This document shows positions 1 to 64,000 of a stretch of DNA of 64,000 bases, one piece after another (position 1 is the first letter of the stretch; each line of letters begins with the position of its first letter). Location of the stretch: contig JADZEY010000089.1 of assembly GCA_020850315.1 (NCBI GenBank), forward strand, positions 1,022-65,021, given 5' to 3'. The position numbers were made by a program, and so were the translations under genes. Source of the stretch: Armatimonadota bacterium (GTDB taxonomy: Bacteria > Bacteroidota > Ignavibacteria > OLB7). The notes under the pieces were generated by a model that did not search any database, was not told where the DNA came from, and was given only the letters and a program-made list of their open reading frames with translations.

Positions 1-277
1 TGGTTAATCCCGGAGCCATGATATTGTTTGCGGTAAACATCCGCCCGCCGGCGCGTCCGCTGGCTTCAAAAATGGCTGGTGTGATTCCTGCTTGTTGCAG
101 TTCCCAAGCTGCGTTTAATCCGGCCATGCCTGCGCCAATAATTGCCACGCGCACGCTGCTGCTGGTTGGGCGCAAGGTTCGGCAAGCGGGGATCATTGCG
201 CCAGCACCGATTGCAGCGGTTGCTATGCCCGCAGTTTTAATAAACTGGCGGCGTGTTTGCTGGAATTGGTGGCGCAT
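1..277 (-). CDS. FAD-dependent oxidoreductase (amine-oxidase-like Rossmann fold), N-terminal fragment with a Tat signal. The gene continues past the window start.
   Basis: The reverse-strand translation reads ...RRQFIKTAGIATAAIGAGA...VRVAIIGAGMAGLNAAWELQQAGI...GRAGGRMFT. This has a twin-arginine motif, a hydrophobic h-region, and a GxGxxG dinucleotide-binding motif followed by the GRxxGR signature. An ATG (complement) lies at 275-277. Confidence 0.6.
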   Translation of the reverse strand, partial: MRHQFQQTRRQFIKTAGIATAAIGAGAMIPACRTLRPTSSSVRVAIIGAGMAGLNAAWELQQAGITPAIFEASGRAGGRMFTANNIMAPGLT

Positions 278-472
278 TTCAAGTAATTCATCCGCTGGCG
301 GTGCATTTGGCGTTAGCGAGCTTGCAGCGGTGCGAATAATTCGACGCAGTAGATCGAATAGGGGAGTGTGAGCAGTTTTGGCAGCGGAGGAGCGGAGCAG
401 TTTTGGCATGGTTGATAGTCGAGGTTATTCCAAATAGAGTTGGGACAATGGGGGAATATTCGTGCGCCGATT

Positions 473-1474
473 TCACCACCCCATCGGATTATTGGTTGCT
501 GCAATTTCCTGCAACTGTTCGCGAAGGTAGCGGATCTCGCCACGCCAATATTCGCTGGTTCCCCAGCCGGCTGCAATTCGGGCAACGTTGGCATCGCGGG
601 CTTGGGCTACCAACCATGCCGTAAAATGGATATACCGCATTCCTCGCAACGCTTCGATCATCCGCAAGGTTCGGCGGTCGAACGTCCGAAATGTTTCGTA
701 GCCTTCAATAAATAGGTCAATTTCCAGCAGGGATGCACGGCTGTAGTCTGGCAGCAGCATCCAAAAATCCTGTACAACTGGGCCAATCGCCATGTCGTCG
801 AAATCAATCACGTAGAATGATTCGCCGGGGCGATGCACGATATTCCCACGGTGTAAATCACCATGGATGCGAATCGCTTCGGCCCCCCGAAACAGTGGCG
901 TTGCCGCCGCAATAATTTCTTCGGCTGCCAACTGATATTCGCGGTGAAACGATTGTGGAAGCAACCCGCTGTTCAGAATCATGGCCAAATGCTTCCCGGT
1001 TGATTCCGTTGGGGAAATGGTGATGCGGTCGCGTGGGGGGTGCATTGCTCCAACGCGGTGAATCCGCGCAATTAATCGCCCAAATTCTTCCCATTGCTCA
1101 TCTTGAAATTCATCACAAGCCCGGCCAAGCCGTTTGGGAAATAGTGCAAAAAGAATTCCATCGGCTTCGCCAAGTGTGTTCCCATTTTCCAGAAGCAATG
1201 GCGGAACAACAGGAATTTCACGCTCGGCTAACTCACCCAGAAACTCATGCTCGTCCAGCAACGCTGCATGGCTCCAGCGGCCTGGGCGATAAAATTTTGC
1301 GATGATCCCTTCGCGCTCCTCCGTCTGAAGCTCGAACACACGATTGATGTAGCTGTTCAGCGGGCGGCAGATTGAGCTAAGGGGGCGGCCAAGCGCGGTT
1401 TCGGCATAGCCAAGCACGTGGTCGGGGGTAAGGCCGCTGAAATCGGCTGCGGGGCTGGTGGTTTTGTTGTTCAT
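473..1474 (-). CDS. Protein kinase-like (APH/SrkA-YihE family) stress-response Ser/Thr kinase homologue
   Basis: The 389-aa ORF was trimmed to the internal Met (MNNKTT..., 334 aa). It carries the catalytic motifs IHGDLHRGNI and VIDFDD, typical of the SrkA/RdoA and aminoglycoside phosphotransferase fold. Confidence 0.7.
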   Translation of the reverse strand: MNNKTTSPAADFSGLTPDHVLGYAETALGRPLSSICRPLNSYINRVFELQTEEREGIIAKFYRPGRWSHAALLDEHEFLGELAEREIPVVPPLLLENGNTLGEADGILFALFPKRLGRACDEFQDEQWEEFGRLIARIHRVGAMHPPRDRITISPTESTGKHLAMILNSGLLPQSFHREYQLAAEEIIAAATPLFRGAEAIRIHGDLHRGNIVHRPGESFYVIDFDDMAIGPVVQDFWMLLPDYSRASLLEIDLFIEGYETFRTFDRRTLRMIEALRGMRYIHFTAWLVAQARDANVARIAAGWGTSEYWRGEIRYLREQLQEIAATNNPMGW

Positions 1475-1587
1475 GCTGTGAAGATATGGCGCGAAACTCT
1501 GGTAATGAAGCAACTGAATCGGCAAGGGGAATGTTGTACTTTTGCGGAACACTATCGGGATCAACAAAACCTGCCGTAGGTACCTCC

Positions 1588-2022
1588 ATGAATTACCAAA
1601 AAATGCTACCGATTCCCTTGCTGCTGTGTGCCATGGTGGCAATCGCAGCCCCCACCGCAGCCCGCGCCGCTGGGGAATATCACATCACCCGCGACACCGC
1701 GCTGGCTTCGCTGAAAAGCTCCATCCGCCAAGCGATCAGTATGATAGAGGCAAAGGAGTACGTTCCATTTTTGCAGCGGTTTGTCCGGCCAGCGGATATG
1801 GAGGCGTTGCTGAACGATTGCGAAACGCTGGAGCAGTGTGCCGAACAGTTTGCCATGGAGAAAGCGGAGATACTGTTGCAGGTTCTGAAGAAAACGAAAA
1901 ACCGGAAACCAAGAATGAATCGGAAGGCAAGCACCGCAACGTTCACGATCCCGAGTCCAGGGGAAGGGAAAACGAGCATTACTTGGGAGCAGGTTCAGGG
2001 GGTGTGGTACATCAGAAATTAG
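1588..2022 (+). CDS. Hypothetical secreted protein
   Basis: The ORF 1486..2022 was trimmed to the ATG at 1588 (MNYQKMLPIPLLLCAMVAIAAPTAARA), a classic signal peptide. I recognise no family. Confidence 0.45.
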   Translation: MNYQKMLPIPLLLCAMVAIAAPTAARAAGEYHITRDTALASLKSSIRQAISMIEAKEYVPFLQRFVRPADMEALLNDCETLEQCAEQFAMEKAEILLQVLKKTKNRKPRMNRKASTATFTIPSPGEGKTSITWEQVQGVWYIRN

Positions 2023-2053
2023 GAGCTGCGGCAAGCGATACCGTAGCCAAAGT

Positions 2054-2734
2054 TCAGTATGCCACGATTGCAGCAACCTCCGTTCCGCCAATCGCAGCAA
2101 GCAGGCCCCACATTAGCAATCCGAATGTTAGCGGAATTGTGAAATTGTCGTCAACGTTGATGCCGTAGCTCATGGCCTCGGCAATGGCGGCGGCAACCGA
2201 GCAGAGAATGCCAACATAGATGAACGATGCTGGGGCCTGATACACCTGCGCAGCAATCAGCACCACGCCGATTGCTGTCACCACAAACGCCAACGATCCT
2301 TCCAGGCTTTTCTCCAAAAATTTATGCCGCCCAAAGGGTCTGCCGATCAGCGCGCCAGCGGTGTCGCTGATAATCAGCACGGTGAAGGCGGTGATTGCAA
2401 TCACTTTGGGGAACAGTGCCACGCACAGCGCTGCCGAGACCAACACAAACGTTGCGCCGTTCATTTTTCGTTTTTTCGAGGCTTGCTCATGCGGGCGAAG
2501 GATTGCCCCGAACAGCCGCCCGAACCAGGCATCGAATGCCGCCGAGCGGAATCGTAGAATATCTATCACCAACGCCAGTAACGCTGCGGGAATCAGCAGA
2601 AGCAGCATCTCGCCACGGGTAAGGTGGTGGTAAATCAGCGGAACGCTCATCGAGCAAAGGTGAATTCCTTTCCGCACAAACTCACCACGCATGGTGATTT
2701 GCGTGGGCTGTGCTGTTGCTGAATCGTCTGCCAT
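2054..2734 (-). CDS. CTP-transferase-1 superfamily membrane protein (CdsA / dolichol-phytol kinase-like)
   Basis: Trimmed to MADDSATAQ... (227 aa). It is predicted to span the membrane several times and carries the C-terminal signature ISDTAGALIGRPFGRHKFLEKSLEGS, matching the SDxxAYxxGxxFGKHK motif of phosphatidate cytidylyltransferase and polyprenol kinases. Confidence 0.55.
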   Translation of the reverse strand: MADDSATAQPTQITMRGEFVRKGIHLCSMSVPLIYHHLTRGEMLLLLIPAALLALVIDILRFRSAAFDAWFGRLFGAILRPHEQASKKRKMNGATFVLVSAALCVALFPKVIAITAFTVLIISDTAGALIGRPFGRHKFLEKSLEGSLAFVVTAIGVVLIAAQVYQAPASFIYVGILCSVAAAIAEAMSYGINVDDNFTIPLTFGLLMWGLLAAIGGTEVAAIVAY

Positions 2735-2864
2735 GAAGTTGCTGGGAGTCGGTCTGGAGTATCTAATGAATAGGAGGGAAGGCGGCACACCAGATTTCAT
2801 TTCTGGAAGGAATTGATTCTGCAGAGGTGCGGCACCGTTGCCCAAAACGTGGCCCAAGATAGCC

Positions 2865-2910
2865 AAACCGCCCGCTTCGGCGATTATGCCAAGCGGGCGG
2901 TTTGTTTTTT
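2865..2910. terminator. Rho-independent terminator hairpin in the gap downstream of ftsH
   Basis: The inverted repeat AAACCGCCCGCTT ... AAGCGGGCGGTTT is followed by TTTGTTTTTT on the plus strand. It sits just 3' of the ftsH stop (minus strand), so it may act bidirectionally. Confidence 0.55.
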
Positions 2911-2962
2911 GCTCTGGTTGTTCACTCTGGTTGTTCACTGCAGGCGGTTGCTGCGGCTTCTA

Positions 2963-5056
2963 TCAGCTTCCGGCGCTGATATCAGCATGGCGTTCCTCAC
3001 CTGCGGCGGTGTTCGATCCGATTGCTGTCGGTTGCGAAGCTGGTTCGCTGGCTCGGCTTCGGGTTCCGTTGGTTGGGTTTCCGCCGGCCATGCGTGCTTG
3101 CAGCATCCGTTTTACCTCAACTGGTGCCAATTCTTCGCCCCGCATCACTTGGTCAATTTCGTCGGCATCCAGGGTCTCGCGCTCAATCAGCAACTGCGAC
3201 ATCCGGTGCAGAATATCAATGTGTTCTTTCAAGATTCTGATTGCTGTGTGCATCCCTTCGTCAATGATGCGGCGGACTTCTTGGTCAATCATCTCGGCGG
3301 TGGATTCGCTTAAATCTTTGTGGACGGCGAAATCGCGCCCCAAGAAGACTTCCCCTTCGCTGGAGGAGTAGTTCACCGGACCAAGTTTTTCGGACATTCC
3401 AAGCTCGCACACCATCTGGCGGGCCATTTGGGTGATGACTTTGATATCCCCCTGCGCCCCCGATGTGTAGTTGCCAAAGATCAGCAGTTCGGCAGCGCGC
3501 CCGCCAAGCGCCATTGCAATTCGCGCCTCGAACCACTCGCGCGAGCGGGAGTGTTGGTCGTCGTTTGGCAGGAAAGCCGTTACGCCCAGGGCCCGGCCAC
3601 GCGGGATGATGGTCACTTTATGAAGCGGGTCGCCATGTGGCATGAACTTGCCAACAATCACGTGGCCCGATTCGTGGTAGGCGGTCATTTTCTTCTCTTC
3701 CTCGCTCATCACCATTGTGCGGCGTTCAAGGCCCATCATCAGCTTATCCTTTGCCATTTCGAAATCGTACATCGTCACGCGGTCGCCATTGCGGCGTGCG
3801 GCGTAGATGGCGGCTTCGTTGCACAGGTTGGCGATGTCGGCCCCGCTGAAACCAGGGGTTGATTTTGCAAGAGCAACAAGGTCAACGTTTTCGGCAAGGG
3901 GGATATTCCGGGAGTGGACTTTCAGGATTGCCTCGCGGCCACGGCGGTCGGGGCGGTCCACCACAATTTGGCGGTCGAATCGCCCCGGGCGCAGCAATGC
4001 GGGATCAAGAACGTCGGGGCGGTTGGTGGCGGCGATAATGATGACCCCGGTGTTCTGCTCGAACCCGTCCATTTCCACTAACAGTGCGTTCAGCGTCTGC
4101 TCACGTTCGTCGTGTCCGCCCCCCAGCCCTGCGCCACGTTGGCGGCCCACGGCATCAATTTCATCAATAAAGACGATGGCCGGCGCAACCTTCTTTGCCT
4201 GCTCGAACAAATCGCGAACGCGGCTTGCGCCAACGCCCACAAACATCTCCACAAAGTCAGCACCGGAGATGGAAAGGAACTGCACGCCAGCTTCGCCGGC
4301 AACAGCGCGGGCCATCAAGGTTTTTCCGGTTCCGGGGGGGCCAAGCAGAAGAACGCCACGTGGGATTTTTCCGCCAAGCCGTTGGAACTTTGCTGGTTCG
4401 CGAAGGAACTCCACAATTTCCTGAAGTTCTTCTTTTGCTTCATCGGCCCCGGCAACATCGGCAAACATGACGCGGGGTGAGTTTTCGCTCATCGTCCGGG
4501 CGCGCGATTTTCCGAAGGAGAAGATGCCTTTGGTTCCGGTGCCTTGCATCCGGCGCATTGCCCACACGAAAATGAAGATCAGGGCAACCCAGGGGAGGAA
4601 GGAGAAGAGGATCGTCCAGAGCGTACCGCTGTCGGATTCAACGTTGTATTTAATTCCGTTCTGAACCCAGGCTTGTTCGATTTCGCGATCCACCACAATC
4701 AGCCGTGTGGTGAAGGCTTTGGTTTTGATCTTGGCTCCATCTTTCCGTTCCACTTCGGTGATTTCCTTCAGGTCGCCACGGAACTCGTAGCCGCTTAGCT
4801 CGGACCCGACCACTTCGGCGCGGTCAATTTTGCTTTCGGTAAGCAGGCGTTGGTACTCGTTGAAGTTGACGGCAACGGGCTGGCCGGGGCCATTTTTCAG
4901 GATCATGTACAGGACAAGGAATCCGACGATGATTCCCATCCACATCGTCACGGTGCGCACAACGCTGCCGACATTTCCTTCGTCGTCGCCGTTCGGTTTC
5001 CGTGATGGCCGCGGTGGCCGGTTTGCTGGCTTCCGCTGGTTGCTATCGTTGCTCAT
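2963..5056 (-). CDS. ftsH: ATP-dependent zinc metalloprotease FtsH
   Basis: The sequence has a TM region, the AAA module ([20 protein letters not shown], Walker [15 protein letters not shown]) and the HEAGH-type zinc protease motif (HESGHVIVG). The start was trimmed from 5305 to the internal Met at 5056 (MSNDSNQRK...) to remove an unsupported N-terminal extension. Confidence 0.9.
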
Positions 5057-5087
5057 TGGTTGTGAGTGTGATTGCTCTAAAGTGTCG

Positions 5088-5651
5088 TTATGAAAAATCG
5101 TTTGCTGGTTGATAAAGAGCCACGGGATGCTGTTGTTGCGGTGGTGGTTCTTTGTCATCAAGGGCGTAGATGGCCGGAAGGTTTCTCCCTTGCTGCGCGA
5201 AATCAAGCCCGAACCCGACCACGAAGCTATCGGGGATTTCGATGCCGACGAACTCCGGTGGGATATTGCTCCGGAAGGCTTCCGGCTTGAACAGCAGTAC
5301 CGCAACCGCCACCGAAGCCGCCCCTTGCTGGGTTAGATATTCCCGAATTCGAGCAGAGGTTAGCCCGCTATCCACGATGTCTTCAACCACTATGACGTTT
5401 CTTCCGTGGATTTCAGTGCTGGGATAGGCTGTAAAAGTTAATGCCCCGGAAGATTGCATCCCTTGCCCGTAGCTGCTTACCCTGATGTAGTCAACCGAAA
5501 GTGGAATCGGCATCCCCCGGATAAGATCGGCGTGGAAGATTGCTGCTCCGTTCAGCACACACAGCATCAGCGGGTTCTTCTGGCGGTAATCTTCGGTAAG
5601 CTGAACGGCAATGCGGCGTATCTGCTGGCATAGTTCCTGGTTGGAGATCAT
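5088..5651 (-). CDS. hpt: Hypoxanthine-guanine phosphoribosyltransferase
   Basis: The PRPP-binding motif [13 protein letters not shown] is present. The gene lies in the conserved position between tilS and ftsH. The start was trimmed to [10 protein letters not shown]... (ATG complement at 5649-5651). Confidence 0.85.
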
Positions 5652-5682
5652 CAGCCTGAACCACCGCCCGCCAACGTTGACT

Positions 5683-8241
5683 CTATCGCTCACTTGTTCC
5701 CTCATCTTCGCCCTTGTGGCCCGCTGCGGTGGGGGGCTTGGGCGTTGCTGCTTTCCGTGTGGCTGTGCGCTTTGGCTGTGCTGGCGCGCTGCTTTGTGCG
5801 CTCTCCTCCACCTGTGGCTTGCTTGCTTTGGATGCCGTAGCTGCGGCCTTTTTTGCGGGGCGTTTGGCTGCTGGCTTGGGTTGTGCTTGTTCGGCCACTT
5901 CTGCTTTTACTGTTGGTGCCGCCGATTTTTTTGCCGCAGCTTTTTTAGCTGCTGCGGTTGTGGCTGGCAGCACAACGGCTGGTGTGCCCACGGTAGCCGC
6001 AGCCGCCGGAGGTGGGGAAGCGGGTGAGATAGATGGAGTTTTCATTGCTGGCCGATTTGCTGCCCCGACAGGCTCCGTTGGCGTTGGCTGTGCTATCGGG
6101 TTAGCTGGTCGCTGCTCTGCTGCTGCTGGCCGTTGTTGGCCGGGTTGCTCAGTTGGCCGTGGGTGCTGTTGTGCAGGTTGCTGCCGCTGATTCCCTTGCG
6201 GCTTGGCTTGCGCTGATCCAGATTGCTGGGTTGGCCGCTGTTGCTGCTGGCTACCCTGCTGTGGCCGCTGCTGTTGCTGTGCGGGTTGCTGGCGTTGCGG
6301 CTGATTTCCTTGTGGCTGCTTGGCTTGGGTTGATCCAGATTGCTGAGTTGGCCGCTGTTGCTGCGGCTGGCTACCCTGCGGTTGCTGTGGCCGCTGCTGC
6401 TGCTGTGCGGGTTGCTGGCGTTGCGGCTGATTTCCTTGCGGCTTGGCTTGGGTTGATCCAGATTGCTGAGTTGGCCGCTGTTGCTGCGGCTGGCTACCCT
6501 GTGGTTGCTGGGAGCGTGGCTGCTGCTGCTGGCTTCCTTGTGGGGTGGTCTGGGCAGTTCCGGCTGGCTGCTGTGGTCGCTGCTGGTTTCCCTGCTGTGG
6601 CTTCGGCTGTTGTTGTTGGGGTTGATTCCCTTGCGGCTTGGCTTGGGCTGTTCCTGTTGGTTGTTGCTGTTTTTGTCCCCCCTGCTGGCCGCGTTGTTGG
6701 GGTTGGTTTGCGGGCTTTGGTTGCTGTTGGGGCTTCTGCCCGTTGGTGGATTGCTGCCCGTTTGCTTGTTGCTGTGCGTTGGCTGGTTTTGCTTGCTCGG
6801 GCTGGCGGCGTAGCTGGATGAACTCAATCCGCAGCACATTTTTGGTCTCGGGGGTGATGCGATAGCGTTCGTCAAGCCTCATGCCGCATACCCAGATGAT
6901 GGTTTGGTCATCGGCCAGCACCAGCACGTCGCGCTTGGCATCCAACGCTATTTTTTCGTCAATCAGGAAATCGCTGATCTTTTTCTCACCATTCATCCCC
7001 AACGGCTGGAAGCGATCACCTTCGCGCCAGGAGCGCAAGGTTAATTTTTTCGGCAGACGGTCGGCATCAATAAACTCTATCGAGCGGTTGTTATTGAATT
7101 GGATATTGTTGTTTTTCATCCGTCGGGTTACCAGCCGCGCTTTCCCTGTCTCGGTGGTTGTTCCGGTGTCGAAACTCCGCTCGAACGGAATAAACGGCGG
7201 TGGATCGCGCCGGATCACCAACGTTTCGCGGTCGCGCAGGGCACTAATTCCATCAACGATTTCTGCTTTGCTTCCGGTTTCTTTCCAAACCAACCCCATT
7301 GTGCGTTCCACAGCCGAGTGTGGGATTGGTGGAAGCTCGAACCGTTGGCACACCACCCGCTGCACCAGCTCCGATTGAATTGCTGGCAGCAGGTGTTTTA
7401 GTTGGTTCAGGTTCAGCTCAACAACATCGTTGCTGCGTGGTTCGTTGTTGCGCGATGCTGTCACCTGCTCGATGGCGGTTCGGACCGAGTGGCCCAGGTG
7501 CTGCTCAACGCCCCGCATGATGTCGGCAGTGGAGTTCAGCGTGCTGACAATGCTTGGGTTGAACTGCTGCAACGCCGGCAGCAGTTCTTGGCGGACGCGA
7601 TTGCGGAGGAACCGTGTGTTCTGGTTGGACTCATCCTCGCGCCATTGAATCCCTGCTTGCTGCACAAATTCCCGAATTTCACTTCTTCCGGCCCAGAGCA
7701 ACGGGCGGGCAAGGATCAGCCCACGCCCCAACGAGCGGACGGGGGGGATTCCGGCAAGCCCGGTAACGCCGCTTCCGCGAAGCAGGTTCATCAACAACGT
7801 CTCGGCGTTGTCGTCGGCGGTGTGGCCTGTTAGTATAATGGAGTATCCGTGGCGGCGGGCAACGCGCTCCAGAAATTGGTATCGGGCTTTGCGTGCGGCA
7901 TCTTCCAGCGAAAGTTTTTGCTCGGTAGCAAGGCGTTGGACTTCGGCCCGTCCGATAAAAATTTTCAATCCCCGCTCGCGTGCTTGCTCGTTGACGAACG
8001 CGGCATCCTTGCGCGATTCCTCGCCGCGCAATTCGTGGTCAAAGTGGGCAATGCCAACCTGAAGTTTCAGCAGGGGAGCAAGCCGCGAGACCATTTCCAG
8101 CAGTGCCATGGAGTCGGCACCGCCGCTAACGGCAATCAGCACCGATTCTTTTCCAAGCAGCATATCGTGCTTGCGAACGTAGGCCCGCATTTTCTGCTGG
8201 CATTTCTCAACAAACGTAGATGTTAGAATCATAAGCCGCAC
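5683..8241 (-). CDS. tilS: tRNA(Ile)-lysidine synthetase TilS fused to a ~390-aa low-complexity C-terminal extension. The extension has Gln/Pro-rich tandem repeats followed by a Lys/Ala-rich basic tail.
   Basis: The N-terminal ~460 aa have the PP-loop SGGADS, the HFDHELRGEES... region and a TilS C-terminal domain ending ...RIEFIQL. The same frame then continues without a stop through ~41-aa repeats (QQRPTQQSGSTQAKPQGNQPQRQQPAQQQQRPQQPQGSQPQ), a short Pro/Ala-rich segment, and an AAKKAAAKKSAAPTVK...KRPAKKAAATASK tail. The start is GTG at 8241 or ATG at 8232. Confidence 0.75.
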   Translation of the reverse strand: MRLMILTSTFVEKCQQKMRAYVRKHDMLLGKESVLIAVSGGADSMALLEMVSRLAPLLKLQVGIAHFDHELRGEESRKDAAFVNEQARERGLKIFIGRAEVQRLATEQKLSLEDAARKARYQFLERVARRHGYSIILTGHTADDNAETLLMNLLRGSGVTGLAGIPPVRSLGRGLILARPLLWAGRSEIREFVQQAGIQWREDESNQNTRFLRNRVRQELLPALQQFNPSIVSTLNSTADIMRGVEQHLGHSVRTAIEQVTASRNNEPRSNDVVELNLNQLKHLLPAIQSELVQRVVCQRFELPPIPHSAVERTMGLVWKETGSKAEIVDGISALRDRETLVIRRDPPPFIPFERSFDTGTTTETGKARLVTRRMKNNNIQFNNNRSIEFIDADRLPKKLTLRSWREGDRFQPLGMNGEKKISDFLIDEKIALDAKRDVLVLADDQTIIWVCGMRLDERYRITPETKNVLRIEFIQLRRQPEQAKPANAQQQANGQQSTNGQKPQQQPKPANQPQQRGQQGGQKQQQPTGTAQAKPQGNQPQQQQPKPQQGNQQRPQQPAGTAQTTPQGSQQQQPRSQQPQGSQPQQQRPTQQSGSTQAKPQGNQPQRQQPAQQQQRPQQPQGSQPQQQRPTQQSGSTQAKQPQGNQPQRQQPAQQQQRPQQGSQQQQRPTQQSGSAQAKPQGNQRQQPAQQHPRPTEQPGQQRPAAAEQRPANPIAQPTPTEPVGAANRPAMKTPSISPASPPPAAAATVGTPAVVLPATTAAAKKAAAKKSAAPTVKAEVAEQAQPKPAAKRPAKKAAATASKASKPQVEESAQSSAPAQPKRTATRKAATPKPPTAAGHKGEDEGTSER
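6150..6570. repeat. Tandem direct repeat of about 3.3 near-identical copies, period 117-123 bp, inside the tilS 3' extension
   Basis: Repeat units begin at about 6202, 6319 and 6442 with CTTGGCTTGGGTTGATCCAGATTGCTGAGTTGGCCGCTGTTGCTGCGGCTGGCTACCCTG.... The first copy has a 6-bp deletion. The repeats are in frame, so the protein repeats are 39-41 aa long. Confidence 0.85.
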
Positions 8242-8521
8242 AATTTAGCCATAGCGTACCGAAGAGCGGCACAGAGAATTGGTGAAGGGAAATATCAACG
8301 CTTCGGGTAGCAAGCGCAGTGGGGGCAAACAGGCCATACAGTATCGGGACAAATTGGGGGAGGGGGAGCGGACATATGATCTTGTAAAAAAAATTGTTAG
8401 CGCGTTGCTTCGGTTGTGAGAACGGTGTGTTACGCCCTATCTTTGCCGTCCTTATTACAACGTTGGAACCAATCATACTGCCTTTTGGCAGGGAGAATCA
8501 GCAGTGTTACAGCCGGAAAAA

Positions 8522-8956
8522 ATGACAGTCTCGGCCCGTGAGGCCGATGTCGAGAAACAGTGGTGGGTGGTGGATGCCGAGGGGCAGACCCTGGGTCGCC
8601 TTGCTTCGCAGATTGCCCACATCCTTCGCGGCAAGCATAAGCCGCTTTTTACGCCGCACGTTGATTGTGGTGACTTCGTCATCGTGGTCAATGCCGATAA
8701 GGTGCAGATTGCACAACGCCGTGCCGAGCAGAAAGTGTACATCCACCACACCGGGTTTCCGGGTGGGCAACGCATCCGCCCGTACAAGCAGATGTTGCAG
8801 AACAATCCGGAGGAGATCATCGAGATCGCCGTCCGCCGGATGATTCCCCGCAACCGGCTTGGAAAGCGGATTATGACCAAGCTGCGCGTTTATACCGGTG
8901 GCGACCACCCACACTCCGCACAGAAGCCAGAAGCACTAGAACTGAAATACAAGTAA
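8522..8956 (+). CDS. rplM: 50S ribosomal protein L13
   Basis: MTVSAREADVEKQWWVVDAEGQTLGRLASQIAHILRGKHK aligns with the E. coli L13 N-terminus. The ORF begins with GTG at 8504, but the ATG at 8522 matches the canonical start. Confidence 0.9.
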   Translation: MTVSAREADVEKQWWVVDAEGQTLGRLASQIAHILRGKHKPLFTPHVDCGDFVIVVNADKVQIAQRRAEQKVYIHHTGFPGGQRIRPYKQMLQNNPEEIIEIAVRRMIPRNRLGKRIMTKLRVYTGGDHPHSAQKPEALELKYK

Positions 8957-8973
8957 TCCCAGCATAGCTACCA

Positions 8974-9360
8974 ATGCCGAATTCAATCAACGTCGGACGG
9001 CGCAAAAATGCTGTTGCACGGGTGTACCTTACCCCGGGCAACGGCAACGTCACCGTGAACAACCGCGAGCTTATCAACTACTTCTCCGATCCTTTCGACC
9101 GCCAAACCATCATGTCACCATTGGTGGCTGTGGAGATGGTTGATCGTTTCGATGTCCATGCCAACGTCAACGGCGGCGGGCGCGCCGGCCAAGCGGGTGC
9201 TATTCGTTTGGGCATTGCCCGCGCCCTTGTGGAGATTGACGAAACGCTGAAATCCCCGCTTCGCAAAGGGGGCCACATGACCCGCGACCCACGCATGGTG
9301 GAGCGGAAGAAGTACGGCCAGAAGAAGGCCCGCAAACGCTTCCAGTTCAGCAAGCGTTAA
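8974..9360 (+). CDS. rpsI: 30S ribosomal protein S9
   Basis: It has the S9 signature ...GGGRAGQAGAIRLGIARAL... and the C-terminal KKYGQKKARKRFQFSKR. It lies immediately downstream of rplM. Confidence 0.92.
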   Translation: MPNSINVGRRKNAVARVYLTPGNGNVTVNNRELINYFSDPFDRQTIMSPLVAVEMVDRFDVHANVNGGGRAGQAGAIRLGIARALVEIDETLKSPLRKGGHMTRDPRMVERKKYGQKKARKRFQFSKR

Positions 9361-9617
9361 TCCGCCCAGAAGGTTCCAACAGTTTGAACCAGGCAGAGGG
9401 TGCTTCACCGATGGATGGTGTGTGCCGCTGCCTGGTTCGTTGTTGTAGCCGAAACTTGGTGGCCAGAGAATCTATTGATTCAGCTGACCAGGAACATCAG
9501 ACGACTTTTCATCACACATACCCTTCGATCCCCTGTGTGTGTTCCGCTTGGGCGGGATAGGCAGGGTGAGATGACAAGGGTAGAGGTTGCATCAATAACA
9601 CAAACCAAACAAACACC

Positions 9618-10496
9618 ATGGCTTCACTTGAGATCGAAGATCTTCTGAACGCCGGTGCCCACTTCGGGCACCTGACCCGCCGCTGGAATCCCCAGATGCG
9701 CCAGTACATTTTTATGGAGCGCAACGGCATCCACATCATTGACCTGAAAAAAACCCAAGTTCTGGTTGATGATGCCCGCAACGCTGCCGAGCGAATCGCT
9801 GCCGAAGGGAAGCGCATCTTGTTCGTCGGCACCAAAAAGCAGGCCCGCGATGTGGTCCGCAACGAAGCGTCGCGCATTGGCGCAAACTTTGTAAGCGAAC
9901 GCTGGCTTGGCGGAATGCTTACCAACTTCGCCACCATCCGCAAATCAATCAAGCGGCTGAAGGATATTGAGAAGATGGAGGGGGACGGCACAATCGAAAA
10001 TTACACCAAGAAAGAGCGACTGATGATTAGCCGCGAAAAAGAACGCTTGGTGCGTGTGCTTGGTGGCATTGCCGACATGAACCGGCTGCCGGGCGCGCTC
10101 TACATCGTGGACATTAAAAAAGAACACCTTGCGGTGAAAGAAGCCAAAACCCTTGGCATTCCGGTGATCGCTATTGTTGACACCAACACCGACCCGCGCG
10201 ACATTGACTTCCCAATCCCCGCCAACGACGACTCGCTGAAAACCGTTGCCCTTATCACCAAAGTCATTGCCGACGGCGTTGCAATGGGCCGCGAAGCCAG
10301 CAAAGCCTTGATGGCCGAAGAAGGCGCAACCGACGATCGTGAAATGAAAGAACAGGGGAAAGAGGGGGCAGGCGACGATCCACAAGCACGCCGCCGGACT
10401 CGCTCGCGCCGTGGAAGCGGCGGTGGTGGCCGTCGCGACGAACAGCGTGGTGGCAGCGATGCCCCAGCTGCCGCCGCACCAGCCAGCGGTGAGTAA
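9618..10496 (+). CDS. rpsB: 30S ribosomal protein S2 with an acidic, Gly/Arg-rich C-terminal extension
   Basis: [27 protein letters not shown]... is the S2 family N-terminus, and VDTNTDP is also present. The protein is 292 aa. Confidence 0.92.
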
Positions 10497-10567
10497 GAAA
10501 AGCCGGGTGTGGTAATCCCCATATCCCTCCACGTGAACAATCATTTTATCAAACCATAGAATCTATC

Positions 10568-11392
10568 ATGGCTATTTCAGCACAGGATGTAAAGACGCTC
10601 CGCGACCGTACCGGAGCGGGAATGGGCGACTGCAAAAAAGCCCTTGAAGAAGCCGCAGGCGACATGAATGCTGCTATTGAAATCCTTCGGAAGAAGGGCG
10701 CAGCAACTGCCAGCAAGCGCGCCGATAAAGATGCCAACGAAGGCGTGGTCGCCACGGCTACCTCCGATGACCGCTCCAGCGCGGCTATCGTTGAGGTAAA
10801 CTGCGAAACCGACTTTGTGGCCCGTAACGAGGAGTTCAGCTCCTTTGCCCGCAGCCTTGCCGCCCACGTGTTGGCCACCAAACCAGCAAGCATCGAGGCA
10901 CTGTTGGCCAGCGAACTGAACGGTGTGGCAATCCAAAACCAATTGAACGACCTGCTTGCCAAGTTCAACGAGCGGATTGAAATCCGCCGCTACGAAGTTG
11001 TGGAAACAAGCGGCGGCTACGTTGCCGACTATGTTCACAACGGCGATAAGCTGGGTGTGTTGGTAGAGTTCGGCGCAGCCAATGACGGCTTGCACGCTGT
11101 GGGGCGCGACGTTGCCATGCAGGTGGCAGCTATGAACCCGGGCTACGTTCGCCGCGAGGAAGTGCCGACCGACGTGCTGACCAAAGAGCGCGAAATCTAC
11201 GCCGAGCAGATGCGGGGCGAAGGGAAACCGGAAGCGATTATTGAGAAGATTGTGACCGGACGGCTGGAGAAATACTACGCCGACAACGTTTTGCTGGAGC
11301 AGTCCTTCGTGAAAGATTCGGCCAAGGTTATCAACGAGGTGATCGGCGGAGTCAGCATCGTCCGGTTTATCCGATTCAACCTGGGGCAGTAA
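10568..11392 (+). CDS. tsf: Elongation factor Ts
   Basis: The N-terminal UBA-like segment AISAQDVKTLRDRTGAGMGDCKKALEE matches EF-Ts, as does the dimerisation core. The gene lies downstream of rpsB, in the conserved rpsB-tsf arrangement. Confidence 0.92.
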   Translation: MAISAQDVKTLRDRTGAGMGDCKKALEEAAGDMNAAIEILRKKGAATASKRADKDANEGVVATATSDDRSSAAIVEVNCETDFVARNEEFSSFARSLAAHVLATKPASIEALLASELNGVAIQNQLNDLLAKFNERIEIRRYEVVETSGGYVADYVHNGDKLGVLVEFGAANDGLHAVGRDVAMQVAAMNPGYVRREEVPTDVLTKEREIYAEQMRGEGKPEAIIEKIVTGRLEKYYADNVLLEQSFVKDSAKVINEVIGGVSIVRFIRFNLGQ

Positions 11393-11447
11393 TCGTGCCG
11401 ATTAGGGATTACAGTCTAGACTATCCCTGACACAATCAAACTATGTG

Positions 11448-11507
11448 CCCCGCAAAACGTGGGGATGCACAAACAAGCCGCAAGCAGTCCTGCTTGCGGC
11501 TTGTTTG
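11448..11507 (+). terminator. Two consecutive stem-loops downstream of tsf, a putative terminator
   Basis: The first stem-loop is CCCCGCAAAACGTGGGG. It is followed by a perfect 18-bp-stem hairpin, CAAACAAGCCGCAAGCAG-tc-CTGCTTGCGGCTTGTTTG. The U-tract is weak. Confidence 0.5.
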
Positions 11508-11615
11508 CTGAACAGTCTTGCCGAACAGTGAGTACGCGCCGGCCACAGCCGCTAAAAAATGCTCACTTTGCTCCATCCTTCCTCACTGTACCGGATGGCT
11601 ATAATCCGAGTATCG

Positions 11616-11666
11616 AAAAAAAAAACAGCCTACCGTCGTGACGGTAAGCTGTTGTTGTCTCTTTGT
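11616..11666 (-). terminator. Rho-independent terminator for the minus-strand gene 11689..12234
   Basis: A10 on the plus strand (T10 on the minus strand) lies directly 3' of the hairpin CAGCCTACCGTC-gtga-CGGTAAGCTG. TTGTTGTCTCTTT follows on the plus side, so it may be bidirectional. Confidence 0.7.
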
Positions 11667-11688
11667 CGTGTGCCGGGCTGGGGGGGGA

Positions 11689-12234
11689 TTAGGAAGCCAC
11701 CCCAGCTTTTTGCGCTTGCTGCTTTGCAACATCGCCGAACTTCACGACGGTTTTTGCCATTTGCTCTGGGCTATTCATTTGTGGGTTCAGGCGGTGCATC
11801 ATCATCAAGTTGCCGCCATCCATCCGCATGGTTCCCACGGGGGAACTGGTATTGAATTCGGAAATCTGGCTTTCCACTTTCTGCTTCATGTCGGCTGGCA
11901 TCGCGTCCACGCTTGTCACCATCCCGTTGATGTCAACTTCTTGGTCGCTTACGTGGCTGATAAATGCCACTTCTTTCCCCGATCCAGCATCCACCAGCGC
12001 GATTTTATCGCCACGCATTTCTGCTTTCCAAGCTCCAGATGCGCTGCACTCGTTTTGCAAACTGGTGTACAGGGTCTGCATGGTGGCTTGTGCATCTTTC
12101 ACGTTGCCCGAAAGATTGTTTCCGGCGGCAGGGGCTGTGCTGTTGCCAAACATCCCCGAGTTGTACAATCCGAACCCAATGGCGGCGATAACCAGCACCG
12201 AGCCAAGGATAGTTAACAGTGTTTTCTTGTTCAT
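11689..12234 (-). CDS. Hypothetical membrane-anchored or secreted protein
   Basis: The sequence begins MNKKTLLTILGSVLVIAAIGFGLY (signal/anchor). A good SD site (AAGAGG) sits 8 nt upstream of the ATG. I recognise no conserved family. Confidence 0.5.
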   Translation of the reverse strand: MNKKTLLTILGSVLVIAAIGFGLYNSGMFGNSTAPAAGNNLSGNVKDAQATMQTLYTSLQNECSASGAWKAEMRGDKIALVDAGSGKEVAFISHVSDQEVDINGMVTSVDAMPADMKQKVESQISEFNTSSPVGTMRMDGGNLMMMHRLNPQMNSPEQMAKTVVKFGDVAKQQAQKAGVAS

Positions 12235-12480
12235 GGTCGTTTCCTCTTGTTGTTGTTGTGTTGTTGATATCGGCTCAACAGTTCCTCATCGTTGTTCTGT
12301 TGCCACAGTGTTGTTGCTGTTCCCACTGCGGCCTTGTTCATCACCCGATCTGAGGGGGACTGGCCTTTTGAAATTGCTGTTTCGGTTATTGCGGTTGCAA
12401 AGTTAGAAGGAAAATCGTTGCAATGTTCATCCTCTGATTTCTTGCAGAACAAAAACGTGGCGTTGCTGTGCGCTGCTTGG

Positions 12481-12993
12481 TTATTTTTTTGCAAGGAAGT
12501 AAGCAAGCATTGGGGAAATCGCCAGAATCACTACGGGACGAACTCCAATCCCCGCTCCCTGCTGAAGCGATAGCCCCATCACCAGCGTAAGCTTCACAAG
12601 AAAGCCAGATAGATGGCCGCTGAACCGGCGGCCCATTGCCGTGGAAAACCATTGGCTAACGGAGTGAATCGGGATACGCGCTCCAAGTGCGGAGATAACG
12701 CTGGGGCACTCCTGTGCTGCTTTGCGCTCCAACGGGGAAACTGGGCCCCGCCGCCGCAATGCTGCCACCAGCACAAGAAGCATCATGGCCATCAACGCAA
12801 CTCCCAAATACTTCAGTGCCGGAACCTGAACCCCAAGCCCCCAGGCTTGTAGGCCAATCACGACTATTCTGCCAGACATATTGCCTAATAACTGTGCTGG
12901 CGGGGTGCCGACAATAGCGTTCTCAATCTTTGCTGAAACCCAGTTGTGCAGCATGGCGGGTACGGTTGCTATCGGATTGATTACGGCGTTCAT
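12481..12993 (-). CDS. Hypothetical integral membrane protein
   Basis: It is 170 aa with several hydrophobic helices. I recognise no family signature. Confidence 0.45.
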   Translation of the reverse strand: MNAVINPIATVPAMLHNWVSAKIENAIVGTPPAQLLGNMSGRIVVIGLQAWGLGVQVPALKYLGVALMAMMLLVLVAALRRRGPVSPLERKAAQECPSVISALGARIPIHSVSQWFSTAMGRRFSGHLSGFLVKLTLVMGLSLQQGAGIGVRPVVILAISPMLAYFLAKK

Positions 12994-13273
12994 GATGTTG
13001 CTCTCTGGTTACGTTTGGGCTTGCTGATCTTTTTTTCTGATGCAACCATACGGAGCTTCTCTGCCGAAAGCACTACGGATAAACTACGGAGGCATCCGTA
13101 CCGCCACTGCGAACCGAAAAAAGGGGGCAGCATCTGATAGGCAGTAACTTCCAGCCTGATGCTTGGTTACTTTGCCGGGCGCGAATCTTTTTTGGCATCA
13201 TGCCGTTCGGGCACGGCATTTCTTCCGAATCGCCCCCCGCTATTTCCGCTCATTGTTCCCGTTCTGTTTCCCA

Positions 13274-16200
13274 ATGGATGCACTCACCAGTTTCCTACAT
13301 CACGGCACGCTTCCTTTTACCGGGCGTGGCGACCAGATTGAGCAGTTGCTTGCTTTTTGGCGTTCCACTCCCGATGTCTATGCCATGCAGATTGCGTTGG
13401 TGTTTGGCGAGGCTGGGGTGGGGAAAAGCCGATTAATAGATGAACTTGGCCCGCAAGTAATCCACAACGAGGGCCTGCTGATCCGGTTGAAACTGATCCC
13501 CGGGGCCACCATCTCCTTTGCCAGCCTGATTGCCCGCGCAATCCGCTGGAACGCCACCGCACGCGGGTTGCTGAAAGAACCGATTGTCGAATCACAAGGA
13601 GAGTCGGTGGCGGCATTGCACCGGCTTGCACGGCTGCGCCACACATTGCTGGTGATCGAGGATATCCACCTTCTCCCGCGTGAGTCAATTGAGGATTTGC
13701 GGCAACTGTTGGATGGACTATCGGGGGAGTTTATCAAGGTGATGCTGCTGGCGCGCCCCGTTGCTTTTGAATCGCGTGGATTGCTGGAGCCTTATCTCAC
13801 CCAAGAACTCCACTTGCGTGGCATGAACCTTCAGGAGTTGGCGGTGTTGTGGGAGCGGCTTTTCCTTTCCAAAGCGGATTCAGCGGTGATTGAGACGTTG
13901 GCGAACGTCACCTTGGGCAATCCATTGGCCGTTCGGTCGGCATTGCGTGGGGCGTTGCAGTCGCGGTTGCTGTTGTTGGATTCGGCAGGGGCGCGTTGGG
14001 CTCCGGCGGTGGCGATTGATCTGTTTAAGGAGTGCCTGCAACGCTACGTCGGGACGTTATCGGAGGGGATGGGGGCACACCTTGAACCGGATGAGCTTCG
14101 GGCTGCCGAGCAGCTGGCAACGTTAGGGGAAGTGTTTGCCCGCGAGGCCGCAGTGGCGTTGCTTCCGAACCTCCCAGAAATGCTGCCGATACTTCTGCAC
14201 AAAGGCATTTTGGTGGTTACGTCGGCTCCGTCGCCACTGCCACACACGGGTGATGGAACCGCTATCTACACCTTTACCCACACCTTGCTGCATCGCCATT
14301 TGGTGGCAACCGCTGTGGCCAACCGTGGCGTGAACGGTGCTGCGATTATTGCTGTTGTGGCCGGGCGGCTTCCCCTGTACTCCATTCTCCCATTGGAGTT
14401 ATTAACCACGCATGGCTCCGGTAACGCCCCGATTGCAGCGGTGCAAGGTGCCTTGAAGGTGTTGACCGATATGGTTATCCCCTTGACCGAAGGGACCGAC
14501 TGGCGATTTGCTACCCCAGTGTTGCAAGCCGCCAAAAGTTTGTTCGCTGCCTGCCAGCCGCACCTGAGCCAAGCCGAACAGCGGCAGCAGCAGTTGTTGC
14601 TGAAGGGGCTTGAGCTTTCGGTGCGCTATGCCGCTAGCGATTACGAGACGGTGCGGCAGGGGGTGGGTGAGTATCTGCAGCTTACGCAGCCGATGGAGTC
14701 GTTCGATGTTGTTCTGCGTCGGTACCATGCGTTATCGTTGCTGATGACGGTTGAGATGTACCAGACCAGTCAGTTCCCAGAAGAAACTTGGCGAGAACTT
14801 CAGGAGCTACAACAGCGATTTCCCGAAATTGAACTAACCGAGGAATACGTCCAGAATCTTACCAGCATTATCGGCGTGGTGATGTTGGTGCTGAACGACT
14901 ACACGTTGCTACGCCAGCTGGAACCCCGTTTGGAGGAGTTGCGGCAATCTGAGCAGACACCACCCGGGGTGCGCCGCCGGCTGCTGATCGGTATCGCCCC
15001 GTACCTTCTAACGCTGTACGACACCGAAGAACAACTTCAGCAGCGGCTGGCGATTGCTACAGAGTTGGAAGCGATTGCCGACGAACATTGGCTGGTGATT
15101 GTCAGCGGCCTTGTGCGGTTGTACGATGCCGCAGGGTTGTATCACCAGATGAACGCCGAGATTGAGCGGCGGCTTCCCCACGCCCGGCGGCTGGGCCATG
15201 TGAAGTCGGAACTCAGCTGGCGGTTTCGCAGCCTGATCTCCAAAGCTGCGTTTGGCACGCCCCCCCAGCAGATTATTGAACAGGTTGCCGAGATGTTTGC
15301 CGACCATTTCGGCGTGATGCCCTCCAGCGTCCGTTACCAGTTGGGGGATCGCCTCTGCTTTATTGCGTTGATGCTTGATCAGCCCGATCTGGCCAAACAG
15401 GTGTTTCACCAGTATAACCAGGGCGCGCCCGAACCGTTGGAGATGGGGGTGTTGCTGGGGCTGCACAACGGAACCCTTGATGAGCTTCCTGAACATCTTC
15501 CGGTGCGGGCGTTTCGGGAGTTCGAGGCGTTCGTGCAGGCTGCGTTGCTGCGCCAAACACTATCCGAACCGCAGATGCTGCGAGTTGTTCAGGAGGTGCT
15601 ATCCCCGGCGTTTTTGCACGCCGGCGAGCTGCTGATTGTTCATGCTGCATTCCAACTGTTGGAAGCCCGCATCATGCCACGATTGCAGGATCGTGCAATC
15701 ATCAGCCAGATTCAGGAGGCAATGCGGCAAACAATGGCGGGGGTGATGCGGTGGATGCACCAGCGGGGAATGTTTGCATTTATGAGGCCAATGGTGGCCC
15801 GCTATTCCCATCTACTAACCGAACCGACCGCCGCCGTATGGGAACAGCAAATCCAAACGTTGGAGGAACATTATCAATCGGGAGGGGGAGGCAAGCCGGA
15901 TCGCTGTGCCATCCAGATCACGATGGTGGGGGAGATTTCCGTGCAGGAACCGGGCCGCACTCCCCAGGCGGTTCGCGGGGCACGCAACCGCACCTTGCTT
16001 GCCTTGATGGTGGCCAACCAGATGCTCCGGCGGCCACTGACCAACGCAGAGTTCTGCCAGATTGCAACCGGGGTCGAGCAGGACGATGAGTACGCCCAAC
16101 GCCTAACCCGCATGGCGATATCGCGGCTTCGCGGACTGATTGGGCGCAACGCTATTCTCACCAAGTCGGGCCCCCCTCGGCTGAACCTCGATACTGTTCA

Positions 16201-16588
16201 GGTTGACCTGCTCCAGGCTCAACAGCAGATTGATAGCGCCCTGGCTGCCGCCAACGAAATGGCGTTGTTCCGGGCGTGGTCGGCGATGATTGCCGCGCTG
16301 AAGATCGTGCGGGGTGAAGTTCCGTTCCCCACACAGTACGAACGGTTTTTTGAAGCCGCCCGCGATGACTTCGAGCACCGCCTCCGCTCGGCACTCCTTC
16401 ATGTTGTGCGGCTTCTGCTGGAAGAAGAGGACTTTCACTATGCCGAAGAATTACTGCGCCATGCCATGCAGGCGATGCCAGGTGATCCAGAGGTCTCGGA
16501 CCTTCTGTCAAACGTGCTGCTGCAACAACACCAACGCGCCGAAGCCGAACGGTTGCGGCTAACTGCACTCCGATTGGCTGCTGACTGA
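13274..16588 (+). CDS. Large STAND/AAA_16 ATPase transcriptional regulator with a helical/TPR-like middle region and a C-terminal SARP output (OmpR-type winged helix plus BTAD)
   Basis: Walker A FGEAGVGKSRL and Walker B LLVIEDIHLL lie near the N-terminus. The C-terminal region ...RNRTLLALMVANQMLRRPLTNAEFCQIATG...ISRLRGLIG...RLNLDTVQVDLLQAQQQID... followed by ...ALFRAWSAMIAALKIVRGEVPFP... matches the SARP DNA-binding and BTAD pattern. The start was trimmed from 13163 to the ATG at 13274 (MDALTSFLHHGTLPFTGRGDQIEQL). Confidence 0.7.
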   Translation: MDALTSFLHHGTLPFTGRGDQIEQLLAFWRSTPDVYAMQIALVFGEAGVGKSRLIDELGPQVIHNEGLLIRLKLIPGATISFASLIARAIRWNATARGLLKEPIVESQGESVAALHRLARLRHTLLVIEDIHLLPRESIEDLRQLLDGLSGEFIKVMLLARPVAFESRGLLEPYLTQELHLRGMNLQELAVLWERLFLSKADSAVIETLANVTLGNPLAVRSALRGALQSRLLLLDSAGARWAPAVAIDLFKECLQRYVGTLSEGMGAHLEPDELRAAEQLATLGEVFAREAAVALLPNLPEMLPILLHKGILVVTSAPSPLPHTGDGTAIYTFTHTLLHRHLVATAVANRGVNGAAIIAVVAGRLPLYSILPLELLTTHGSGNAPIAAVQGALKVLTDMVIPLTEGTDWRFATPVLQAAKSLFAACQPHLSQAEQRQQQLLLKGLELSVRYAASDYETVRQGVGEYLQLTQPMESFDVVLRRYHALSLLMTVEMYQTSQFPEETWRELQELQQRFPEIELTEEYVQNLTSIIGVVMLVLNDYTLLRQLEPRLEELRQSEQTPPGVRRRLLIGIAPYLLTLYDTEEQLQQRLAIATELEAIADEHWLVIVSGLVRLYDAAGLYHQMNAEIERRLPHARRLGHVKSELSWRFRSLISKAAFGTPPQQIIEQVAEMFADHFGVMPSSVRYQLGDRLCFIALMLDQPDLAKQVFHQYNQGAPEPLEMGVLLGLHNGTLDELPEHLPVRAFREFEAFVQAALLRQTLSEPQMLRVVQEVLSPAFLHAGELLIVHAAFQLLEARIMPRLQDRAIISQIQEAMRQTMAGVMRWMHQRGMFAFMRPMVARYSHLLTEPTAAVWEQQIQTLEEHYQSGGGGKPDRCAIQITMVGEISVQEPGRTPQAVRGARNRTLLALMVANQMLRRPLTNAEFCQIATGVEQDDEYAQRLTRMAISRLRGLIGRNAILTKSGPPRLNLDTVQVDLLQAQQQIDSALAAANEMALFRAWSAMIAALKIVRGEVPFPTQYERFFEAARDDFEHRLRSALLHVVRLLLEEEDFHYAEELLRHAMQAMPGDPEVSDLLSNVLLQQHQRAEAERLRLTALRLAAD

Positions 16589-16592
16589 GGTG

Positions 16593-16653
16593 AGATATAC
16601 TTGCAGCAAAGGAGTTTGCGAAGCCTTAACCCCTTGGCTGCAAGTAGTATATC
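16593..16653. terminator. Long imperfect inverted repeat between convergent genes
   Basis: GATATACTTGCAGC ... GCTGCAAGTAGTATATC flank a 30-nt loop. It lies between the stop of the STAND regulator (16588) and the stop of the minus-strand gene (16703). Confidence 0.35.
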
Positions 16654-16702
16654 ATGCAGGCTGAGTGTTGATTGGGCGGCGTATGGCAGCCGGGCAGGGG
16701 AC

Positions 16703-17263
16703 TCACGCTTTTTTCTTGAATACAGCCTTGAAGACCACTGCCGTAGCTCCGCCAATCATGACGGTGCTGCTGATGGATAGTTCACGCGGGGTGGTGAACT
16801 CCGCCACAATCTCTTCCAGTAGCGGCGCGCCATCGGCCACCCCTTCGTACCGGAATTCTAGTCGCTTGTCGTTCGTCCATTTACCACTGTGGTCATGGGT
16901 TTCGCCAAAGCTGGTGACGCTAAACAGATGAAGTGCGTCGCGCCCAGCATCGTAGCCGAACATGTCGGTTTCATGGTACTCGCCCATGCCGGGTATTGTC
17001 CCATGAACCGTTGACATCAACCCCCATCCGCCAGAGATTACCTTATTGCTCATTGATAGTGGAAACCGGAGCGTTTGATCCCCCATTGTGATCGTTGCAT
17101 TGCCGGCCCATTCCCCTTTTGCAATCGTGATGATTCGCTTGATTTGATCTGAGACCTTGGGTATCTCTTGTTGTGCGTTGGTGGGAATGGAGGTTGCCAG
17201 TTGCAGCAAGATTGCCGCAGCGATAGCGGCAGCGTTGTTCCAGATTGATGATGCTGTGGACAT
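16703..17263 (-). CDS. Hypothetical secreted protein, possibly DUF1579/lipocalin-like
   Basis: It has an N-terminal signal (AAAIAAAILLQLATSIPTNAQQ) and is 186 aa. It lies directly downstream of the LuxR-family gene on the same strand. Confidence 0.5.
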   Translation of the reverse strand: MSTASSIWNNAAAIAAAILLQLATSIPTNAQQEIPKVSDQIKRIITIAKGEWAGNATITMGDQTLRFPLSMSNKVISGGWGLMSTVHGTIPGMGEYHETDMFGYDAGRDALHLFSVTSFGETHDHSGKWTNDKRLEFRYEGVADGAPLLEEIVAEFTTPRELSISSTVMIGGATAVVFKAVFKKKA

Positions 17264-17465
17264 TGTGAAGCCTTTTATTCGTTGCTGTTGTTGGTTTTCT
17301 GATGACCCCGACTGACTACCTTGCCGAAATCATCGGTGCAAAACTACCCTCTACACATGGCGGTGGCATCCGTGCCAGCACGTAATTTCAGCGAGCGGGA
17401 ACACGTAATTTTTCAAGAACAGATGGGTAGGAAAGGGGTGGGGAACGAATGGTGAAGAGGGAGGC

Positions 17466-19199
17466 TCATTTTTTTTGTTTCCACACCCAAGCGGTTGCAA
17501 CGGCACGGGCGGTGCGGCCGGTGGCCCCAAGTTTCAGATAGATATTCGAGACGTGCCGCTCCACTGTTCGGATGCTTAAGAAAAGTTCCGTGGCAATCTC
17601 CTCGTTGCTTTTCCCGGCAGCAACCAGCATCAAAACTTCTGTTTCGCGGCGTGTAAAGTCATCCGAAGCAGAGCTATAGGGGGCAGTAGTGTGGCCGTGC
17701 GATGTGGAGATAAGGGCTGTTGCGCGTTCTGCGTCGCGTAGCGCGCCAAGCCGTTGCAGTGATTGTTCGGCAGCCCTGGCTTCTTCGCCAGCGCGTGTGT
17801 GATCGCCCAGTTGGTAAAGTAGGTGTGCAAGCTCAATCCGGGCGCATCCCCCTTCAAATGGCATGGGGGTGCGGTCATATAAATCAATGGCATCTTCAAG
17901 GTGAAGCAAGGCTTCGCGAAGGTTCCCCGTGGCTCCGGCAACTGCGCCATCGGCTGCATGAATTGCAGCGTGCAAGGGTAATGTGTTGAACCGGCTTGCA
18001 ATCTCCCGAAGTTCCGCCAGTGTGTGCTTGGCTTCCTGTCCGTTCCCCGCCGCAAGTTGCGCACGCAGCAAAAGCTCTAATCCCGAAACTCGTTCGATAC
18101 GGTCGGTAAGGGGAACGCGGCGAAGGTAGCGTTCAATCAGCCCGATTGCCCCGATAGGATTACTGTTGTGCAATTGTATAGCCGCGCGCCCCATCATCGA
18201 AAGTGGGTGGGATGAGGTTTCGGCAAACAATGCTTCAGCTTCGGCAAACCTCCCTTGCCTACGCCGAAGCTCTCCGATCCGAACGGTGCAGGCCGCCACT
18301 TGTCCTGGGCGGCATTCGCGCAGCATCGTGGCGGCATTCATCAGTTCTTGCTCCGCTTCTTCCCACCGCCCTTGTGTCATCAGGATGCTGGCATATTGTG
18401 TGCGGCATGACCCAAAGACAGAGGCCATGCGCCAGCGGCTACTGAATTTGGAAATACGGATGCACCATTGCGCGGCGCGGTCGTAGTCACGGATCCGTTC
18501 GCAGGCGGCAATCAGGTAGCAGCAGGTGCTGCCAATGGCGTTGATGTCGTCGGTTTCCCCTGCGATTGCGGCGGCGGTGGCTTCATCCAGCAATCGCATC
18601 CCCTCCGCTGGTTCGCCTTGGCTCACAAGTGCCAACCCGCGCAGTGCCAATGCCAGCATCTCGATGTCAGGTGCATCAAATGTGCGTCCGTAGCGCAATG
18701 CACTATCAGCATAGAGTATCGCTTCGGTGGGGTCTTTTTGAATCAGCAGCGCAACATGGGCTTGAAGCATGGTAAGAAATCCGGCTTCGCGGCATGGGCC
18801 GCATTTTTCAATGGCACGTAGCCCACGCGATAGCCACCCGATAGCAATCGCAAAGTCGCCACGGAACTCACCATAATCATTTGCTACCAGTCCGGCTACC
18901 CGCGCCATTCCTTGGTGATTATTTGCTTCATGGTGCAAAGCGTAGGCCCGTTCGCGGGCTGCGATGGTGGCGGTTGCATCGTTCAAAAAATAGGTGGCGG
19001 CTGCAATGGCTTCCAACGCTTCGGTGGTTTCTTGGTGGCCAAGTGCCTTTCCAAAACAATCGGCGGCAAGCTCCCACTCCCCCTGGGAAAAGGCTCGGTT
19101 CCCGGCGTTCAGATGGCTGATGTAATCGGCAGTGGGCATTGCTTGGCAGTACGAAAAGTAACCGGAAATAGATGAATCAGCCGAGGGAGGAGCGAACAT
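17466..19199 (-). CDS. LuxR-family transcriptional regulator with an N-terminal TPR/helical-repeat domain, comparable to the C-terminal half of MalT
   Basis: The C-terminal HTH, RRETEVLMLVAAGKSNEEIATELFLSIRTVERHVSNIYLKLG, is a LuxR/GerE helix-turn-helix. Long helical repeats precede it, and no P-loop is present. The start is ambiguous (ATG complement at 19197-19199 or 19137-19139); the 729-aa ORF extension lacks support. Confidence 0.65.
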   Translation of the reverse strand: MFAPPSADSSISGYFSYCQAMPTADYISHLNAGNRAFSQGEWELAADCFGKALGHQETTEALEAIAAATYFLNDATATIAARERAYALHHEANNHQGMARVAGLVANDYGEFRGDFAIAIGWLSRGLRAIEKCGPCREAGFLTMLQAHVALLIQKDPTEAILYADSALRYGRTFDAPDIEMLALALRGLALVSQGEPAEGMRLLDEATAAAIAGETDDINAIGSTCCYLIAACERIRDYDRAAQWCIRISKFSSRWRMASVFGSCRTQYASILMTQGRWEEAEQELMNAATMLRECRPGQVAACTVRIGELRRRQGRFAEAEALFAETSSHPLSMMGRAAIQLHNSNPIGAIGLIERYLRRVPLTDRIERVSGLELLLRAQLAAGNGQEAKHTLAELREIASRFNTLPLHAAIHAADGAVAGATGNLREALLHLEDAIDLYDRTPMPFEGGCARIELAHLLYQLGDHTRAGEEARAAEQSLQRLGALRDAERATALISTSHGHTTAPYSSASDDFTRRETEVLMLVAAGKSNEEIATELFLSIRTVERHVSNIYLKLGATGRTARAVATAWVWKQKK

Positions 19200-19458
19200 A
19201 AGAAAACAGCAGGGGAGGATGCTCCTGTAAAAATTGTACGATGCGGCGGTAGCCGTTTCGTGGCCACCGATAGCCAATAGCGTACCTTTGCACCGTAGAT
19301 ATACTCGGGTGCGTTGAGATTGCGAAATTCGATCCCTGTGGGCCTTGTAGATACTCGGCTTCGCGGGTAGCAATTTCGCAAACTGAAAGCACGTGAGTAT
19401 AAAAGCGGGGAAATCCCGCACGCCGTGCCTGCCCCCAACACCGATTCCCAATTTCCCG

Positions 19459-19962
19459 ATGAAAATCTTCGACGTTCTATTCTTGCTGGTTATCGCTGGG
19501 CTTGGCATCATCTCCCTGTTCGGTGGATGTACACAAAAAATCGGAAGGACGGCCGGGCCGCTGGCAACCGCACCAATCGGTGTGGAACGCGAGATTTGGG
19601 AGCGAATTAACCAGCACCGCCGAACGATGCAGATGCCGGCACTGGAGTACAGCATGGCAATGGCTGAGCAAGCGCAAACTCACTCGGAGCAGATGGGAAG
19701 CGGTGCGGTTCCGTTTGGGCACCAGGGGTTTGATGAACGCGCCGAGGCGATTGCCGAAACCGTGCAATTCAACGGGATTTCCGAAAACGTTGCCTGGTGT
19801 TCCGATACCAAAGCCATTGCCGACACCGCCGTAAAATTGTGGCTTGCCAGCCCAAGCCACCGCAAGAATATCGAAGGCGATTTCACCTTTACCGGGATTG
19901 GTGCCGCGCTGAACCAGCGTGGCGTTTGGTATTTCACACAGATTTTTGCGAAGCAGAGGTAG
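19459..19962 (+). CDS. CAP/SCP/PR-1 domain lipoprotein (YkwD-like)
   Basis: It begins [24 protein letters not shown], a lipoprotein signal with a lipobox Cys. The CAP-domain motifs [15 protein letters not shown] and VWYFTQIF are present. Confidence 0.6.
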
Positions 19963-20041
19963 TATATCCGTTGCCTGATTCGTTATTTGCCACGGCTTTC
20001 CGTTGCACGTCTGCAAACCTTCACATCTTCAAACTCAAACA

Positions 20042-20458
20042 ATGGACTTCGTTTTTACGCTTCACTCGCACACCCGTTGGCTGGTTGCAATCGCTGCGGT
20101 GGTGGCTATCGTGAAACTGGCAATCACCGCGATGCAGGGGAAGGAGTATGGCAAGGGGGATCGCATCGTCACTTCGGCGTTTGTGGGGATGCTGGATCTT
20201 CAGATGGCAATCGGGCTGGTGCTGCTTGTGTGGCGGTTGGTTGCGGGGATGACAATCTCACGGTTTGTCTGGGAGCATTTTGCCACCATGCTGATCGCCA
20301 TTTCGATAGCACACATCATGAACACCCGCGCCCAAACCAAAACCGCGCCAGGTACCCGCGCCCGCGTTATGCTGCTGACATTTTTGGGGGTGGCGGTGCT
20401 GGTCTATGTTGGCATCATGCGGCTGCCACAGGGGGGCTTGCAGTTGTTTATGCCATAG
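20042..20458 (+). CDS. Hypothetical small integral membrane protein
   Basis: It has four predicted hydrophobic helices. The start was trimmed to MDFVFTLHSHTRWLVAIAAVVAIV. Confidence 0.4.
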   Translation: MDFVFTLHSHTRWLVAIAAVVAIVKLAITAMQGKEYGKGDRIVTSAFVGMLDLQMAIGLVLLVWRLVAGMTISRFVWEHFATMLIAISIAHIMNTRAQTKTAPGTRARVMLLTFLGVAVLVYVGIMRLPQGGLQLFMP

Positions 20459-20497
20459 TTGGAATAACAGCCAAGAACACCTTGCGCAGAGTGTGAG

Positions 20498-21124
20498 TTA
20501 ATCAGCCCGAACTGCTCGCATCAACGATTGCGCCCGTTCGGTGATGGCCGTTGGCGAACTGACGCTTCCATCGGGATTGTGCGTTAGCCAGCTTCCCACA
20601 TTCAGGATTGCTGCGCCAGCTTGCAACAGTGGCCGCGCCGTTTGGTCGGTAATCCCACCCGATGGCGCAAACCGGATGTCGGGAAACGGCCCACGGAGTG
20701 CGGCCAGATGCTTCACCGGGTCGGGGAGCATCGGGAAAATCTTCACAAGGTCTGCTCCAGCGTTCCAAGCCGCAACGATTTCCGTGGGGGTGAACGCCCC
20801 GGCCATGCTCACCAATCCATGCAGGGTTGTTCGCTCGATGATGCTCAGATCCAGCATCGGGCTTGCCACAAACGCGGCTCCGGCGGCGGCGGCGGCCTCA
20901 ACATCGGCTACTGTCAAAGCGGTTCCGGCTCCGGCGATCACGTTCGGCAGCTGTGCGATTTCTTTCAGCAACGCGCTGGCGTTTGGGGTTGTCCATGTCA
21001 CCTCAATCACGGAAATTCCGCCGCTCAATATCGCTTCAATGGCCCGCGCAGCATCCCGCTGCGTCTCCATCCGAACAACTGCAATCACGCCGTAGCGAAG
21101 CATCCGGTTCAGTGTAGTTTCCAT
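20498..21124 (-). CDS. eda: 2-dehydro-3-deoxyphosphogluconate (KDPG) / KHG aldolase
   Basis: The Eda family motifs are present: VIAVVRMETQRDAARAIEAILSGGISVIEVTWTTPNA...GAGTALT...VKIFP...PSGGI. The start was trimmed to METTLNRM. Confidence 0.8.
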   Translation of the reverse strand: METTLNRMLRYGVIAVVRMETQRDAARAIEAILSGGISVIEVTWTTPNASALLKEIAQLPNVIAGAGTALTVADVEAAAAAGAAFVASPMLDLSIIERTTLHGLVSMAGAFTPTEIVAAWNAGADLVKIFPMLPDPVKHLAALRGPFPDIRFAPSGGITDQTARPLLQAGAAILNVGSWLTHNPDGSVSSPTAITERAQSLMRAVRAD

Positions 21125-21264
21125 GTCGGTTCTGATTGCTAAGTGGTTGTAATCAAATAGTGAAAAGGGAATTTTCCGCGATACCCGCGTTGCTGCCAAC
21201 GGATCACATTGCAGCAGCCGTTGCTTCCGTAAATCTAACGATGCTTACCGTTCACACAGCCTAC

Positions 21265-23679
21265 ATGAAAAATCTTCTTGCCAGCGTACTGTTCCTTGTA
21301 GTTCTATCCGTTGCGGCGCAATCGCAACCGGTGAAATCGTACCACACCACGCTGTTCGGCACCCTTGATCCCGACATCCAGAAGCAGGGAACGTATTCCG
21401 CGCTAACCGGCTACGCTGCCCCCGATGGCCGCGAGTACGCATTGCTGGGGGGCTTCACCGGAACCTACGTGATTGATGTTACCGATGCACCGCTGAAGCT
21501 GGTCAGCTTCATTCCCGGCCCAACAAGCCTGTGGCGCGAGATGAAAACATGGGGTTCCTACGGCTACGTTGTAAGCGAAGGGGGAAGCGGGTTGCAGATT
21601 ATTGACCTAACGCAGCTTCCGCTGAAAGCTGCATTGCTCCGTGCCGACACCTCAGCCTTCCGAACCGCCCACACAATTTCTGTGGAGGGGAATTATCTGT
21701 ACGTGAACGGAACCAACCCCGAAGCTGGCGCAAACCAGGGGACGCTGATTTTTGACCTTTCGGTGGACGCAACCCGCCCACGGTTAGTTGGGAAGTGGAC
21801 CGGCCGATACGTTCACGATTGCAGCGTCCGAAACGACACCCTGTACGCCGCAGCAATCCTTGATGGCCAGCTTGATATTGTCTATTTGGGAAAAGACCGG
21901 AAAAACCCGGTGCAAATAACCAATGTGAAATATCCCGGCGCAGGAACCCACAACGCCGAAACCACGATTGATGGCCGCTACATCCTGACAAGCGATGAGG
22001 TTGGCAGCACCCCAAAAACATTGAAAGTGTGGGACAGGACTGATATCCAAAACATCAAAAAAGCTGCTGACTGGACTCCTGTTCCCGGGGAGATTATCCA
22101 CAACGTTCATATCAAGGGGAACCATGCGTTTATTGCATGGTACAGCGCAGGAACCCGTGTTGTTGACATCAGCAACCCAACCAACCCGGTGCAGGTTGGT
22201 TACTACGACACCTACCCCGAAGCGGGTGAGTTTTTTGCGGGGAATTGGGGAACGTACCCCTACCTTCCCAGCGGTAAAATCTTAAGCAGCGACATGCAAA
22301 CCGGGCTGCACGTTTTCACGTTCGATGGCGCAACGCCTGGGCGGGTAAGCGGGCGGGTGATTGATGCCCTCACCAACAAGCCAATCCCCTTTGCACGTGT
22401 GGACCTTACCGATCTGAAAATCCGTGTCATCACCGACACGCTTGGGCGGTACACCTTTGCTGGCGCGGCGGATTCCCTGAATTGGTCAGCATCCATCCAA
22501 GATTACTTGCCCCGCTCCGGCAAATTTTACATTGACCCCAAGGGGGCGCAGCACGACATCTACTTATCCAAACTACCGCTGGCCGATCTCACCCTTCGGG
22601 TGGTTGACGACGGGACAAACCAGGCTATTCCCAACTTCGGTTGGCGGCTAACCGAGCGTTCGTTTGCCGAAGGCGTTGCCCCCAACGGATTCCAAACATT
22701 TTCGCTTCCGGCGGACAGCACTTATCAGATGTTTGTTGGGGCGTGGGGCTACCGCACTCAGTTGGTGCAGTTTGGCTCCAAAGGTGGCAACACGCAGGAA
22801 GTGCGGCTGAAGCGGGGATACTACGACAACGCAGAAGTTGATTTGGGATGGAAGATAGAGGACACCGCCGATGATGCAGTTTCTGGAAAGTGGGAGCGGG
22901 GTGTTCCAATCGGGACGGTGGCAGATATTCCACGGCGCGGGGAAACCAAAATCCAACCCGACAGCGACCGCACAGCCCAGCCCGGCGACCATGCTTTCGT
23001 TACCGGAATCACTGGAACGGAAGGGAGCAACATCGGTGCCGCCGACGTTGACAACGGGATCACACGGCTAACCTCGCCAGCATTTGATCTATCCGGTTGG
23101 TACGACCCTCACATCACCGTGAACCTTTGGTACTCGCGTGGTGGAAACGTTCGGGGGATTGATGACACCATGCACGTTCTGCTATCGAACGACAACGGCA
23201 AAACCTGGGCCGTGATTGACAGAATCACCGACTCGGCGGATGCCTGGAAACGCTACGAGTATCAAGTGCAGAAATTTCTGGAACCTACATCGCAGATGCT
23301 ATTTCGGATAGAAGCAAGCGATCTGGGGGAGCCATCGTTAGTGGAAGCAGCAATGGATGAATTTGAGATAGAAGAGCGAGGCGACGCAACTGGGGTTGAT
23401 GAAAAAATGACCGCAAGTGGAATCGCAACCACGCTGCAACCGAACCCATTGGTGGCTGGGCAGGGGAGGGTGATACTGAATCTTGCCAACTCAATCAATC
23501 AGCTTCGCATTGAAGTATTCAATATCACAGGGGAGCGGGTGCTACAACTGCATGATGGCGCAGCCGCATCGGGTATCTTGAGCCTTCCGATTGATGCCAC
23601 ATCGGTAGCAGCAGGAAATTACCAATTGACCATCACTGCCGACGGGAACGTGTGGAGTAGGGAAGTGGTGGTACGGTAG
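21265..23679 (+). CDS. Secreted LVIVD-repeat beta-propeller protein with a carboxypeptidase-regulatory-like domain and a C-terminal Por/T9SS sorting domain
   Basis: It has a signal peptide (MKNLLASVLFLVVLSVAAQSQ) and a CarbopepD_reg-like segment (GRVSGRVIDALTNKPIPFARVDL). The last ~80 aa (LQPNPLVAGQ...LRIEVFNITGERV...AAGNYQLTITADG...) match the T9SS C-terminal-domain pattern. Confidence 0.7.
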   Translation: MKNLLASVLFLVVLSVAAQSQPVKSYHTTLFGTLDPDIQKQGTYSALTGYAAPDGREYALLGGFTGTYVIDVTDAPLKLVSFIPGPTSLWREMKTWGSYGYVVSEGGSGLQIIDLTQLPLKAALLRADTSAFRTAHTISVEGNYLYVNGTNPEAGANQGTLIFDLSVDATRPRLVGKWTGRYVHDCSVRNDTLYAAAILDGQLDIVYLGKDRKNPVQITNVKYPGAGTHNAETTIDGRYILTSDEVGSTPKTLKVWDRTDIQNIKKAADWTPVPGEIIHNVHIKGNHAFIAWYSAGTRVVDISNPTNPVQVGYYDTYPEAGEFFAGNWGTYPYLPSGKILSSDMQTGLHVFTFDGATPGRVSGRVIDALTNKPIPFARVDLTDLKIRVITDTLGRYTFAGAADSLNWSASIQDYLPRSGKFYIDPKGAQHDIYLSKLPLADLTLRVVDDGTNQAIPNFGWRLTERSFAEGVAPNGFQTFSLPADSTYQMFVGAWGYRTQLVQFGSKGGNTQEVRLKRGYYDNAEVDLGWKIEDTADDAVSGKWERGVPIGTVADIPRRGETKIQPDSDRTAQPGDHAFVTGITGTEGSNIGAADVDNGITRLTSPAFDLSGWYDPHITVNLWYSRGGNVRGIDDTMHVLLSNDNGKTWAVIDRITDSADAWKRYEYQVQKFLEPTSQMLFRIEASDLGEPSLVEAAMDEFEIEERGDATGVDEKMTASGIATTLQPNPLVAGQGRVILNLANSINQLRIEVFNITGERVLQLHDGAAASGILSLPIDATSVAAGNYQLTITADGNVWSREVVVR

Positions 23680-23874
23680 CGTGGGGGGGGGGAGGAGTCA
23701 GCTGGAAACCCTAATAACAATGAAGTATAAAACCCAGAATTATCTGCATATCGAATAGCTTCAAAAAAATGGAGGGATTTAATCTGTATAGATTTTTAGG
23801 AAGGATATGCACATCCTCAGCACCACTGCAATCACCAAGCTCCAACATGGTGTTGCGTAAGGTGATTCACTCAT

Positions 23875-24591
23875 CTAATCAAACAAATTCGCTGCCTTCA
23901 ATAACGCTGTTTGGTCAATTATTCGGATTTTTCGGCCAACGAAATCAATGCTCCCTTCTTGCCGGAAGTCGCTTAAAATTCGGATAGTGGATTCCGTTGC
24001 CGAGCCGATGATGTTGGCAAGCTCCTCGCGCGTGATCACCACGTTCAATGTCTGATTATCGGGCTTTAAGCCGTAGGTATCTTTCAGCAGCAGCAGTGCT
24101 TCGGCAAGGCGTTCTTTTGCTGGTTTCTGAGCCATGTCAACAATGCGGTTTTCGGCATGGCGTAGTTCCTCCGAAAGCAGTTTAATCACCCGCATCGAGA
24201 AATTTTGGTTTGCTGTCAGAAGCGAAAGGAAGACCGATTTAGGGATGTAGCAAAGGATGGAGTCCTCCATCGGTACCGCAAATGCCGAGTATGTTTCCCC
24301 GCTAAGAAGCGAGCGGTAGCCGATTAAGTCGCCGGCCTTTGCCAAGCGAACAATCTGCTCCTTGTCATCCTTCCCATGTTTGTACAGTTTCACTTTCCCA
24401 CGCTGTAAGCAGTAGAGACCGTTTGGGCTATCGCCAGCAAAGAAGATGATCTGCCCTTTTCGATAATGCTTGCAAACTTTGGTTTCCGAGATTGACTCAA
24501 CCTGGTTTGCAGTAAGATCGGCGAAGATAGAAATGCCCTTGGCAATGCATTGGTCGCATTCAGGAATGGGAGTTTTGACAATTTTCAGCAT
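23875..24591 (-). CDS. Crp/Fnr-family transcriptional regulator
   Basis: It has a cNMP-binding-like domain and a C-terminal HTH (TREELANIIGSATESTIRILSDFRQEG). The N-terminal Cys cluster (PECDQC...C) suggests an FNR-like redox sensor. Confidence 0.8.
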   Translation of the reverse strand: MLKIVKTPIPECDQCIAKGISIFADLTANQVESISETKVCKHYRKGQIIFFAGDSPNGLYCLQRGKVKLYKHGKDDKEQIVRLAKAGDLIGYRSLLSGETYSAFAVPMEDSILCYIPKSVFLSLLTANQNFSMRVIKLLSEELRHAENRIVDMAQKPAKERLAEALLLLKDTYGLKPDNQTLNVVITREELANIIGSATESTIRILSDFRQEGSIDFVGRKIRIIDQTALLKAANLFD

Positions 24592-24677
24592 GGCGCATTA
24601 CTTGGTTCGCTGTTACTGAAGGCTGCCTTTTTCGGCAGGACTACCTTCACGCTGTACGTTCAAGGCTGCGATAAAAT

Positions 24678-24717
24678 AACAAACAAAGGTCGGCAATCGC
24701 TGCCGACCTTTGTTTGT
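24678..24717 (-). terminator. Rho-independent terminator of glnA
   Basis: A 17-bp perfect stem, AACAAACAAAGGTCGGCA-atcgc-TGCCGACCTTTGTTTGT, is followed on the minus strand by TATTTTAT. It lies 77 bp 3' of the glnA stop. Confidence 0.7.
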
Positions 24718-24794
24718 GTTTGTGCGTTTGTGATTTTTTTCTGCGAAGTCTTTGGAGAGGAATGGGTTGCCTCCCCCAAAAACATCACATCCGT

Positions 24795-26135
24795 TTAGTG
24801 GATTTCCAGATAGCGTTCCAGCTCCCACTGCGAAACCGCAATCCGATACTGATCCCACTCCTGCATTTTGGCTTGGTAGAATTTCTTGAACGTGAACTCA
24901 CCCAATGCCCCGCGGACCACATCGTTTGCGGCCAATGCCTCAAGTGCATCCTTCAAATTTGCGGCCACTGCGCCAATTCCCCGCTCCTGAACCTCTTCCT
25001 TTGTCATCTCAAAAATGTCATCTTCCACGGGGGCGGGCGGGGTCATCCCTTTTTCAACGCCGTCAAGTCCGGCGGCCAGCAACACGGCAAAGGCCAGGTA
25101 GGGGTTTGCGGCTGGGTCTGGGCAGCGGATTTCCACGCGAACGGCTTTCTCCCGGCCTGGCGTGTAGCGTGGCACACGGATCAGCACCGAGCGGTTCCGT
25201 TGGCCCCATGCAACGTTCACCGGGGCTTCGTAGCCAACCACCAACCGTTTGTAGCTGTTGACGGTGGGGTTGATAATGGCGTTCAGTGCTTTGATGTGGT
25301 GCATCTGCCCGGCGATAAAGCTGCGTGCAAAGTTGCTGAGTGAGTAAACCCCATCAGCATCGAACATCAGGTTTTGCCCTTCGGTGGTGAACAACGACTG
25401 GTGGACGTGCATCCCCGATCCGTTGATCCCGGCAATCGGCTTTGGCATGAACGTGGCGTGCAGCCCGTGGCGTTGGGCAATGGACTTGAAGGCATACCGC
25501 AGCGTCACCGAAGCATCGGCCCCGGCAAGCGCGTCGCAGTAGCGGAAGTCAATCTCATGCTGGCCAATGGCAACCTCGTGGTGAAGTGCCTCAACATCAA
25601 TCCCAAATTCTTGCAGCGATACCGTCATCTCCTGCCGAATCTCGGCGGCAGCATCCGTTGTTTGGTCGAAATATCCCCCTTCGTCGTGGGGAAGTGCTGT
25701 CAGCTTCCCATTCTCCTTTTTGAACAAGAAGAATTCCAATTCCGGCCCAACGTTGAAAACATAGCCCATCTGCTTTGCCCGCTCAAGCTGGCGTTTCAGG
25801 ATGAAGCGCGGGTCCCCCTCGAACGGTGAACCATCTGGCATGTACACGTCGCAGATGATGCGGGCAAGGGTTCCGCTGGGTGAGTTCTTGGTCCACGGGA
25901 TCACGGCGAACGTGTCCAGATCAAGCTTCAAAAACATGTCGCTTTCGTGGATTCGGGCGAATCCTTCAATCGAGCTGCCATCGAACCAGACGTTGTTATC
26001 AATGGCTTCTTCTAACTTCCAAACGGGGATTGTGACGGCTTTCAGCACGCCGACAATATCGGTGAACTGAAGGTTCACAAACTGCACGTTTCGCTCGCGT
26101 GCCAGTTCCAACACCTGCTGTTTGGTGATTCCCAT
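24795..26135 (-). CDS. glnA: Glutamine synthetase type I
   Basis: The GS-I motifs are present: FDGSSIEGF, the ATP-binding region KPIAGINGSGMHVHQSL, and NPYLAFAVLLAAGLDG. The start was trimmed to MGITKQQVLELARE, which leaves a 67-bp gap after the upstream lrp gene. Confidence 0.9.
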   Translation of the reverse strand: MGITKQQVLELARERNVQFVNLQFTDIVGVLKAVTIPVWKLEEAIDNNVWFDGSSIEGFARIHESDMFLKLDLDTFAVIPWTKNSPSGTLARIICDVYMPDGSPFEGDPRFILKRQLERAKQMGYVFNVGPELEFFLFKKENGKLTALPHDEGGYFDQTTDAAAEIRQEMTVSLQEFGIDVEALHHEVAIGQHEIDFRYCDALAGADASVTLRYAFKSIAQRHGLHATFMPKPIAGINGSGMHVHQSLFTTEGQNLMFDADGVYSLSNFARSFIAGQMHHIKALNAIINPTVNSYKRLVVGYEAPVNVAWGQRNRSVLIRVPRYTPGREKAVRVEIRCPDPAANPYLAFAVLLAAGLDGVEKGMTPPAPVEDDIFEMTKEEVQERGIGAVAANLKDALEALAANDVVRGALGEFTFKKFYQAKMQEWDQYRIAVSQWELERYLEIH

Positions 26136-26202
26136 TGTGTGTGATGCTCCGTTGATTGGGTTTGAATTTGTATTGCCGGACGAACCGTCTTCGGTTGTTT
26201 CT

Positions 26203-26727
26203 CTAAGTTTGTGCCGCTTTTGTTCCCCGCTCACGCCGCCCTTCGCTCACAACCTCGTCGGCGTGGGCTAACGGCAGTGTAAGGGTCTCCTTGTTGGTGG
26301 AAAGCACCAGGCTGGTGCGGGTCTTTACCACACCGGGCCAACGCTGAATCTCGGCCAGCAAGGCTTCAAGGGTTGCGGTGTTCTTGGTGCGAATTTTGAT
26401 AAGGTGGCTTCCGTCACCGGTGATTGCGTGGCATTCCATGATCTCCTCGTGGGCCACAGCTTTTTCCAAAAATTTGGGGAAGTGGGTGCTGGAATCCACG
26501 CGAACCTCGATGAACGCTGTGATATCCAACGCAAGGTAGCGCGGGTCAAGCTGGGCATGGAACCCACGAATGACCCCACGGTCTTCCAGTTTCCGTAGCC
26601 GTTCGGCCACCGCAGGTGAGGAAAGCCCAACCTGCTCGGCCAACGCCCCTTGGCTGATCCGTCCGTTCATCTGAAGGATCCGGAGCAACTCAAGGTCAAT
26701 AGTGTCGAGATCGGTGGAAAGGCGCAT
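26203..26727 (-). CDS. Lrp/AsnC-family transcriptional regulator
   Basis: It has the HTH_AsnC N-terminus (LDTIDLELLRILQMNGRISQGALAEQVGLSSPAVAERLRKLEDRGVI) and the RAM/AsnC_trans C-terminal domain. It lies directly upstream of glnA. Confidence 0.85.
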   Translation of the reverse strand: MRLSTDLDTIDLELLRILQMNGRISQGALAEQVGLSSPAVAERLRKLEDRGVIRGFHAQLDPRYLALDITAFIEVRVDSSTHFPKFLEKAVAHEEIMECHAITGDGSHLIKIRTKNTATLEALLAEIQRWPGVVKTRTSLVLSTNKETLTLPLAHADEVVSEGRRERGTKAAQT

Positions 26728-26804
26728 TTGCTTTGATTAATTAAGCAGGTGCGCAAACATACAAAACAAATTTAGGCTGCAATGGGGCAGCGCAAGAAAA
26801 ACTT

Positions 26805-28100
26805 ATGATTGAACGTTACACGCGCCCGCAGATGGGCGCAATCTGGCAGGATCAAAACAAGTACAGCATCTGGCTGGAAATTGAAACCCTTGCGGTGGAG
26901 GCCCAGGCCGAAACTGGCATTATCCCCCGCGAAGCCGCCGAAGCGGTCCGCCAGCGGGGCGCGTTCGATGTTGCGCGGGTGCTGGAAATTGAGGAAACCA
27001 CCAAGCATGACGTGATCGCCTTCCTGACCAACGTTGCCGAGTACGTTGGCGAGCCATCGCGCTACATCCATCTGGGGATGACCAGCAGCGACGTGCTGGA
27101 CACCTGCCTGGCGGTGCAACTGAAACAAGCCGGAGAGCTTCTGTTGGCCGGTCTTGAAGCCCTTCGCGACGTTCTGGCCCGGCGCGCAAAGGAGTTCAAA
27201 CACACCATGATGATTGGCCGCTCGCACGGTATCCACGCCGAACCGATTACCTTCGGGCTGAAACTGGCGTTGTGGCATCAGGAAACAGAACGGAATATCG
27301 AGCGGATGAAACGAGCGATTGAGGTGATTTCCTACGGCCAGATTTCCGGTGCGGTTGGAACCTTCGAGCATCTTAGCCCCCAGGTGGAAGAGTACGTCTG
27401 CCAGCGGTTGGGTCTGAAGCCGGATCCGGTGACAACCCAAGTAATCCAGCGCGACCGCCACGCCGAATACATGGCCACGCTGGGGGTGATTGCTGCAACG
27501 TTAGAGCAGTTCGCAACCGAAATCCGCCACTTGCAGCGGACGGAGGTTCTTGAAGCCGAGGAGTATTTCTCGGCAGGGCAGAAGGGAAGCTCGGCAATGC
27601 CGCACAAGCGGAACCCAATCATCAGCGAGCGCGTCTGCGGAATGGCGCGCATCATCCGCGCAAACGCGCTTGCGGCAATGGAAAACGTTGCCTTGTGGCA
27701 CGAGCGCGACATCAGCCATTCTTCCGTGGAGCGGGTGATCTGCCCCGACAGCACCATCGCCCTTGATTACATCCTGGAGAAGATGACCACTATGATTGAC
27801 CGCCTGCTGGTCTATCCCGAAACCATGATGAAGAATCTGGAGATTACCAGTGGCCTTCACTTCTCCCAAACCATTTTACTGGAGTTAGCAAAACGTGGGG
27901 TTAGCCGTGAGGACGCGTACCAGATAGTCCAGCGGAACGCCATGCAAGTCTGGCAAACGCGCGAGCCATTTGCCGAAGTTCTGAAACGTGATAGCGAGCT
28001 AACCACGCTGATTTCCGCCGAAGAACTTGACAACCTGTGCGACCTGCAAAAATCCATTCGCAATGTTGATTACATCTTCCAGCGGTGCGGGTTGGGATAA
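26805..28100 (+). CDS. purB: Adenylosuccinate lyase
   Basis: The fumarate-lyase signature GSSAMPHKRNP is present. The N-terminus MIERYTRPQMGAIW and the overall length of 431 aa are typical of PurB. Confidence 0.9.
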   Translation: MIERYTRPQMGAIWQDQNKYSIWLEIETLAVEAQAETGIIPREAAEAVRQRGAFDVARVLEIEETTKHDVIAFLTNVAEYVGEPSRYIHLGMTSSDVLDTCLAVQLKQAGELLLAGLEALRDVLARRAKEFKHTMMIGRSHGIHAEPITFGLKLALWHQETERNIERMKRAIEVISYGQISGAVGTFEHLSPQVEEYVCQRLGLKPDPVTTQVIQRDRHAEYMATLGVIAATLEQFATEIRHLQRTEVLEAEEYFSAGQKGSSAMPHKRNPIISERVCGMARIIRANALAAMENVALWHERDISHSSVERVICPDSTIALDYILEKMTTMIDRLLVYPETMMKNLEITSGLHFSQTILLELAKRGVSREDAYQIVQRNAMQVWQTREPFAEVLKRDSELTTLISAEELDNLCDLQKSIRNVDYIFQRCGLG

Positions 28101-29668
28101 GCGGGAATCGGTTGCAGTGCCTTGATATTCCGCCTACTGGACAGAACGATGCAGCCAAGAAATACTTCCTCTTAGATCACCGATTTCCAGCTCCCGTGAT
28201 TATTCCTTCACTTGCCGATTTTCTTCACGTTGCCCAACCAGGTATTCGGGTTCCTGTGGTGGCTCAGTTGCCAGCGGGCACGGCCACACCGTTTCAAGTC
28301 TATCAGGTATTTCGCAACGGGGGGAAGGGGGCGTTGTTGGAGACGGGAAGGGGGGCGGGGCGTTCGGTTGTTGCCGTGGATATTGCAGGGGAATGGACCT
28401 TTTCCGAATCCGACGCGGGCGATCCTTTTAGCCAACTGCGCGCGCTTTGTGCGGCTAATCCTATCGTTCCCAACCCGCTGCTTCGGCGGTTCAACGGCGG
28501 GCTGGTGGGCTGGTTCAGCTACGATCTTTGCCGTACCATCGAGCGGCTCCCTTCGGTTGCTACCGACGACCTCCGGCTTCCCCTGTGCTACTTCCAACTG
28601 GTGGATTCGTTCATCGAGTTCGACCACCAGCGCGGCCTGCTGAACCTTGCCACGCTTCCGCAACTGCACGCTGGCGACATGGCCGAGCAGTACCGGAAGA
28701 TGGTGGGGCGATTGCAGGAAATGATAGACCTTCTTGCCACGCTTTCCGCTACCGACGATCCCCCCGAAGCTCAACCATCGGCCAGTTCGCTCCATGCCGA
28801 TCCACTCAGCTTCGCCCCAACCGTAACACCCGATCGCTTTGCCGAGATTGTCCGCCGCACGCGGGAGTACATTTTCGCTGGCGATATTTTCCAGGCAAAC
28901 CTTAGCGTCCGGTTCCAGCGCAAGTTCCCGTGCGATCCGCTGGAACTGTACGGCCAATTACGCCGGATCAATCCATCGCCCTTCATGGCGTTTATTGAAC
29001 ATGATGATTGCGCAGTGGTGAGTGCTTCCCCCGAACTGCTGCTGCGTGCCAGTGGGCCGGTGATTGAAACGCGACCAATCGCCGGAACCCGCCGCCGCGG
29101 AGCCAACGAAGCCGAAGACGAAGAAAACATTGCCGAGCTGCTTGGCAACGAAAAAGAACGCGCCGAACACCTGATGCTGGTGGACCTTGAGCGGAACGAC
29201 ATTGGCCGCGTTGCACGCTACGGCACGGTGCAGGTGGATGAGCTAATGGCCGTTGAAAAGTATTCCCACGTCATCCACATCGTCTCGAACGTTCGGGGGG
29301 AATTACGCGAAGGGATGGATGCGCTGGATGCCATCCGCGCCTGCTTCCCCGGCGGAACGATTACCGGCGCGCCGAAGGTGAGGTCCATGGAGATTATCGA
29401 GGAGCTTGAGCCAACGCGGCGGGGGATCTACACCGGTTCAATCGGTTGGTTGGGATGGAACGGCGATGCCGAGTTCAACATCGCAATCCGGACGCTGCTG
29501 GTGAAAGGGGGCGTTGCGTACTTGCAGGCGGGCGCCGGAATCGTGGCCGACTCCGTTCCCGAACATGAGTACCGCGAATCGCTTCGCAAAGCCCAGGCCG
29601 CAATGAACGCCGTGGAAACCACGCTGGCGGGTTCGGCACTGGCAGAAAAGGAGGGAGCGGCCAGATGA
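28085..29668 (+). CDS. pabB: Aminodeoxychorismate synthase component I. An anthranilate synthase TrpE-like protein is the alternative.
   Basis: It has the chorismate-binding-enzyme C-terminal region (...GTITGAPKVRSMEIIEELE...GIYTGSIGW...). It is followed by GATase (pabA) and class-IV aminotransferase (pabC) genes. The GTG at 28085 overlaps the purB stop; an alternative TTG lies at 28112. Confidence 0.75.
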   Translation: MRVGISGNRLQCLDIPPTGQNDAAKKYFLLDHRFPAPVIIPSLADFLHVAQPGIRVPVVAQLPAGTATPFQVYQVFRNGGKGALLETGRGAGRSVVAVDIAGEWTFSESDAGDPFSQLRALCAANPIVPNPLLRRFNGGLVGWFSYDLCRTIERLPSVATDDLRLPLCYFQLVDSFIEFDHQRGLLNLATLPQLHAGDMAEQYRKMVGRLQEMIDLLATLSATDDPPEAQPSASSLHADPLSFAPTVTPDRFAEIVRRTREYIFAGDIFQANLSVRFQRKFPCDPLELYGQLRRINPSPFMAFIEHDDCAVVSASPELLLRASGPVIETRPIAGTRRRGANEAEDEENIAELLGNEKERAEHLMLVDLERNDIGRVARYGTVQVDELMAVEKYSHVIHIVSNVRGELREGMDALDAIRACFPGGTITGAPKVRSMEIIEELEPTRRGIYTGSIGWLGWNGDAEFNIAIRTLLVKGGVAYLQAGAGIVADSVPEHEYRESLRKAQAAMNAVETTLAGSALAEKEGAAR

Positions 29669-30249
29669 TTTTTGTGCTGGATAACTACGATTCTTTCACC
29701 TTCAACCTGGTGCAATACTTGGGTGAGCTTGGGGCCGATCCGGTGGTGGCTCGCAACGATGCTGTAAGCGTCCAGCAAGTGATGGCGATGAACCCGACGC
29801 ACATCGTCCTATCCCCCGGCCCCTGCACCCCGAACGATGCCGGAATTTTACTGGAGTTGATTGCCGCCGCTGCCGGAAGGATTCCGTTGCTGGGGGTTTG
29901 CCTGGGGCACCAAGCGATTGGGCAGGTTTTTGGTGGCGATGTTGTTCGGGCCGCAACGGTGATGCACGGCAAAACCGCCATGATCCACCACGACGGAACC
30001 GGCGTGCATTCCGGCGTGCCCGCGCCGTTCCAAGCCATGCGCTACCACTCGCTGATCCTTGCCGCCGAAACCGTTCCCGATCCCCTTCGCGTCACTGCTT
30101 GGACCGAGCATGGAGAGGTGATGGGGGTGGAGCATCGCCAGCTTCCGGTGGTTGGGGTGCAGTATCACCCCGAGTCCATTATGACCGATCACGGGCGGGA
30201 TATTCTCCGAAATTTTTTAGCCTACCGTACTCCCCGCCATGCTGGTTAA
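29665..30249 (+). CDS. pabA: Glutamine amidotransferase component II (PabA/TrpG)
   Basis: The class-I GATase triad context is present: LLGVCLGHQAIG and GVQYHPES. Its start overlaps the pabB stop by 4 bp. Confidence 0.85.
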   Translation: MIFVLDNYDSFTFNLVQYLGELGADPVVARNDAVSVQQVMAMNPTHIVLSPGPCTPNDAGILLELIAAAAGRIPLLGVCLGHQAIGQVFGGDVVRAATVMHGKTAMIHHDGTGVHSGVPAPFQAMRYHSLILAAETVPDPLRVTAWTEHGEVMGVEHRQLPVVGVQYHPESIMTDHGRDILRNFLAYRTPRHAG

Positions 30250-31069
30250 TCTCAACGGCCAACTTCTTCGGCAGGAGGAGGCGGTTGTCTCCCTGTTTGA
30301 TCGTGGCTTCCAGTTTGGCGATGGGTTGTTCGAGACGATGCGGAGTTACGGGGGGCGGGTGTATCTGCTTTCGCGGCATTTGGAGCGGCTGCGGGCCGGG
30401 GCGGAGTTGTTGGGGATACGGCTTCCGGAAGATAGTGAGTTAGCCAAACGGATTGCCGAAACCATTGCCGCGAACAACCTTCCCGATTGCGCTGTTCGGC
30501 TGACGGTCACGCGGGGCGTTTCGGAGAACGTGTTCGACATCCGCCCCGATGCCGAGCCAACGATAGCAATCCAACTCAGGCCGTTATTGCATTCTGGCGA
30601 CCAACCAGAAGCCATCATCACCGTAGCTGCCGACCCCAACGTTGGCGGCGGGGGGATGATAAAATCACTGAACTATTTGCGCTCGGTGCAGGCAGTGCGG
30701 AAGATTCGGGAAGCGGGGGTGCGGGAAGGGGTGATGGTGCGGGAAGATGGAGTAGTGTTGGAAGGGAGCGTCAGCAACATCTTCATGGTGAACAGCGGGA
30801 GAGTGATAACCCCACCAATCGGGTTAGGCATTCTTCCCGGGATCACTCGCCAGCGTGTGATAGAGCTTGCCCAAGAACTGAGTATCCCCACCGAAGAACG
30901 CCCCTTCACCATCGCCGAGCTACTGCGTGCCGATGAAATTTTCTACACAAACTCCGTGCGTGGGATTGTGCGGGTGGGGAGCGTTGATGGAGTTTCGCTT
31001 GGTAAAAGCTTGATTGCTCCAGCCATTGCCAGCAAGTATCAAGCCGATGTGTTTTTTAGGAACCATTAA
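30239..31069 (+). CDS. pabC: Aminodeoxychorismate lyase / class-IV aminotransferase
   Basis: The fold-type IV PLP motifs are present (FGDGLFETMRSY...; EGSVSNIFMV; GILPGITR). Its start overlaps the pabA stop. Confidence 0.7.
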   Translation: MLVNLNGQLLRQEEAVVSLFDRGFQFGDGLFETMRSYGGRVYLLSRHLERLRAGAELLGIRLPEDSELAKRIAETIAANNLPDCAVRLTVTRGVSENVFDIRPDAEPTIAIQLRPLLHSGDQPEAIITVAADPNVGGGGMIKSLNYLRSVQAVRKIREAGVREGVMVREDGVVLEGSVSNIFMVNSGRVITPPIGLGILPGITRQRVIELAQELSIPTEERPFTIAELLRADEIFYTNSVRGIVRVGSVDGVSLGKSLIAPAIASKYQADVFFRNH

Positions 31070-31893
31070 CTCCAATCACCTTCCCCCATCAACACCGCCA
31101 GCATCTCCTCCTCAATCTTTCCATTGGTTGCCAGCATTCGGTCGGTGGCCAGCAGCCCCTGGGTGGTGTTGGGGCCGTAGGAACTGATGTTTCCGCCGGC
31201 TTCCTGGACCATCAACGCTCCGGCGGCAATGTCCCACTCGTTCAGTTTCACTTCCCAAAAACCATCGAAGCGGCCGGCGGCAACGTAGGCCAAATCAAGC
31301 GCGGCGGAGCCAAGCCGCCGCACCGGAATCCCGCGCCGAACAAACGCCACAAAACTATCAATGCAGCCAAAAGGGTTTTCGGCAACGTTGTACGGGAAGC
31401 CCGTTACCAGCACCGATCCCACCAACCCAGGCGTTTCCGTAACCCGCAGCCGCCTGCCGTTCAGGAACGCGCCGCCCCCTTTGGCCGCCGTGAACAGCTC
31501 ACCAACATTGGGATTGGCAATCACCCCAACTAACGGTTCGTTGTTGGCCACCGCCGCAATGGAAACGCACCAAATCGGGATGCCATGCGCGTAGTTGACG
31601 GTTCCATCAATCGGGTCCACCACCCACGTAAGCTCCGTTAGGTCGCGGTTCCCTCCGGTCTCCTCGCCAAGAAATTTCGCATTGGGCAAATGGCCCCGCA
31701 CAATCTCCTGGATCAGCTTCTCGCTGGCAAGGTCCATCTCCGTCACAAGGTCGTGCGCCCCGCCCGGCTTCAGCCGCACATCCATATCGGTGCCGAAACG
31801 GGAGGCAAGAAGTTGCGCGGCAGTGTCGGCGGCTTCGGTGGCGATTTCCAGCAACTGCCGAAGGTTGCTGCTGGTGAATTGTTCGTTCTCCAT
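31066..31893 (-). CDS. suhB: Inositol monophosphatase family protein
   Basis: The IMPase motifs are present: WVVDPIDGTVNYAHGIP and WDIAAGALMVQEAGG. Confidence 0.85.
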   Translation of the reverse strand: MENEQFTSSNLRQLLEIATEAADTAAQLLASRFGTDMDVRLKPGGAHDLVTEMDLASEKLIQEIVRGHLPNAKFLGEETGGNRDLTELTWVVDPIDGTVNYAHGIPIWCVSIAAVANNEPLVGVIANPNVGELFTAAKGGGAFLNGRRLRVTETPGLVGSVLVTGFPYNVAENPFGCIDSFVAFVRRGIPVRRLGSAALDLAYVAAGRFDGFWEVKLNEWDIAAGALMVQEAGGNISSYGPNTTQGLLATDRMLATNGKIEEEMLAVLMGEGDWS

Positions 31894-31898
31894 CTGAA

Positions 31899-33032
31899 TT
31901 ATTTCTCCCCCCGAAGCACCCGTTCGTAGTAGGCTTCGTATTTGGCCACAATATCAACCGCATCGAAATTCTTCACGGCGCGCTCGCGTGCGGCGGTGCT
32001 GAACTGAGCATATTTTTTTGGATGAGTGAGTAGGTCAATGGCGTACCGCGCCATTCGGTCGGTGTCGCCGATTTCGCAGATGTAGCCGGTGGTTCCGTGA
32101 AGGTTCAGCTCGGGCAAGCCGCCAACCGAACTGGTGAGTGCTGGCAATCCGCAGGCCATGGCCTCCAGCGCCGAAAGCCCAAAACTTTCCGATTGGCTTG
32201 GCATCAGGAACAGGTCGCTGGCGGAAAAAATCTCCGAAAGGCCAGTTTGCTTTCCCAAAAACAGCACATCGTCGCAGATGCCAAGCTCGCGGCACATCCG
32301 TTCGGCTTCGGCGCGGTCGGGGCCATCGCCCACCATAATCAGTTTGCTGGGGATTGTTTTGTGAATCTGATCGAAGGTCCGCACCACATCCAACACCCGT
32401 TTCACCGGGCGGAACGTGCTGACGTGAACCAGAACCTTCTCCCCGTTTGGTGCCCATTGCGCCCGCAGGCGGCTTCCATCCTGGCGTTTCCATTCATCAA
32501 TGTTGACGAAGTTCGGGATCACCTCAATCGGGACATCGAGGTTGAAATTGGTCAACGTTTTCTCCCGCAGGAATCGGCTAACGGTGGTGATGCCGTCCGA
32601 TTTATCAATCGAGAAACGGACCAGCGGAAGCATCGTGGGATCCAGCCCAATCAGGGTGATGTCGGTTCCGTGCAGGGTGGTGATGATCTTGATGTCGCGC
32701 CCCTGCTCGTTCAGTATCAGCTTGGCCATGTAGGCACTGCTGGCGTGGGGGATTGCGTAGTGGACGTGAAGAATGTCAAGGTCGTCGTACAGCACCACAT
32801 CCACCATTTTACTGGTGAGCGAAAGGGAGTACAGGTCAACCTCGAACAAGGGGTAATCGGGCAACTCTACTTCGTGGAAGTAGATATTCTGCATAAATCC
32901 GTTCAGCCGGAACGGAAGCGCGTAGCTGATGAAATGGACGTTGTGCCCGCGTGCTGCTAATTCTTTTCCCAGCTCGGTTGCCACAACGCCACTTCCGCCG
33001 TAGGTAGGGTAACAGGTAATGCCTATGTTCAT
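31899..33032 (-). CDS. bshA: GT4 glycosyltransferase, N-acetyl-alpha-D-glucosaminyl L-malate synthase (bacillithiol biosynthesis BshA-like)
   Basis: MNIGITCYPTYGGSGVVATELGKELAARGH closely matches the BshA N-terminus, and the EAMACGLP GT4 motif is present. The 469-aa ORF was trimmed to this Met. Confidence 0.75.
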   Translation of the reverse strand: MNIGITCYPTYGGSGVVATELGKELAARGHNVHFISYALPFRLNGFMQNIYFHEVELPDYPLFEVDLYSLSLTSKMVDVVLYDDLDILHVHYAIPHASSAYMAKLILNEQGRDIKIITTLHGTDITLIGLDPTMLPLVRFSIDKSDGITTVSRFLREKTLTNFNLDVPIEVIPNFVNIDEWKRQDGSRLRAQWAPNGEKVLVHVSTFRPVKRVLDVVRTFDQIHKTIPSKLIMVGDGPDRAEAERMCRELGICDDVLFLGKQTGLSEIFSASDLFLMPSQSESFGLSALEAMACGLPALTSSVGGLPELNLHGTTGYICEIGDTDRMARYAIDLLTHPKKYAQFSTAARERAVKNFDAVDIVAKYEAYYERVLRGEK

Positions 33033-33144
33033 GGAAGCCAAGTTACAACAATGGGCCAAAGAAGCGCGGCCATGGTTCCATGACGCAGTGTTAATGATGT
33101 GTAGATGTGTCCGAGCATAGATTTTTTGCTCAAGAATTGCGATT

Positions 33145-33786
33145 ATGCCGACGAGGAGAGTACAGAATATGGCATTGGTAAAGCCGTTCAAATCCATTGG
33201 AACAAGGGTGCGCCAGGAGCTGAAGGTTCGCGGTTCCCGATTTATTGGAACCGCCATTCCCGTTTCCGGGCGCGATGACATTGACCGCGAGCTTGCCGAA
33301 ATCCGCAAGGAGTTCTGGGATGCAACCCATAACTGCTACGCTTGGCGGCTTGCTCCCGATGGCCTTCAGTATCGTTTCTCCGACGACGGCGAACCAACTG
33401 GCTCCGCCGGAAAACCTATCCTGTTTGTGATGCAGCAGCGCGAACTGCTGAACACCCTTGTGGTGGTGACGCGCTACTTTGGCGGGGTGAAGTTGGGGGT
33501 TGGTGGGCTGGTCCGCGCCTACGGCGATGCGGCCGCCCAAGCCTTGAATGCCACGGACATTATTACCACGTATCCAAGCAGCAATTACCGAGTTTTTACC
33601 CCTTACGAGGATATGAAGGTTGTGCGCCCACTGGTGGAGCGGTACGCGCTGAAGTTCGAGGAGGAGTTTCTGGATGTTGTGACCTACACCGTCACCATCC
33701 GCAGCGACCACGCCGAAGAATTCCAGGCCCTGATAACCGAGTCGTCGCAGGGGAGGGCAGGGGTGGTGGGGATTGAGGGGAAGTGA
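33145..33786 (+). CDS. IMPACT/YigZ family protein (UPF0029)
   Basis: Conserved RGSRFIG...CYAWRL...DDGEP.GSAG.PIL... blocks are present. Confidence 0.75.
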   Translation: MPTRRVQNMALVKPFKSIGTRVRQELKVRGSRFIGTAIPVSGRDDIDRELAEIRKEFWDATHNCYAWRLAPDGLQYRFSDDGEPTGSAGKPILFVMQQRELLNTLVVVTRYFGGVKLGVGGLVRAYGDAAAQALNATDIITTYPSSNYRVFTPYEDMKVVRPLVERYALKFEEEFLDVVTYTVTIRSDHAEEFQALITESSQGRAGVVGIEGK

Positions 33787-33849
33787 CGAATGTCGAAAAT
33801 CCTACTAATCCTGTCAATCCAAAAATCCTGACTCAGACTTCTTACCCCC

Positions 33850-35568
33850 ATGCCCCCTCTCGCGTATTTCCTTCTACTCTTGGCTCCATTATCTGTTGGA
33901 TTGGCGCAAGACAGGGATAGCGTTGTGATACTTGGAGCAACAGCGTTCCCGATTAAGTTGCTGCAAGGGGAAATTGCTGGAATGCCGATTGATTCTGCCG
34001 TTGCCAACCTTCGCCAATTCTACTTCCAAGAAGGTTTTTTGGATGCTGATGTTCGCCGCCAGGGGAATGCGCTGTTGATTCAGGAGGGGCGCGGGTATCG
34101 GTTTGGGAAGGTGAAAGAATCGGTTGTTTCCGCTGATTCACTTTCTGCAATCCCTAATTTTGATCCGCTACTGCTTGCGGGGGAACGCTACCGCGCCTCA
34201 CTTCTTGAAGAACTGCTCCGCAATCGGCTTGCGTTATTTGCCGAACAGGGTTATCCGCTTGCTTCGGCCCAGATACAGCCCACAGTAGATACCGCCACCG
34301 CCACCATTGATGTAGGGATAGCACTGCACACCGGGGAGAGGGTGCGGATCAGCAAGATTGATGTTCTTGGTTCCAGCAACGCAGCCCCGTTGGTGCGCGC
34401 TGCTGCCCGGCTGAAACCGGATGAGCCGTTCACCCCGGCGGTGTCGCAGGCAATCCGCCAACGGCTTACCCGGCTTGCCCTTTTTAGCGAAGTGGCCGAG
34501 CCGCAGCTGTTCCGCTACGACAGTGCCGGTGCGGGAAGCCGCTACGGGCTGCTGCTGCAAGTAACCCCGGGAAGTGCCAACAGCTTCGATGGCATCATCG
34601 GCTACCAGCCTGCGGTGACGGCTGGGGAGAGCGGGGCGTTCACGGGGTATCTGAGCGTTGTGCTGCGGGATCTGTTTGGGGCGGGGCGGCGGGTTTCGGC
34701 GCAGGTGCAATTTCCCGGGAAAGGGGCGCAAGAGCTATCGCTGGGGTACTCCGAGCTCTACATTTTCCGGCTGCCGCTCAACTTCCAATTCGATTATCGC
34801 CAGAACCAGGAGGCCGCAACCCCGGGGCTTACCAGCTACCTCCAGCGGTTCCTTGCTGCGGATCTTTCGTATGAGTTCGCCGATGCTTGGCGGGTTCGCG
34901 TTGGCGGAGATTACGAAGCAACCATCCCCACCCCCGACTCCACCGGCGATTGCTCCCGCCAGTTGCTGAACAGTAGCCTTCTTGGTTCCACCGTTGCCAT
35001 TGTGTTCGATAATCGCTCCAACCCGTACAGCCCCCGTTCTGGAGTTCGGTACAGCACCAGCTACCAGTTCGCCGGAAGAACAATCAACGGCCCGCTGCCA
35101 TGTGTTGATTCCACACTGCCAACCAACACCGCCCGGCAAAAAGTAGATGTTGACCTTGAAGCCTACTGGCCAATCGCCCGAACGATAGTGGTGGCAACGG
35201 GGCTGCATGGCGGCCAAGTGGATGGCGGGGTGGTGGATGAAAGCGACCTCTATTTCGTTGGCGGGCAATCAACCGTGCGGGGGTATTACGAACGCCAGTT
35301 CCGGGCGGCGCGGCGCGCTTGGGGGGGGATGGAGTTCCGGTTGCTGTTGTCGGAGCTATCCTACGTCGCGCTGTTTTTGGATGGAGGTTGGTACCAACGC
35401 CCCGCAACCCGCACCGGCGGCCTTGCAGCAAGCGATTGGCTGGCCGGCTACGGCGTTGCTGGCCAAATCGAAACCCCGCTTGGGCTGGCTCGCATCGGCT
35501 TTGCCCTTAGCCGCGACGACACGCCAGAAACCGGAAAGGTATTTGTGGGACTGGTGAACCAATTCTGA
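33850..35568 (+). CDS. Outer-membrane protein of the BamA/TamA (Omp85) family
   Basis: It has a signal peptide, N-terminal POTRA-like segments and a C-terminal beta-barrel with alternating aromatic/hydrophobic strands. It ends with the Omp85 terminal pattern ...GFALSRDDTPETGKVFVGLVNQF. Confidence 0.65.
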   Translation: MPPLAYFLLLLAPLSVGLAQDRDSVVILGATAFPIKLLQGEIAGMPIDSAVANLRQFYFQEGFLDADVRRQGNALLIQEGRGYRFGKVKESVVSADSLSAIPNFDPLLLAGERYRASLLEELLRNRLALFAEQGYPLASAQIQPTVDTATATIDVGIALHTGERVRISKIDVLGSSNAAPLVRAAARLKPDEPFTPAVSQAIRQRLTRLALFSEVAEPQLFRYDSAGAGSRYGLLLQVTPGSANSFDGIIGYQPAVTAGESGAFTGYLSVVLRDLFGAGRRVSAQVQFPGKGAQELSLGYSELYIFRLPLNFQFDYRQNQEAATPGLTSYLQRFLAADLSYEFADAWRVRVGGDYEATIPTPDSTGDCSRQLLNSSLLGSTVAIVFDNRSNPYSPRSGVRYSTSYQFAGRTINGPLPCVDSTLPTNTARQKVDVDLEAYWPIARTIVVATGLHGGQVDGGVVDESDLYFVGGQSTVRGYYERQFRAARRAWGGMEFRLLLSELSYVALFLDGGWYQRPATRTGGLAASDWLAGYGVAGQIETPLGLARIGFALSRDDTPETGKVFVGLVNQF

Positions 35569-35705
35569 TTTCTGAACGCCCCAAATACAGTTAGAAAGTA
35601 TGAACACAGCAACCGATTGGCCGGTTCTTCCTACGCCCCCATGTATATTTGCCCGCTGTTTTCAGCAAAAAACGATCTACACAAACACAACTCAGCCATA
35701 GCATC

Positions 35706-36446
35706 ATGAACATAGTTGTCTGCGTTAGCCACACGCCCGACACCGCAACCAAAATCGTTGTTGGGGCCGATGGCAAAACGATTGACCCCAAAGGGGTGAA
35801 ATTTATCCCCAATCCCTACGATGAATTTGCCGTTGAAGAAGGCCTTCGCCGCCGCGACAGTGGCACGCTAACCCTGCTTTGTGTTGGGGACGATTCCGCA
35901 AAGGAAACCCTCCGCTGGGGTCTTGCCGTTGGTGCCGATAAAGCCGTGCTGATTAAAGATGCGCAGCGGAACGACTCCTTCAGCGTGGCAAACTCACTTG
36001 CCGAAGCAATCAAGGGGTTAAGCCCCGATCTGGTTCTGGTTGGTCGCCAATCCATTGATTACGATTCGGCCCAAGTTGGCCCAATGCTTGCCGAACTGCT
36101 AGACCTTCCGGTGGTTAGCTTTGTCACCAGCTTCCAAATCAACGGCACAACCCTTATTGCCGAGCGCGATGTGGAAGGGGGGAAGGAAGTGGTGGAGACA
36201 ACGCTCCCCTGCATCATCACCGCACAAAAAGGTTTGAACGAGCCACGCTACCCGAAGCTCCCCGACATCATGAAAGCCAAAGCCAAACCGATTGAGGAAC
36301 GCCCTGCAGCCAGCACGCCGGACCGCACCCGGACGATTGGAATGCGCCTGCCAGAGAAAAAGCAGGGAGGGAAAATCCTAGAGTTCTCGCCCGAGAACGT
36401 CCGCGAATTGGTTCGGCTTCTGCATGAGGAAGCAAAGGTCATTTAA
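35706..36446 (+). CDS. etfB: Electron transfer flavoprotein beta subunit
   Basis: MNIVVCVSHTPDTATKIVVGADGKTIDPKGVKFIPNPYDEFAVEEGLR is the canonical EtfB N-terminus. The ORF was trimmed to this ATG. Confidence 0.85.
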   Translation: MNIVVCVSHTPDTATKIVVGADGKTIDPKGVKFIPNPYDEFAVEEGLRRRDSGTLTLLCVGDDSAKETLRWGLAVGADKAVLIKDAQRNDSFSVANSLAEAIKGLSPDLVLVGRQSIDYDSAQVGPMLAELLDLPVVSFVTSFQINGTTLIAERDVEGGKEVVETTLPCIITAQKGLNEPRYPKLPDIMKAKAKPIEERPAASTPDRTRTIGMRLPEKKQGGKILEFSPENVRELVRLLHEEAKVI

Positions 36447-36500
36447 GCTACTCCATCCATCCACTGCTTCTGTTTTACCAAACCTTCAAGAACAAACACC

Positions 36501-37475
36501 ATGACTATCCTTGCATATATCGAGCAACGCGGCGGGCAACTGAAGAAAAACGCATTTGAAACTATCACCGCCGCACGGAACCTTGCTGCCAGCACAGGGG
36601 GGAAGTTTTCGGCATTGCTGGTGGGGGATGGCGTTGCAGGGCTGGCCAGCCAGCTTGCCCCGTACGGCGCGGCTGATGTTATCGTGGTTGAGGATGCCCG
36701 GCTTGCGCAGTTTTCATCCGGTGCGGTCAGCACCGCAATCGCAGCGGTTGCCGTTGCCGAATCGGCCAACGTTGTGCTTATCAGCAACACCTTGCACGGC
36801 AAGGACCTTGCGCCACGGGTTGCCGTGAAGCTATCGGCCGGTTTGGTTCCCGACTGCGTTGGCTTGGATATTAACGACGGCAACGTGGTGGCCACGCGCC
36901 CGGTCTTTGCTGGCAAAGCCCGCGTTGACGTAGCCGTCACCACTCCGAACAAAGTCTTCTCACTCCGTCCGAACGTCTTCACTGCCACGGCTGTGGAAGG
37001 GGTTTCCGCTGCCGCGCGCTCGGCATCAGTGAATTTTGGGGAGAAGGATTTCGCAACCCGGGTTGTGGAAACCAAGCTGAACACCGGGAAGAAAGATGTT
37101 GCCGAAGCTGACGTTATCGTCTCCGGCGGACGTGGCTTCAAGGGGCCGGAAAATTTCAATCTGGTGGAGAATCTTGCCGAGGCGTTTGGCGGTGCTGTGG
37201 GCGCGTCGCGTGCGGTGGTGGATGCCGGCTGGCGGCCGCACTCCGAACAAGTTGGGCAAACCGGAAAAACCGTTTCGCCATCGCTGTACGTTGCCTGTGC
37301 AATCAGCGGAGCCGTCCAGCATCTTGCAGGAATGTCAAGCTCGAAGTACATTGTTGCCATCAACAAGGACAAAGACGCGCCGATCTTTGGCGTTGCCGAT
37401 TACGGCATTATTGGGGATGTTTTCGAGGTGCTTCCGGCCCTTACCCAAGAAGTGAACGCGCTGCATGGCAAGTAA
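36501..37475 (+). CDS. etfA: Electron transfer flavoprotein alpha subunit
   Basis: The FAD-binding C-terminal region VVDAGWRPHSEQVGQTGKTVSPSLYVACAISGAVQHLAGM is present. The gene follows etfB. Confidence 0.88.
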   Translation: MTILAYIEQRGGQLKKNAFETITAARNLAASTGGKFSALLVGDGVAGLASQLAPYGAADVIVVEDARLAQFSSGAVSTAIAAVAVAESANVVLISNTLHGKDLAPRVAVKLSAGLVPDCVGLDINDGNVVATRPVFAGKARVDVAVTTPNKVFSLRPNVFTATAVEGVSAAARSASVNFGEKDFATRVVETKLNTGKKDVAEADVIVSGGRGFKGPENFNLVENLAEAFGGAVGASRAVVDAGWRPHSEQVGQTGKTVSPSLYVACAISGAVQHLAGMSSSKYIVAINKDKDAPIFGVADYGIIGDVFEVLPALTQEVNALHGK

Positions 37476-37544
37476 GCCAAGCAGTACAAGCAGGGCTATG
37501 TGAGCGGGGAGACAAGGGGGGCTTGAACCTTCAATGGAACGCAA

Positions 37545-38162
37545 TTGATGAATGGCATGGATAGAGTTCAAATGGAAATCATCGGGCTAACCAGCAGCCC
37601 TCAAACAAGCGGATCGTACGCGCTGATCTTGCAGGAAACCGGCGGTATTCGTCGGCTATCCATCCTGATTGGTGGTGACCTTGCCCAAGTGATCGCGCTG
37701 GAACTGGAAAGCCTGAAGCCCCCCCGCCCAATCACCCACGACCTGATGAAGGCGATGATTGATGCGTTGGGTGTCCGCCTGTTGGATGTGTGCATCACCG
37801 AACTGCGCGAAAGCACATTCTACGCCGTGCTGAATATCGAAGGCGTTGGCGAACCGATTGATGCCCGTCCATCCGATGCCATTGCCCTGGCAATCCGTTG
37901 CGGAGCCGGTATCTACGTTGCCGAAGCAGTGCTTGCCGAGGCCGGAGTGCTACCAAACGATGACGAAGATTTTGACGACGACGAGGAGGATGAGAACGAC
38001 CGGTTCGAGGGGGAAGCAGAAGCGGAGGAATCGAAACCCGAACGTCCCAAAACCCTTCGGGAAGTCTTGCAAGGGAAATTAGATGTGGCAGTGAAACAGG
38101 AAGACTACGAGCGGGCCGCACAGATCAGGGATGAGATTGACCGCTTGGATCGAAACAGCTAA
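37545..38162 (+). CDS. Bifunctional nuclease family protein (DUF151/BFN domain) with a C-terminal UVR motif
   Basis: The BFN-domain core ([29 protein letters not shown]...RPITHDLM) is followed by an acidic linker and a UvrB/C-type motif ([24 protein letters not shown]). Confidence 0.7.
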
Positions 38163-38198
38163 ATCACGCGCCAACGCGGGCATCGACCCGATACCATC

Positions 38199-38241
38199 CA
38201 ACGCGGGCATGGAAACACTTCCAAGCCCGCGTTCCCTTTTT
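38199..38241 (+). terminator. Rho-independent terminator after the bifunctional nuclease gene
   Basis: The hairpin AACGCGGGC...GCCCGCGTT is followed by CCCTTTTT. A partial direct copy of the left arm lies upstream. Confidence 0.6.
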
Positions 38242-38332
38242 ACGAGCTGCTTTGCGTTGTCTTTTTCTGGCCTTCAACTATCTTGCTGCGGCCATCAGCG
38301 TACCAACGCAAACACAACCCAACACCACAACA

Positions 38333-39373
38333 ATGGAACAGCCGAAAGGAAGCCGTAAATCAGTTAGCCAGCAAGTTCAAAGCACCGTTGAATCGGAAAT
38401 TGAGGCAGCACTGCGCCCCAGTGGATTCCATGAATTCACCGGGCAAAGCAAAGTGGTGGATAACCTGATGGTGTTTATCAAAGCCGCAAAAATGAGGGAG
38501 GAAGCGCTGGATCACGTGTTGTTCACCGGCCCGCCGGGGCTTGGCAAAACCACGCTCAGCTACATCATCGCCAACGAGATGAGTGCCGAAATTAAAACCA
38601 CCAGCGGGCCAGTGCTGGAAAAACCCGGAGACCTTGCCGGATTGCTAACCGGACTGAACCATGGCGACATCCTGTTCATTGATGAAATCCACCGCCTAAG
38701 CCCTGTGGTGGAGGAATACTTATACTCGGCAATGGAGGATTACCGGATTGACATTATGATTGACTCCGGCCCGAACGCGCGTTCGGTGCAGCTGACTATC
38801 CCGCAGTTCACGTTGGTGGGGGCAACCACACGCCAGGGGCTGCTGACGGCTCCGTTGCGTAGCCGGTTCGGGATCATCAATCGGCTGGATTACTACTCGG
38901 TGGAGGATCTGTTCCACGTCATCAATCGGTCGGCTGCAATCTTAAATATCCCGATTGAGGTGGAGGGGGCGTATGAGGTTTCGCGGCGTTCGCGTGGGAC
39001 CCCACGCATTGCCAACCGGCTGCTGCGCCGCACCCGCGATTTTGCCGATGTGAAAGGGAACGGCATCATCACCAAACACATTGCCGACTACGCCCTTGCT
39101 CAACTTGAAGTTGATGAGCATGGCCTTGATGAAATGGACAAACGGATTCTGGTGGCAATCATGGAGAAGTTCAACGGCGGGCCAGTCGGGCTAAACACGC
39201 TGGCGATTGCCGTTGGCGAGGAACCAGGAACCATCGAGGAAGTCTATGAGCCGTATCTGATCCAAGAAGGATTCATGCAGCGGACCCCCCGTGGCCGCGA
39301 AACCACTCCGCTTGCCTATCGCCATTTTGGAATTGAACGGAAAACTGGCGACCAGCAGGGGTTGGGGATTTAG
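38333..39373 (+). CDS. ruvB: Holliday junction branch-migration ATPase RuvB
   Basis: The motifs [24 protein letters not shown] and the RuvB winged-helix C-terminus are present. The start was trimmed to MEQPKGSRK. Confidence 0.9.
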
Positions 39374-39392
39374 GTGGCGAGTGCAAGGTGAG

Positions 39393-40913
39393 TTACTCAC
39401 GCACCAACACCATGCTTCCGTACAACCTGCCGTCGCCAGCCAACACAAGTGGCGGCTGCAAGCTGGCCCAAGATGAGGTTCCATCAACCGCGAATTTTTG
39501 GGCAACGATCTGGCTGCTGTACTCCCCCGGATGCTCCAGCGGAACGTCGCGGATGGCCACGATGATAAGCTGCCCCAACGCATCCACCGTTAGCGCGGCA
39601 TCGCGCTCGGGCGTGGGGGTGTTGAATGCGGCCACTGCATAATCCCCTTCCCCCCAGGCTTGCGTCCCATCGGCAGCAATCCGCTGCACGTAGATGTCGC
39701 GGTCGCGGGTGGTGGTGTCGGTGGTTTCCATCGAAAGGTAGAAGTGCCCAAGCCCATCGGCAAGCAACTGTTGATGCGCCACTTGGCCATGCTGCACCCC
39801 TGTCAGCACTGCCTTCTTCCCTTCGTTCCACAGCGGTTTGCCAAGCATATCCAGCCGTTGCATCCCAATAAATGTTTGCCCCCCAATCTGAAGTTTGAAC
39901 GCCACAGCAAGGCCAGCTGGTTCGGCCAAAACAACGGGATCTGTCTCGCGCGCTTTTGCATCGGAGCTCACCAGTGGCAACGATGCTTCATCCATCCATC
40001 GGCGCGAGCCGTCGGGGGAGATGCGTTGTGCAAGGATGTCAACATCGCCGGCTCGTTCCCCAGCGGTGTATTCGATTTCGTAGGCCACATATGCCCCGCC
40101 GGCTCCGTCGCTTACCACTGCGGCATTCCGCTCCAGATGGCGGCTTGTGGCAACGTGCACTGGGTTTGCCGAAGCACCCCACCCGGTTTTGCCGTAGCCA
40201 TCAATCCGCATTGCCAGCAGGTCGCTGGATGCCACGGAATCTTTGGTGATGACAGCGCTTTCGTACACCGCAATCACCCCGCCACGGCTATCGGCCACAA
40301 CTCCGGAAAGAAGTTCGCGCCGTTTCGTCTTGGCGATCCAGGAACCGGATCCCCAGGCTGGCTTCCCATCGGCTCCAATTTTTACGGCTGCAATATCAAC
40401 ATCCCCAAAACTGCTTGCCGAGTAGTGGACTTCGTACAGCACCATGATCGAGCCATCGTACAGTTTCACGGCTTGGGCATTCTGTTCGCTGAAATTGGAG
40501 CGGGCTATTGCGGTGATTTGATTTGTTGAATCCCCCCAAAGGTCGTTTCCTTCACGATCCAGGCGGCGCATCAGAATGTCGCGGTCGCCGGCGTGCGCGC
40601 TTGCGTTATGCTCCACCGTGTACATAAGAAAACAACCGCCATTGGCATCGGGGAGGGTAATGGGGGAAAATTCCTTGTAGCTTTGCCCGCAAATGGAGGC
40701 GGGGGTTGCTGCCGGGGTCTCCAGCCGGCCATCGGTGAAGAAACGGGCAGCGATAATATCCTTATCTCCCGTGCGCTCCCCGCTCAGAAATTGTGCTGGG
40801 AACAACGCTGCAATCCTGCTGATCTGCTGCCCCAAGAGTGTGGTGGTGGTTGCCAACAACATGGTGGCAATGGCAGCAATCAGTTGGGTCAACGTCGGTG
40901 TACTTGGGTTCAT
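39393..40913 (-). CDS. Hypothetical secreted repeat protein, probably a beta-propeller
   Basis: It has a signal peptide (MNPSTPTLTQLIAAIATMLLATTTTLLG). At least five repeats of about 55 aa contain D(R/V)DI...R(I/L)..DG...WG. I recognise no named family. Confidence 0.5.
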   Translation of the reverse strand: MNPSTPTLTQLIAAIATMLLATTTTLLGQQISRIAALFPAQFLSGERTGDKDIIAARFFTDGRLETPAATPASICGQSYKEFSPITLPDANGGCFLMYTVEHNASAHAGDRDILMRRLDREGNDLWGDSTNQITAIARSNFSEQNAQAVKLYDGSIMVLYEVHYSASSFGDVDIAAVKIGADGKPAWGSGSWIAKTKRRELLSGVVADSRGGVIAVYESAVITKDSVASSDLLAMRIDGYGKTGWGASANPVHVATSRHLERNAAVVSDGAGGAYVAYEIEYTAGERAGDVDILAQRISPDGSRRWMDEASLPLVSSDAKARETDPVVLAEPAGLAVAFKLQIGGQTFIGMQRLDMLGKPLWNEGKKAVLTGVQHGQVAHQQLLADGLGHFYLSMETTDTTTRDRDIYVQRIAADGTQAWGEGDYAVAAFNTPTPERDAALTVDALGQLIIVAIRDVPLEHPGEYSSQIVAQKFAVDGTSSWASLQPPLVLAGDGRLYGSMVLVRE

Positions 40914-40997
40914 AGCAATTCCTATCCTGTACCTTGTTTGGGGCAAGATACGTGGAAAACTTCCGAATAACCATCTTCACATATTCAAGAATCTACT

Positions 40998-41870
40998 ATG
41001 CCATATCACGCACTGCTGAACGATCTTTCTATCCTTCGGCTTGTTCAAATTGCTTTGCACGAAGATATCGGCGATGGCGATGTCACAAGCGAATCGCTGC
41101 TGCAACCGGAAGTTTTTGGCGAAGCGGTGATGCTGGCAAAAGCCGATGGAGTGGTGGCCGGAACCGCGATTGCATCGCTGAGTTTCCGGGAAGTTGATGG
41201 TGACGTGAGCTGCGATTGGATTGTTGAGGATGGGGCAACCGTTAGTCCAACAACAGTGATCGGCCAGATTCGTGGGCCGCTGCGGAGCATTATCATTGCC
41301 GAGCGGACTGCGCTGAATTTCATGCAACGGATGTCGGGGGTGGCCACGCTTACCCGCCAGTTTGTTGATGCTGTTGCTGGCACCGGGGCAACAATCTTGG
41401 ACACCCGGAAAACAATCCCCGGCTGGCGATTGCTGGATAAGTACTCGGTGGTGGCCGGTGGCGGGAAAAACCACCGAATGGGGCTGCACGACATGGTGAT
41501 GATAAAGGATAACCACATCGAAGCCTACGGCTCGATAACCGGCGCGGTGAACGCGGCTTCGGAGTGGCTAACGGAGCGGAATCTTCAGCAACGAATACCG
41601 ATTGAGGTGGAAACCCGAACCCTTGAGGAAGTGCGTGAGGCGTTGGAACTGCCAGCAATCGCCCGCATCATGTTTGATAATTTCACGCTGGAGATGATGC
41701 GGCAAGGGGTTACGCTGGTGGCTGGGCGGAAGGAAACCGAGGCATCGGGGGATGTGACGCTGGAGAACGTCCGGCAGGTGGCCCAGACAGGGGTTCAGTT
41801 TATCAGTTCCGGCGCGCTTACTCACTCGGCAAAGGCACTGAACATTTCGTTGGAGATCATTCGGAAGTGA
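40998..41870 (+). CDS. nadC: Nicotinate-nucleotide pyrophosphorylase (quinolinate phosphoribosyltransferase)
   Basis: The conserved blocks DIGDGDVTSESLL, LDTRKTIPGWR and MIKDNHIEA are present. Confidence 0.88.
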   Translation: MPYHALLNDLSILRLVQIALHEDIGDGDVTSESLLQPEVFGEAVMLAKADGVVAGTAIASLSFREVDGDVSCDWIVEDGATVSPTTVIGQIRGPLRSIIIAERTALNFMQRMSGVATLTRQFVDAVAGTGATILDTRKTIPGWRLLDKYSVVAGGGKNHRMGLHDMVMIKDNHIEAYGSITGAVNAASEWLTERNLQQRIPIEVETRTLEEVREALELPAIARIMFDNFTLEMMRQGVTLVAGRKETEASGDVTLENVRQVAQTGVQFISSGALTHSAKALNISLEIIRK

Positions 41871-41915
41871 GGCTGGGGCGATGCTGGGGCAACGCCGCGC
41901 AACCGAAGGGATCGC

Positions 41916-42632
41916 TTACCAGATATTCCCCCAATCGGTTGATGTTGCAACCTTGTAGGCAAGGATAACCGCAAACAGCACAAACGCCCACCCAGCAAAG
42001 CGATAGACCCTTCCGATGAAATTGGTGGGGATGCGGGTTCGGAATTTTATCAGCAACTGGAGTAGCACAAAAAACCAGAGGAACACCCCGCAGCCGAAGC
42101 CAACAGCAAGGATGATGTTATCGGTGGCGGAGGCTCCAACAACGGTTTGCAGGTAGGAATTTGTGCGGAGCGACCCGATCACCAGCGTTAGCGTGGGAAG
42201 GAAGGTGGGGGAGGCGATGTTCATAATGCCAAGCAACGCCCCCAATGCAATCGGAGATTTCAGCCCAAGATTCTGCACCCGTTCTTCCTGCTTCTTCCCC
42301 TTTGTTGCCGATTTCACCACCGCTTGGGATGTTGCTTGAAAGTAGTTCCGAGCCAGGATTATCAGCACCACAATGCACCCAATTTGCACCAGCATCACCA
42401 GCCAGCCGTAGGAGGTAATGGAGCGAAGCAAGGAATCAACAAAAGCAGAGGAAGCAAACGCGGCCAATGCGGCCAACAGCATATCGGCAAATGCGGCACC
42501 AACACCAATCTGTGTCCCGATGTTCCCATTTCCTTCCAGCGCCTGCTTCATCACAGCAATGGAGATTGGGCCCGGTGGAATAGCCAGCGCAAATCCAGCA
42601 AGGGCACCAATCAGCAGATCGCCAACATACAC
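41916..42632 (-). CDS. LysE/RhtB-type amino-acid efflux family membrane protein
   Basis: It has six predicted TM helices and the N-terminal LAIPPGPISIAVM motif typical of LysE-type translocators. It abuts the purF stop codon. Confidence 0.55.
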   Translation of the reverse strand: MYVGDLLIGALAGFALAIPPGPISIAVMKQALEGNGNIGTQIGVGAAFADMLLAALAAFASSAFVDSLLRSITSYGWLVMLVQIGCIVVLIILARNYFQATSQAVVKSATKGKKQEERVQNLGLKSPIALGALLGIMNIASPTFLPTLTLVIGSLRTNSYLQTVVGASATDNIILAVGFGCGVFLWFFVLLQLLIKFRTRIPTNFIGRVYRFAGWAFVLFAVILAYKVATSTDWGNIW

Positions 42633-44189
42633 CTATCCAACCTCCTCAAGCGCAAGTTTGCTGGCCTCCGAGTCAATCTCCACCGGGTAATTTCCGGTGA
42701 AGCAGGCGGTGCAGTAGCCTTCGCCGTTTTCGTGCGGGACGGAGTCGAGCAAGCCTTCGATGGAGAGGTAGTGGAGCGATTCAACGCCAAGCGAATCGCG
42801 AATGGCACTAACGTTAAGATTGAAGTTGTTGGCAATCAATTCTTCCTTGCTGGGGAAGTCCATGCCATACTTGCAGGGGTGGGTGATGGGGGGGGAGCTG
42901 ATCCGGAGGTGAACGCTGCGTGGGGCCGCTTCTTTCACCAGATTCACCAGTGCTTTGCTGGTGGTTCCGCGGACGATGGAGTCATCCACCACCACCACTT
43001 GTTGCCCTTCCAGCACGCCACGAACAACGTTGAACTTCATCTTCACTTTCAGTTCGCGGTTGGATTGGCCCGGGGCAATAAAGGTGCGGCCAACGTAGTG
43101 GTTGCGGATCAGCCCAATTTCATACCGGGTATCTTGATCGTACAACTCCTCGTTCACTTGCCGGAACCCAAGTGTTGCGGTGTTGGAGGAATCGGGGACG
43201 TTAATCACCACAACTTTCCCGCCGGGGCGGTCGCTAATCATGCCGGATTCTTCAGCAAGCCGTTTCCCTAACTTGCGGCGTACCTTATCCACCGAGTGGC
43301 CAAAGATGTGGCTATCGGGGCGGGAGAAGTAGATATACTCAAAAATGCAATGGGCAGGGCGGGGGGTAACGTCGTCAATTTGGTAAGAGTGGATGTGGCC
43401 GGTTCGGACGGTTTCCTCATCAATCACCACGATTTCATTTGGGCGGACATCACGCACATACTCAGCCGACAGGATATCCAACGCGCACGTTTCGCTGGTG
43501 ACGATGTAGGTGTCGCCCAGTTTCCCGATGCAAAGCGGGCGGAAGCCGTGGGGGTCGCGGGCGGCCACAAGGCAATCGTCGGTAAGGATGGTAACGGAGT
43601 AGGCCCCGCGGACCTGGCGCAAGGCATCCCGAATTCTTCCTATGGTGCTATCTTCGCGGCTTCGTGCAATCAAGTGGAGCATGATTTCCGAGTCGGTGGT
43701 GGTTTGGAACAGCACACCATCGTTGCTCAAATTTCGGCGAAGCGTAAGGGTGTTCGTCAAATTCCCATTGTGGGCCAGCGCAAGGTTGCCGTGGTGATAA
43801 TTGACGAAGAAGGGCTGGACGTTGGCCCGTTTGATGTTGTTGCCAGTGGTGGAGTAGCGGTTGTGGCCGATAGAGCAATCGCCCCGGAGGTCCTTCACCA
43901 GGATGTCTTCATTGAAGACATCCAACACCAGCCCATGGTCTTTATGGATGGTGAATGTTCGTTTTCCCGGGCGCGACTGGCTTGGCCGTGAGGCCACAAT
44001 TCCCGCAGCCTCTTGCCCACGGTGCTGAAGCGCATGAAGCGCGTAGTAGGTCATCACCGAGGCCCGTGGGTTATTGAAGATCCCAACCACGCCGCAGTTG
44101 CACAGCGGTTTGTCAATTTCGCGTTGTTGGTCTGTGGCTTCGGACGAATGTGGAAGTTCCATACAGGGAAGTTCAGTGAGAGTGTTCAA
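42633..44189 (-). CDS. purF: Amidophosphoribosyltransferase (glutamine-PRPP amidotransferase) with an N-terminal propeptide
   Basis: The Ntn nucleophile context CGVVGIF and the PRTase motif VVVVDDSIVRGTT are present. The protein is 518 aa. Confidence 0.9.
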   Translation of the reverse strand: MNTLTELPCMELPHSSEATDQQREIDKPLCNCGVVGIFNNPRASVMTYYALHALQHRGQEAAGIVASRPSQSRPGKRTFTIHKDHGLVLDVFNEDILVKDLRGDCSIGHNRYSTTGNNIKRANVQPFFVNYHHGNLALAHNGNLTNTLTLRRNLSNDGVLFQTTTDSEIMLHLIARSREDSTIGRIRDALRQVRGAYSVTILTDDCLVAARDPHGFRPLCIGKLGDTYIVTSETCALDILSAEYVRDVRPNEIVVIDEETVRTGHIHSYQIDDVTPRPAHCIFEYIYFSRPDSHIFGHSVDKVRRKLGKRLAEESGMISDRPGGKVVVINVPDSSNTATLGFRQVNEELYDQDTRYEIGLIRNHYVGRTFIAPGQSNRELKVKMKFNVVRGVLEGQQVVVVDDSIVRGTTSKALVNLVKEAAPRSVHLRISSPPITHPCKYGMDFPSKEELIANNFNLNVSAIRDSLGVESLHYLSIEGLLDSVPHENGEGYCTACFTGNYPVEIDSEASKLALEEVG

Positions 44190-44231
44190 GAAAACCGTTC
44201 AAATCTACGACAGGAAGAGCGTATCACAACA

Positions 44232-45389
44232 ATGAAGATTGCTTTGATTGGCCCAGCGTTTCCGTTACGCGGCGGGATTGCCCACCACACCAATATGCTT
44301 GCCATCTACTTGCGGAAGCATGGCCATGCGGTGGATGTTATCACCTTCCGCCGGCAATATCCCAAAATCCTCTATCCTGGAAGGTTTCAGGAAGAAATAG
44401 GGGATGGGGGTGGGTTTGCGCAGCAAGTACAATCGGAGCGATTGATTGACAGCATGAGCCTCGGCAACTGGAAGCAGGTGGGGGCGTTGCTTCACCAGCG
44501 AAACTACGACCTGATTGCGTTCAAGTATTGGACCCCGATGCTGGCTCCGGCATTTTCCAGCATTGCCAAGCGGGCGCACCACGAAGGGAGGAAGGATATC
44601 ATGGTGATTGTGGACAATCTGTTCCCGCACGAACGCCGGCCAATAGACCGATTGCTCACAGATAAATTTTTCCGCTATTGCAATCTGGCTCTTACTCAAT
44701 CCAGCACAGTCTATCACCAGCTTGCAAGGGCGTACCCCGCAATCCCACAACGGCTGACCCCGCACCCGATGTACGAAAATTTCGGCGCAAAACTGGATAC
44801 CCACCAGGCCCGCAAACAGTTGGGCATTGATTCCCCAAAAGTGTTACTCTTCTTTGGTTTTGTGCGGCAGTACAAAGGGCTGGATCGGTTGCTGTCGGCC
44901 ATGCCGGAAATCGCTCGCCGCCACCCCGATGCGCAGTTGTATGTGGTTGGGGAATTCTTTGGTGGGGAGAAAAAGAAGCAACCGTACATCCAGCAAATCG
45001 AGCAGGGGGGGGTAAGGGATAACATCACCGTTGTGGATCGCTATGTGCCGAACGATGAAGTTGCGCTGTGGTTCTCGGCAGCCGATATGCTTGTCCAGCC
45101 CTACCACTCGGCCACCAACAGCGGGATTGTCCAGATTGCCTACAACTTTGCCACACCGCTGATTGTCACCAACGTCGGCAGCTTAGGTGAAGTGGTGGTG
45201 GATGGCCACACCGGGTTCGTGATTGATGACCCTTCCCCCAATGGAATTGCTGATGCGGTTGATAAGATGTACCACAACGGCACCATCCAGCAATTTTCCC
45301 ACAATATCACCCAAGAACGGAAAAAATATAGCTGGGATGCTTTTGTTGAGGGGATGCTGGAACACGCACGAACCGTTCAGCAACAGTAG
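44232..45389 (+). CDS. Glycosyltransferase family 4 (GT4)
   Basis: The start was trimmed to MKIALIGPAFPLRGGIAHH. The GT-B C-terminal domain carries the E-x7-E-type motif region (ADMLVQPYHSATNSGIVQIAYNFATPLIVTNVGSLGEVV). Confidence 0.72.
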   Translation: MKIALIGPAFPLRGGIAHHTNMLAIYLRKHGHAVDVITFRRQYPKILYPGRFQEEIGDGGGFAQQVQSERLIDSMSLGNWKQVGALLHQRNYDLIAFKYWTPMLAPAFSSIAKRAHHEGRKDIMVIVDNLFPHERRPIDRLLTDKFFRYCNLALTQSSTVYHQLARAYPAIPQRLTPHPMYENFGAKLDTHQARKQLGIDSPKVLLFFGFVRQYKGLDRLLSAMPEIARRHPDAQLYVVGEFFGGEKKKQPYIQQIEQGGVRDNITVVDRYVPNDEVALWFSAADMLVQPYHSATNSGIVQIAYNFATPLIVTNVGSLGEVVVDGHTGFVIDDPSPNGIADAVDKMYHNGTIQQFSHNITQERKKYSWDAFVEGMLEHARTVQQQ

Positions 45390-45680
45390 ATTTGACACAG
45401 GATGGTGTGCTCTCTGAGAAAAAAATCTATGTTTGCCGCTGCTGTCATTTCTTTAGCTCCTTTCCGGCTTACCTGAAACCATTCCGCACGCGAAGCATGG
45501 GACGTGTTCCACATCCTGATGCTGCGTCCATTCATGGATGATTGCTGGCTTGTTGCCAGCCAATCAACAATTCTCAGCCATTGATGTAACACATTCGGTT
45601 TGCGCAGGGTCTTCACTCTGTGCTGCCGGAATACCTCACCGTTTCAACAGGCTCTCCAAAGCCGATAACTGCCTGAAGCC

Positions 45681-47675
45681 ATGACCAAAGCCCTACGCTA
45701 TTACCTTGCCGCAGCCTTGCTTGTTGCTGCTGGCGTGTTGGTGGCAATCAACACAAAATCTTCGCCGAAACCGGCGGCGCGCACCTACACTGGTGTGCAA
45801 TCTTGCCTAACCGCCAACTGCCATGCCGGACAGTATGGCAACGGAGAAAGCTACAAAGGTGCCGCAGCGTTTATGGAAACGATGCACACCAAAATCCACC
45901 AGCGACCAAACCCACAGACCGTAATCATTGACCGCTGGTTCCGCGAAAAACGTGTGTTGAAAATCCACGACCAGGGAATCCCAACGCCTGGGCAGGATAC
46001 GCTGCTGATTGAGCTAAGCAAAGGGGAGCGTGAGGATGAATACTACATCCAGCTCCGCTTCTCGGGTGGGGGCGATTCCTTGCCAAAAATGAAGGTGGGC
46101 TACACCTACGGCGGCAACGGATGGCTGCAACGGTTTTTGGTGGAGATCAACGGAGCCTACTATGTTCCCCCGTTCCAGTATGTGCTTCCTGAATACCGTA
46201 ACCAGTCCGATACCGGTTATTGGGTTGGATTGGATATGCAAAAATGGTACGTGGCAAACGATCCAAATACTGGCAGCGCACGATTCCTCCGCTGGGAAAA
46301 GAATGAGTTCCTGAAACTCTCGTGGGATCACGAGTGTGCTGCCTGCCACGTAAACGGTTTTGGCTTGGTTGTGGATCCCAAACCAGGAACAACCGACACC
46401 GCAAATTATGCAACATGGGTTGGCGTTGCCGAAGGCGACTCCGCTCTGGCCGACCAGAACATTATGATCGGTTGCGAAAGCTGCCACGGCCCCGGCTCGG
46501 AACACGTTGCAAGCCCACGGAAGGATAACATCTTTGCCTTCTCGGTACTCCCCAAAACAAAGGAGGCAACCGACCGCAAATTGGATCTTTGCAACTACTG
46601 CCACACCCGTGGCCCCAGCAAGCCAGGCCGCGTCCATCGCTATCCGTTTGATGAAACCAACAATGAGCCGTTCATCCCAGGTGGCGAACGTCCGCTCAGC
46701 GATTTCTTTTTCGCACGCCCAACGGTCTGGGACGACGGAAAAACTTCCTACGCCCACCACCAGCATGGCGATGATTATGCGCGCTCAACGCAGTATAAAA
46801 GTCACCTGTTCATTGACGGCTGCTCCGATTGCCACTTGTCCCACTACAACAAGCCAGGGCTACCGTTCCAGTTGAAAGATGATTACTACTCATTGGAAGA
46901 TGGCGTTGGCTGCATGAGCTGCCACGGTATTCCAAAGGCGCAGGGAGGAAAGAGTGAGTTCCCAGCCGATAATTTGGGACGTGATACAGTGTTGGAAGGG
47001 AAGACCCTGAACGCACATACGTTCCACTCGCAAGGGGTAAGCCAGTGTGTGAACTGCCACTTCACGGCAACGGCAACCATCTCCTTCGACGGCAAGTTCA
47101 ACTTCACCGATCACAGCTTTAAAGTGGTCTCGCCAGAGGAGACTATTTGGTACTACCGCCGCGGAGCAACCATCGGGGTGATTAACTCCTGCGCTGCGGG
47201 CTGCCACCGCAACGGGCGCGGCGAACGGAACCGCAAGCCAGGCGACCCGCTGGCCCCAGACTTTGGAATCGTAGATCTGAACCCAGTCTTCTATAAGGAG
47301 AAAACGGATAGCCTGTTGGCTGATACGCTGTTCAAGCGTTGGAAGCAGTGGGGATGGTCAACACGGCATAATCAAACTGGAGTTGAGACATCCAACATCG
47401 CCGTCACCGGCATGGCACCAAACCCAATGGTATCCGGCAACACGCTGAACATCCAGTACAATGTGAAGTCCCGCTCGAACGTACGGGTGCAGATTGTGGA
47501 TATGCTTGGCAGGAACATCCGGTACGTTGCCAACGGCATGACCGAGCCAGGGAATCACTCAGTAGTGTGGGATGCCAACGATAACTTTGGCAAGCGGGTG
47601 GCAAGCGGAGCCTACATGGTTCGCATCACAACACCGGCTGGGACCACCAGCGAAAAAGTGATTGTGCTGCCGTAG
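45681..47675 (+). CDS. Secreted multihaem c-type cytochrome with a C-terminal Por/T9SS sorting domain
   Basis: It has a signal peptide and six canonical CXXCH motifs (CAACH, CESCH, CNYCH, CSDCH, CMSCH, CVNCH). There are also variant CX3CH (CAAGCH) and CX4CH (CLTANCH) motifs. The last ~85 aa (MAPNPMVSGNTLNIQYNVKSRSNVRVQIVDMLGRNI...SGAYMVRITTPAGTTSEKVIVLP) match the T9SS C-terminal-domain consensus. Confidence 0.75.
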   Translation: MTKALRYYLAAALLVAAGVLVAINTKSSPKPAARTYTGVQSCLTANCHAGQYGNGESYKGAAAFMETMHTKIHQRPNPQTVIIDRWFREKRVLKIHDQGIPTPGQDTLLIELSKGEREDEYYIQLRFSGGGDSLPKMKVGYTYGGNGWLQRFLVEINGAYYVPPFQYVLPEYRNQSDTGYWVGLDMQKWYVANDPNTGSARFLRWEKNEFLKLSWDHECAACHVNGFGLVVDPKPGTTDTANYATWVGVAEGDSALADQNIMIGCESCHGPGSEHVASPRKDNIFAFSVLPKTKEATDRKLDLCNYCHTRGPSKPGRVHRYPFDETNNEPFIPGGERPLSDFFFARPTVWDDGKTSYAHHQHGDDYARSTQYKSHLFIDGCSDCHLSHYNKPGLPFQLKDDYYSLEDGVGCMSCHGIPKAQGGKSEFPADNLGRDTVLEGKTLNAHTFHSQGVSQCVNCHFTATATISFDGKFNFTDHSFKVVSPEETIWYYRRGATIGVINSCAAGCHRNGRGERNRKPGDPLAPDFGIVDLNPVFYKEKTDSLLADTLFKRWKQWGWSTRHNQTGVETSNIAVTGMAPNPMVSGNTLNIQYNVKSRSNVRVQIVDMLGRNIRYVANGMTEPGNHSVVWDANDNFGKRVASGAYMVRITTPAGTTSEKVIVLP

Positions 47676-47713
47676 CCAGCGGCAACGCCAACCGAACAAC
47701 ATATGGTAGTTGT

Positions 47714-47763
47714 GGAGGCACGGATTCTCTGGGGGAGCAATCTCCCCGCGACTTCGTGCCTCC
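47714..47763 (+). terminator. Compound stem-loop 3' of the cytochrome gene
   Basis: The outer arms GGAGGCACG...CGTGCCTCC enclose an inner GGGGGAG/CTCCCCG hairpin. A GGGGGTTTTCCC tract lies 20 nt downstream. There is no clean U-tract. Confidence 0.35.
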
Positions 47764-47902
47764 CGTGTATCGGGGCTGCTCTTGGAGGGGGTTTTCCCAC
47801 AGTTTGAAAAACGCTGCGACAGCAATCCCTACCTTGAATTCCGTAGCTTGCTTCGGTAGAGCATCAATCTGGGGCTAACCATAATTCTGCGGAATCAACG
47901 CT

Positions 47903-48592
47903 GTGTCTTCCACGCTTGCCAAAGCATTCCAACAAATGGCTGCTGTTGCGGCAAAGGATATCCGAAGCGAGCTTCGTACACGATTCGCGCTGAACTCCCT
48001 TGCAATGGTTGCTGTGGTAACGGTGGTGGTGTTGGTGTATGCCGCCCGCGAGGAGGTGAAGGTCCCCGTGGGGATTGCTTCCGGGATGCTGTGGGTGAGT
48101 ATGTTTTTTACCGCTGTGACTGGGCTTGGCCGCACGTTTGTTAGCGAGGAAGAGCGTGGCACGGTGCTGCTGCTGCGGCTAACAACCTCGGCAATCCCTG
48201 TGTACTTCGGCAAGCTGCTGGTGAATATGCTGTTTGCTGTTGGGGTGAATGCCGTGGTGGGGGTGCTGTACTTGTTCTTCTCCACCAACGTGCAGTTGGG
48301 TTCGCCGTTCGCGCTGCTGGTGGTGCTGCTTCTGTGCAGCTTCGGGTTTGCCGCATCGCTCACAATCGCTTCGGCCATTATCGCCCGCTCCTCCTCCAAA
48401 AGTGCTCTGTTCCCGGTGCTCTGTTTCCCAATTCTGCTGCCGCTGATGGTGCTGGGGATTGACCTTCTTGGCCGTTCGTTTGCTGGCGCAGCGTTGGGCG
48501 TGATGCTTGAACCATTGCTGCTGCTGCTGCTGTACTCAGTGCTGGTGATCGTCGTCAGCTACATCTTGTTCGACTTCCTCTGGAAAGAATAA
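47903..48592 (+). CDS. ccmB: Haem exporter protein B (System I cytochrome c maturation)
   Basis: It has six predicted TM helices and the CcmB-family motif FVSEEERGTVLLLRL. It begins with GTG at 47903; an alternative ATG lies at 47936. No ccmA ATPase gene is adjacent. Confidence 0.72.
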   Translation: MSSTLAKAFQQMAAVAAKDIRSELRTRFALNSLAMVAVVTVVVLVYAAREEVKVPVGIASGMLWVSMFFTAVTGLGRTFVSEEERGTVLLLRLTTSAIPVYFGKLLVNMLFAVGVNAVVGVLYLFFSTNVQLGSPFALLVVLLLCSFGFAASLTIASAIIARSSSKSALFPVLCFPILLPLMVLGIDLLGRSFAGAALGVMLEPLLLLLLYSVLVIVVSYILFDFLWKE

Positions 48593-48595
48593 TCC

Positions 48596-49696
48596 ATGAA
48601 AGCACTTCTCATTTTCGGCGGGTTTGCCTTGGGGATGTTCCTCGGCTTCTATCCCGGCGGCGTTACCAAGCCGCGCCCCGTGTGGTGGCGCACCGTTGCA
48701 ATGGTTGCCCTTGTGGTGTTGGTTTTTGTTGGGTTCGGCGTGCCAACGGGGGGAACCTTCGGCTCGGCAAAAATGATCACCATGACCAAGGACACGCCGC
48801 CACTGCTTCCGGTGATGGGGAAGGTGGTGCAGGCGCCAACCAACGGCTTGGCCGTGCTCCAAGATTCCGATGGTGATTTAGATACGTTCCGGTTGGCCGG
48901 CACGGGAATGAACCCCTCTGACATCCAGCGTGGCGACCAAGTGATCCTTGATGCCCGCTTCATTCGCGCCGAAAAACTGTTCGAAGCCGAGCGGGTTGCT
49001 TCGGTGAACCCCATCGTCACCGCGCCGCTGATCCCCGGGCTTGAGGAACGCGCCCGCAACCTCTATTTCCATGTCCCCTCGGCTTGGGTGGCGCAAATTG
49101 CGTGGTTTGTGGCGTTCGGTTTTGCGATAGCCTACCTGCGCAAACGAAAAATTGAGCATGACATCATTGCAAGCTCAGCTGCCGCGTTGGGGGGGATTTT
49201 TTGCCTGTTAGCAACCATCACCGGATCGGTGTGGGCGCGTTTTAACTGGGGGACATTTTGGACGTGGGACGATCCCCGGCTTATCTCCATCACGATTGTC
49301 CTGATTGTTTTTGGGGCCTACTTTGCGCTCCGTTCTGCAATCGAGAACCAAGACCAGCGGGCAAGGATTTCCGCAGTCTATATGATTATCCTGGTGCTTC
49401 CGGTGACGTTCTTCATGTTCGTCTATCCCCGGATTGCTGGCGGATTGCACCCCGGTTCAAAAGGGGATGTGAACTCCGGACCGGTGCTGTCGGGCCAAGC
49501 CGATTCAATGAACATTGTGATGCAGGTCATCTACGGCTTAGCAATCTTTGCGTTTATTACTCTCTACTTCTGGATGCTGAACGTTGCTGCCCGAACACGG
49601 CTGTTGGGGATGCGCCGGGAACGCCGCGCCGCCGAAATGGATAACCGAGAGAAACAACCAACATCGGCAATGGGGCCGACGGTGGTTCGTCTGTGA
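48596..49696 (+). CDS. ccmC: Haem exporter protein C with a ~125-aa N-terminal extension or insertion
   Basis: The WWD tryptophan-rich motif (NWGTFWTWDDPRL) and the LYFHVPSAW block align with CcmC. The protein is 366 aa against ~245 aa for canonical CcmC. The extra region has two TM segments and a ~70-aa soluble segment. Confidence 0.78.
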   Translation: MKALLIFGGFALGMFLGFYPGGVTKPRPVWWRTVAMVALVVLVFVGFGVPTGGTFGSAKMITMTKDTPPLLPVMGKVVQAPTNGLAVLQDSDGDLDTFRLAGTGMNPSDIQRGDQVILDARFIRAEKLFEAERVASVNPIVTAPLIPGLEERARNLYFHVPSAWVAQIAWFVAFGFAIAYLRKRKIEHDIIASSAAALGGIFCLLATITGSVWARFNWGTFWTWDDPRLISITIVLIVFGAYFALRSAIENQDQRARISAVYMIILVLPVTFFMFVYPRIAGGLHPGSKGDVNSGPVLSGQADSMNIVMQVIYGLAIFAFITLYFWMLNVAARTRLLGMRRERRAAEMDNREKQPTSAMGPTVVRL

Positions 49697-49746
49697 GCCA
49701 CGGCTTGCTGAAGCGATCAACTTCATACACTGGCCAACCAAGAACC

Positions 49747-49881
49747 ATGCAATTCCTATCCGAACACTCTATCTACGTTGTTCTTATCATCGCGCTATTG
49801 ATCCTGAGCGGGTTGCTGATCTACCTAAACCGGATTGATGCTCGGCTGCGAAAACTTGAACAAGAGGAACCACAACCATGA
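49747..49881 (+). CDS. CcmD-like small single-TM protein
   Basis: It is 44 aa (MQFLSEHSIYVVLIIALLILSGLLIYLNRIDARLRKLEQEEPQP). Its size and position between ccmC and ccmE are typical of CcmD. Its stop overlaps the ccmE start. Confidence 0.45.
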   Translation: MQFLSEHSIYVVLIIALLILSGLLIYLNRIDARLRKLEQEEPQP

Positions 49882-50261
49882 AACCAAAGTATATCATCGG
49901 GGCCGTTATCGCCCTTGCGGTGCTGGTCACAGCGTTTATCGTTGTTGAAAGCCGTGGCGTGGAGTACATGAACTTCCCACGCGCCGCCGAATCAGGAAGC
50001 AAAGTGCAGGTGGCCGGCGTTTGGGTGAAAGAGAAAGGACAGGAGTACAACGCCACCAACAACCTGTTCACGTTCACCATGCAGGATCGCGACGGCAACA
50101 CCATGCCAGTAAAGTTTGAAGGTGCCAAGCCAAATAACTTCGAAATTGCCACCGAAGTGGTCTGCACCGGAAGGGTGGAGAATGGAGAGTTTGTGGCAAC
50201 GAACATCCTAACAAAATGCCCCAGCAAGTACGAAGCAACCTCAAAAGACTTGCAGCTGTAG
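49878..50261 (+). CDS. ccmE: Cytochrome c maturation haem chaperone CcmE, Cys variant (CXXXY instead of HXXXY)
   Basis: It has a TM anchor and an OB-fold that aligns with E. coli CcmE. VQVAGVWV corresponds to VRLGGMVM, and VKFEGAKPNNF to VSYEGILPDLF. The haem-binding position reads ILTKCPSKYE where the canonical sequence is LAKHDENY. Confidence 0.68.
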   Translation: MKPKYIIGAVIALAVLVTAFIVVESRGVEYMNFPRAAESGSKVQVAGVWVKEKGQEYNATNNLFTFTMQDRDGNTMPVKFEGAKPNNFEIATEVVCTGRVENGEFVATNILTKCPSKYEATSKDLQL

Positions 50262-50316
50262 CCACGCATCAGCCACGCTGCACTCTCCCGCTTTCCCAGA
50301 ACTAACCCTTTCCTCA

Positions 50317-50673
50317 ATGCAACGCAGAATCCTTTTCATCTCCTTCTTTCTGTTGCTCGCAGCCGGCGTTGTGATCTACGGAGTGATGAACGTTGATGTG
50401 CCGCAAATGACCTTTGCCGAAGCGGTGAAGGTCAACGATGAATCCAAAAAAGTGATTCTGGTGGGGAAAGGAATCAACCGCCCCGCCACCGAGGATGGCG
50501 CAGTGGTCTTTTACGTGACCGATATGGACGGCACCGAAGTGAAAGTGAGCTACGATGGCGAAGCCTTCGACCACGAACGGCTGAACCACGCCTTGCAAAA
50601 GGGAGAGGTGGTGCACGTTGCCGGCCACGCCCACTCGGATCATTTCCACGGCAAAGAACTCTTCTTTAAGTGA
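50317..50673 (+). CDS. Second CcmE-like OB-fold protein with a His-rich C-terminus
   Basis: It has a TM anchor. VKVSYDGEAFDHERL...KGEVVHVAGHAHSDHFHGKELFFK aligns with the CcmE core (VDVSYEGILPDLF...GQGVVVQGEL). The C-terminus is His-rich and lacks the conserved Tyr. Confidence 0.5.
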   Translation: MQRRILFISFFLLLAAGVVIYGVMNVDVPQMTFAEAVKVNDESKKVILVGKGINRPATEDGAVVFYVTDMDGTEVKVSYDGEAFDHERLNHALQKGEVVHVAGHAHSDHFHGKELFFK

Positions 50674-50697
50674 CCCCCCACACAGCAGCTTACACCA

Positions 50698-53121
50698 ATG
50701 AATGATACAGCAGTTTTTAACGGAACACTTGGCACGATTGCCATCTGCTTTGCGCTTGCCACCGCCGCAATCGCAATGGTTGCCTATGGGCTGATGTGGA
50801 AAAACGGAGAGGAGCGATTTGGGAAGATTGGCCGCGTTGGCTTCCATGCTTCGGTGCTCAGCTTCATGTTCGCATCGGCCACGCTGATGTTCTTGATTTT
50901 CACCCACCAGTTCCAGTACACCTACGTCTGGCAGCATTCCTCCACCTTCCTTTCTCGCCCGTTGCTGATGGCCTCCTTCTATGCCGGGCAGGAGGGGAGC
51001 TTCATGCTCTGGACGTTGCTGACCTGCATCGTTGCAGTGTTTGTGATGGGATATGCCCAGCGGGTGAACTACGAAGCCCCAGTGATGACCATCTACACAC
51101 TGGTGCTGGTCTGTTTGCTGATGATTCTGGTGGTGCAATCTCCCTTCGAGACGCTGCAAGCATCGTTCCCGGGCGAGGTGCCGGCAGGCTACATTCCCCC
51201 CACCGGAAAAGGGATGAACCCGCAGCTGGAAAATCTGTGGATCACCATCCATCCCCCAATTCTTTTCATGGGCTTTGCCGCAATGTCCGTTCCGTTTGTG
51301 TTTGCCATTGCTGGGCTGTTCCGCAAGGATTACCAGCGTTGGATCACCGTCTCGCTCCCCTGGACGCTGTTTGCCTCCATGGTGCTGGGATTCGGAATTA
51401 TGCTTGGCGGTTGGTGGGCCTACGAGACGCTTGGTTGGGGCGGTTTTTGGGCGTGGGACCCGGTGGAAAATTCATCACTGATTCCGTGGCTGGTCTGTGT
51501 GGCACTGGTCCATACCATGCTGGTGCAGAAACGAACCGGAACCATGAACGGCCCTAATGGCAAGCCAATGGCAGGGGGGCTTGTTCGCACCAATTTTGTG
51601 CTGGCAATTTTTGCCTATGCACTTATTCTTTACTCCACGTTCCTTACCCGCTCCGGCGTTCTTGGCGATACCTCAGTCCACAGTTTTGTTGCGCCGGGAA
51701 TGTTCGTGTACGCAGTGCTGTTGGGGATTATTTTTCTATTTCTTGGGATTGGCATTGTTGCCCTCTCAATTCGTTGGCGGCAGCTAACGAACATCGCTGG
51801 CGAGATGAAACTGATGTCGCGCGAGAACGGTTTGGCACTGGGTTCGGCGGTGTTGGTGGGGTGTTCCATCGTTACTTTAATCGGGACAAGTTGGCCCATT
51901 ATTCGCCCCATTTTTGGTTTAGCAAAAAAACCGTTCGAAACCGGCGATTTTAATATGCTGATGCTCCCATTCGGTTTTGTGATTGTGTTCTTGAATGCCT
52001 TAACCATGGGGCTGAAGTGGAAAAACACCTCCAAAGAATCGTTTGTAAAAGCGTTATCATTATCAACAATTATTGCCGCTGTTGGAACGTTCGGGCTGAT
52101 ACTGTTAGGAATCCATGACCCAATCTACATTGCGCTCGGCTTTGGGGCAATGCTGGCATTAACCATCAACATTGAAATGGGGTGGAAAATCCTTCGCGGA
52201 AATAAAAGCTTTGTTGGCGCGTATGTTTCCCATGCTGGCGTTGCGTTGATGATGCTTGGCATTGTCTTCACCGCCCGCTACTCCGTCACCCAGCACGTCC
52301 GTTTGCCGGAAGGGGAGACCAAAGAAGCGTTCGGCTACAAGATGACCTACAAGGGGCAAGAACAGATTGAGTTAGACAAAACCGATCGCGAAAAATACGC
52401 CCATAAAATTGAGATGGTGAAGGATGGAAGCAGCTACGAAGTACAACCAATTATTTTCTGGAGCGATTTTAATAAACGGCAATCTGCATTTCTTGAGCCG
52501 GGGATATTGTACTATCCAACAAAAGACATCTACGTCTCCCCAAAAGCCATTGAAGACGATGGCGGAAATCCAACAATCGCCATGCACAAAGGGGACAAAA
52601 TTCCCCTCCCGTTTGATTCCAGCATCGCCCTCCGTTTTGTGAAATTTGAAATGGCCAACGCAGCCCAAGATGGGAAGCAATCGGCTGTTGTTGAAGTAAC
52701 CACAAAGGATAGCACATTTTCCCTGATCGCTTCACGCGTTTTGGAAGGCGGTCGCTATCTGCCGGTATTGATCCCCTCCACCGACATCTCCATCGGGTTC
52801 GGCGATCTGCGTGCCGATCGGGAAAACTTGGCAAACTCCGAAGCTGTTTTTGTCTTCAGTTCGCCATCGCATCCGCCGCCACCATCCAAGCGGGTGATTA
52901 CGGTTGATGTTTCCGTAAAACCGTTTATTTCGTTCGTTTGGGCGGGAGTGATTATCATGGTGGGGGGATTTTTCTTCTCAATTATCCGCCGCTGGAAAGA
53001 TGTGTTCCGGGGGATAAGCCCTTCAGTGCCTTCACCCCTTCAGCAGCCGCAAACCTTGTTGGCCAGTGGTGAACAATTAAGCAGCGCACGCCCGAAAGAA
53101 ATTAATGTGGGAGAAGTTTAG
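50698..53121 (+). CDS. ccmF: Cytochrome c-type biogenesis protein CcmF (haem lyase subunit)
   Basis: It has the WWD motif (WGGFWAWDPVENSSLIPWL), many TM helices and the conserved CcmF N-terminus (MNDTAVFNGTLG...). The protein is 807 aa. Confidence 0.85.
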   Translation: MNDTAVFNGTLGTIAICFALATAAIAMVAYGLMWKNGEERFGKIGRVGFHASVLSFMFASATLMFLIFTHQFQYTYVWQHSSTFLSRPLLMASFYAGQEGSFMLWTLLTCIVAVFVMGYAQRVNYEAPVMTIYTLVLVCLLMILVVQSPFETLQASFPGEVPAGYIPPTGKGMNPQLENLWITIHPPILFMGFAAMSVPFVFAIAGLFRKDYQRWITVSLPWTLFASMVLGFGIMLGGWWAYETLGWGGFWAWDPVENSSLIPWLVCVALVHTMLVQKRTGTMNGPNGKPMAGGLVRTNFVLAIFAYALILYSTFLTRSGVLGDTSVHSFVAPGMFVYAVLLGIIFLFLGIGIVALSIRWRQLTNIAGEMKLMSRENGLALGSAVLVGCSIVTLIGTSWPIIRPIFGLAKKPFETGDFNMLMLPFGFVIVFLNALTMGLKWKNTSKESFVKALSLSTIIAAVGTFGLILLGIHDPIYIALGFGAMLALTINIEMGWKILRGNKSFVGAYVSHAGVALMMLGIVFTARYSVTQHVRLPEGETKEAFGYKMTYKGQEQIELDKTDREKYAHKIEMVKDGSSYEVQPIIFWSDFNKRQSAFLEPGILYYPTKDIYVSPKAIEDDGGNPTIAMHKGDKIPLPFDSSIALRFVKFEMANAAQDGKQSAVVEVTTKDSTFSLIASRVLEGGRYLPVLIPSTDISIGFGDLRADRENLANSEAVFVFSSPSHPPPPSKRVITVDVSVKPFISFVWAGVIIMVGGFFFSIIRRWKDVFRGISPSVPSPLQQPQTLLASGEQLSSARPKEINVGEV

Positions 53122-53123
53122 AG

Positions 53124-53660
53124 ATGCCGAAAACAAAGCAACCAGCGATTCCTGAAGCTGTGCAATCGAAAGAATTGCACGAAGAGGATCGCATCCTTTC
53201 CAACGAGCAAAAACAGCAGGCGATTGCAACATTCACCAAATTCCTGACCCAGGAACATTACCGCTCAACCGAGGAGCGATTTAAGGTGTTGGAGATGGTG
53301 CTGCACCGCGTTGGGCACGGGCATTTTAATGCCGATGAGTTGTACGCAAATATGGTGATGAGTAAAATTCGCATCAGCCGCGCAACCGTCTATTCAACGC
53401 TGGAGTTGCTGGAAAAAGCTGGGATTATTATCAAGCATAATTTCAGAACTGATAGAAGCTATTATGAGGTCGGATTTGATGAACCACATCACGATCACTT
53501 GATCTGTGTGAAATGCGGGCATATCTCGGAATTTGTGAACCCGCAACTTCTTAGCATTCGCAAGCAAGTTGCCGACATGGCAGGGTTGAAGGTTGTGGAT
53601 CACTCCTTCCAGATATTTGCCGAGTGTCCCGAGCCAGGAAAATGCCCGCATAATCAATAA
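53124..53660 (+). CDS. fur: Fur-family metal or haem-responsive transcriptional regulator
   Basis: It has the Fur winged-helix region (RATVYSTLELLEKAGII), the HHDHLIC metal-site motif and CxxC...C in the C-terminal domain. It starts 2 bp after the ccmF stop. Confidence 0.78.
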   Translation: MPKTKQPAIPEAVQSKELHEEDRILSNEQKQQAIATFTKFLTQEHYRSTEERFKVLEMVLHRVGHGHFNADELYANMVMSKIRISRATVYSTLELLEKAGIIIKHNFRTDRSYYEVGFDEPHHDHLICVKCGHISEFVNPQLLSIRKQVADMAGLKVVDHSFQIFAECPEPGKCPHNQ

Positions 53661-53687
53661 ATCACCCATTATCCTGACCACCGACCT

Positions 53688-54329
53688 ATGTTTAGTAAAC
53701 ACGTTTGGTACGACCGCCGCCACCAAGCTGAAGTATTTATTTCGGATGATGGGCAGATCAGTGGTGCAATTATTGCCTACAAAGGGGCCGTGTTTGTGGT
53801 GAATCCACGCCCAGAAATCATGACCGCGCTCTATCAAGAAGGAAAAATTAAACGGATACTTTCATTGAAAGGGGTGGTGCTTACCGATACCACAATGGAA
53901 TATACCCGTGGTGTCTGCTCGCTTGTTAGCTACTCGCGTGCGTTGCGGCGGAAATCACCCTTTGCCATTATCACCCGCGATAATACCGCAATCACGTCGG
54001 GATTTCTTGCCTCCTGCTGTACACAATTAGTTCCCGATGGTAGTTTCCAGGTGCAATTAACGGCATTACCGCAGCGGGAATCGTTTGTGCTGGGAGAAGG
54101 GTTAATCCGATATGAGCCGCAAGAAACTACGGAGTCCAGCGGCGGCAGCCCCTGCCTTGTGGTGGAAACCCGCGAACGCCGCATCCATTTCTACGATGAA
54201 ACCCACGTGGGGTCTTTTAATTCTAGCGAATTACCCTTGCTGCAACAGCCCCACGTTGTTATTCGCGCTGCCAACATCATGAAATCATTCCAGCCAATTG
54301 AGCAGCGGGTGTTGCAGGTGGCACGGTGA
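53688..54329 (+). CDS. Hypothetical protein, possibly a degenerate metallo-beta-lactamase-like fold
   Basis: It is 213 aa. LKGVVLTDTTMEYTRGV resembles an MBL motif-2 region with the His residues replaced. I am not confident of the family assignment. Confidence 0.4.
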   Translation: MFSKHVWYDRRHQAEVFISDDGQISGAIIAYKGAVFVVNPRPEIMTALYQEGKIKRILSLKGVVLTDTTMEYTRGVCSLVSYSRALRRKSPFAIITRDNTAITSGFLASCCTQLVPDGSFQVQLTALPQRESFVLGEGLIRYEPQETTESSGGSPCLVVETRERRIHFYDETHVGSFNSSELPLLQQPHVVIRAANIMKSFQPIEQRVLQVAR

Positions 54330-54483
54330 TAGGGGAGAGAAGGGAGATCAGGAACAGCAGGATTCGGAGCAGAGGCGATGAATCCCGTCCCTGGGATCGC
54401 CGAGCGTCTGCTCGGCTACCGAACACTCGGAATTTCTGAGAAAAATTCGGCGGAGAACCAAATTCTTTCTTTCCCATTCGACA

Positions 54484-57405
54484 TTACAAATACGCTTCCA
54501 ACTCCGACTCACTCTCCACCAACACTGCCCGGGCTTTCGAGCCATCGAACGGGCCGACAATTCCGGCCATTTCAAGCTCATCCACAAGCCGTGCTGCGCG
54601 GCTGTAGCCCACTTTCAATCGCCGCTGAATAAGCGAGACCGACCCTTGTTGATGCCGCACAATCAGCCGCGCGGCTTCCTCGAACAAGTCATCCCGCTCA
54701 TCGCCACCACCGCCACCGCTTTTGCTTTTTTTCTCCATCACCGACGGCAGCAGATACGGCTTTGAGTACCCTTTCTGGTTTCCGATGTGATCGCACAGTG
54801 CTTCCACTTCTTCGGTGGAGATAAACGCGTTTTGCAATCGGACTGGCTTCGGCATTCCGCCGGGCAGATAGAGCATATCACCATTTCCCAGCAGCTGCTC
54901 GGCTCCGTTCATATCAAGGATTGTGCGGCTATCAATTTTTGTGGCCACTTGGTAGGCGATGCGCGCCGGGAAGTTGGCTTTAATCGTTCCAGTAATCACG
55001 TTCACCGAGGGGCGCTGCGTTGCTACAATCATGTGGATGCCGATTGCGCGGGCAAGCTGCGCAAGCCGTGCTATCGGTTCTTCCACTTCACCGGCGGCTG
55101 TTATCATCAGGTCGGCAAGCTCGTCAACAATCACCACAATGTAGGGGAGCTTCACGTGGTTGAAGCTGGTATCATTGCTGTAATGTCCTTCGTCAACTTT
55201 CCGGTTGTAGTCCAGGAGATTCCGCTGCCGCCCTTTTGCCAGAATGTCATATCGCCGATCCATCTCCATCTCCAATGCCTTCAGTAAAATCACCGCGTTT
55301 TGCGGATTGGTGACGATATCCTCGTCAATATCGGGCGAGGTTGCAAGGAAGTGATCTTTCAGTGCGCGATACTGAGTAAGCTCAATTTTCTTGGGGTCAA
55401 TAATCGCAAACTTCAGATCGGCGGGGTGCATCTTGTACAGAAGCGAAGCAAGAATGGCGTTGATCCCAACCGATTTACCGGAACCGGTCGCGCCAGCAAT
55501 TAGCAAGTGGGGCATTTTCGCAAGGTCATCGCAGAAGACCTCACCAACCGTGGTTTTTCCCAACGCCAGCGGCAACCGGAAATCGGCTTCGCGGAATTTT
55601 GCGGTGTTCAGCACCGCACGGATTCGGACCATTGCCGGCTTGTGGTTCGGAATCTCCACGCCAACAGTTCCTTTCCCGGGAATCGGCGCGATGATTCGGA
55701 TCCCACGCGCCTTCAGTGCCAGCGCGATGTCGTCGGCCAGCGACTCAATCTGGGCAATTTTGATCCCTGCCGCCGGGACGAACTCATACAAGGTGACAAC
55801 CGGCCCCGGGGTCACTGTCAGATTCTCAATCTGGATGTTGAACGTCCCCAATTTCTCCTGAAGAATGCGGGCGTTCTCTTTCAGCTCTTCATCGTTCACA
55901 TCGGCTTGATCCGATTGCGGGGTTAGAAGCTCCACCGGTGGGGGCTGGTAATCAATTTGTTCGTCGGAACTATCCTCCAGCAAATCGCCATCGTCGTCGG
56001 TCTCCTTGTCGGCTGGAATTTCAATCTCCTGCACGTTCACCCGTAGCCGTGCTGGCTGCACTGCGGGCTTGCTGGCGGTTGCTGGTATTGGATCAGTCTC
56101 TGCAGAAAGAGCAGTTGGAATGTGAGCTAACTCAACGTTGCTGGTGTTTGGCGGCGGAAGCACTGGCGCATATCCGTTTGGTTCCCCTTCTTCTTTCACA
56201 ACATGGGTGCGTTCCAGCTGAACCGCTGGGTCAATCGGGGCACGGTTTGTTGCCGGGGGGGCGATGCTCCGCTCGGCTGCCGCCGCATCTCTCACGTCAC
56301 GCGGCTGGCTGCCATCGTGCTCCCCACCAGTTGCAGCCGGGGAAGGGGGGGGGGGAACTTGCAGCGATGAAGTTGTTGACGTGGTTGGCCGTGCGATGCG
56401 TGGCTCGGGGAAGGGGATGGTGGAGGTCCGAACACCGCGTGGCGGGGCGGCAACCGATTCCGCTGGATCGGGGGCAACGGACATCCGCCGCACCATCCGG
56501 GCCGGTTCGCCATCAATCCGGTCGCCGCTGGGTGCGGGCTGTGGTGCGCTGGTGTTCTGTGCTGCGGCCACGCTTGGCTGCGATGATTCTTCCCGCGTCA
56601 ACTCCCCCAATTTCATCCCCACCGATTGCCGGGCTTCGGCAGCTTTGCTCATCAAGGCGTTGCTGTAGGCTTTTGCGGTGGCCACCCCTTTGCGAACGTC
56701 AAGATTGAAGGAGATAATCAGCGTGACGGAGACGGCGGCAAGCAGAAACAGTATCGAGCCAGCGGTTCCAATCAGCCCTGAAAGTATGGTCCCCAGGAAC
56801 GCTCCAATCGCTCCGCTCCACTCGTGAGCGGGGTTTGGCATCCAATGGATCAGCTGCATTGTCCCAAAAATTCCGGAAGCAAGCATTGCCAGCAGCAAGA
56901 TTGTTCCCGTCAGGCGGGTTGCGCGGTTGTAGCCTTGCGCACGATAGACGATCAGCCCCCAAAATCCCATCAGCAACGGAAGGACCAACGCTCCATAGCC
57001 GATTGTGCCGTTGATAAGTGCGTTGGAGAGATAGGCACCAATCAATCCCAACCAATTCTGAGTGGTGTCGGCGCGGGCCGCAATGTTCGGGTCGTTGGTG
57101 AACAGCCCCGTAAGCTCACGTGGGCTGATGTCGGTGTTGGCTTGGTCCAACGGCGTGTAGCTGACAAGTGCCAGCAGCAGCAACGTCCCCCCAAGCAGCA
57201 GAAGAATGGCAGTAATCTGCCGCATCCGCTCGTCGGGATCGGGCGCACGTTTTGGTGCAGGGGAAGGCTGCTTCCGCGATTTTGTTGGTTGCCGACGTTG
57301 GGGTGTTGCTGCTGCCGCTGGGTCATTCTGGCCAGCGTCGCCGCGTGGCTCGGCACCGTTACGGACGCGGGTCAGTGTGATTTCTGGGAACGTGTTGTCT
57401 GCCAT
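54484..57405 (-). CDS. ftsK: DNA translocase FtsK
   Basis: It has N-terminal TM helices, a Pro/Ala-rich linker, and the FtsK/SpoIIIE ATPase (LLIAGATGSGKSVGINA) with Walker B and the gamma domain. The protein is 973 aa. Confidence 0.9.
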   Translation of the reverse strand: MADNTFPEITLTRVRNGAEPRGDAGQNDPAAAATPQRRQPTKSRKQPSPAPKRAPDPDERMRQITAILLLLGGTLLLLALVSYTPLDQANTDISPRELTGLFTNDPNIAARADTTQNWLGLIGAYLSNALINGTIGYGALVLPLLMGFWGLIVYRAQGYNRATRLTGTILLLAMLASGIFGTMQLIHWMPNPAHEWSGAIGAFLGTILSGLIGTAGSILFLLAAVSVTLIISFNLDVRKGVATAKAYSNALMSKAAEARQSVGMKLGELTREESSQPSVAAAQNTSAPQPAPSGDRIDGEPARMVRRMSVAPDPAESVAAPPRGVRTSTIPFPEPRIARPTTSTTSSLQVPPPPSPAATGGEHDGSQPRDVRDAAAAERSIAPPATNRAPIDPAVQLERTHVVKEEGEPNGYAPVLPPPNTSNVELAHIPTALSAETDPIPATASKPAVQPARLRVNVQEIEIPADKETDDDGDLLEDSSDEQIDYQPPPVELLTPQSDQADVNDEELKENARILQEKLGTFNIQIENLTVTPGPVVTLYEFVPAAGIKIAQIESLADDIALALKARGIRIIAPIPGKGTVGVEIPNHKPAMVRIRAVLNTAKFREADFRLPLALGKTTVGEVFCDDLAKMPHLLIAGATGSGKSVGINAILASLLYKMHPADLKFAIIDPKKIELTQYRALKDHFLATSPDIDEDIVTNPQNAVILLKALEMEMDRRYDILAKGRQRNLLDYNRKVDEGHYSNDTSFNHVKLPYIVVIVDELADLMITAAGEVEEPIARLAQLARAIGIHMIVATQRPSVNVITGTIKANFPARIAYQVATKIDSRTILDMNGAEQLLGNGDMLYLPGGMPKPVRLQNAFISTEEVEALCDHIGNQKGYSKPYLLPSVMEKKSKSGGGGGDERDDLFEEAARLIVRHQQGSVSLIQRRLKVGYSRAARLVDELEMAGIVGPFDGSKARAVLVESESELEAYL

Positions 57406-57453
57406 AGGTCTTTTTGAGCGTTACGTTGGGGAAAAGCAACAGCAATCTTGTTC

Positions 57454-58224
57454 TTAAAAACGGAGCTGGGGCTGTGGGGCGGATGCCGGATCGGCAATGC
57501 GAAGCAATGATCCATCGAAGCTGGGGACGGGGGCGGCACTCACGTTCAGTTGGGCGCAGAACCGAACGTCGTCGGCAAAGCCAAGTTTGGCAAGGTGCGC
57601 GCCGTGGTCGCTTTGTAGCAACGCTTCGCTTACATCACGTTCGGCTTGTTGGAACAGCTGCAATGCTGCGTTTGCGCTATCCAGAATGGTGAGGTTGTCG
57701 CCCGCAATGTCCCGCAGTTCGCGCACGATTGCCCCGGCACCGATAGCGTCATCCATCGAAAATTGCCCGTAGCTTCCGGCACACAGCAGAACCACCCGTT
57801 GGTCATCCCCGGCAGCGGCAACCCTTTGGGCAACATTGCGTGCGTTCATCAGCGCTCCGCACAGCACCATCTGCGCGCCGTGGGTTTGCTGGAAGGCGCG
57901 GGTTCCGTTGGTTGTGGTCATCACCACAGTTTTCCCAGAAACGGTTTCGGCATTGCAGGAAGCGGGAGAATTGCCAAGTTGGAACCCGGGAATCGGAACC
58001 GAGTTCCGCTCGCCAGCAAGCACCGTTCGGTCGCTTCCAATCCGGTGGGCGATTGCAACAGCACTTTCAACGGAGTCCGTCGGGATTACTTCGCGTGCGC
58101 CGGACATCAGCGCGGCAACAATGGTGCTGCTGGCACGCAGCACGTCAATCACCACGGCGGTCGCGTTGCGCAAATCCGTGCCGGAGGCAAACGCCGATGG
58201 AGTGAATCGAACGTCAAGGATCAT
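57454..58224 (-). CDS. comB: 2-phosphosulfolactate phosphatase (ComB) family protein
   Basis: The ComB-family pattern is present: VVIDVLRASSTIVAAL...TTTNGTRA...LLCAGSYG. Confidence 0.72.
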   Translation of the reverse strand: MILDVRFTPSAFASGTDLRNATAVVIDVLRASSTIVAALMSGAREVIPTDSVESAVAIAHRIGSDRTVLAGERNSVPIPGFQLGNSPASCNAETVSGKTVVMTTTNGTRAFQQTHGAQMVLCGALMNARNVAQRVAAAGDDQRVVLLCAGSYGQFSMDDAIGAGAIVRELRDIAGDNLTILDSANAALQLFQQAERDVSEALLQSDHGAHLAKLGFADDVRFCAQLNVSAAPVPSFDGSLLRIADPASAPQPQLRF

Positions 58225-58304
58225 GGGTTCACAGAGCAGTTCGGGTGGTTGGAATGTTCAGCAAAGGCAATATGCTGCCGCGTGATGACCAGAACAACAA
58301 GAAT

Positions 58305-58380
58305 AATCTTGAAGTTGTCAAGCGAAAATCTTCAAGTAAACATTCACTTGAAGTGAGTAATGTTCACCTTGAAGTGGATA
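58305..58380. promoter_or_regulatory. Cluster of four CTTGAAG-core repeats including a perfect 13-bp palindrome, in a divergent promoter
   Basis: The motifs are TCTTGAAGT (58308-58316), TCTTCAAGT (58329-58337), the perfect palindrome TCACTTGAAGTGA (58345-58357), and CACCTTGAAGTGG (58366-58378). They lie in the 245-bp AT-rich gap between comB (minus) and the CN-hydrolase gene (plus). Confidence 0.5.
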
Positions 58381-58469
58381 TTAGGCGTGAGTATGAGCAT
58401 CGCTTGAGATTGAAAATTTGGCCATAGTGATTTTTTTACGGCGATATCCACAATAAACCTTCCCAAACC

Positions 58470-59369
58470 ATGCGCCAAGTTCGTGTTGGAACTGTCTCCT
58501 TTCTTTTGGAAGATTCGCCACACACCATCGGGTTCAACCTGCAGCGTGCGGAAACCTACATTCGGCAGGGGGCCGAGCGGGGGTGTGATGTTGTTTGTTT
58601 GCCGGAGATGTTCCGCACTCTGAAGGTGAACGATCGGGAGACCGAGCCGGAGGAGGCCGGTGGGGAAACCGCGCAGCTGCTATCGGGGCTTGCTGCCGAG
58701 CTGCGGATGAACATCATCGGGACGTGGTACGTGGGCGATGGCGGGAAAACCTACAACCAAGCAACCGTGTTCGACCGCAGCGGCGGGGTGGCGGGATACT
58801 ACCGTAAGGCGCAGCCAACCGGCGGCGAGATGCTTGCCGGGGTGACAGCCGGAAGCCAGTTCCCGGTGATTCAGTTAGATATTGGCAAGGTGGCGGTGAT
58901 GATTTGCATGGACATCTACTTCCCGGAAATCCCCCGCATCTACGCCCACAAAGGGGCCGAAATTCTTTTTTGGCCAACTGTCAGTTTGGGACCCACGCAG
59001 GAAGGCTTGCTTGCGCAAATGGCTTCGCGCGCGATTGACAATGCGTTGTGGGTTGTGGAATCCAATCTTGCAAACCACCCGCCCTATGCCCCGTACTCCG
59101 GTCGGTTCCGCCCGGGAACGGCGCGTATCATGGACTTCAACGGCGATGTGATTGCCTGGACCGGACGGCGCGGCGGGCTGGCTGTTGCCGACATTGACCT
59201 TGACGAACAGCGGCTAACTTCCTGGACGGTGTTGCTTCGCGAGCCGGATTGTTTCCGCGAAGACCTTCAATCCATCACCCGGCTTGGCTTGTTTGCCAAA
59301 GAATATGCCGCCATTGCCGAACGGCAAAGCCAATCGGAGCAGTATTTTGAGCAGGCAGATTCCGACTAA
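58470..59369 (+). CDS. Carbon-nitrogen hydrolase (nitrilase superfamily)
   Basis: The catalytic triad context is present: CLPEM (Glu), YRKA (Lys), and MICMD with the Cys nucleophile. Confidence 0.8.
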   Translation: MRQVRVGTVSFLLEDSPHTIGFNLQRAETYIRQGAERGCDVVCLPEMFRTLKVNDRETEPEEAGGETAQLLSGLAAELRMNIIGTWYVGDGGKTYNQATVFDRSGGVAGYYRKAQPTGGEMLAGVTAGSQFPVIQLDIGKVAVMICMDIYFPEIPRIYAHKGAEILFWPTVSLGPTQEGLLAQMASRAIDNALWVVESNLANHPPYAPYSGRFRPGTARIMDFNGDVIAWTGRRGGLAVADIDLDEQRLTSWTVLLREPDCFREDLQSITRLGLFAKEYAAIAERQSQSEQYFEQADSD

Positions 59370-59402
59370 GCGATGCCAACAGAACAGCGAAGAACACAAA
59401 CC

Positions 59403-60677
59403 ATGAGCTTCAACAAATCTCTCCTTCTACTTCTTTCACTTTTTGCCATTGCATGCGGTGGCGGTTCGGCGGAGCAATCGTCCGATGGCAAAACCACCCT
59501 TCGCGTTGCCCATTTCTGGGGCGACCAGCAGGAGTTGTGGAAGGAGGTGATTGCCGAGTTTGAGAAGGCCAACCCGAACATCCGTGTGGAGCAGCAAGTG
59601 GTGAGCTTCACCGTCCACAAGGATAAGGTGCTGGCCGCCGCCGCCGCCGATGTTGATGCTGGCGACCTGATTCTGCTGGAAGATTGGTTCGCCCAGGAAC
59701 TTCTTGACCGCGAGTATCTGGCTGATCTTCAACCCTTTGTTGACCGCGACCTAACGCCGGATCAGATCTTCCCAATCTCGCTGGAATCCTTCCGGCGCGG
59801 GAAATCGCTGCGGGCGTTTCCGGTGGCGATGGGGAGCTATCCGCTGTTGTACAACAAGGATTTGTTCGATGCCGCCGGGCTGCGCTATCCCGATTCCACC
59901 TGGACCTACGACACACTGCTTGCTGCGGCCCAGAAACTGACGGTGGATAAGGATGGCGACGGCAAGCCGGAGCAGTGGGGATTTCTGCTTGATAACAGCG
60001 GCGGGTTCGATGGCCTGCTCTACTCACTTGGCGGCGGTGTGCTGACCCCGGACTTGCAGCGAAGCGCGTTCAACGAACCCAGCACCGTCCGGGCGTTGCA
60101 GTTTTGGGTTGATCTGGTGCAGAAGTACAAGGTGAGTCCATCGTATGCTTCGATTCGTGGCGGGGCAAGCTCCGGCGGGTCGTTGCGTCCGTTCGAGACT
60201 GGGCGGTTTGCCATGGCGATGCTTGGTTCGATGCTGACCACCTACAAGAACAACCAATTCCGGTGGGACATCGCGCTTCCGCCAAGCGGCCCCGCCGGGC
60301 GGAAAGCACTTCGGTTTGCCGCAGCATTTGGCATCCCCAAAAACAGCAAGAATGTGGATGCTGCATGGACCTTTTTGCGGTGGATCATCAAGGATATGCC
60401 GGCAAAGTATTCCGACCGATTGTTCTACGGGCTTGTTCCGAACAGCCGCCGGTTGGCACTATCGCCGGAGTATCTGAACGGCCAGCCGAAGGTGAACCGC
60501 CAAGTAGTTATTGATATGATCCAGAACTACAGCATCAGCACATGGCGCGCGCGGTGGATAGAGTTCCGCGACAACGGGTTCATGCCGGAGCTTGACCTGA
60601 TGGTCAACGGCGAGAAAACCGTGCAGCAAGCCGCCGCCGATGCCGACCGAAAAATCAACGAAGTCTTGAGCCGCTGA
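59403..60677 (+). CDS. ABC transporter substrate-binding lipoprotein, carbohydrate family (SBP_bac_1)
   Basis: It has a lipoprotein signal (MSFNKSLLLLLSLFAIACGG) and the family-1 SBP fold. Two permease genes follow. Confidence 0.8.
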   Translation: MSFNKSLLLLLSLFAIACGGGSAEQSSDGKTTLRVAHFWGDQQELWKEVIAEFEKANPNIRVEQQVVSFTVHKDKVLAAAAADVDAGDLILLEDWFAQELLDREYLADLQPFVDRDLTPDQIFPISLESFRRGKSLRAFPVAMGSYPLLYNKDLFDAAGLRYPDSTWTYDTLLAAAQKLTVDKDGDGKPEQWGFLLDNSGGFDGLLYSLGGGVLTPDLQRSAFNEPSTVRALQFWVDLVQKYKVSPSYASIRGGASSGGSLRPFETGRFAMAMLGSMLTTYKNNQFRWDIALPPSGPAGRKALRFAAAFGIPKNSKNVDAAWTFLRWIIKDMPAKYSDRLFYGLVPNSRRLALSPEYLNGQPKVNRQVVIDMIQNYSISTWRARWIEFRDNGFMPELDLMVNGEKTVQQAAADADRKINEVLSR

Positions 60678-60681
60678 TCCC

Positions 60682-61587
60682 GTGAACTCCAAGCACACCA
60701 TTCCCCCATACGAACGTTCCGGTTTCCGCTGGGCGCAACCCTATCTGTACCTGCTTCCGGTGCTGGTTGGCGTGGTGGTGGTAACGGGGGGGGCAATCGT
60801 GGCATCGTTCCTGTTGGGCTTCACCGATTGGGATTTGGTGCGGCCACCGGTGTGGGTTGGGGCCGCCAATTTCCAGGCGATGTTCCGCTCGGAGCAGTTC
60901 TACCAGGTGCTTGGGAACACTTTCTACTTTGTGGCGATCACGGCCCCGCTGATGGTTGTCTGCTCGCTTGGGTTGGCACTGTTGGTCAATCAGAAATTGC
61001 GTGGGGCCACCTTCTTCCGCACTATCTATTTTTTCCCGGTTGTCACCTCCATGATTGCTGTTGCGGTGGTGTGGGGTTGGCTGTACAATCCTGAGTTCGG
61101 GCTTATCAATTATCTGCTGCGTGAATGGTTCGGGGTTGAAGGGCCGGGGTGGCTGTTAAGCACGTCGTGGGCGTTGCCGGCAATCGCGGTGATGACCGTC
61201 TGGAAGGGGGTGGGCTACAACATGCTGATCTTCCTTGCCGGGCTGCAATCCATCCCCGAACACCTGCACGAGTCGGCGTTGATTGATGGAGCCGGTGCGG
61301 CACGGCGGTTGTTCAGCATCACCCTTCCGATGCTGTCGCCAACAACGTTTTTTGTGGTGGTGATAACGCTGATTGGCTCGTTCCAATTATTCGAGCAGAC
61401 CTACACGCTAACGCAGGGTGGGCCGGCCAATAGCACCTTGACGCTGAGTTATCACATCTACCAAAATGCCTTCCAGTATTTCCGCATGGGCTACGCCACG
61501 GCAATGGCCTACGTGCTGTTTGTCGTCACCCTTTGCGTGACAGTGTTCCAATTCAGAATGCAGCGGCGGTGGGTGCAGTATGGATAA
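60682..61587 (+). CDS. Sugar ABC transporter permease (MalF/UgpA-like)
   Basis: It has six TM helices and the EAA-loop motif (ESALIDGAGAARRLFSITLPML). Confidence 0.85.
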   Translation: MNSKHTIPPYERSGFRWAQPYLYLLPVLVGVVVVTGGAIVASFLLGFTDWDLVRPPVWVGAANFQAMFRSEQFYQVLGNTFYFVAITAPLMVVCSLGLALLVNQKLRGATFFRTIYFFPVVTSMIAVAVVWGWLYNPEFGLINYLLREWFGVEGPGWLLSTSWALPAIAVMTVWKGVGYNMLIFLAGLQSIPEHLHESALIDGAGAARRLFSITLPMLSPTTFFVVVITLIGSFQLFEQTYTLTQGGPANSTLTLSYHIYQNAFQYFRMGYATAMAYVLFVVTLCVTVFQFRMQRRWVQYG

Positions 61588-61660
61588 CAAGGGCCATGCG
61601 TTCTTCGCGATGCCCTCTGTGGTTCACTCTCATCTGGAATGATTTACCCGTACAACATCC

Positions 61661-62494
61661 ATGACCAACCGAATAGTATCGCCGTTGCTCTATCTGCTGC
61701 TGCTTGGCATCGGGGTGGTGATGATTGGGCCGTTTTTGTGGATGGTCGTCACCTCGCTCTCATCCCCCGCCGATCTTTACCACTATCCGCCGCAGCTGCC
61801 CGGTGCGTGGCATCCTGAGAACTACTCGGAGGTTTTCAGCCGCTTCCCGTTCGGCACATTTACCTTCAACAGCGTGAAGATTGCGGTGCTGGCATCGTTG
61901 GGGACGGTGGTGAGCGCGTCGCTGGCCGGCTATGCGTTTGCGCGGATGGAGTTCCGTGGGAAGAATGTGCTGTATTGGGTTATCCTTGCAACCATGATGG
62001 TTCCGTTCCAGGTGACGATGATTCCGGTGTTCTTCGTCATCAAAACGCTGGGGCTGATTGATACCCACGCCGCGCTGATTCTTCCGGCATGGTTTGGGTT
62101 TGGGATGGGGGCGTTTGGGGTGTTTCTGCTTCGCCAGTTTTTTGCAACCATCCCAAAGGAGCTTGAGGAAGCCGCAGTGATTGATGGTGCCGGACGCTTC
62201 CGCATCTACTGGCAGGTGATGCTGCCGCTTGCGCGCCCGGCGTTGGCAACCCTTGCCGTGCTTGCGTTCATGGCCAACTGGAACGATCTGTTGGGGCCGG
62301 TGATCTACCTTTCCAGCACCGAAAAGATGACCCTGACGGTTGGCCTTGCCGCGCTGCAAGGGGGCGAGCTTACCGCACGCATTGACCTTGTGATGGCCGG
62401 CGCAGTGGTCAGCATCATCCCAATCCTGCTGCTGTTTGTGGCCGCACAAAAATTCTTCGTAAAAGGAATTGGAGCAGGGGGGGTGAAAGGGTGA
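61661..62494 (+). CDS. Sugar ABC transporter permease (MalG/UgpE-like)
   Basis: It has six TM helices and the EAA loop (EAAVIDGAGRFRIYWQVMLPLARPAL). Confidence 0.85.
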   Translation: MTNRIVSPLLYLLLLGIGVVMIGPFLWMVVTSLSSPADLYHYPPQLPGAWHPENYSEVFSRFPFGTFTFNSVKIAVLASLGTVVSASLAGYAFARMEFRGKNVLYWVILATMMVPFQVTMIPVFFVIKTLGLIDTHAALILPAWFGFGMGAFGVFLLRQFFATIPKELEEAAVIDGAGRFRIYWQVMLPLARPALATLAVLAFMANWNDLLGPVIYLSSTEKMTLTVGLAALQGGELTARIDLVMAGAVVSIIPILLLFVAAQKFFVKGIGAGGVKG

Positions 62495-62720
62495 GGGGAA
62501 TGGAGAATAGTGAATAGTGAATGGAGAATGGAAACCGCAGTCCACCTTCCTCCCAAACTTGGGAGGAACGATCTGCTGCTTGCAGCACGATCAAGGAGGG
62601 CGCGAAGGAGTGAAGAATGGAGAATGAAGCATAGCCTCTTCGCCACTGACAACTGACCGTCGAATGGAGAGTGTCGAATGACTAATGACCAAGGACTAAT
62701 GACCAATCACCAATCCCCCC
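62495..62720. repeat. Intergenic heptanucleotide tandem repeats plus small hairpins (STRR-like element), copy 1
   Basis: The 7-bp units are GAATAGT x2, GAATGGA xN, and GACTAAT/GACCAAT. A perfect hairpin TCCTCCCA-aac-TTGGGAGGA lies at 62548-62567. A ~35-bp core, GAATGGAGAATGAAGCATAGCCTCTTCGCCACTGAC, is shared with the copy at 63757-63808. Confidence 0.75.
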
Positions 62721-62752
62721 TTATGCTTACCGAACCCGAACTTGACCAGCAC

Positions 62753-63739
62753 ATGACCCAACCAACCTCTGCGCTGGTTGAGTTTATCGCTTCTGTACGC
62801 TCGCCGCTGCTGGTGCTGGGGGGGAGCGGGAAGATGGGGCCTTCGTTGGCGGCAATGGCCAAGCGTGCGGCGGGGCTGGCTGGGGTTGATCTGCGGGTGA
62901 TTGCTGTGGCACGGTTCACCGATCAATCGGCACGGCGGTGGCTGGAAGAGCGTGGGGTGGAAACGCTTGGCTGCGATTTGCTGGACCCCGCCCAAGTTGC
63001 CGCCTTGCCCGATGCCGACGACATCATCTACATGGCCGGGCGGAAGTTCGGAACCACTGGCAACCCAGCACTGACCTGGGCCATGAACGTCCTTCCCCCC
63101 GAATACGTTTGCCGCCGATTCCCCAACGCGCGGGTTGTGGCCTTGTCAACCGGATGTGTCTATCCGCTTGTCCCGGTTGGGCAGGGGGGATCGCGCGAAG
63201 GGGATCAACTAACGCCTGCTGGCGAGTACAGCAATGCTTGTGTGGCGCGCGAAAGGGTCTTTGAGTATCTATCGGGCACGCTTGGCACGCGGGTTTGCTT
63301 GATCCGGCTGAACTACGCTTTGGATCTGCGCTACGGTGTCCTTGTGGATATTGCGTTGAAGGTGCTGAACGGTGCGCCCATTGATCTGACCGTTGGCTAC
63401 CTGAACGCAATGTGGCAGCGTGACGCAAACGAGATGATCCTCCGCGCATTGCCCCTTGCCGAATCGCCAGCCGTTCCGCTGAACCTGACCGGCCCAGAAA
63501 CCCTTTCGGTGCGGGAGCTTGCAGTGCAGTTTGGAGCATTGTTCGGGCGCGAACCAATCTTTGCCGGAACCGAATCCCCGCTTGCCTTGCTGAACGATTC
63601 CACCAAGGCCCACGAAGTGCTTGGATTGCCAGAAACCTCCATCCAGCAAGTGATCCGCTGGACAGCCAGCTGGCTGCAACACCACGGCCGAGTGCTGGGC
63701 AAGCCAACCCATTACGAAGTAGCCGATGGAAACTATTGA
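62753..63739 (+). CDS. NAD-dependent epimerase/dehydratase family protein
   Basis: The start was trimmed to MTQPTSALVEF. It has the Rossmann motif LVLGGSGKMG and an SDR-extended-like fold, with a catalytic YxxxK-like region (YSNACVARE). Confidence 0.65.
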   Translation: MTQPTSALVEFIASVRSPLLVLGGSGKMGPSLAAMAKRAAGLAGVDLRVIAVARFTDQSARRWLEERGVETLGCDLLDPAQVAALPDADDIIYMAGRKFGTTGNPALTWAMNVLPPEYVCRRFPNARVVALSTGCVYPLVPVGQGGSREGDQLTPAGEYSNACVARERVFEYLSGTLGTRVCLIRLNYALDLRYGVLVDIALKVLNGAPIDLTVGYLNAMWQRDANEMILRALPLAESPAVPLNLTGPETLSVRELAVQFGALFGREPIFAGTESPLALLNDSTKAHEVLGLPETSIQQVIRWTASWLQHHGRVLGKPTHYEVADGNY

Positions 63740-63860
63740 AGAGAATGGAGAATGGAGAATGAAGAATGGAAAATGGAAAATGGAGCATAGCCTCTTTGCC
63801 ACTGACCACTGACCACTGACCACTGACCACTGACCACCGACCACCGACTACCGACTGTTT
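63740..63860. repeat. Intergenic heptanucleotide tandem repeats (STRR-like element), copy 2
   Basis: GAATGGA and AAATGGA units appear about 6 times, followed by the GCATAGCCTCTTTGCCACTGAC core. CACTGAC then repeats 5 times and decays to CACCGAC x2 and TACCGAC. Confidence 0.8.
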
Positions 63861-64000
63861 CCAACACCCTTGTTCTCTGCCTACTTCAACTCACGGCTAC
63901 CTGCTATCTTGCCGCCACAACAGTATTCGCCAATGGCAACAATCCTCTACTTCGGTTGGGCGCGCCAGTGCGCCGGTGCCGATACCGACGAACTTCGGTT

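Follow-up and report, generated by a model that had tools for sequence, protein, structure and literature searches.

A tRNA(Ile)-lysidine synthetase, TilS, in a variant form with a disordered C-terminal extension

The 64,000-nucleotide stretch of DNA analysed here (the window) carries tilS, hpt and ftsH in a conserved order on its minus strand. The full tilS open reading frame (ORF) occupies positions 5683..8241 and encodes 852 aa from a GTG start. The same protein is annotated by NCBI as MCC7438858.1, with 849 aa and an ATG at 8232, and another alternative start, the ATG at 8190 (MRAYV), is the one chosen by gene callers in relatives. The gene for hypoxanthine phosphoribosyltransferase, hpt (5088..5705, minus strand), is a separate ORF in a different frame that starts with an ATG inside tilS, the two genes sharing 23 nt at the 3' end of tilS, and ftsH (2963..5056, minus strand, likely start 5056) completes the arrangement. 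In bifunctional TilS/HprT fusions the Hpt domain shares the TilS reading frame; here, hpt is in a different frame and behind the tilS stop codon, and such a fusion was rejected. No structured RNA or tRNA was matched anywhere in the window by Rfam models at gathering thresholds.

TilS is an essential enzyme, which determines both how tRNA(Ile2) reads codons and its amino-acid identity. To our knowledge, studies of TilS have dealt only with compact enzymes of ~320–470 aa. The enzyme core of the window protein comprises residues 1–478 (6808..8241, minus strand), as delimited by domains, invariant residues, the AlphaFold2 (AF2) model and the match to the Geobacillus structure. Its PP-loop ATP-binding domain (PF01171/TIGR02432) covers residues 34–219 (7585..8142, minus strand), with E = 2.4e-54 for PF01171 and 200 bits for TIGR02432 (cut-off 93.6); the PP-loop motif SGGADS corresponds to residues 39–44 (window positions 8110–8127). 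The substrate-binding C-terminal domain, TilS_C (PF11734/TIGR02433), lies at residues 400–469 (6835..7044, minus strand), where PF11734 scores 39.7 bits (cut-off 22), while TIGR02433 scores 45.6 bits (cut-off 20.2) over residues 400–445. All alignment columns invariant across 35 relatives are kept, and AF2 pLDDT exceeds 90 over most of residues 11–470. Judged from these sequence features, the protein contains a complete type I TilS core that is apparently active. It shares the PP-loop, TilS_C and the invariant residues with the canonical type I enzymes of Geobacillus kaustophilus (3a2k) and Escherichia coli (TilS/MesJ, 1ni5), and differs from them by 374 extra disordered residues after the C-terminal domain. 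Residues 3–441 of the 464-aa Geobacillus structure 3a2k_A align to query residues 16–456 (E = 7.8e-45) and solved TilS proteins stop ~23 residues past the aligned region; thus, the normal end of TilS is expected near residue 479.

The reading frame continues beyond this point as a C-terminal extension of residues 479–852 (5686..6807, minus strand). The initial annotation had described a run-on of about 390 residues past the normal C-terminus; the uninterrupted frame was confirmed, whereas the length is slightly less, namely, 374 aa. The coding frame contains no stops over the extension, versus three to eight in each of the other five frames. Alternative-frame and antisense ORFs over the repeats (6093..6875, minus strand, and 6153..6821, plus strand) are by-products of the T-poor composition and were rejected, since the TilS frame alone is both stop-free over the whole extension and conserved in relatives. 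The extension consists of 28% Q, 16% P and 16% A, with 5% R, and direct reading of the sequence finds no F, Y or W. It has 45 basic versus 12 acidic residues, giving a net charge of +33 and a charged fraction of 0.15, and its sequence entropy stays below 3 bits throughout in 40-aa windows. The CAA:CAG ratio (46:57) matches that of the other window genes (91:119), so the extension is not a pure trinucleotide run. In the AF2 model, residues 480–852 have mean pLDDT values of 36–49 per 10-residue block and no secondary structure, in line with the disordered appendage proposed at first; the extension is thus predicted to be intrinsically disordered, while the core is modelled confidently. Of the ~55 large ORFs of the window, just one other (S2) has a low-complexity tail, of 53 aa, and the TilS extension is far beyond chance in this setting.

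The first part of the extension is a Q/P-rich repeat region (residues 479–715; 6097..6807, minus strand; 41% Q and 16% P), which was delimited from the sequence and the alignment of relatives and is the part that differs most between them. It contains two older, degenerate repeat units, at approximately residues 524–585 (6487..6672, minus strand), recognised by DNA and protein repeat comparison. These are followed by unit 1 of 41 aa (QQQRPTQQSGSTQAKPQGNQPQRQQPAQQQQRPQQPQGSQP; 6364..6486, minus strand), a near-identical unit 2 of 39 aa (6247..6363, minus strand) and a partial unit 3 of ~28 aa (6163..6246, minus strand), all three identified by Tandem Repeats Finder (TRF) and protein repeats. 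TRF reports a 123-nt period on the extension, with 2.2–2.7 copies and an 86–92% match. The earlier count of ~3.3 copies of a 39–41-aa repeat is a fair approximation of two full units and a partial third, with two degenerate units upstream. The proposal of a recent, length-variable expansion also holds: the copies are 92–97% identical at the DNA level and relatives differ by in-frame gains and losses of units, with members of 906–932 aa found within one related 90%-identity cluster.

The Pro/Ala segment and the basic tail, AAKKAAAKK...KRPAKK...PKRTATRK, were both found as first described. The P/A/T-rich segment (residues 716–775; 5917..6096, minus strand; sequence and alignment of relatives) holds a conserved ANRPA motif (6040–6060 region) and the first basic cluster, AAKKAAAKK (5926–5952). 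The distal tail, residues 776–852 (5686..5916, minus strand), is alignable with relatives. It contains the basic clusters KRPAKK (5848–5865) and PKRTATRK (5752–5775), the peptide AEVAEQAQPKPAAK and an acidic end, GEDEGTSER (5686–5712), and eight of the final 77 residues of the extension are acidic. The basic residues of the tail form three isolated clusters without a regular repeat. K amounts to 12–14% of the tail and K+R to 15–19%, reaching 27% in the densest 30-aa window. The label histone-H1-like given to this tail was overstated: the last 137 aa contain 15% K+R, and no linker-histone, bacterial H1-like or other domain model of Pfam or NCBIfam matched in the extension at E ≤ 0.1. What is left of the label is a weak compositional resemblance at the level of sequence. 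An exhaustive phmmer search with the 137-aa tail, covering 1.84 billion representatives but of low power, returned no matches, and neither did a word-indexed homology search with the whole extension, which missed even the query's own protein. These negatives say little, because low-complexity filtering takes away all power, and the homology searches speak neither for nor against a shared module.

A trivial explanation of the fusion would be an assembly collapse or frameshift that wrongly joined TilS to a downstream low-complexity gene. Repeats are easily mis-assembled and the exact window protein is recorded from one contig only. However, the fused architecture was recovered in close relatives from independent assemblies. 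The junction and the tail are conserved in three proteins (P0002, P0003, P0004) with cores 88–92% identical to that of the window; one of them, P0003 (895 aa), was obtained as an identical sequence in assemblies of four different SRA runs, and extended TilS is also encoded on a 795-kb contig and on a 5.46-Mb contig. The nearest extension-less orthologue, from Kapaibacteriota (L007), has a 474-aa tilS followed directly by hpt and ftsH, and no stand-alone low-complexity gene is present at its locus, which shows that the repeat region is not a separate downstream gene. TilS is therefore fused to the repeat region as initially annotated: no stop codon or frameshift intervenes, the junction is conserved and independent assemblies agree. 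The artefact explanation, whose remaining probability is negligible, is effectively refuted, and only the exact repeat copy number is uncertain and could be mis-assembled, since the exact window sequence is on record from a single metagenome-assembled genome (MAG) contig. Our confidence is high that the extension exists, is translated and lacks order.

Long stretches of low complexity extend the N-terminus, the C-terminus or both in ~40 of the best 120 TilS relatives. By contrast, a C-terminal extension is present in 0 of 36 TilS, among the matches listed, in a reference-genome sample collected with a generic TilS motif (at least 80 loci); the species of the window and its extension-bearing relatives are absent among the matches listed. 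Thus, the appendage is very unusual for TilS, as had been claimed, with respect to the reference genomes but recurrent in its own lineage. It is kept across lineages with cores just ~55% identical. Sister lineages carry a 474-aa TilS without extension, and catalysis can therefore do without it. Extensions of distant relatives differ greatly in composition, being R/D/E-rich, S/T/K-rich or N-terminal and K-rich. They usually finish in a basic patch; in those with R/D/E-rich (P0015, P0018–P0020) and S/T/K-rich (P0026) spacers, the basic patch is accompanied by a short end segment that is acidic or neutral. The net charge of almost every extension is positive or neutral, and the R/D/E-rich ones have a net charge near zero and a charged fraction of 0.5–0.6. 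The only properties common to all are length, hydrophilicity and disorder. Within the searchable library, no paper on a disordered TilS extension was found.

The extension has two layers, a fast-changing Q/P-rich spacer and a more conserved distal tail of ~130 aa. Between relatives, amino acid identity of the Q-rich region is 39–47%, versus 88–92% in the core, and it aligns poorly, whereas the motifs ANRPA, KKKA, A(A/T)KRP and KPKRxxxRK are conserved. In the pairwise comparison of two tilS loci (L001 and L003), dN/dS is 0.078 in the core, 0.27 in the Q-rich region and 0.19 in the tail at an equal dS of ~0.2, and all nine indels between them are multiples of three.

This layout, in which a folded core is followed by a P/Q-rich, highly variable linker and a better-conserved short terminal segment, is also that of SSB, with its disordered linker and acidic tip, and of FtsZ, with its C-terminal linker and conserved C-terminal peptide; however, the terminal segment of TilS is basic, not acidic or hydrophobic. 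Basic extensions on tRNA-handling enzymes are known from eukaryotic class II aminoacyl-tRNA synthetases, where short lysine-rich N-terminal amphipathic helices presumably contribute non-specific affinity for tRNA, whereas TilS has one long C-terminal extension predicted to lack helices. Local K/A/P-rich likeness (AAKKAAAKK, KRPAKKAA) links the tail to bacterial H1-like K/A/P-repeat proteins such as Hc1, AlgP and the C-terminal domain of HupB, from which it differs by its low K content, acidic residues throughout and the lack of a long regular repeat. Another nucleic-acid enzyme with a basic low-complexity C-terminal tail is actinobacterial topoisomerase I; according to the report on Streptomyces TopA, its lysine repeats stabilise the enzyme–substrate complex, a precedent for basic tails that stabilise enzyme–nucleic-acid complexes (PMC5714199). 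The TopA tail, as described there, is a long lysine-repeat stretch, unlike the three short basic clusters behind a ~240-aa spacer in TilS. Rho with an intrinsically disordered region (IDR) resembles TilS in being an essential, conserved RNA-handling protein that, in some Bacteroidota-related lineages, acquired a long disordered region of biased composition, and in both proteins this region is diverse in sequence across species; phase separation was shown for Rho with the IDR (PMC10284900, PMC11347177, PMC13269538). The surveyed Rho regions are described as insertions, whereas that of TilS is a C-terminal tail, rich in Q, P and A, with few charges and no aromatic residues. Phase separation, which the initial annotation had suggested next to tethering to RNA or ribosomes, would be a candidate property of TilS by analogy with Rho.

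The best explanation, which we advance tentatively and as somewhat short of an even chance, is a lineage-specific translated TilS variant in which a slippage-grown spacer and a basic tail help to capture RNA or another polyanion. The Q/P-rich spacer would change fast via replication slippage of ~120-nt units and act as a flexible hydrophilic linker, while the tail, being net positive (the extension as a whole carries +33), may form weak, non-specific electrostatic contacts with a polyanion, most plausibly RNA (tRNA or ribosomes). Such contacts would concentrate TilS locally around its substrate, tRNA(Ile2). The extension emerges from the protein immediately behind the substrate-binding TilS_C domain. 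In bacteria, proteins that bind RNA or DNA are enriched in low-complexity regions rich in arginine and lysine (PMC6821194). The tethering function itself is possible but rather doubtful. Counting against it are the modest basicity of the tail (15–19% K+R, with eight acidic residues among the final 77) and the lack of charge compensation, as extension-bearing cores, with a mean net charge of +7.0 versus +5.1 in those lacking an extension, are no less basic. In addition, a simple polycation model does not cover all extensions, because the R/D/E-rich ones of relatives are near zero net charge.

Alternatively, the extension could be a slippage product that is translated and tolerated without a specific function, as a nearly neutral, hydrophilic, non-aggregating tail at the tilS 3' end, which we consider somewhat unlikely. 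The apparent constraint would then only mean that harmful variants, hydrophobic or frameshifted, are avoided and that the tilS–hpt overlap is preserved. The very fast turnover of the Q-rich part, the radically different composition between relatives, the near-identical DNA repeats suggestive of ongoing slippage, and the absence of a C-terminal extension from the nearest sister clade and from 36 of 36 sampled reference genomes (among the matches listed) all speak for this reading; however, dN/dS of 0.19–0.27 is not near 1, the frame is kept in nine of nine indels, the extension persists where cores are ~55% identical, its basic terminal patches are conserved, and ~1.1 kb of extra translated sequence is hard to keep for nothing. 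A condensate-forming or regulatory IDR of the kind known from Bacteroides thetaiotaomicron Rho, which would drive phase separation under stress, by itself or together with RNA, and so modulate TilS activity or localisation, is decidedly improbable. Rho does provide a precedent of a lineage-specific IDR on an essential Bacteroidota RNA-handling protein, the R/D/E-rich extensions of relatives are polyampholytes, and the window extension is long, multivalent and net positive, but with no aromatics, few arginines, 16% P and a low charged fraction it is a poor self-associating sequence. The hydrophilic tail might instead work as an 'entropic bristle' that keeps an aggregation-prone TilS soluble and spares chaperones. 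This possibility, very unlikely in our view, would fit the properties that all extensions share, as well as the obligate dependence of Shewanella TilS on Hsp90, reported in a preprint (bioRxiv 10.1101/2025.07.01.662558), but leaves the conserved basic clusters unexplained. Finally, the 1.1-kb tract might act in the mRNA, as an unstructured Rho-loading region or translation-speed sensor controlling hpt–ftsH. Its sense strand (A 34%, C 37%, G 25%, T 5%) is T-depleted with a C/G ratio of 1.48, and it is located within the conserved gene arrangement where tilS and hpt coding regions overlap. Yet the R/D/E-rich extensions of relatives imply, from their protein sequences, quite different nucleotide compositions, and the constraint is visible at the protein level. 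Promoters and terminators within the extension do not exceed the number in shuffled sequences, terminator-like sites on its sense strand are absent and their regional total is not above shuffles. A role in the mRNA is barely conceivable.

Disordered TilS appendages of 200–700 residues are kept by whole lineages under purifying selection, and the complete turnover of the spacer with a persisting basic end suggests a hitherto unrecognised means of capturing the substrate or of localising or regulating the enzyme. TilS is the second housekeeping RNA protein, after Rho, among Bacteroidota-related proteins with recruited IDRs. A bolder version, in which the extension is a conserved module of a linker plus a basic docking peptide that positions TilS at a particular cellular structure, for example, ribosomes, RNA-rich condensates or another partner, is improbable. 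If true, the rare tRNA(Ile2) would receive its lysidine in a spatially organised or stress-regulated manner, and TilS would be the first tRNA-modification enzyme known with a Rho-like regulatory IDR. The module would then have arisen early in a Kapabacteria-like lineage, and another Bacteroidota-related clade would have evolved it anew at the N-terminus. The extensions also form a natural series of sequence-diverse linkers for probing the roles of bacterial IDRs.

The tilS gene of the window (5683..8241, minus strand) encodes 852 aa counted from a GTG start. An identical protein of 849 aa has been deposited as MCC7438858.1 (NCBI), annotated 'tRNA lysidine(34) synthetase TilS' in a MAG labelled Armatimonadetes; the enzyme family is known, and the extended protein has gone unremarked until now. 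The PP-loop domain spans residues 34-219 (PF01171, E = 2.4e-54; TIGR02432, 200 bits versus a cut-off of 93.6), TilS_C is matched at residues 400-469, and residues 3-441 of the solved Geobacillus TilS (3a2k_A, 464 aa) pair with query residues 16-456. Comparison with relatives shows all invariant TilS residues to be kept, and all testable sequence and structure criteria indicate a bona fide TilS. From the 3a2k_A alignment, a normal TilS is expected to end near residue 479. The 374 residues past this end (window 5686-6807) form an extension rich in Q (28%), P (16%) and A (16%), with 45 K+R versus 12 D+E and without F, Y or W. It comprises a Q/P-rich region (residues 479-715), a P/A/T segment with AAKKAAAKK at its end (residues 716-775) and a distal tail (residues 776-852) carrying KRPAKK, PKRTATRK and the acidic end GEDEGTSER. 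TRF detects a 123-nt period (2.2-2.7 copies, 86-92% match), corresponding at the protein level to two near-identical units (41 and 39 aa) and part of a third, preceded by two units that are older and degenerate. The ORF, the parts of the extension and the repeat units are thus as described in the initial annotation, which had reported TilS fused to Gln/Pro-rich tandem repeats and a basic tail, apart from small numerical differences. Its interpretation is supported only in part: the 'histone-H1-like' resemblance of the tail is one of local wording, and membership of any H1-like family is ruled out at the sequence level, because the tail fits no model, has a low lysine density and lacks a regular K/A/P repeat. 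Pfam and NCBIfam models gave 0 matches to the extension at E <= 0.1. In an AlphaFold2 model built from a 35-sequence alignment, block-mean pLDDT exceeds 90 over most of residues 11-470 and is 36-49 over residues 480-852, where no secondary structure is predicted, marking the extension as a predicted intrinsically disordered region. Across the extension, the coding frame has 0 stops and each of the five other frames has 3-8. With just 5% T on its sense strand, the repeat region is so skewed in base composition that spurious long ORFs cover it (6093-6875, minus; 6153-6821, 6463-6813 and 5714-6190, plus); these could mislead gene callers.

The fusion itself, as proposed initially, is genuine. Extended TilS with the gene order of the window occurs in the close relatives P0002 (876 aa), P0003 (895 aa) and P0004 (902 aa), which come from independent public assemblies and have cores 88-92% identical to that of the window; four different sequencing runs each yielded the P0003 sequence of 895 aa in identical form. 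Distant extended TilS proteins lie on very long contigs (P0026, 795 kb; P0043, 5.46 Mb). The core-extension junction (…RIEFIQLRRQPEQAKP…) is kept in all four close relatives, and all nine indels (3-141 nt) between the closest pair of loci, L001 and L003, are multiples of three. The Gln codons of the extension are mixed (CAA:CAG 46:57), near the 91:119 of other genes in the window, so the extension is not a pure triplet run. The nearest extension-less orthologue, at the Kapaibacteriota locus L007, has a 474-aa tilS followed directly by hpt and ftsH, and a stand-alone low-complexity gene is absent from this locus. From the independent assemblies, conserved junction, in-frame indels and L007 gene order, an artefact or a separate gene is therefore effectively excluded, the former being scarcely credible; the sole remaining doubt about the fused ORF concerns the exact repeat number, which is uncertain in this single-contig MAG. 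We consider it highly probable that the extension is real, translated and disordered. A TilS-HprT fusion was rejected because hpt lies behind the stop codon in a different frame.

Long low-complexity extensions are present in ~40 of the best 120 TilS relatives (28 N-terminal, 25 C-terminal, some both), a count possibly inflated because the search gathers candidates by words shared with a low-complexity query. None of 36 background genomes sampled from related phyla has a C-terminal extension exceeding 26 aa, and the relatives recovered here yielded no cultured carrier. A neighbour-joining core tree places the C-extended proteins at the base of a Kapabacteria-like clade in two groups, one comprising the window protein and P0002-P0005, the other P0015, P0018-P0020 and P0026; the large group of 474-aa TilS (P0006-P0023) is nested beside both. 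This topology fits a single early gain with a later loss as well as two independent gains. Extension compositions differ radically: Q/P/A-rich in the window, G/Q/R/E-rich in P0005 and S/T/K-rich in P0026. Those of P0015 and P0018-P0020 are R/D/E-rich polyampholytes with a charged fraction of 0.5-0.6 and a net charge close to 0. A separate clade (core identity 33-38%) has K-rich N-terminal extensions. One member of this clade, the distant TilS P0043 (L089 4001-7588), carries a 725-aa lysine-rich N-terminal extension of long repeats containing AT-hook-like RKRPGRPKK units; its gene is followed by hpt and not by ftsH. Repeat number is still changing, as members of one related 90%-identity cluster range from 906 to 932 aa and its representative P0044 differs from the close relative P0051 in the count of QKPQPKEQ-type repeats, bearing out the suggestion of length-variable repeats. 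The TilS extension is recurrent, under selection and, for an enzyme of tRNA modification, of unusual size; its function is something we infer.

The window extension is layered. Across the four close relatives, the Q-rich spacer can hardly be aligned, at 39-47% identity and with many indels. In the distal ~130 aa several motifs persist (ANRPA, a KK(K)A cluster, A(A/T)KRP and KPKR-x3-RK) ahead of a short acidic terminus. Distant extended TilS proteins likewise have a basic patch near the C-terminus and then a short acidic or neutral end. The tripeptide RAP stands beside basic residues within the last 35 residues of 7 of 20 C-extended TilS versus 0.59 expected from composition-preserving shuffles, at 13-32 residues from the C-terminus (P0002, P0015, P0018-P0020, P0044, P0058); the window tail has KRTATRK at this position. 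RAP may be a short linear motif, a lead only, because the pattern was picked post hoc and the proteins are phylogenetically non-independent. SSB and FtsZ are core-linker-tip proteins, and this layout is the nearest architectural analogue of extended TilS.

The extension, disordered, hydrophilic and net-positive, looks translated and, judging from substitutions, under purifying selection: dN/dS between L001 and L003 (dS ~0.2) reaches 0.27 for the Q-rich region and 0.19 for the tail, versus 0.078 for the core. The spacer, which evolves fast, would be a flexible linker; the basic end, better conserved, could be a peptide that docks on a polyanion through weak electrostatic contacts. RNA would be the most economical target, because the extension begins right after the TilS_C substrate-binding domain; TilS would thereby be concentrated close to tRNA(Ile2), its substrate. 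In Streptomyces TopA, lysine repeats stabilise the nucleic-acid complex of the enzyme (PMC5714199), and bacterial RNA- and DNA-binding proteins are enriched in basic low-complexity regions (PMC6821194). Against such a tether count the K+R content of the tail (just 15-19%), sister lineages lacking the extension, extended cores showing no compensating charge loss, and R/D/E-rich extensions of relatives that are not net positive. We hold an RNA or polyanion tether only tentatively, and the combined best explanation comes near an even chance without reaching it.

A nearly neutral product of slippage is somewhat doubtful. A condensate or regulatory IDR like that of Rho is improbable. The lineage-specific IDR of Rho from Bacteroides and other bacteria is the nearest conceptual precedent for the extended TilS (PMC10284900, PMC11347177, PMC13269538); in the literature library searched, no published description of a disordered TilS extension came up. 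A solubility tail, which the hydrophilic composition would suit, is less probable still, and an mRNA-level role of the T-depleted C>G tract is very improbable. Rfam gave 0 matches at gathering thresholds over the whole window (1-64000), with no tRNA, rRNA or riboswitch detected.

Downstream of tilS on the same strand are hpt (5088..5705) and ftsH (2963-5056), and the rplM-rpsI genes lie upstream, divergently. The hpt start overlaps the tilS stop in another frame by 23 nt in the window (5683-5705), 8 nt in L001 (8278-8285) and 4 nt in L002 (8706-8709), which suggests translational coupling and hence an additional constraint by the hpt start region on the final few codons of tilS. The FtsH N-terminus is a basic peptide, conserved in the Kapaibacteriota orthologue as well (L007 6188-8275; 74% identity overall). 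Although the source MAG is named 'Armatimonadetes bacterium' at NCBI, its TilS and FtsH have their nearest named relatives in Kapabacteria/Kapaibacteriota, followed by genomes labelled Ignavibacteria and Chlorobi, and the Armatimonadetes label is probably wrong. Ribosomal protein S2 (9618-10496, plus strand; 305-315 aa in L001-L003) ends in a 53-aa R/G/D/E-rich low-complexity tail (~10335-10493), the only such tail besides that of TilS among ~55 large ORFs of the window.

Follow-up and report, generated by a model that had tools for sequence, protein, structure and literature searches.

The 1104-residue regulator described here combines MalT-like logic with SARP output. An N-terminal STAND ATPase (NOD) module is followed by a long helical region and, at the extreme C-terminus, by what family profile and predicted fold identify as a SARP module. 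The protein belongs to a coherent, populous family in the FCB/Kapabacteria lineage for which we found no published description and, in the upstream sequences compared, direct repeats at 11- or 22-bp spacing are over-represented in front of the genes of this family in particular. We consider it rather likely that the protein is a one-component, nucleotide-switched STAND transcription factor, whose SARP output would act on phased repeats in autoregulation and/or in control of a divergent operon.

Domain architecture of the regulator

The gene lies on the forward strand of the 64-kb stretch of DNA that was analysed as a whole (the window). Its longest reading frame opens upstream at TTG 13163; the start was placed at ATG 13274, since the product of this start aligns with more than 15 relatives from its first residue onward. 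The ~1100-aa regulator that a first-pass annotation had put at 13274-16588 is a real ORF encoding 1104 aa, and the order proposed for it (P-loop NTPase, helical region, then SARP) was borne out by Pfam, family profile and fold. NCBIfam gave no meaningful match to the regulator. The features of the gene are as follows.

13274..16588, + strand: regulator gene (NOD-sensor-SARP, 1104 aa), stop codon included; from the ORF list, translation and family alignment
13274..14428, + strand: NOD module, residues 1-385, P-loop NTPase plus helical and winged-helix domains; from Pfam, AF2 and Foldseek
13406..13429, + strand: Walker A, GEAGVGKS, residues 45-52; from alignments of 44 and of 17 sequences
13643..13663, + strand: Walker B, LLVIED, residues 124-130; from the same two alignments
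13916..13930, + strand: STAND GxP motif, GNPLA, residues 215-219; from family alignments
14273..14293, + strand: winged-helix motif, FTHTLLH, residues 334-340; from the family alignment and AF2 model
14429..15883, + strand: all-helical repeat region, residues 386-870 (~480 aa), presumed sensor; from the AF2 model
15908..16204, + strand: predicted OmpR-type winged-helix DNA-binding domain, residues 879-977; from family profile, AF2 and Foldseek
16205..16585, + strand: predicted BTAD (TPR-like activation domain), residues 978-1104; from Pfam matches of relatives and fold

The N-terminal P-loop NTPase of the earlier annotation was confirmed. Pfam matched AAA_16 (E = 9.1e-11, residues 14-149) and AAA_22 (E = 1.1e-7) in the regulator sequence; among its relatives AAA_16 was matched in 44 of 44 and NB-ARC in one, weakly. 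The 44- and 17-sequence alignments share a Walker A consensus, GEAGxGKS, in which E46, G48, G50, K51 and S52 are invariant, as are E129 and D130 of Walker B; R161 is a further invariant position in the family alignments. In the GNPLA motif, which we take to be of the type known from NB-ARC domains as 'GLPLA', G215 and A219 are invariant in the 44 sequences, while N216 and L218 are kept in at least 90% of these and are invariant in the 17-sequence set. The FTHxLLH motif (F334, H336 and H340 invariant in the 44-sequence alignment) directly follows a beta-hairpin (E313-316/E331-334) in the AF2 model, at the start of helix 337-349. By its position it may be the analogue of the MHD switch of NLRs and the F/Y-HD switch of AfsR (bioRxiv 10.64898/2026.09.02.748808). 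The full-length AF2 model has a pLDDT of 87.9, and its best Foldseek matches in the PDB are the STAND protein 6mfv, the NLRs NRC, Roq1 and Sr35, Apaf-1, and ORC/Cdc6, all with a probability of 1.00. With Walker A, Walker B, the GxP motif and the winged-helix histidine all present, the NOD is a STAND-type P-loop NTPase.

The long helical or TPR-like region annotated downstream of the NOD is likewise seen in the model, where residues ~386-870 are entirely helical (about 24 helices, pLDDT mostly above 85). No Pfam family matched this region, and no GerE, TPR_MalT or WHD_MalT match was found anywhere in the regulator. By the precedent of other STAND proteins, the helical region presumably acts as the sensor.

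For the C-terminus a separate sub-alignment was needed, because the full-length family profile matched only designed helical repeats in the PDB. The profile of the last 235 residues matched AfsR residues 38-257 (E = 2.5e-6), its BTAD part covering AfsR 120-257. The AF2 model of this module has a pLDDT of 95.3, and a Foldseek structure search with it agreed with the annotated SARP, the six best PDB matches being AfsR and EmbR (230-234 columns, TM 0.61-0.66). Pfam gave a divided answer: it recognizes AAA_16 in the regulator but neither Trans_reg_C nor BTAD at E ≤ 1, a result that the first-pass annotation had itself set down as formally counting against its reading. In this protein the C-terminal winged helix and BTAD are seen by profile and fold only. 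Among the relatives, Pfam BTAD matched 19 of 44 (best E = 1.3e-6) and Trans_reg_C none of 44; in the regulator itself there is a weak TPR_19 match at residues 1048-1094.

That Pfam detects Trans_reg_C in none of the 44 relatives, and that W74 and K95, contact residues in AfsR, are not kept, would suit a C-terminal module that does not bind DNA, but serves as a TPR-like protein-interaction or RNAP-docking adaptor while another factor binds the repeats. However, the winged-helix fold is predicted in its entirety, with a pLDDT above 95, and superposes on AfsR/EmbR over both subdomains, and the RLR motif of the recognition helix (R951, L952, R953) is near-invariant in the family. In the family profile alignment R951 and R953 coincide with AfsR R92 and R94, which contact DNA (PMC10936776). 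We regard an adaptor of this kind as improbable, and take the last ~230 residues, as judged by family profile and fold only, to be a complete SARP module consisting of an OmpR-type winged helix and a BTAD.

Relation to known systems and spread of the family

STAND transcription factors are well known, and so are SARPs. The order of an AAA_16-type NOD, a helical repeat sensor and a C-terminal DNA-binding output is that of MalT, and from it one would expect the protein to self-associate on repeated sites in dependence on inducer and ATP. The NOD profile gave only marginal matches against the PDB, the sole transcription regulator among them being MalT at a non-significant E of 0.06. MalT differs in its output, a LuxR/GerE HTH rather than an OmpR-type winged helix with BTAD, and the sensor of the regulator lacks the TPR_MalT match; GerE and TPR_MalT are instead found in the neighbouring gene at 17466. 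The earlier description of the protein as MalT-like, the LuxR module being replaced by a SARP, holds for both the domain order and the output domain.

The large SARPs of Streptomyces such as AfsR (SARP-NB-ARC-TPR) contain the same three kinds of module, and the SARP module is homologous to that of AfsR over its whole length (E = 2.5e-6, TM 0.63-0.66). The 11/22-bp phasing of AfsR and other SARPs is also matched by candidate operators of the family. In contrast, the SARP module is N-terminal in AfsR and C-terminal here (residues ~879-1104), in agreement with the annotated inversion of the AfsR order, with the NOD at the N-terminus; the NOD of AfsR is of NB-ARC type whereas that of the regulator is AAA_16-like; and the large SARPs belong to Actinomycetota, whereas this protein comes from the FCB/Kapabacteria lineage and has no biosynthetic gene cluster around its gene. 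A rearranged AfsR was considered and rejected, given the AAA_16 and NB-ARC counts among the relatives and the absence of the AfsR NOD from the PDB matches of the NOD profile. The literature treats SARPs as activators of actinobacteria whose DNA-binding module is N-terminal (PMC10972967, PMC10936776), a position that holds for the small, medium, large and SARP-LAL classes (PMC10972967; bioRxiv 10.64898/2026.09.02.748808). In its lineage and its neighbours the regulator does not fit the picture of SARPs as actinobacterial, usually cluster-situated activators of secondary metabolism.

The SARP-LAL proteins (PimR, FilR, SanG) also contain both a SARP module and an AAA_16/LAL-type ATPase, but there the SARP comes first and the ATPase half second, whereas here the order is reversed and the ~480-aa helical region is inserted (PMC10972967). 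PimR acts on the gene of a LuxR-type regulator, and a LuxR-type regulator is a conserved neighbour here (PMC10972967); the surroundings of the LuxR gene of the window yielded no site of SARP type. EmbR of Mycobacterium tuberculosis (SARP + FHA) shares the SARP fold (232-234 columns, TM 0.61-0.65) but has a C-terminal FHA domain, is controlled by Ser/Thr phosphorylation and contains no NTPase. The best full-length structural match is the PH0952-type STAND-TPR protein 6mfv (E = 4.8e-9, 765 columns), in which a NOD is followed by a helical-repeat sensor; its global TM is low (0.23/0.34) and the match includes no SARP output.

Among defence proteins, STAND NTPases that have a large repeat sensor are common (PMC13581612), and a few relatives of the regulator give weak NACHT/nSTAND matches in Pfam. 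An anti-phage or conflict STAND (Avs/bNACHT-like), with the winged helix as an effector or sensor accessory, nevertheless appears very improbable. A PADLOC search of the regulator returned no families at E ≤ 0.1, the protein contains no nuclease, TIR or other killing effector, and its output domain is a transcription-activator module. Moreover, the local synteny is stable across related genomes and the wider context of the gene is one of housekeeping functions (ribosomal proteins, EF-Ts, KDPG aldolase), together with genes without a known family.

Homology searches found 162 homologs of the regulator, more than 100 of them full length, and about 340 clusters at 50% identity whose representatives match at E ≤ 1e-30. 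Members are ~1100 aa long, and tandem paralogs are frequent among them in Kapabacteria/Ignavibacteria-like MAGs. In all 150 family representatives listed the SARP module stands at the extreme C-terminus. A pattern scan of genome contigs yielded only 5 family loci, its generic Walker A pattern swamping the results.

Gene neighbourhood and phased repeats

The regulator gene is flanked by genes on the opposite strand, and much of this arrangement is retained in two orthologous contigs (L042 and L043, whose regulators are 88% and 77% identical in protein sequence).

11689..12234, - strand: 181-aa protein, hydrophobic anchor at the N-terminus; synteny shared with L042 and L043
12481..12993, - strand: 170-aa predicted membrane protein, divergent; conserved in L042 and L043
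12994..13273, no strand assigned: divergent intergenic region of 280 bp between the 170-aa gene (- strand) and the regulator gene; from the ORF map and orthologue alignment
13049..13091, + strand: candidate operator, TACGGAG plus two copies of ACTACGGA; from alignment with L042 and L043
13160..13195, + strand: second conserved block, GGTTACTTTGCCGGGCGCGAATCTTTT; conserved in the orthologue alignment
16703..17263, - strand: 186-aa protein, convergent with the regulator gene, N-terminus resembling a signal peptide; synteny shared with L042 and L043
17466..19655, - strand: TPR_MalT + GerE (LuxR-type) regulator, 729-aa ORF; from Pfam

The adjoining TPR-LuxR regulator and small secreted protein had both been noted before; they lie on the - strand, and their arrangement is kept in both orthologous contigs. 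The 729-aa LuxR-type ORF is probably over-extended, its orthologs being 559-580 aa long and a CAP-domain gene overlapping it on the + strand. The 181-, 170- and 186-aa neighbours matched no Pfam family even at E ≤ 1.

The ~280 bp ahead of the gene had been annotated as a structured leader. Neither such a leader nor a riboswitch was supported: the predicted fold of 12994..13273 has a z-score of -0.46, with 65 of 200 shuffled sequences folding as well, Rfam gave no match at E ≤ 1 over 11300..17600, and the region is a divergent intergenic region rather than a leader alone. A sigma-70 promoter scan of 12900..13400 returned no sites and so placed no promoter; this is uninformative, as promoters of other types are probably in use in the lineage.

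Within this region TACGGAG occurs at 13049-55 and the two copies of ACTACGGA at 13072-79 and 13083-90, exactly 11 bp apart, giving ACTACGGA-N3-ACTACGGA at 13072-13090. The first and second TACGGA copies are 25 bp apart and hence out of phase. The block is kept in both orthologous contigs, where its flanks have diverged. It is unique in the 64-kb window even at up to 2 mismatches, and among 60 loci it is present only at orthologous places. The GGTTACTTTGCCGGGCGCGAATCTTTT block could, speculatively, be a promoter element of the regulator gene.

Direct repeats bound by SARPs are spaced 11 or 22 bp (PMC10936776, PMC10972967). Regions upstream of family genes were accordingly scored for exact repeats of at least 7 nt at these two spacings. 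In the first set, 6 of 15 regions contained phased repeats, amounting to 7 repeats against 0.51 expected, a number that none of 2000 shuffles reached. In a replication set, 4 of 6 newly fetched loci contained them (P = 1.9e-5), and the upstream region of locus L063 carries at least four tandem 11-bp units. Both sets together give 10 of 21 family loci with exact 11- or 22-bp repeats, about half being without. Among promoter-bearing intergenic regions, phased repeats were present in 6 of 12 upstream of family genes versus 1 of 51 others. The distance between the repeats and the start codons of the family genes is 38-270 bp.

No 7-mer common to the family upstream regions survived multiple testing and the repeat units have no common sequence, so that no shared motif links them to the protein. 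This would again be compatible with a C-terminal adaptor, and some other factor could bind the phased repeats; the enrichment, which is specific to the regions ahead of family genes and absent from the control intergenic ones, speaks against such an adaptor.

The neighbouring genes raise another possibility, namely that the regulator mainly controls genes of secreted or T9SS-exported proteins, elsewhere or nearby, and that the repeats are incidental or serve feedback only. Por_Secre_tail or large secreted proteins adjoin family members at several loci (L043, L044, L045, L061, L063, L064 and L065), and in the window the regulator gene lies close to the genes of the 186-aa protein with its signal-peptide-like N-terminus and of an LVIVD/CarboxypepD_reg/FlgD_ig protein. 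Although such neighbours recur, the neighbourhoods of family members are otherwise highly variable. We do not claim an association of T9SS tails with the family because Por_Secre_tail proteins also occur elsewhere in the window, nor do we claim the secreted neighbours as its regulon. Furthermore, within the 64 kb of the window a SARP-type operator candidate is present only in the regulator's own divergent intergenic region; no further TACGGA-type phased sites were found in the window, including the promoters of the 186-aa, LuxR, 181-aa and secreted-protein genes. We judge control of mainly secreted-protein genes to be unlikely.

Proposed mechanism and its implications

According to the nucleotide-switched model that we favour, the NOD would hold ADP in the resting state, and the invariant His336 motif of its winged-helix domain would help to lock it closed. 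A putative ligand would bind the ~480-aa helical repeat region, whereupon nucleotide exchange would open the NOD and allow it to self-associate; ATP would thus act as the switch for oligomerisation. The C-terminal SARP modules would then line up side by side on direct repeats phased by 11 or 22 bp (one or two turns), as AfsR does on the afs box, and the BTAD would recruit RNA polymerase, leading to activation rather than repression. The best operator candidate in the window is the ACTACGGA pair with the third, TACGGAG copy at 13049. Because this candidate lies in the divergent promoter region, the likely targets would be the regulator gene itself and/or the divergent membrane-protein operon (12481..12993 and 11689..12234, - strand).

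More tentatively, the ~1100-aa regulators may form a lineage-expanded, ligand-gated toolkit of Kapabacteria/Ignavibacteria-like Bacteroidota, which would have arisen when a MalT-like STAND protein acquired a SARP output at its C-terminus in an independent fusion event, the paralogs each having their own 11/22-bp-phased operators upstream of their own genes. If so, oligomerisation of the NOD would be read out directly, the phased repeats of an array being filled cooperatively and with positive feedback, and both this mode of action and this phylogenetic range would be so far undescribed for SARPs.

The regulator family overturns no existing concept. It does show the same SARP module under strict conservation in another clade of STAND proteins, at their C-terminus, in hundreds of sequence clusters from an uncultured FCB lineage. 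If the proposed mechanism is correct, the SARP output would be a portable cassette, which a NOD switch can drive from its N-terminal or its C-terminal end, and the family would supply natural pairs of a regulator and a candidate operator, namely the phased repeats ahead of each paralog, that could be reused as orthogonal parts. It would also provide a handle on gene regulation in Kapabacteria, in which, to our knowledge, no transcription factor has been studied so far.

Domain architecture of the regulator

The regulator gene can be read on the + strand in its longest form from TTG 13163, and from ATG 13274 it encodes a protein of 1104 aa. Its relatives have in common an N-terminus of the form MxxLxDFLNHGxLPFxGR. 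More than 15 relatives on other contigs start aligning at residue 1 of the ATG 13274 product, and therefore the coordinates of the first-pass annotation, 13274..16588, are right. The longer N-terminus of P0003 (1189 aa), the member in the orthologous contig L043 and the closest database protein so extended, was rejected as a start-codon miscall.

N-terminal extension of P0003
L043 8001..8258: 86 aa, spanning the conserved intergenic blocks; the family alignment begins at L043 8259

Pfam matched AAA_16 to residues 14-149 (9.1e-11) together with AAA_22, and TPR_19 weakly to residues 1048-1094; an NCBIfam scan of the regulator added nothing. In an alignment of 44 sequences the invariant residues include E46, G48, G50, K51 and S52 of Walker A, E129 and D130 of Walker B, R161-P162, G215 and A219 of GNPLA (the STAND 'GxP' motif), and F334, H336 and H340 of FTHxLLH. 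In the full-length AlphaFold model (pLDDT 87.9) the NTPase core is alpha/beta and is joined by a helical domain and a winged helix, with about 24 helices following at residues ~386-870; compared with the PDB as a whole, the model best matched the STAND-TPR protein 6mfv, plant NLRs, Apaf-1 and ORC/Cdc6. From these matches, the fold and the motifs, the N-terminal part is a STAND nucleotide-binding module (NOD), in agreement with the P-loop NTPase assigned to it at first pass. In the model the FTH motif lies immediately after the winged-helix beta-hairpin (313-316/331-334) and is thereby predicted to occupy the place of a known switch, as this position is that of the MHD or F/Y-HD switch of NLRs and AfsR (bioRxiv 10.64898/2026.09.02.748808).

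A winged helix plus BTAD had also been claimed for the C-terminus. Taken as literal Pfam matches this claim failed, since neither Trans_reg_C nor BTAD was found in the regulator even at E<=1; when 44 relatives were scanned singly, BTAD appeared in 19 and Trans_reg_C in none. Its substance held. A profile built from the last ~235 residues of 34 family members matched AfsR over the whole SARP domain length (profile positions 4-227 against residues 38-257 of chain 8hvr_I; E=2.5e-6), with generic TPR proteins ranking next. The AF2 model of the segment (pLDDT 95.3, pTM 0.89) folds as a beta-sheet, three helices, a hairpin and then seven helices, and its top six Foldseek matches in the PDB were AfsR (8k60, 8hvr) and EmbR (2ff4, 2fez), across 230-234 alignment columns at TM 0.61-0.66; only TPR fragments ranked below them. 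AfsR R92 contacts a base and R94 a phosphate (PMC10936776), and these align with the near-invariant R951 and R953 ('RLR' of the recognition helix). AfsR P79 aligns with a proline in the majority of the family; W74 and K95 are not conserved in the aligned sequences. Because profile, fold and the R951/R953 correspondence agree while W74 and K95 are unconserved, the C-terminal SARP module is real but divergent.

The regulator shares with MalT/LAL proteins the order NOD, sensor, DNA-binding output, and with AfsR the kind of output. This is the MalT-like order with a SARP in place of LuxR that had been proposed, and we consider the NOD-sensor-SARP architecture very probable. A permuted AfsR was ruled out: the NOD is AAA_16-like in all 44 sequences and NB-ARC-like in one, and the NOD profile did not retrieve the AfsR NOD from the PDB. 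MalT itself was reached by that profile only at E=0.06. In the small, medium, large and SARP-LAL classes the SARP is always N-terminal (PMC10972967; PMC10936776; bioRxiv 10.64898/2026.09.02.748808), and looking through full texts for a C-terminal SARP turned up no relevant case. PADLOC gave no match for the regulator, which counts against a known defence system.

Family distribution and gene neighbourhood

Among 5.8 billion proteins searched, 162 homologs were retrieved, more than 100 of them full length (~1090-1140 aa, 29-38% identity) and three close (99, 88 and 77% identity). The few that are named come from MAGs of Kapabacteria, Ignavibacteriae, 'Chlorobi bacterium CHB2', Bacteroidetes and 'Armatimonadetes'. 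Several carry the JGI automatic name 'DNA-binding SARP family transcriptional activator', and NCBI uses 'AAA family ATPase'. When the C-terminal profile was run exhaustively (HMM search) against 1.84 billion cluster representatives, the number of matches rose from 340 at E<=1e-30 to 436 at <=1e-10 and 6043 at <=1e-3. The module stood at the extreme C-terminus in all 150 representatives listed; in length these mostly fall at 1090-1140 aa, those below that range being apparent fragments. Large, conserved and uncharacterised, the family has only generic database labels. It is also multi-copy within genomes: three contigs carry two members in tandem or near each other, and the 162 homologs include protein pairs on contigs of equal length.

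Second family members (paralogs), directly in tandem with the matched gene or a few kb away from it
L043 1..2936
L045 4575..7910
L066 2032..5412

For ribosomal protein S2 the window shares 94% identity with 'Chlorobi bacterium CHB2' and 80-88% with Kapabacteria-type sequences, a lineage of the Bacteroidota (FCB group), and the remaining window is ordinary chromosome (FtsH, TilS, L13/S9/S2/EF-Ts, FtsK, CcmF, Omp85). The TilS-like frame at 5683..8241 (-), with PP-loop ATP_bind_3 and TilS_C, reaches 852 aa in its longest reading; this looks longer than expected for TilS and suggests a fusion or an over-extended frame.

Around the regulator, both orthologous contigs (L042 and L043) keep a block of a 181-aa gene (-), a 170-aa gene (-), the regulator (+), a 186-aa signal-peptide protein (-) and a TPR_MalT-GerE regulator (-), the last two being the convergent secreted-protein and TPR-LuxR genes noted at first pass. 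Pfam assigned no family to the 181-, 170- and 186-aa proteins. L042, the contig whose ortholog is 88% identical, carries a ComEC-like 703-aa gene between tsf and the 181-aa gene that the window lacks (11393..11688). In both contigs a weakly GNAT-like gene of 288 aa separates the regulator from the 186-aa gene, and it is likewise missing from the window (16589..16702). The 729-aa LuxR-type frame (17466..19655, -) overlaps a gene at 19393..19962 (+) with a CAP/SCP domain (5e-14); given this overlap and orthologs of 559 and 580 aa, its true start is probably near 19150-19200. Between the 186-aa and LuxR-type genes, within a strongly conserved block, two copies of the 10-mer CACGTAATTT stand 23 bp from each other (17379..17411), both nearly conserved in L042 and L043. 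The - strand of this block contains TAGTTTTG, which resembles a Bacteroidota -7 box, and GCCGAAATCA, and the block may be the operator and promoter of the 186-aa gene.

Neighbours of distant family members are variable; large Por_Secre_tail (T9SS) proteins turn up repeatedly, at most a possible association, and one distant member also has a MalT-type LuxR regulator nearby. At 45681..47675 (+) the window encodes an MtrC/c554-like multihaem cytochrome bearing a Por_Secre_tail T9SS sorting domain, and at 21136..23679 (+) an LVIVD/CarboxypepD_reg/FlgD_ig protein. The organism evidently uses T9SS-type secretion for large surface proteins.

Phased repeats upstream of family genes

A structured leader of ~280 bp had been placed before the regulator. 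This was not borne out: the 280 bp between the 170-aa frame (12481..12993, -) and the ATG folded no better than shuffles (z=-0.46) and had no Rfam match. Since the protein product of the 170-aa frame is conserved in L042 and L043 and gene callers annotate the frame, the interval is a divergent promoter region. Its alignment with the orthologous regions revealed two conserved blocks amid diverging sequence.

First conserved block
13036-13091: TACGGAG at 13049-55, and two copies of ACTACGGA starting at 13072 and 13083, exactly 11 bp apart

The arrangement TACGGA-N5-TACGGA occurs nowhere else in the window, even allowing two mismatches, and among 60 fetched loci only at the two orthologous places. 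SARPs bind direct repeats 11 or 22 bp apart (PMC10936776; PMC10972967). Exact direct repeats of at least 7 nt, at every distance from 8 to 45 bp, were counted in the 350-bp upstream regions of 15 independent family genes. Of 22 such repeats, seven lay at 11 or 22 bp, spread over 6 loci; shuffled regions gave a mean of 0.51, none of 2000 shuffles reached 7, and elsewhere in the same loci just 2.6% of such repeats had these distances. In a replication set of six further family loci, four upstream regions had 11- or 22-bp repeats (binomial P 1.9e-5; 5e-10 for the combined 10 of 21 loci).

Repeats in the replication set
L063 5836..5881: the 11-bp unit TTGCTTGATCT, perfectly repeated in tandem (at least 4 copies), with a family gene ~170 bp downstream
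L061: two copies of GTCTCTCTCT at 22 bp
L066: two copies of GTCTTACGAT at 22 bp
L065: two copies of GGTTGCA at 22 bp

The L063 array is the clearest operator-like array among the loci examined. With called genes, a phased repeat was present in 6 of 12 family-upstream intergenic regions versus 1 of 51 other promoter-bearing ones in the same loci. No 7-mer is shared family-wide by the upstream regions, and the repeat units differ between paralogs, as would be expected if specificities had diversified; the link between repeat and protein is therefore one of position and phasing only. The 11-mer GGTTGCATCAG (- strand, 13037..13047), within the conserved intergenic block, is identical to the second GGTTGCA copy and its flank in L065 (~5958..5968), upstream of a member at about 33% protein identity, and in L053, another of the loci examined, GATTGCA is repeated at 22 bp. 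The likeness could be accidental or reflect an element in common.

Proposed mechanism

By analogy with the established behaviour of MalT and AfsR, we infer a mechanism in which a ligand at the helical region would gate an ADP/ATP switch in the NOD, the protein would then self-associate and so set its C-terminal SARP modules on the phased repeats, and the BTAD would touch RNA polymerase. Among local outputs, autoregulation, the divergent operon or both seem most likely; the chances that the operator and autoregulation model is correct seem to us evenly balanced. Leaving aside the structured leader, what was observed at first pass is essentially right, and its interpretation has partial support. 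The regulator family now has a testable operator hypothesis.

Follow-up and report, generated by a model that had tools for sequence, protein, structure and literature searches.

The gene at positions 45681 to 47675 of the window (by which we mean the whole 64-kb stretch of DNA that was analysed) encodes an octahaem c-type cytochrome whose C-terminal region is, by curated models and fold, a type A C-terminal domain (CTD) of the secretion system of type IX (T9SS), export itself being predicted. We think it fairly likely that the protein is exported by Sec, loaded with haem by a Ccm system and sent out by the T9SS, and that it acts as an extracellular terminal oxidoreductase resembling OcwA of Thermincola potens JR (TherJR_2595; PDB 6I5B), a nonahaem terminal reductase of the cell surface. 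The reading frame opens with an ATG at 45681 and closes with a stop at 47673-47675 on the + strand, giving a product of 664 aa. Its AF2 model has a mean pLDDT of 77.4; the model is haem-free, and distal ligands were assigned by alignment. The features of the gene are as follows.

45681..47675, +, octahaem c-type cytochrome gene with T9SS type A CTD (ORF, family searches, homologues, AF2 model)
45681..45752, +, N-terminal segment, residues 1-24, a Sec-type signal or an anchor: MTKALR, then a hydrophobic helix (sequence; helix 2-24 in the model)
45804..45824, +, haem motif 1, CLTANCH (CX4CH), corresponding to OcwA haem 1 (aligned to OcwA CKTCH)
45948..46280, +, beta-sheet domain, residues about 90-200, without haem motif
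46335..46349, +, haem motif 2, CAACH, corresponding by alignment to OcwA haem 2, the five-coordinate haem of the active site
46473..46487, +, haem motif 3, CESCH, inside an invariant GCESCHGPG
46590..46604, +, haem motif 4, CNYCH
46755..46763, +, invariant H359-H360-Q361, aligned to the OcwA His-His 281/282 pocket on the distal face of haem 2
46821..46835, +, haem motif 5, CSDCH
46911..46925, +, haem motif 6, CMSCH
47046..47060, +, haem motif 7, CVNCH, corresponding to OcwA haem 8
47190..47207, +, haem motif 8, CAAGCH (CX3CH, invariant), corresponding to OcwA haem 9
47355..47399, +, low-confidence linker between haem domain and CTD, residues 559-573 (pLDDT below 50 over residues 559-571)
47415..47666, +, T9SS type A C-terminal sorting domain, residues 579-662 (TIGR04183, PF18962, fold matches)

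Haem motifs and the relatives of the haem domain

The original prediction had counted six CXXCH motifs together with one CX3CH and one CX4CH variant, and a pattern scan of the 664-aa protein bears this out, placing CX4CH at residue 42, CXXCH at residues 219, 265, 304, 381, 411 and 456, and CX3CH at residue 504. Every one of its 16 cysteines falls within these eight motifs, and pattern scanning found neither CXXCK nor CX15CH in it. From typical Cys and His frequencies, the chance expectation is roughly 0.002 CXXCH per 664 residues, and each of the other stop-to-stop frames of the window holds at most one such motif. The eight motifs are invariant in all 35 homologues that were compared (35-89% identity), the site of motif 1 being CXXCH in some members of the family and CX4CH in others. 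Eight additional histidines (H69, H275, H359, H360, H388, H446, H449 and H478) are likewise invariant in these 35 sequences and, as candidate distal ligands, are numerous enough for that role, while no methionine is invariant or nearly so in the same set.

When compared with multihaem families, the body of the protein proved to be a multihaem cytochrome with conserved motifs, as had been expected. OcwA (6i5b) was the best match in a profile search of the PDB (E 2.6e-15), and next came the undecahaem cytochrome of the Carboxydothermus ferrireducens S-layer (6qvm; E 2.3e-8). Haems 1-6 align to OcwA haems 1-6 and haems 7-8 to OcwA haems 8-9; there are eight haems here against nine in OcwA, since haem 7 of OcwA lies in a region that our protein lacks and so is without a counterpart. 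The role of the OcwA His-His motif at haem 2 has been described (PMC6703420), and the motif is retained as HHQQ in the Ignavibacteria clade. The cytochrome probably carries at least one haem of open coordination. Judged by alignment and model, the haem domain is a member of the OcwA/NrfA superfamily and is not Mtr-like.

Narrower assignments were tried and rejected. With only eight motifs and no candidate for a His-Met haem, the protein is not a nonahaem orthologue of OcwA. Having neither CXXCK nor CX15CH, it does not belong with NrfA or MccA, the match to NrfA being weak (E 5e-5), and membership in MtrC/OmcA fails on motif, haem-count and fold grounds.

In vitro, OcwA also acts as a reductase of nitrite and hydroxylamine (PMC6703420), so that homology to it does not single out mineral respiration. 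The protein might instead be a T9SS-secreted or surface enzyme acting on soluble small molecules (nitrite, hydroxylamine, sulfite, tetrathionate or peroxide), and not a conduit to minerals or electrodes, a reading that we regard as unlikely. The NrfA/MccA/OcwA superfamily is one of catalytic multihaem enzymes, the invariant His-His-Gln aligns to the distal pocket of an open-coordination haem, and the nitrite and hydroxylamine reductase activity of OcwA (PMC6703420) points the same way, as do the name 'nitrite reductase c552' that one source gives to some relatives and a window without an electron conduit. However, an extracellular reductase of this kind would still require an electron donor outside, the active-site motifs CXXCK and CX15CH are not found, and the homologues of Ignavibacteria and Acidobacteria lie in clusters of the porin-cytochrome kind that is usual for extracellular electron transfer (EET).

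The C-terminal domain and the predicted export route

The C-terminal segment had been predicted to be a T9SS sorting domain, and it passes against the T9SS models TIGR04183 (39.4 bits over residues 579-662, cutoff 23) and PF18962, Por_Secre_tail (27.4 bits, barely over its cutoff of 27). The fold agrees: the last 85 residues model as an Ig-like beta-sandwich, whose fold matches include the CTDs of PorU, PorZ and mirolase. A search for homologues with the same cytochrome and CTD fusion found it to recur in hundreds, and the family extends over Kapabacteria, Ignavibacteria, Kryptonia and KSB1. The CTD sits at the extreme C-terminus of our cytochrome and of 74 of the 83 homologues in the fetched loci; of the nine that are without it, six are fragments and three are complete genes from Acidobacteria. 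Another protein of the window, which is not a cytochrome, has a homologous CTD (E 1e-8), and such non-cytochrome CTD ORFs number 48 across the window and the fetched loci.

The Pfam FlgD_ig model outscores Por_Secre_tail on this domain (32.7 versus 27.4 bits), and several relatives are named 'FlgD immunoglobulin-like domain containing protein' by one source. Together with an N-terminal segment that has no clear cleavage site and a window in which no T9SS genes were found, these points would fit a periplasmic or inner-membrane cytochrome whose C-terminal beta-sandwich is a structural or interaction domain of FlgD-Ig type and not a secretion signal. We nevertheless hold this to be very improbable, since TIGR04183 scores well over its cutoff, the domain always forms the very end of the protein and is absent from the complete Acidobacteria homologues, a like domain ends ordinary non-cytochrome proteins both in the window and in the loci of relatives, and the fold matches include solved T9SS CTDs (PorU, PorZ and mirolase).

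At the other end of the protein, a charged n-region is followed by a hydrophobic stretch of 17 residues, and there is no textbook AXA site; without a clear signal-peptidase site, an uncleaved membrane anchor is possible. The N-termini of the homologues are all of n-h-c type, with canonical A-x-A|Q sites in some, among them distant members (e.g. ANA|Q). The T9SS is known from the literature to occur in the FCB superphylum, and none of its machinery genes (SprA/Sov, PorV, PorU, PorK-N) was found in the 64-kb window, where nearly all large ORFs were annotated.

In the T9SS-dependent route that we favour, the apoprotein would leave through Sec by means of its N-terminal signal segment, and a variant System I (Ccm) encoded by the downstream genes would attach the eight haems in the periplasm. 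The T9SS would recognise the folded holoprotein by its type A CTD, and the protein would cross the outer membrane, where a PorU-type sortase may cut the CTD at the flexible linker and leave the protein attached to lipopolysaccharide or released; by analogy with how the T9SS is known to work, residues 559-573 are the candidate site of this cleavage. Once outside, the haem chain would serve as an OcwA-like terminal oxidoreductase, as homology and the gene context of relatives suggest, with electrons passing along a mostly bis-His run of haems to at least one open-coordination haem under the conserved His-His-Gln pocket. Possible acceptors would be Fe(III) and Mn(IV) oxides, humics and electrodes, and possibly nitrite or hydroxylamine.

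The Ccm locus and gene neighbourhoods

Downstream of the cytochrome gene, the window holds the following features.

47714..47763, +, strong GC-rich hairpin between the cytochrome gene and ccmB (125-nt stretch around it: -56.7 kcal/mol, z = -2.9)
47903..48592, +, ccmB (PF03379, E 9e-11)
48596..49696, +, ccmC, 366 aa, long, with an N-terminal extension (PF01578; TIGR01191 over residues 153-334)
49747..49881, +, probable ccmD_alt, about 44 aa (synteny only; window ORF 49693-49881)
49878..50261, +, ccmE of CxxxY type, CPSKY replacing HxxxY (PF03100, E 9e-17)
50317..50673, +, second, divergent CcmE-like membrane-anchored protein with a His-rich tail, HAHSDHFHGK (NF009727)
50698..53121, +, ccmF, 807 aa (PF01578, PF16327)
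53124..53660, +, Fur-family regulator (PF01475, E 5e-30), conserved directly after ccmF

With ccmB, ccmC, ccmE and ccmF present, the locus fits the CxxxY-CcmE variant of System I; no ccmA, ccmG or ccmH occurs near it. The assignment of ccmD_alt draws on near-identical loci (L001 and L002), where PF20077 matches the equivalent 44-aa gene. The second CcmE-like protein gives a weak full-length match to the CcmE model NF009727 (E 2.7e-4), and its gene is conserved in synteny. The locus had been described as 'dedicated' and atypical: it is indeed adjacent to the cytochrome gene and atypical, but nothing supports 'dedicated', which we reject, as this may be the sole System I of the genome, serving every cytochrome c. 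The GC-rich hairpin may be a terminator or an attenuator; a scan for sigma-70 promoters and intrinsic terminators around the cytochrome gene gave nothing over shuffled background.

The Fur-family regulator conserved in this gene string might suggest a surface cytochrome run in reverse, with Fe(II), reduced humics or a cathode as its electron source, or an assimilatory ferric reductase that serves iron acquisition under Fur control. Multihaem chains are reversible in principle, and the gene of the Kapabacteria clade lies outside any respiratory cytochrome cluster. On the other hand, the closest relatives among characterised proteins are terminal reductases, no gene for iron uptake lies alongside, and a Fur gene after ccmF may do no more than tie the handling of haem to iron status; we accordingly give such a role little credence.

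Throughout the Kapabacteria clade the cytochrome gene keeps its linkage to the ccm locus, even in members of only about 40% identity. Our cytochrome is the only cytochrome c gene in the 64-kb window, which also contains no porin, periplasmic multihaem cytochrome or quinol dehydrogenase; nearly all of its large ORFs were annotated with T9SS machinery or an electron conduit in mind, and these gave housekeeping genes only. The window shows no porin-cytochrome EET module, the adjacent porin and the periplasmic multihaem cytochrome both being absent from it, and no route of electron supply for this genome of Kapabacteria type is visible there.

The clusters of Ignavibacteria that include the cytochrome gene are of another composition. 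They hold cytochrome b561, cytochromes of 17-19 haems and a sigma-54 response regulator, and further porin-like proteins of about 440 aa and a 12-haem cytochrome; two other multihaem families with CTDs are also found there. In these organisms electrons would probably be supplied by way of cytochrome b561, the 17-19-haem cytochromes, and the porin-like protein with the 12-haem cytochrome. In Acidobacteria, a porin-like protein of 624 aa and a decahaem cytochrome (about 290 aa) lie upstream of the CTD-less homologue, which fills the place of MtrC in an Mtr-type cluster. Candidate porin and periplasmic multihaem neighbours were thus noted at the Ignavibacteria loci L034, L040 and L062 and at the Acidobacteria locus L075, the porin-like proteins of relatives being called from sequence features only. 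A profile search with the Ignavibacteria porin-like protein gave 234 relatives. Of the source names shown for the 120 best, which only about one protein in four carries, none is from Kapabacteria.

Significance and comparison with known systems

Surface multihaem cytochromes drive microbial metal reduction, electricity generation and interspecies electron exchange, and most study of their export has been devoted to Proteobacteria, in which it proceeds by T2SS and lipoprotein anchoring. The original prediction saw in this gene an implication of EET in an FCB-group bacterium. EET had already been inferred for Ignavibacteria of that group from genomes and physiology (PMC7399161), so that the new element is the T9SS route. 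In the searchable papers, where some queries were dominated by one topic, we found none linking the T9SS to multihaem or c-type cytochromes or to EET, and none describing a T9SS cargo as an eight-haem redox passenger. A multi-omics paper on Melioribacter (PMC5492636) is silent on secretion, sorting and porins, and a survey of multihaem cytochromes of the outer membrane (PMC11475568) makes no mention of the Kapabacteria/Ignavibacteria-type group.

We tentatively suggest that the T9SS may be a general route by which haem-loaded multihaem cytochromes of at least three unrelated architectures are delivered to and tethered on the cell surface in Kapabacteria, Ignavibacteria, Kryptonia and KSB1, a proposal that we hold to be about as open to doubt as to belief. 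If true, these bacteria would possess a surface EET layer, possibly anchored to lipopolysaccharide, doing the job of the lipoprotein cytochromes that are exported by T2SS in Shewanella and Geobacter, and the possible surface wiring of Ignavibacteria and Kapabacteria would be explained. Ignavibacteria have been reported to abound on bioanodes, and Chlorobi/Ignavibacteria MAGs to occur in anammox granules (PMC7399161, PMC5460018). Should the T9SS carry folded eight-haem proteins, its known cargo range would gain cofactor-loaded redox proteins, and the CTD would offer an easy way of recognising the extracellular cytochromes of FCB genomes from sequence. The export claim is directly testable, assays for cleavage of the CTD and for dependence on the T9SS being straightforward.

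Several differences set the protein apart from OcwA. Haems 1 and 8 use CX4CH and CX3CH here, and the last haem of OcwA is His-Met whereas no conserved methionine is present here. Our protein belongs to a diderm host, and the Gram-positive cell-wall context is replaced by a T9SS CTD. OcwA and MccA each have an extra beta-sheet domain equivalent to residues ~90-200 of our protein. OmhA, the undecahaem S-layer cytochrome of Carboxydothermus ferrireducens (PDB 6QVM), differs in having eleven haems, a Gram-positive S-layer context and no CTD.

The role proposed here, the last step of EET outside the outer membrane, is the same as that of MtrC/OmcA in Shewanella and of OmcB-type cytochromes in Geobacter. 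Export of MtrC/OmcA type relies on T2SS and a lipid anchor. In contrast, our protein has no lipoprotein signal, its predicted route is the T9SS with a CTD, and its fold is of NrfA/OcwA type and not the staggered cross of MtrC, PF22113 being at threshold (30.6 versus 30). As in porin-cytochrome systems, homologues in relatives adjoin porin-like proteins and periplasmic multihaem cytochromes.

Finally, the protein shares with type A T9SS cargo (gingipains, mirolase, cellulases, xylanases and adhesins) a predicted N-terminal Sec-type segment, a terminal TIGR04183 beta-sandwich and a flexible linker. It differs from classical cargo in its passenger, a redox protein whose eight covalent cofactors would need to be loaded in the periplasm before export.

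Haem motifs and C-terminal sorting domain

The cytochrome is the product of a real open reading frame, and a motif scan agrees with the original prediction of six CXXCH motifs together with CX3CH and CX4CH variants.

45681-47675 (+): cytochrome, 664 aa; CX4CH at residue 42, CXXCH at 219, 265, 304, 381, 411 and 456, CX3CH at 504

These eight motifs contain all the cysteines of the protein (16/16), and a pattern scan found neither CXXCK nor CX15CH in it. The other stop-to-stop frames of the window hold at most one CXXCH apiece by the same type of scan; six in a single protein are far more than chance would give. Across 35 aligned homologues (35-89% identity), the Cys and His of all eight motifs are invariant, as are eight additional histidines (H69, H275, H359, H360, H388, H446, H449 and H478). 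Motif 1 switches between CXXCH and CX4CH among homologues, as expected for a true haem site that tolerates changes in spacing. As to the predicted Sec signal, the N-terminus shows a charged n-region followed by 17 hydrophobic residues and no obvious AXA site; canonical cleavage sites (e.g. ANA|Q) are found in more distant homologues.

At the other end, TIGR04183 (T9SS type A sorting domain) matches residues 579-662 with 39.4 bits (cutoff 23) and Pfam Por_Secre_tail matches the same region with 27.4 (cutoff 27), as does the related model FlgD_ig. The anticipated sorting domain passes both cutoffs, and the cytochrome ends in a bona fide type A C-terminal sorting domain (CTD). A second such protein is encoded in the window:

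21136-23679 (+): T9SS type A cargo, 847 aa, with a choice-of-anchor B/LVIVD repeat region, CarboxypepD_reg and a CTD

Its CTD is homologous to that of the cytochrome (28% identical) while the proteins are otherwise unrelated, meaning that this genome uses the tag on ordinary cargo too. A periplasmic cytochrome whose Ig-like tail is no secretion signal is disfavoured by this sharing of CTDs, by the TIGR04183 score, by the terminal position of the tail and by complete Acidobacteria homologues that lack it.

Three further genes of the window were recorded:

5683-8241 (-): TilS ORF, 852 aa, with ~370 aa of predicted Gln/Pro-rich tandem repeats (QAKPQGNQPQ...QQRPTQQSGST) past the TilS domains; these repeats account for the strong AT skew at 6001-8000
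13163-16588 (+): STAND-type ATPase (AAA_16), 1141 aa, with C-terminal TPR repeats
17466-19655 (strand opposite to the adjoining ATPase): LuxR-family regulator, 729 aa

Distribution of the family

A protein search returned full-length relatives in ~95 clusters (32-89% identity, all ~575-710 aa), with Chlorobi/Chlorobiota, Kapabacteria and Ignavibacteria MAGs as named sources. Scanning species-representative genomes gave 78 loci in Kapaibacteria, Ignavibacteria, Kryptonia and various MAGs labelled Bacteroidota, with weaker matches in Acidobacteria and several further phyla; the top locus, in Chlorobiota MAG-306, has 94% identity and full synteny, which assigns the window to a bacterium of Kapabacteria/Chlorobiota type. 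An Ignavibacteria-clade profile added more than 250 clusters, including KSB1 and Kryptobacter members, as well as ~950-aa variants with an added EB_dh haem-binding domain. A Por_Secre_tail CTD is also recorded for nearly all of these EB_dh (PF09459) plus OcwA-like variants (~890-985 aa; homologues P0437, P0460, P0462, P0466, P0471-P0473, P0476, P0484), some of which one source names as nitrite reductase or ethylbenzene dehydrogenase-related. An exhaustive HMMER search of 1.84 billion representatives with the haem domain alone matched 412 clusters at E ≤ 1e-3, of which 19 reach E ≤ 1e-30.

The predicted fusion of cytochrome and CTD recurs: local HMMs, one for each domain, placed a CTD at the extreme C-terminus of 74/83 homologues from the window and fetched loci, the nine others being six fragments and the three complete Acidobacteria genes. 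Published abstracts describe T9SS as restricted to the FCB superphylum, and the pattern therefore indicates that the tag tracks lineages having the secretion system.

Gene contexts

The Kapabacteria clade keeps, down to ~40% identity, a string of genes in the order GATase, GT4, cytochrome (one or two tandem copies), ccmB, ccmC, ccmD_alt, ccmE, ccmE-like, ccmF, Fur, a 213-aa protein and FtsK. Tandem CTD-cytochrome pairs precede the ccm genes in several of these genomes (fetched loci L004/L019, 10001-14077; L017; L022; L060). Additional paralogues lie elsewhere among other CTD cargo, up to two in some such genomes, and DATLHO01 has four copies. The window contains:

47714-47763: strong nested GC-rich hairpin, after the cytochrome stop codon and ahead of ccmB
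48596-49696: CcmC, 366 aa, with an N-terminal extension of ~150 residues
49878-50261: CcmE of the CxxxY type (CPSKY), by sequence
50317-50673: following CcmE, a second, very divergent CcmE-like protein, membrane-anchored, with a His-rich tail (HAHSDHFHGK)
50698-53121: CcmF, 807 aa, extending ~190 residues past the CcmF_C domain

The CxxxY variant of CcmE occurs in archaea and sulfate reducers, and the CcmE and CcmE-like pair is retained throughout the Kapabacteria clade. No ccmA, ccmG or ccmH adjoins the locus. Of the 'dedicated, atypical Ccm locus' originally proposed, adjacency and atypical character (CPSKY, the second CcmE-like protein, no adjacent ccmA/G/H) hold, but there is no sign that it serves the cytochrome alone. 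The 125-nt stretch holding the hairpin folds at -56.7 kcal/mol (z = -2.9) and lacks a T-tract; the hairpin may act in termination, attenuation or stabilisation. Rather improbable roles for the cytochrome would be the uptake of electrons or, in connection with the neighbouring Fur gene, the reduction of iron for assimilation.

Of the indirect evidence that the family terminates an electron conduit outside the cell, the strongest comes from the contexts in Ignavibacteria and Acidobacteria. Unlike those of the Kapabacteria clade, Ignavibacteria-clade genes are set within cytochrome-rich clusters (L040, 1-16300; L034, 500-15800; also L038, L051, L052, L056 and L062), which contain b561, two 17-19-haem cytochromes, a sigma-54 response regulator with a histidine kinase, two or three different CTD-tagged cytochromes, and a ~440-aa porin-like protein with a 12-haem cytochrome. 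L040 encodes a porin-like protein of 440 aa, tetrahaem, 18-haem and 19-haem cytochromes, cytochrome b561, a sigma-54 response regulator, a histidine kinase, an OcwA-like CTD protein and another CTD protein with eight haems. L034 has a protein of nine haems that combines an MtrC-like domain with a CTD, alongside an OcwA-like CTD protein, a porin-like protein of 436 aa, and 12-haem and 7-haem cytochromes. Six Ignavibacteria-clade loci share the b561 and 17-19-haem module, with more distant versions in two Planctomycetota loci; at the BLAST thresholds applied, the 9-haem CTD protein is matched in eleven loci. The fetched loci contain 14 other CTD-tagged cytochromes in all. At least three cytochrome architectures carry the tag. 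Taken together, the contents of these clusters resemble full candidate routes of extracellular electron transfer.

In Acidobacteria, a ~290-aa decahaem cytochrome lies directly 5' of the CTD-less OcwA-like homologue:

L075, 5892-10517
L071, 8941-11689
L067, 3194-5870

In L075, the one locus whose upstream region was examined, the order starts with a porin-like protein of 624 aa that has a signal peptide and a C-terminal Phe. The layout is that of an Mtr-type module in which an OcwA-like protein takes the place of MtrC.

Relation to OcwA and proposed export route

The haem domain is OcwA-like in sequence and fold. Residue-level alignment with OcwA, the nonahaem cell-surface terminal reductase of Thermincola potens JR (PDB 6I5B), equates haems 1-6 of both proteins and OcwA haems 8-9 with haems 7-8 of the cytochrome, from which the segment of OcwA haem 7 is missing. 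OcwA His281/His282, which cover the distal face of five-coordinate haem 2 in the crystal structure (PMC6703420), align with the invariant H359-H360-Q361, a His-His-Gln pocket conserved in the family. Because haem order and pocket align, the cytochrome belongs, with its eight haems, to the OcwA-like branch of the NrfA/MccA superfamily, and probably has at least one substrate-accessible haem. An MtrC-type cytochrome was rejected (PF22113 only at threshold, eight haems, lipobox absent). Alternatively, given a haem pocket of catalytic type and what OcwA does in vitro, the protein could plausibly be a secreted enzyme acting on soluble nitrogen or sulfur oxyanions, or on peroxide.

In the extracellular electron transfer model, Sec would export the apoprotein, Ccm would attach the haems in the periplasm, and T9SS would carry the folded holoprotein across, after which the CTD would be removed and the protein attached to the surface or released, to act as a terminal oxidoreductase for extracellular acceptors. 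The 64-kb window contains no T9SS machinery genes, no porin and no periplasmic cytochrome, and Kapabacteria are absent from the source names listed for the Ignavibacteria-type porin family (best 120 of 234 relatives, about a quarter named).

Extracellular electron transfer in an FCB-group bacterium, which the original prediction drew as an implication, had already been inferred for Ignavibacteria on the strength of porin-cytochrome clusters and of multihaem cytochromes of large size (PMC7399161); the T9SS route is the part unreported in the literature searched. Bacteroidetes relatives of OcwA and OmhA have been noted as 'octahemes of unassigned function' (PMC7829351), and annotation pipelines already tag such proteins 'T9SS type A sorting domain-containing'. 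We found no work tying T9SS to multihaem or c-type cytochromes in this sense in the searchable literature, which leaves out most subscription journals. Within that literature, the protein would combine a known function, that of an extracellular multihaem cytochrome, with a previously unreported route of export and anchoring, T9SS.
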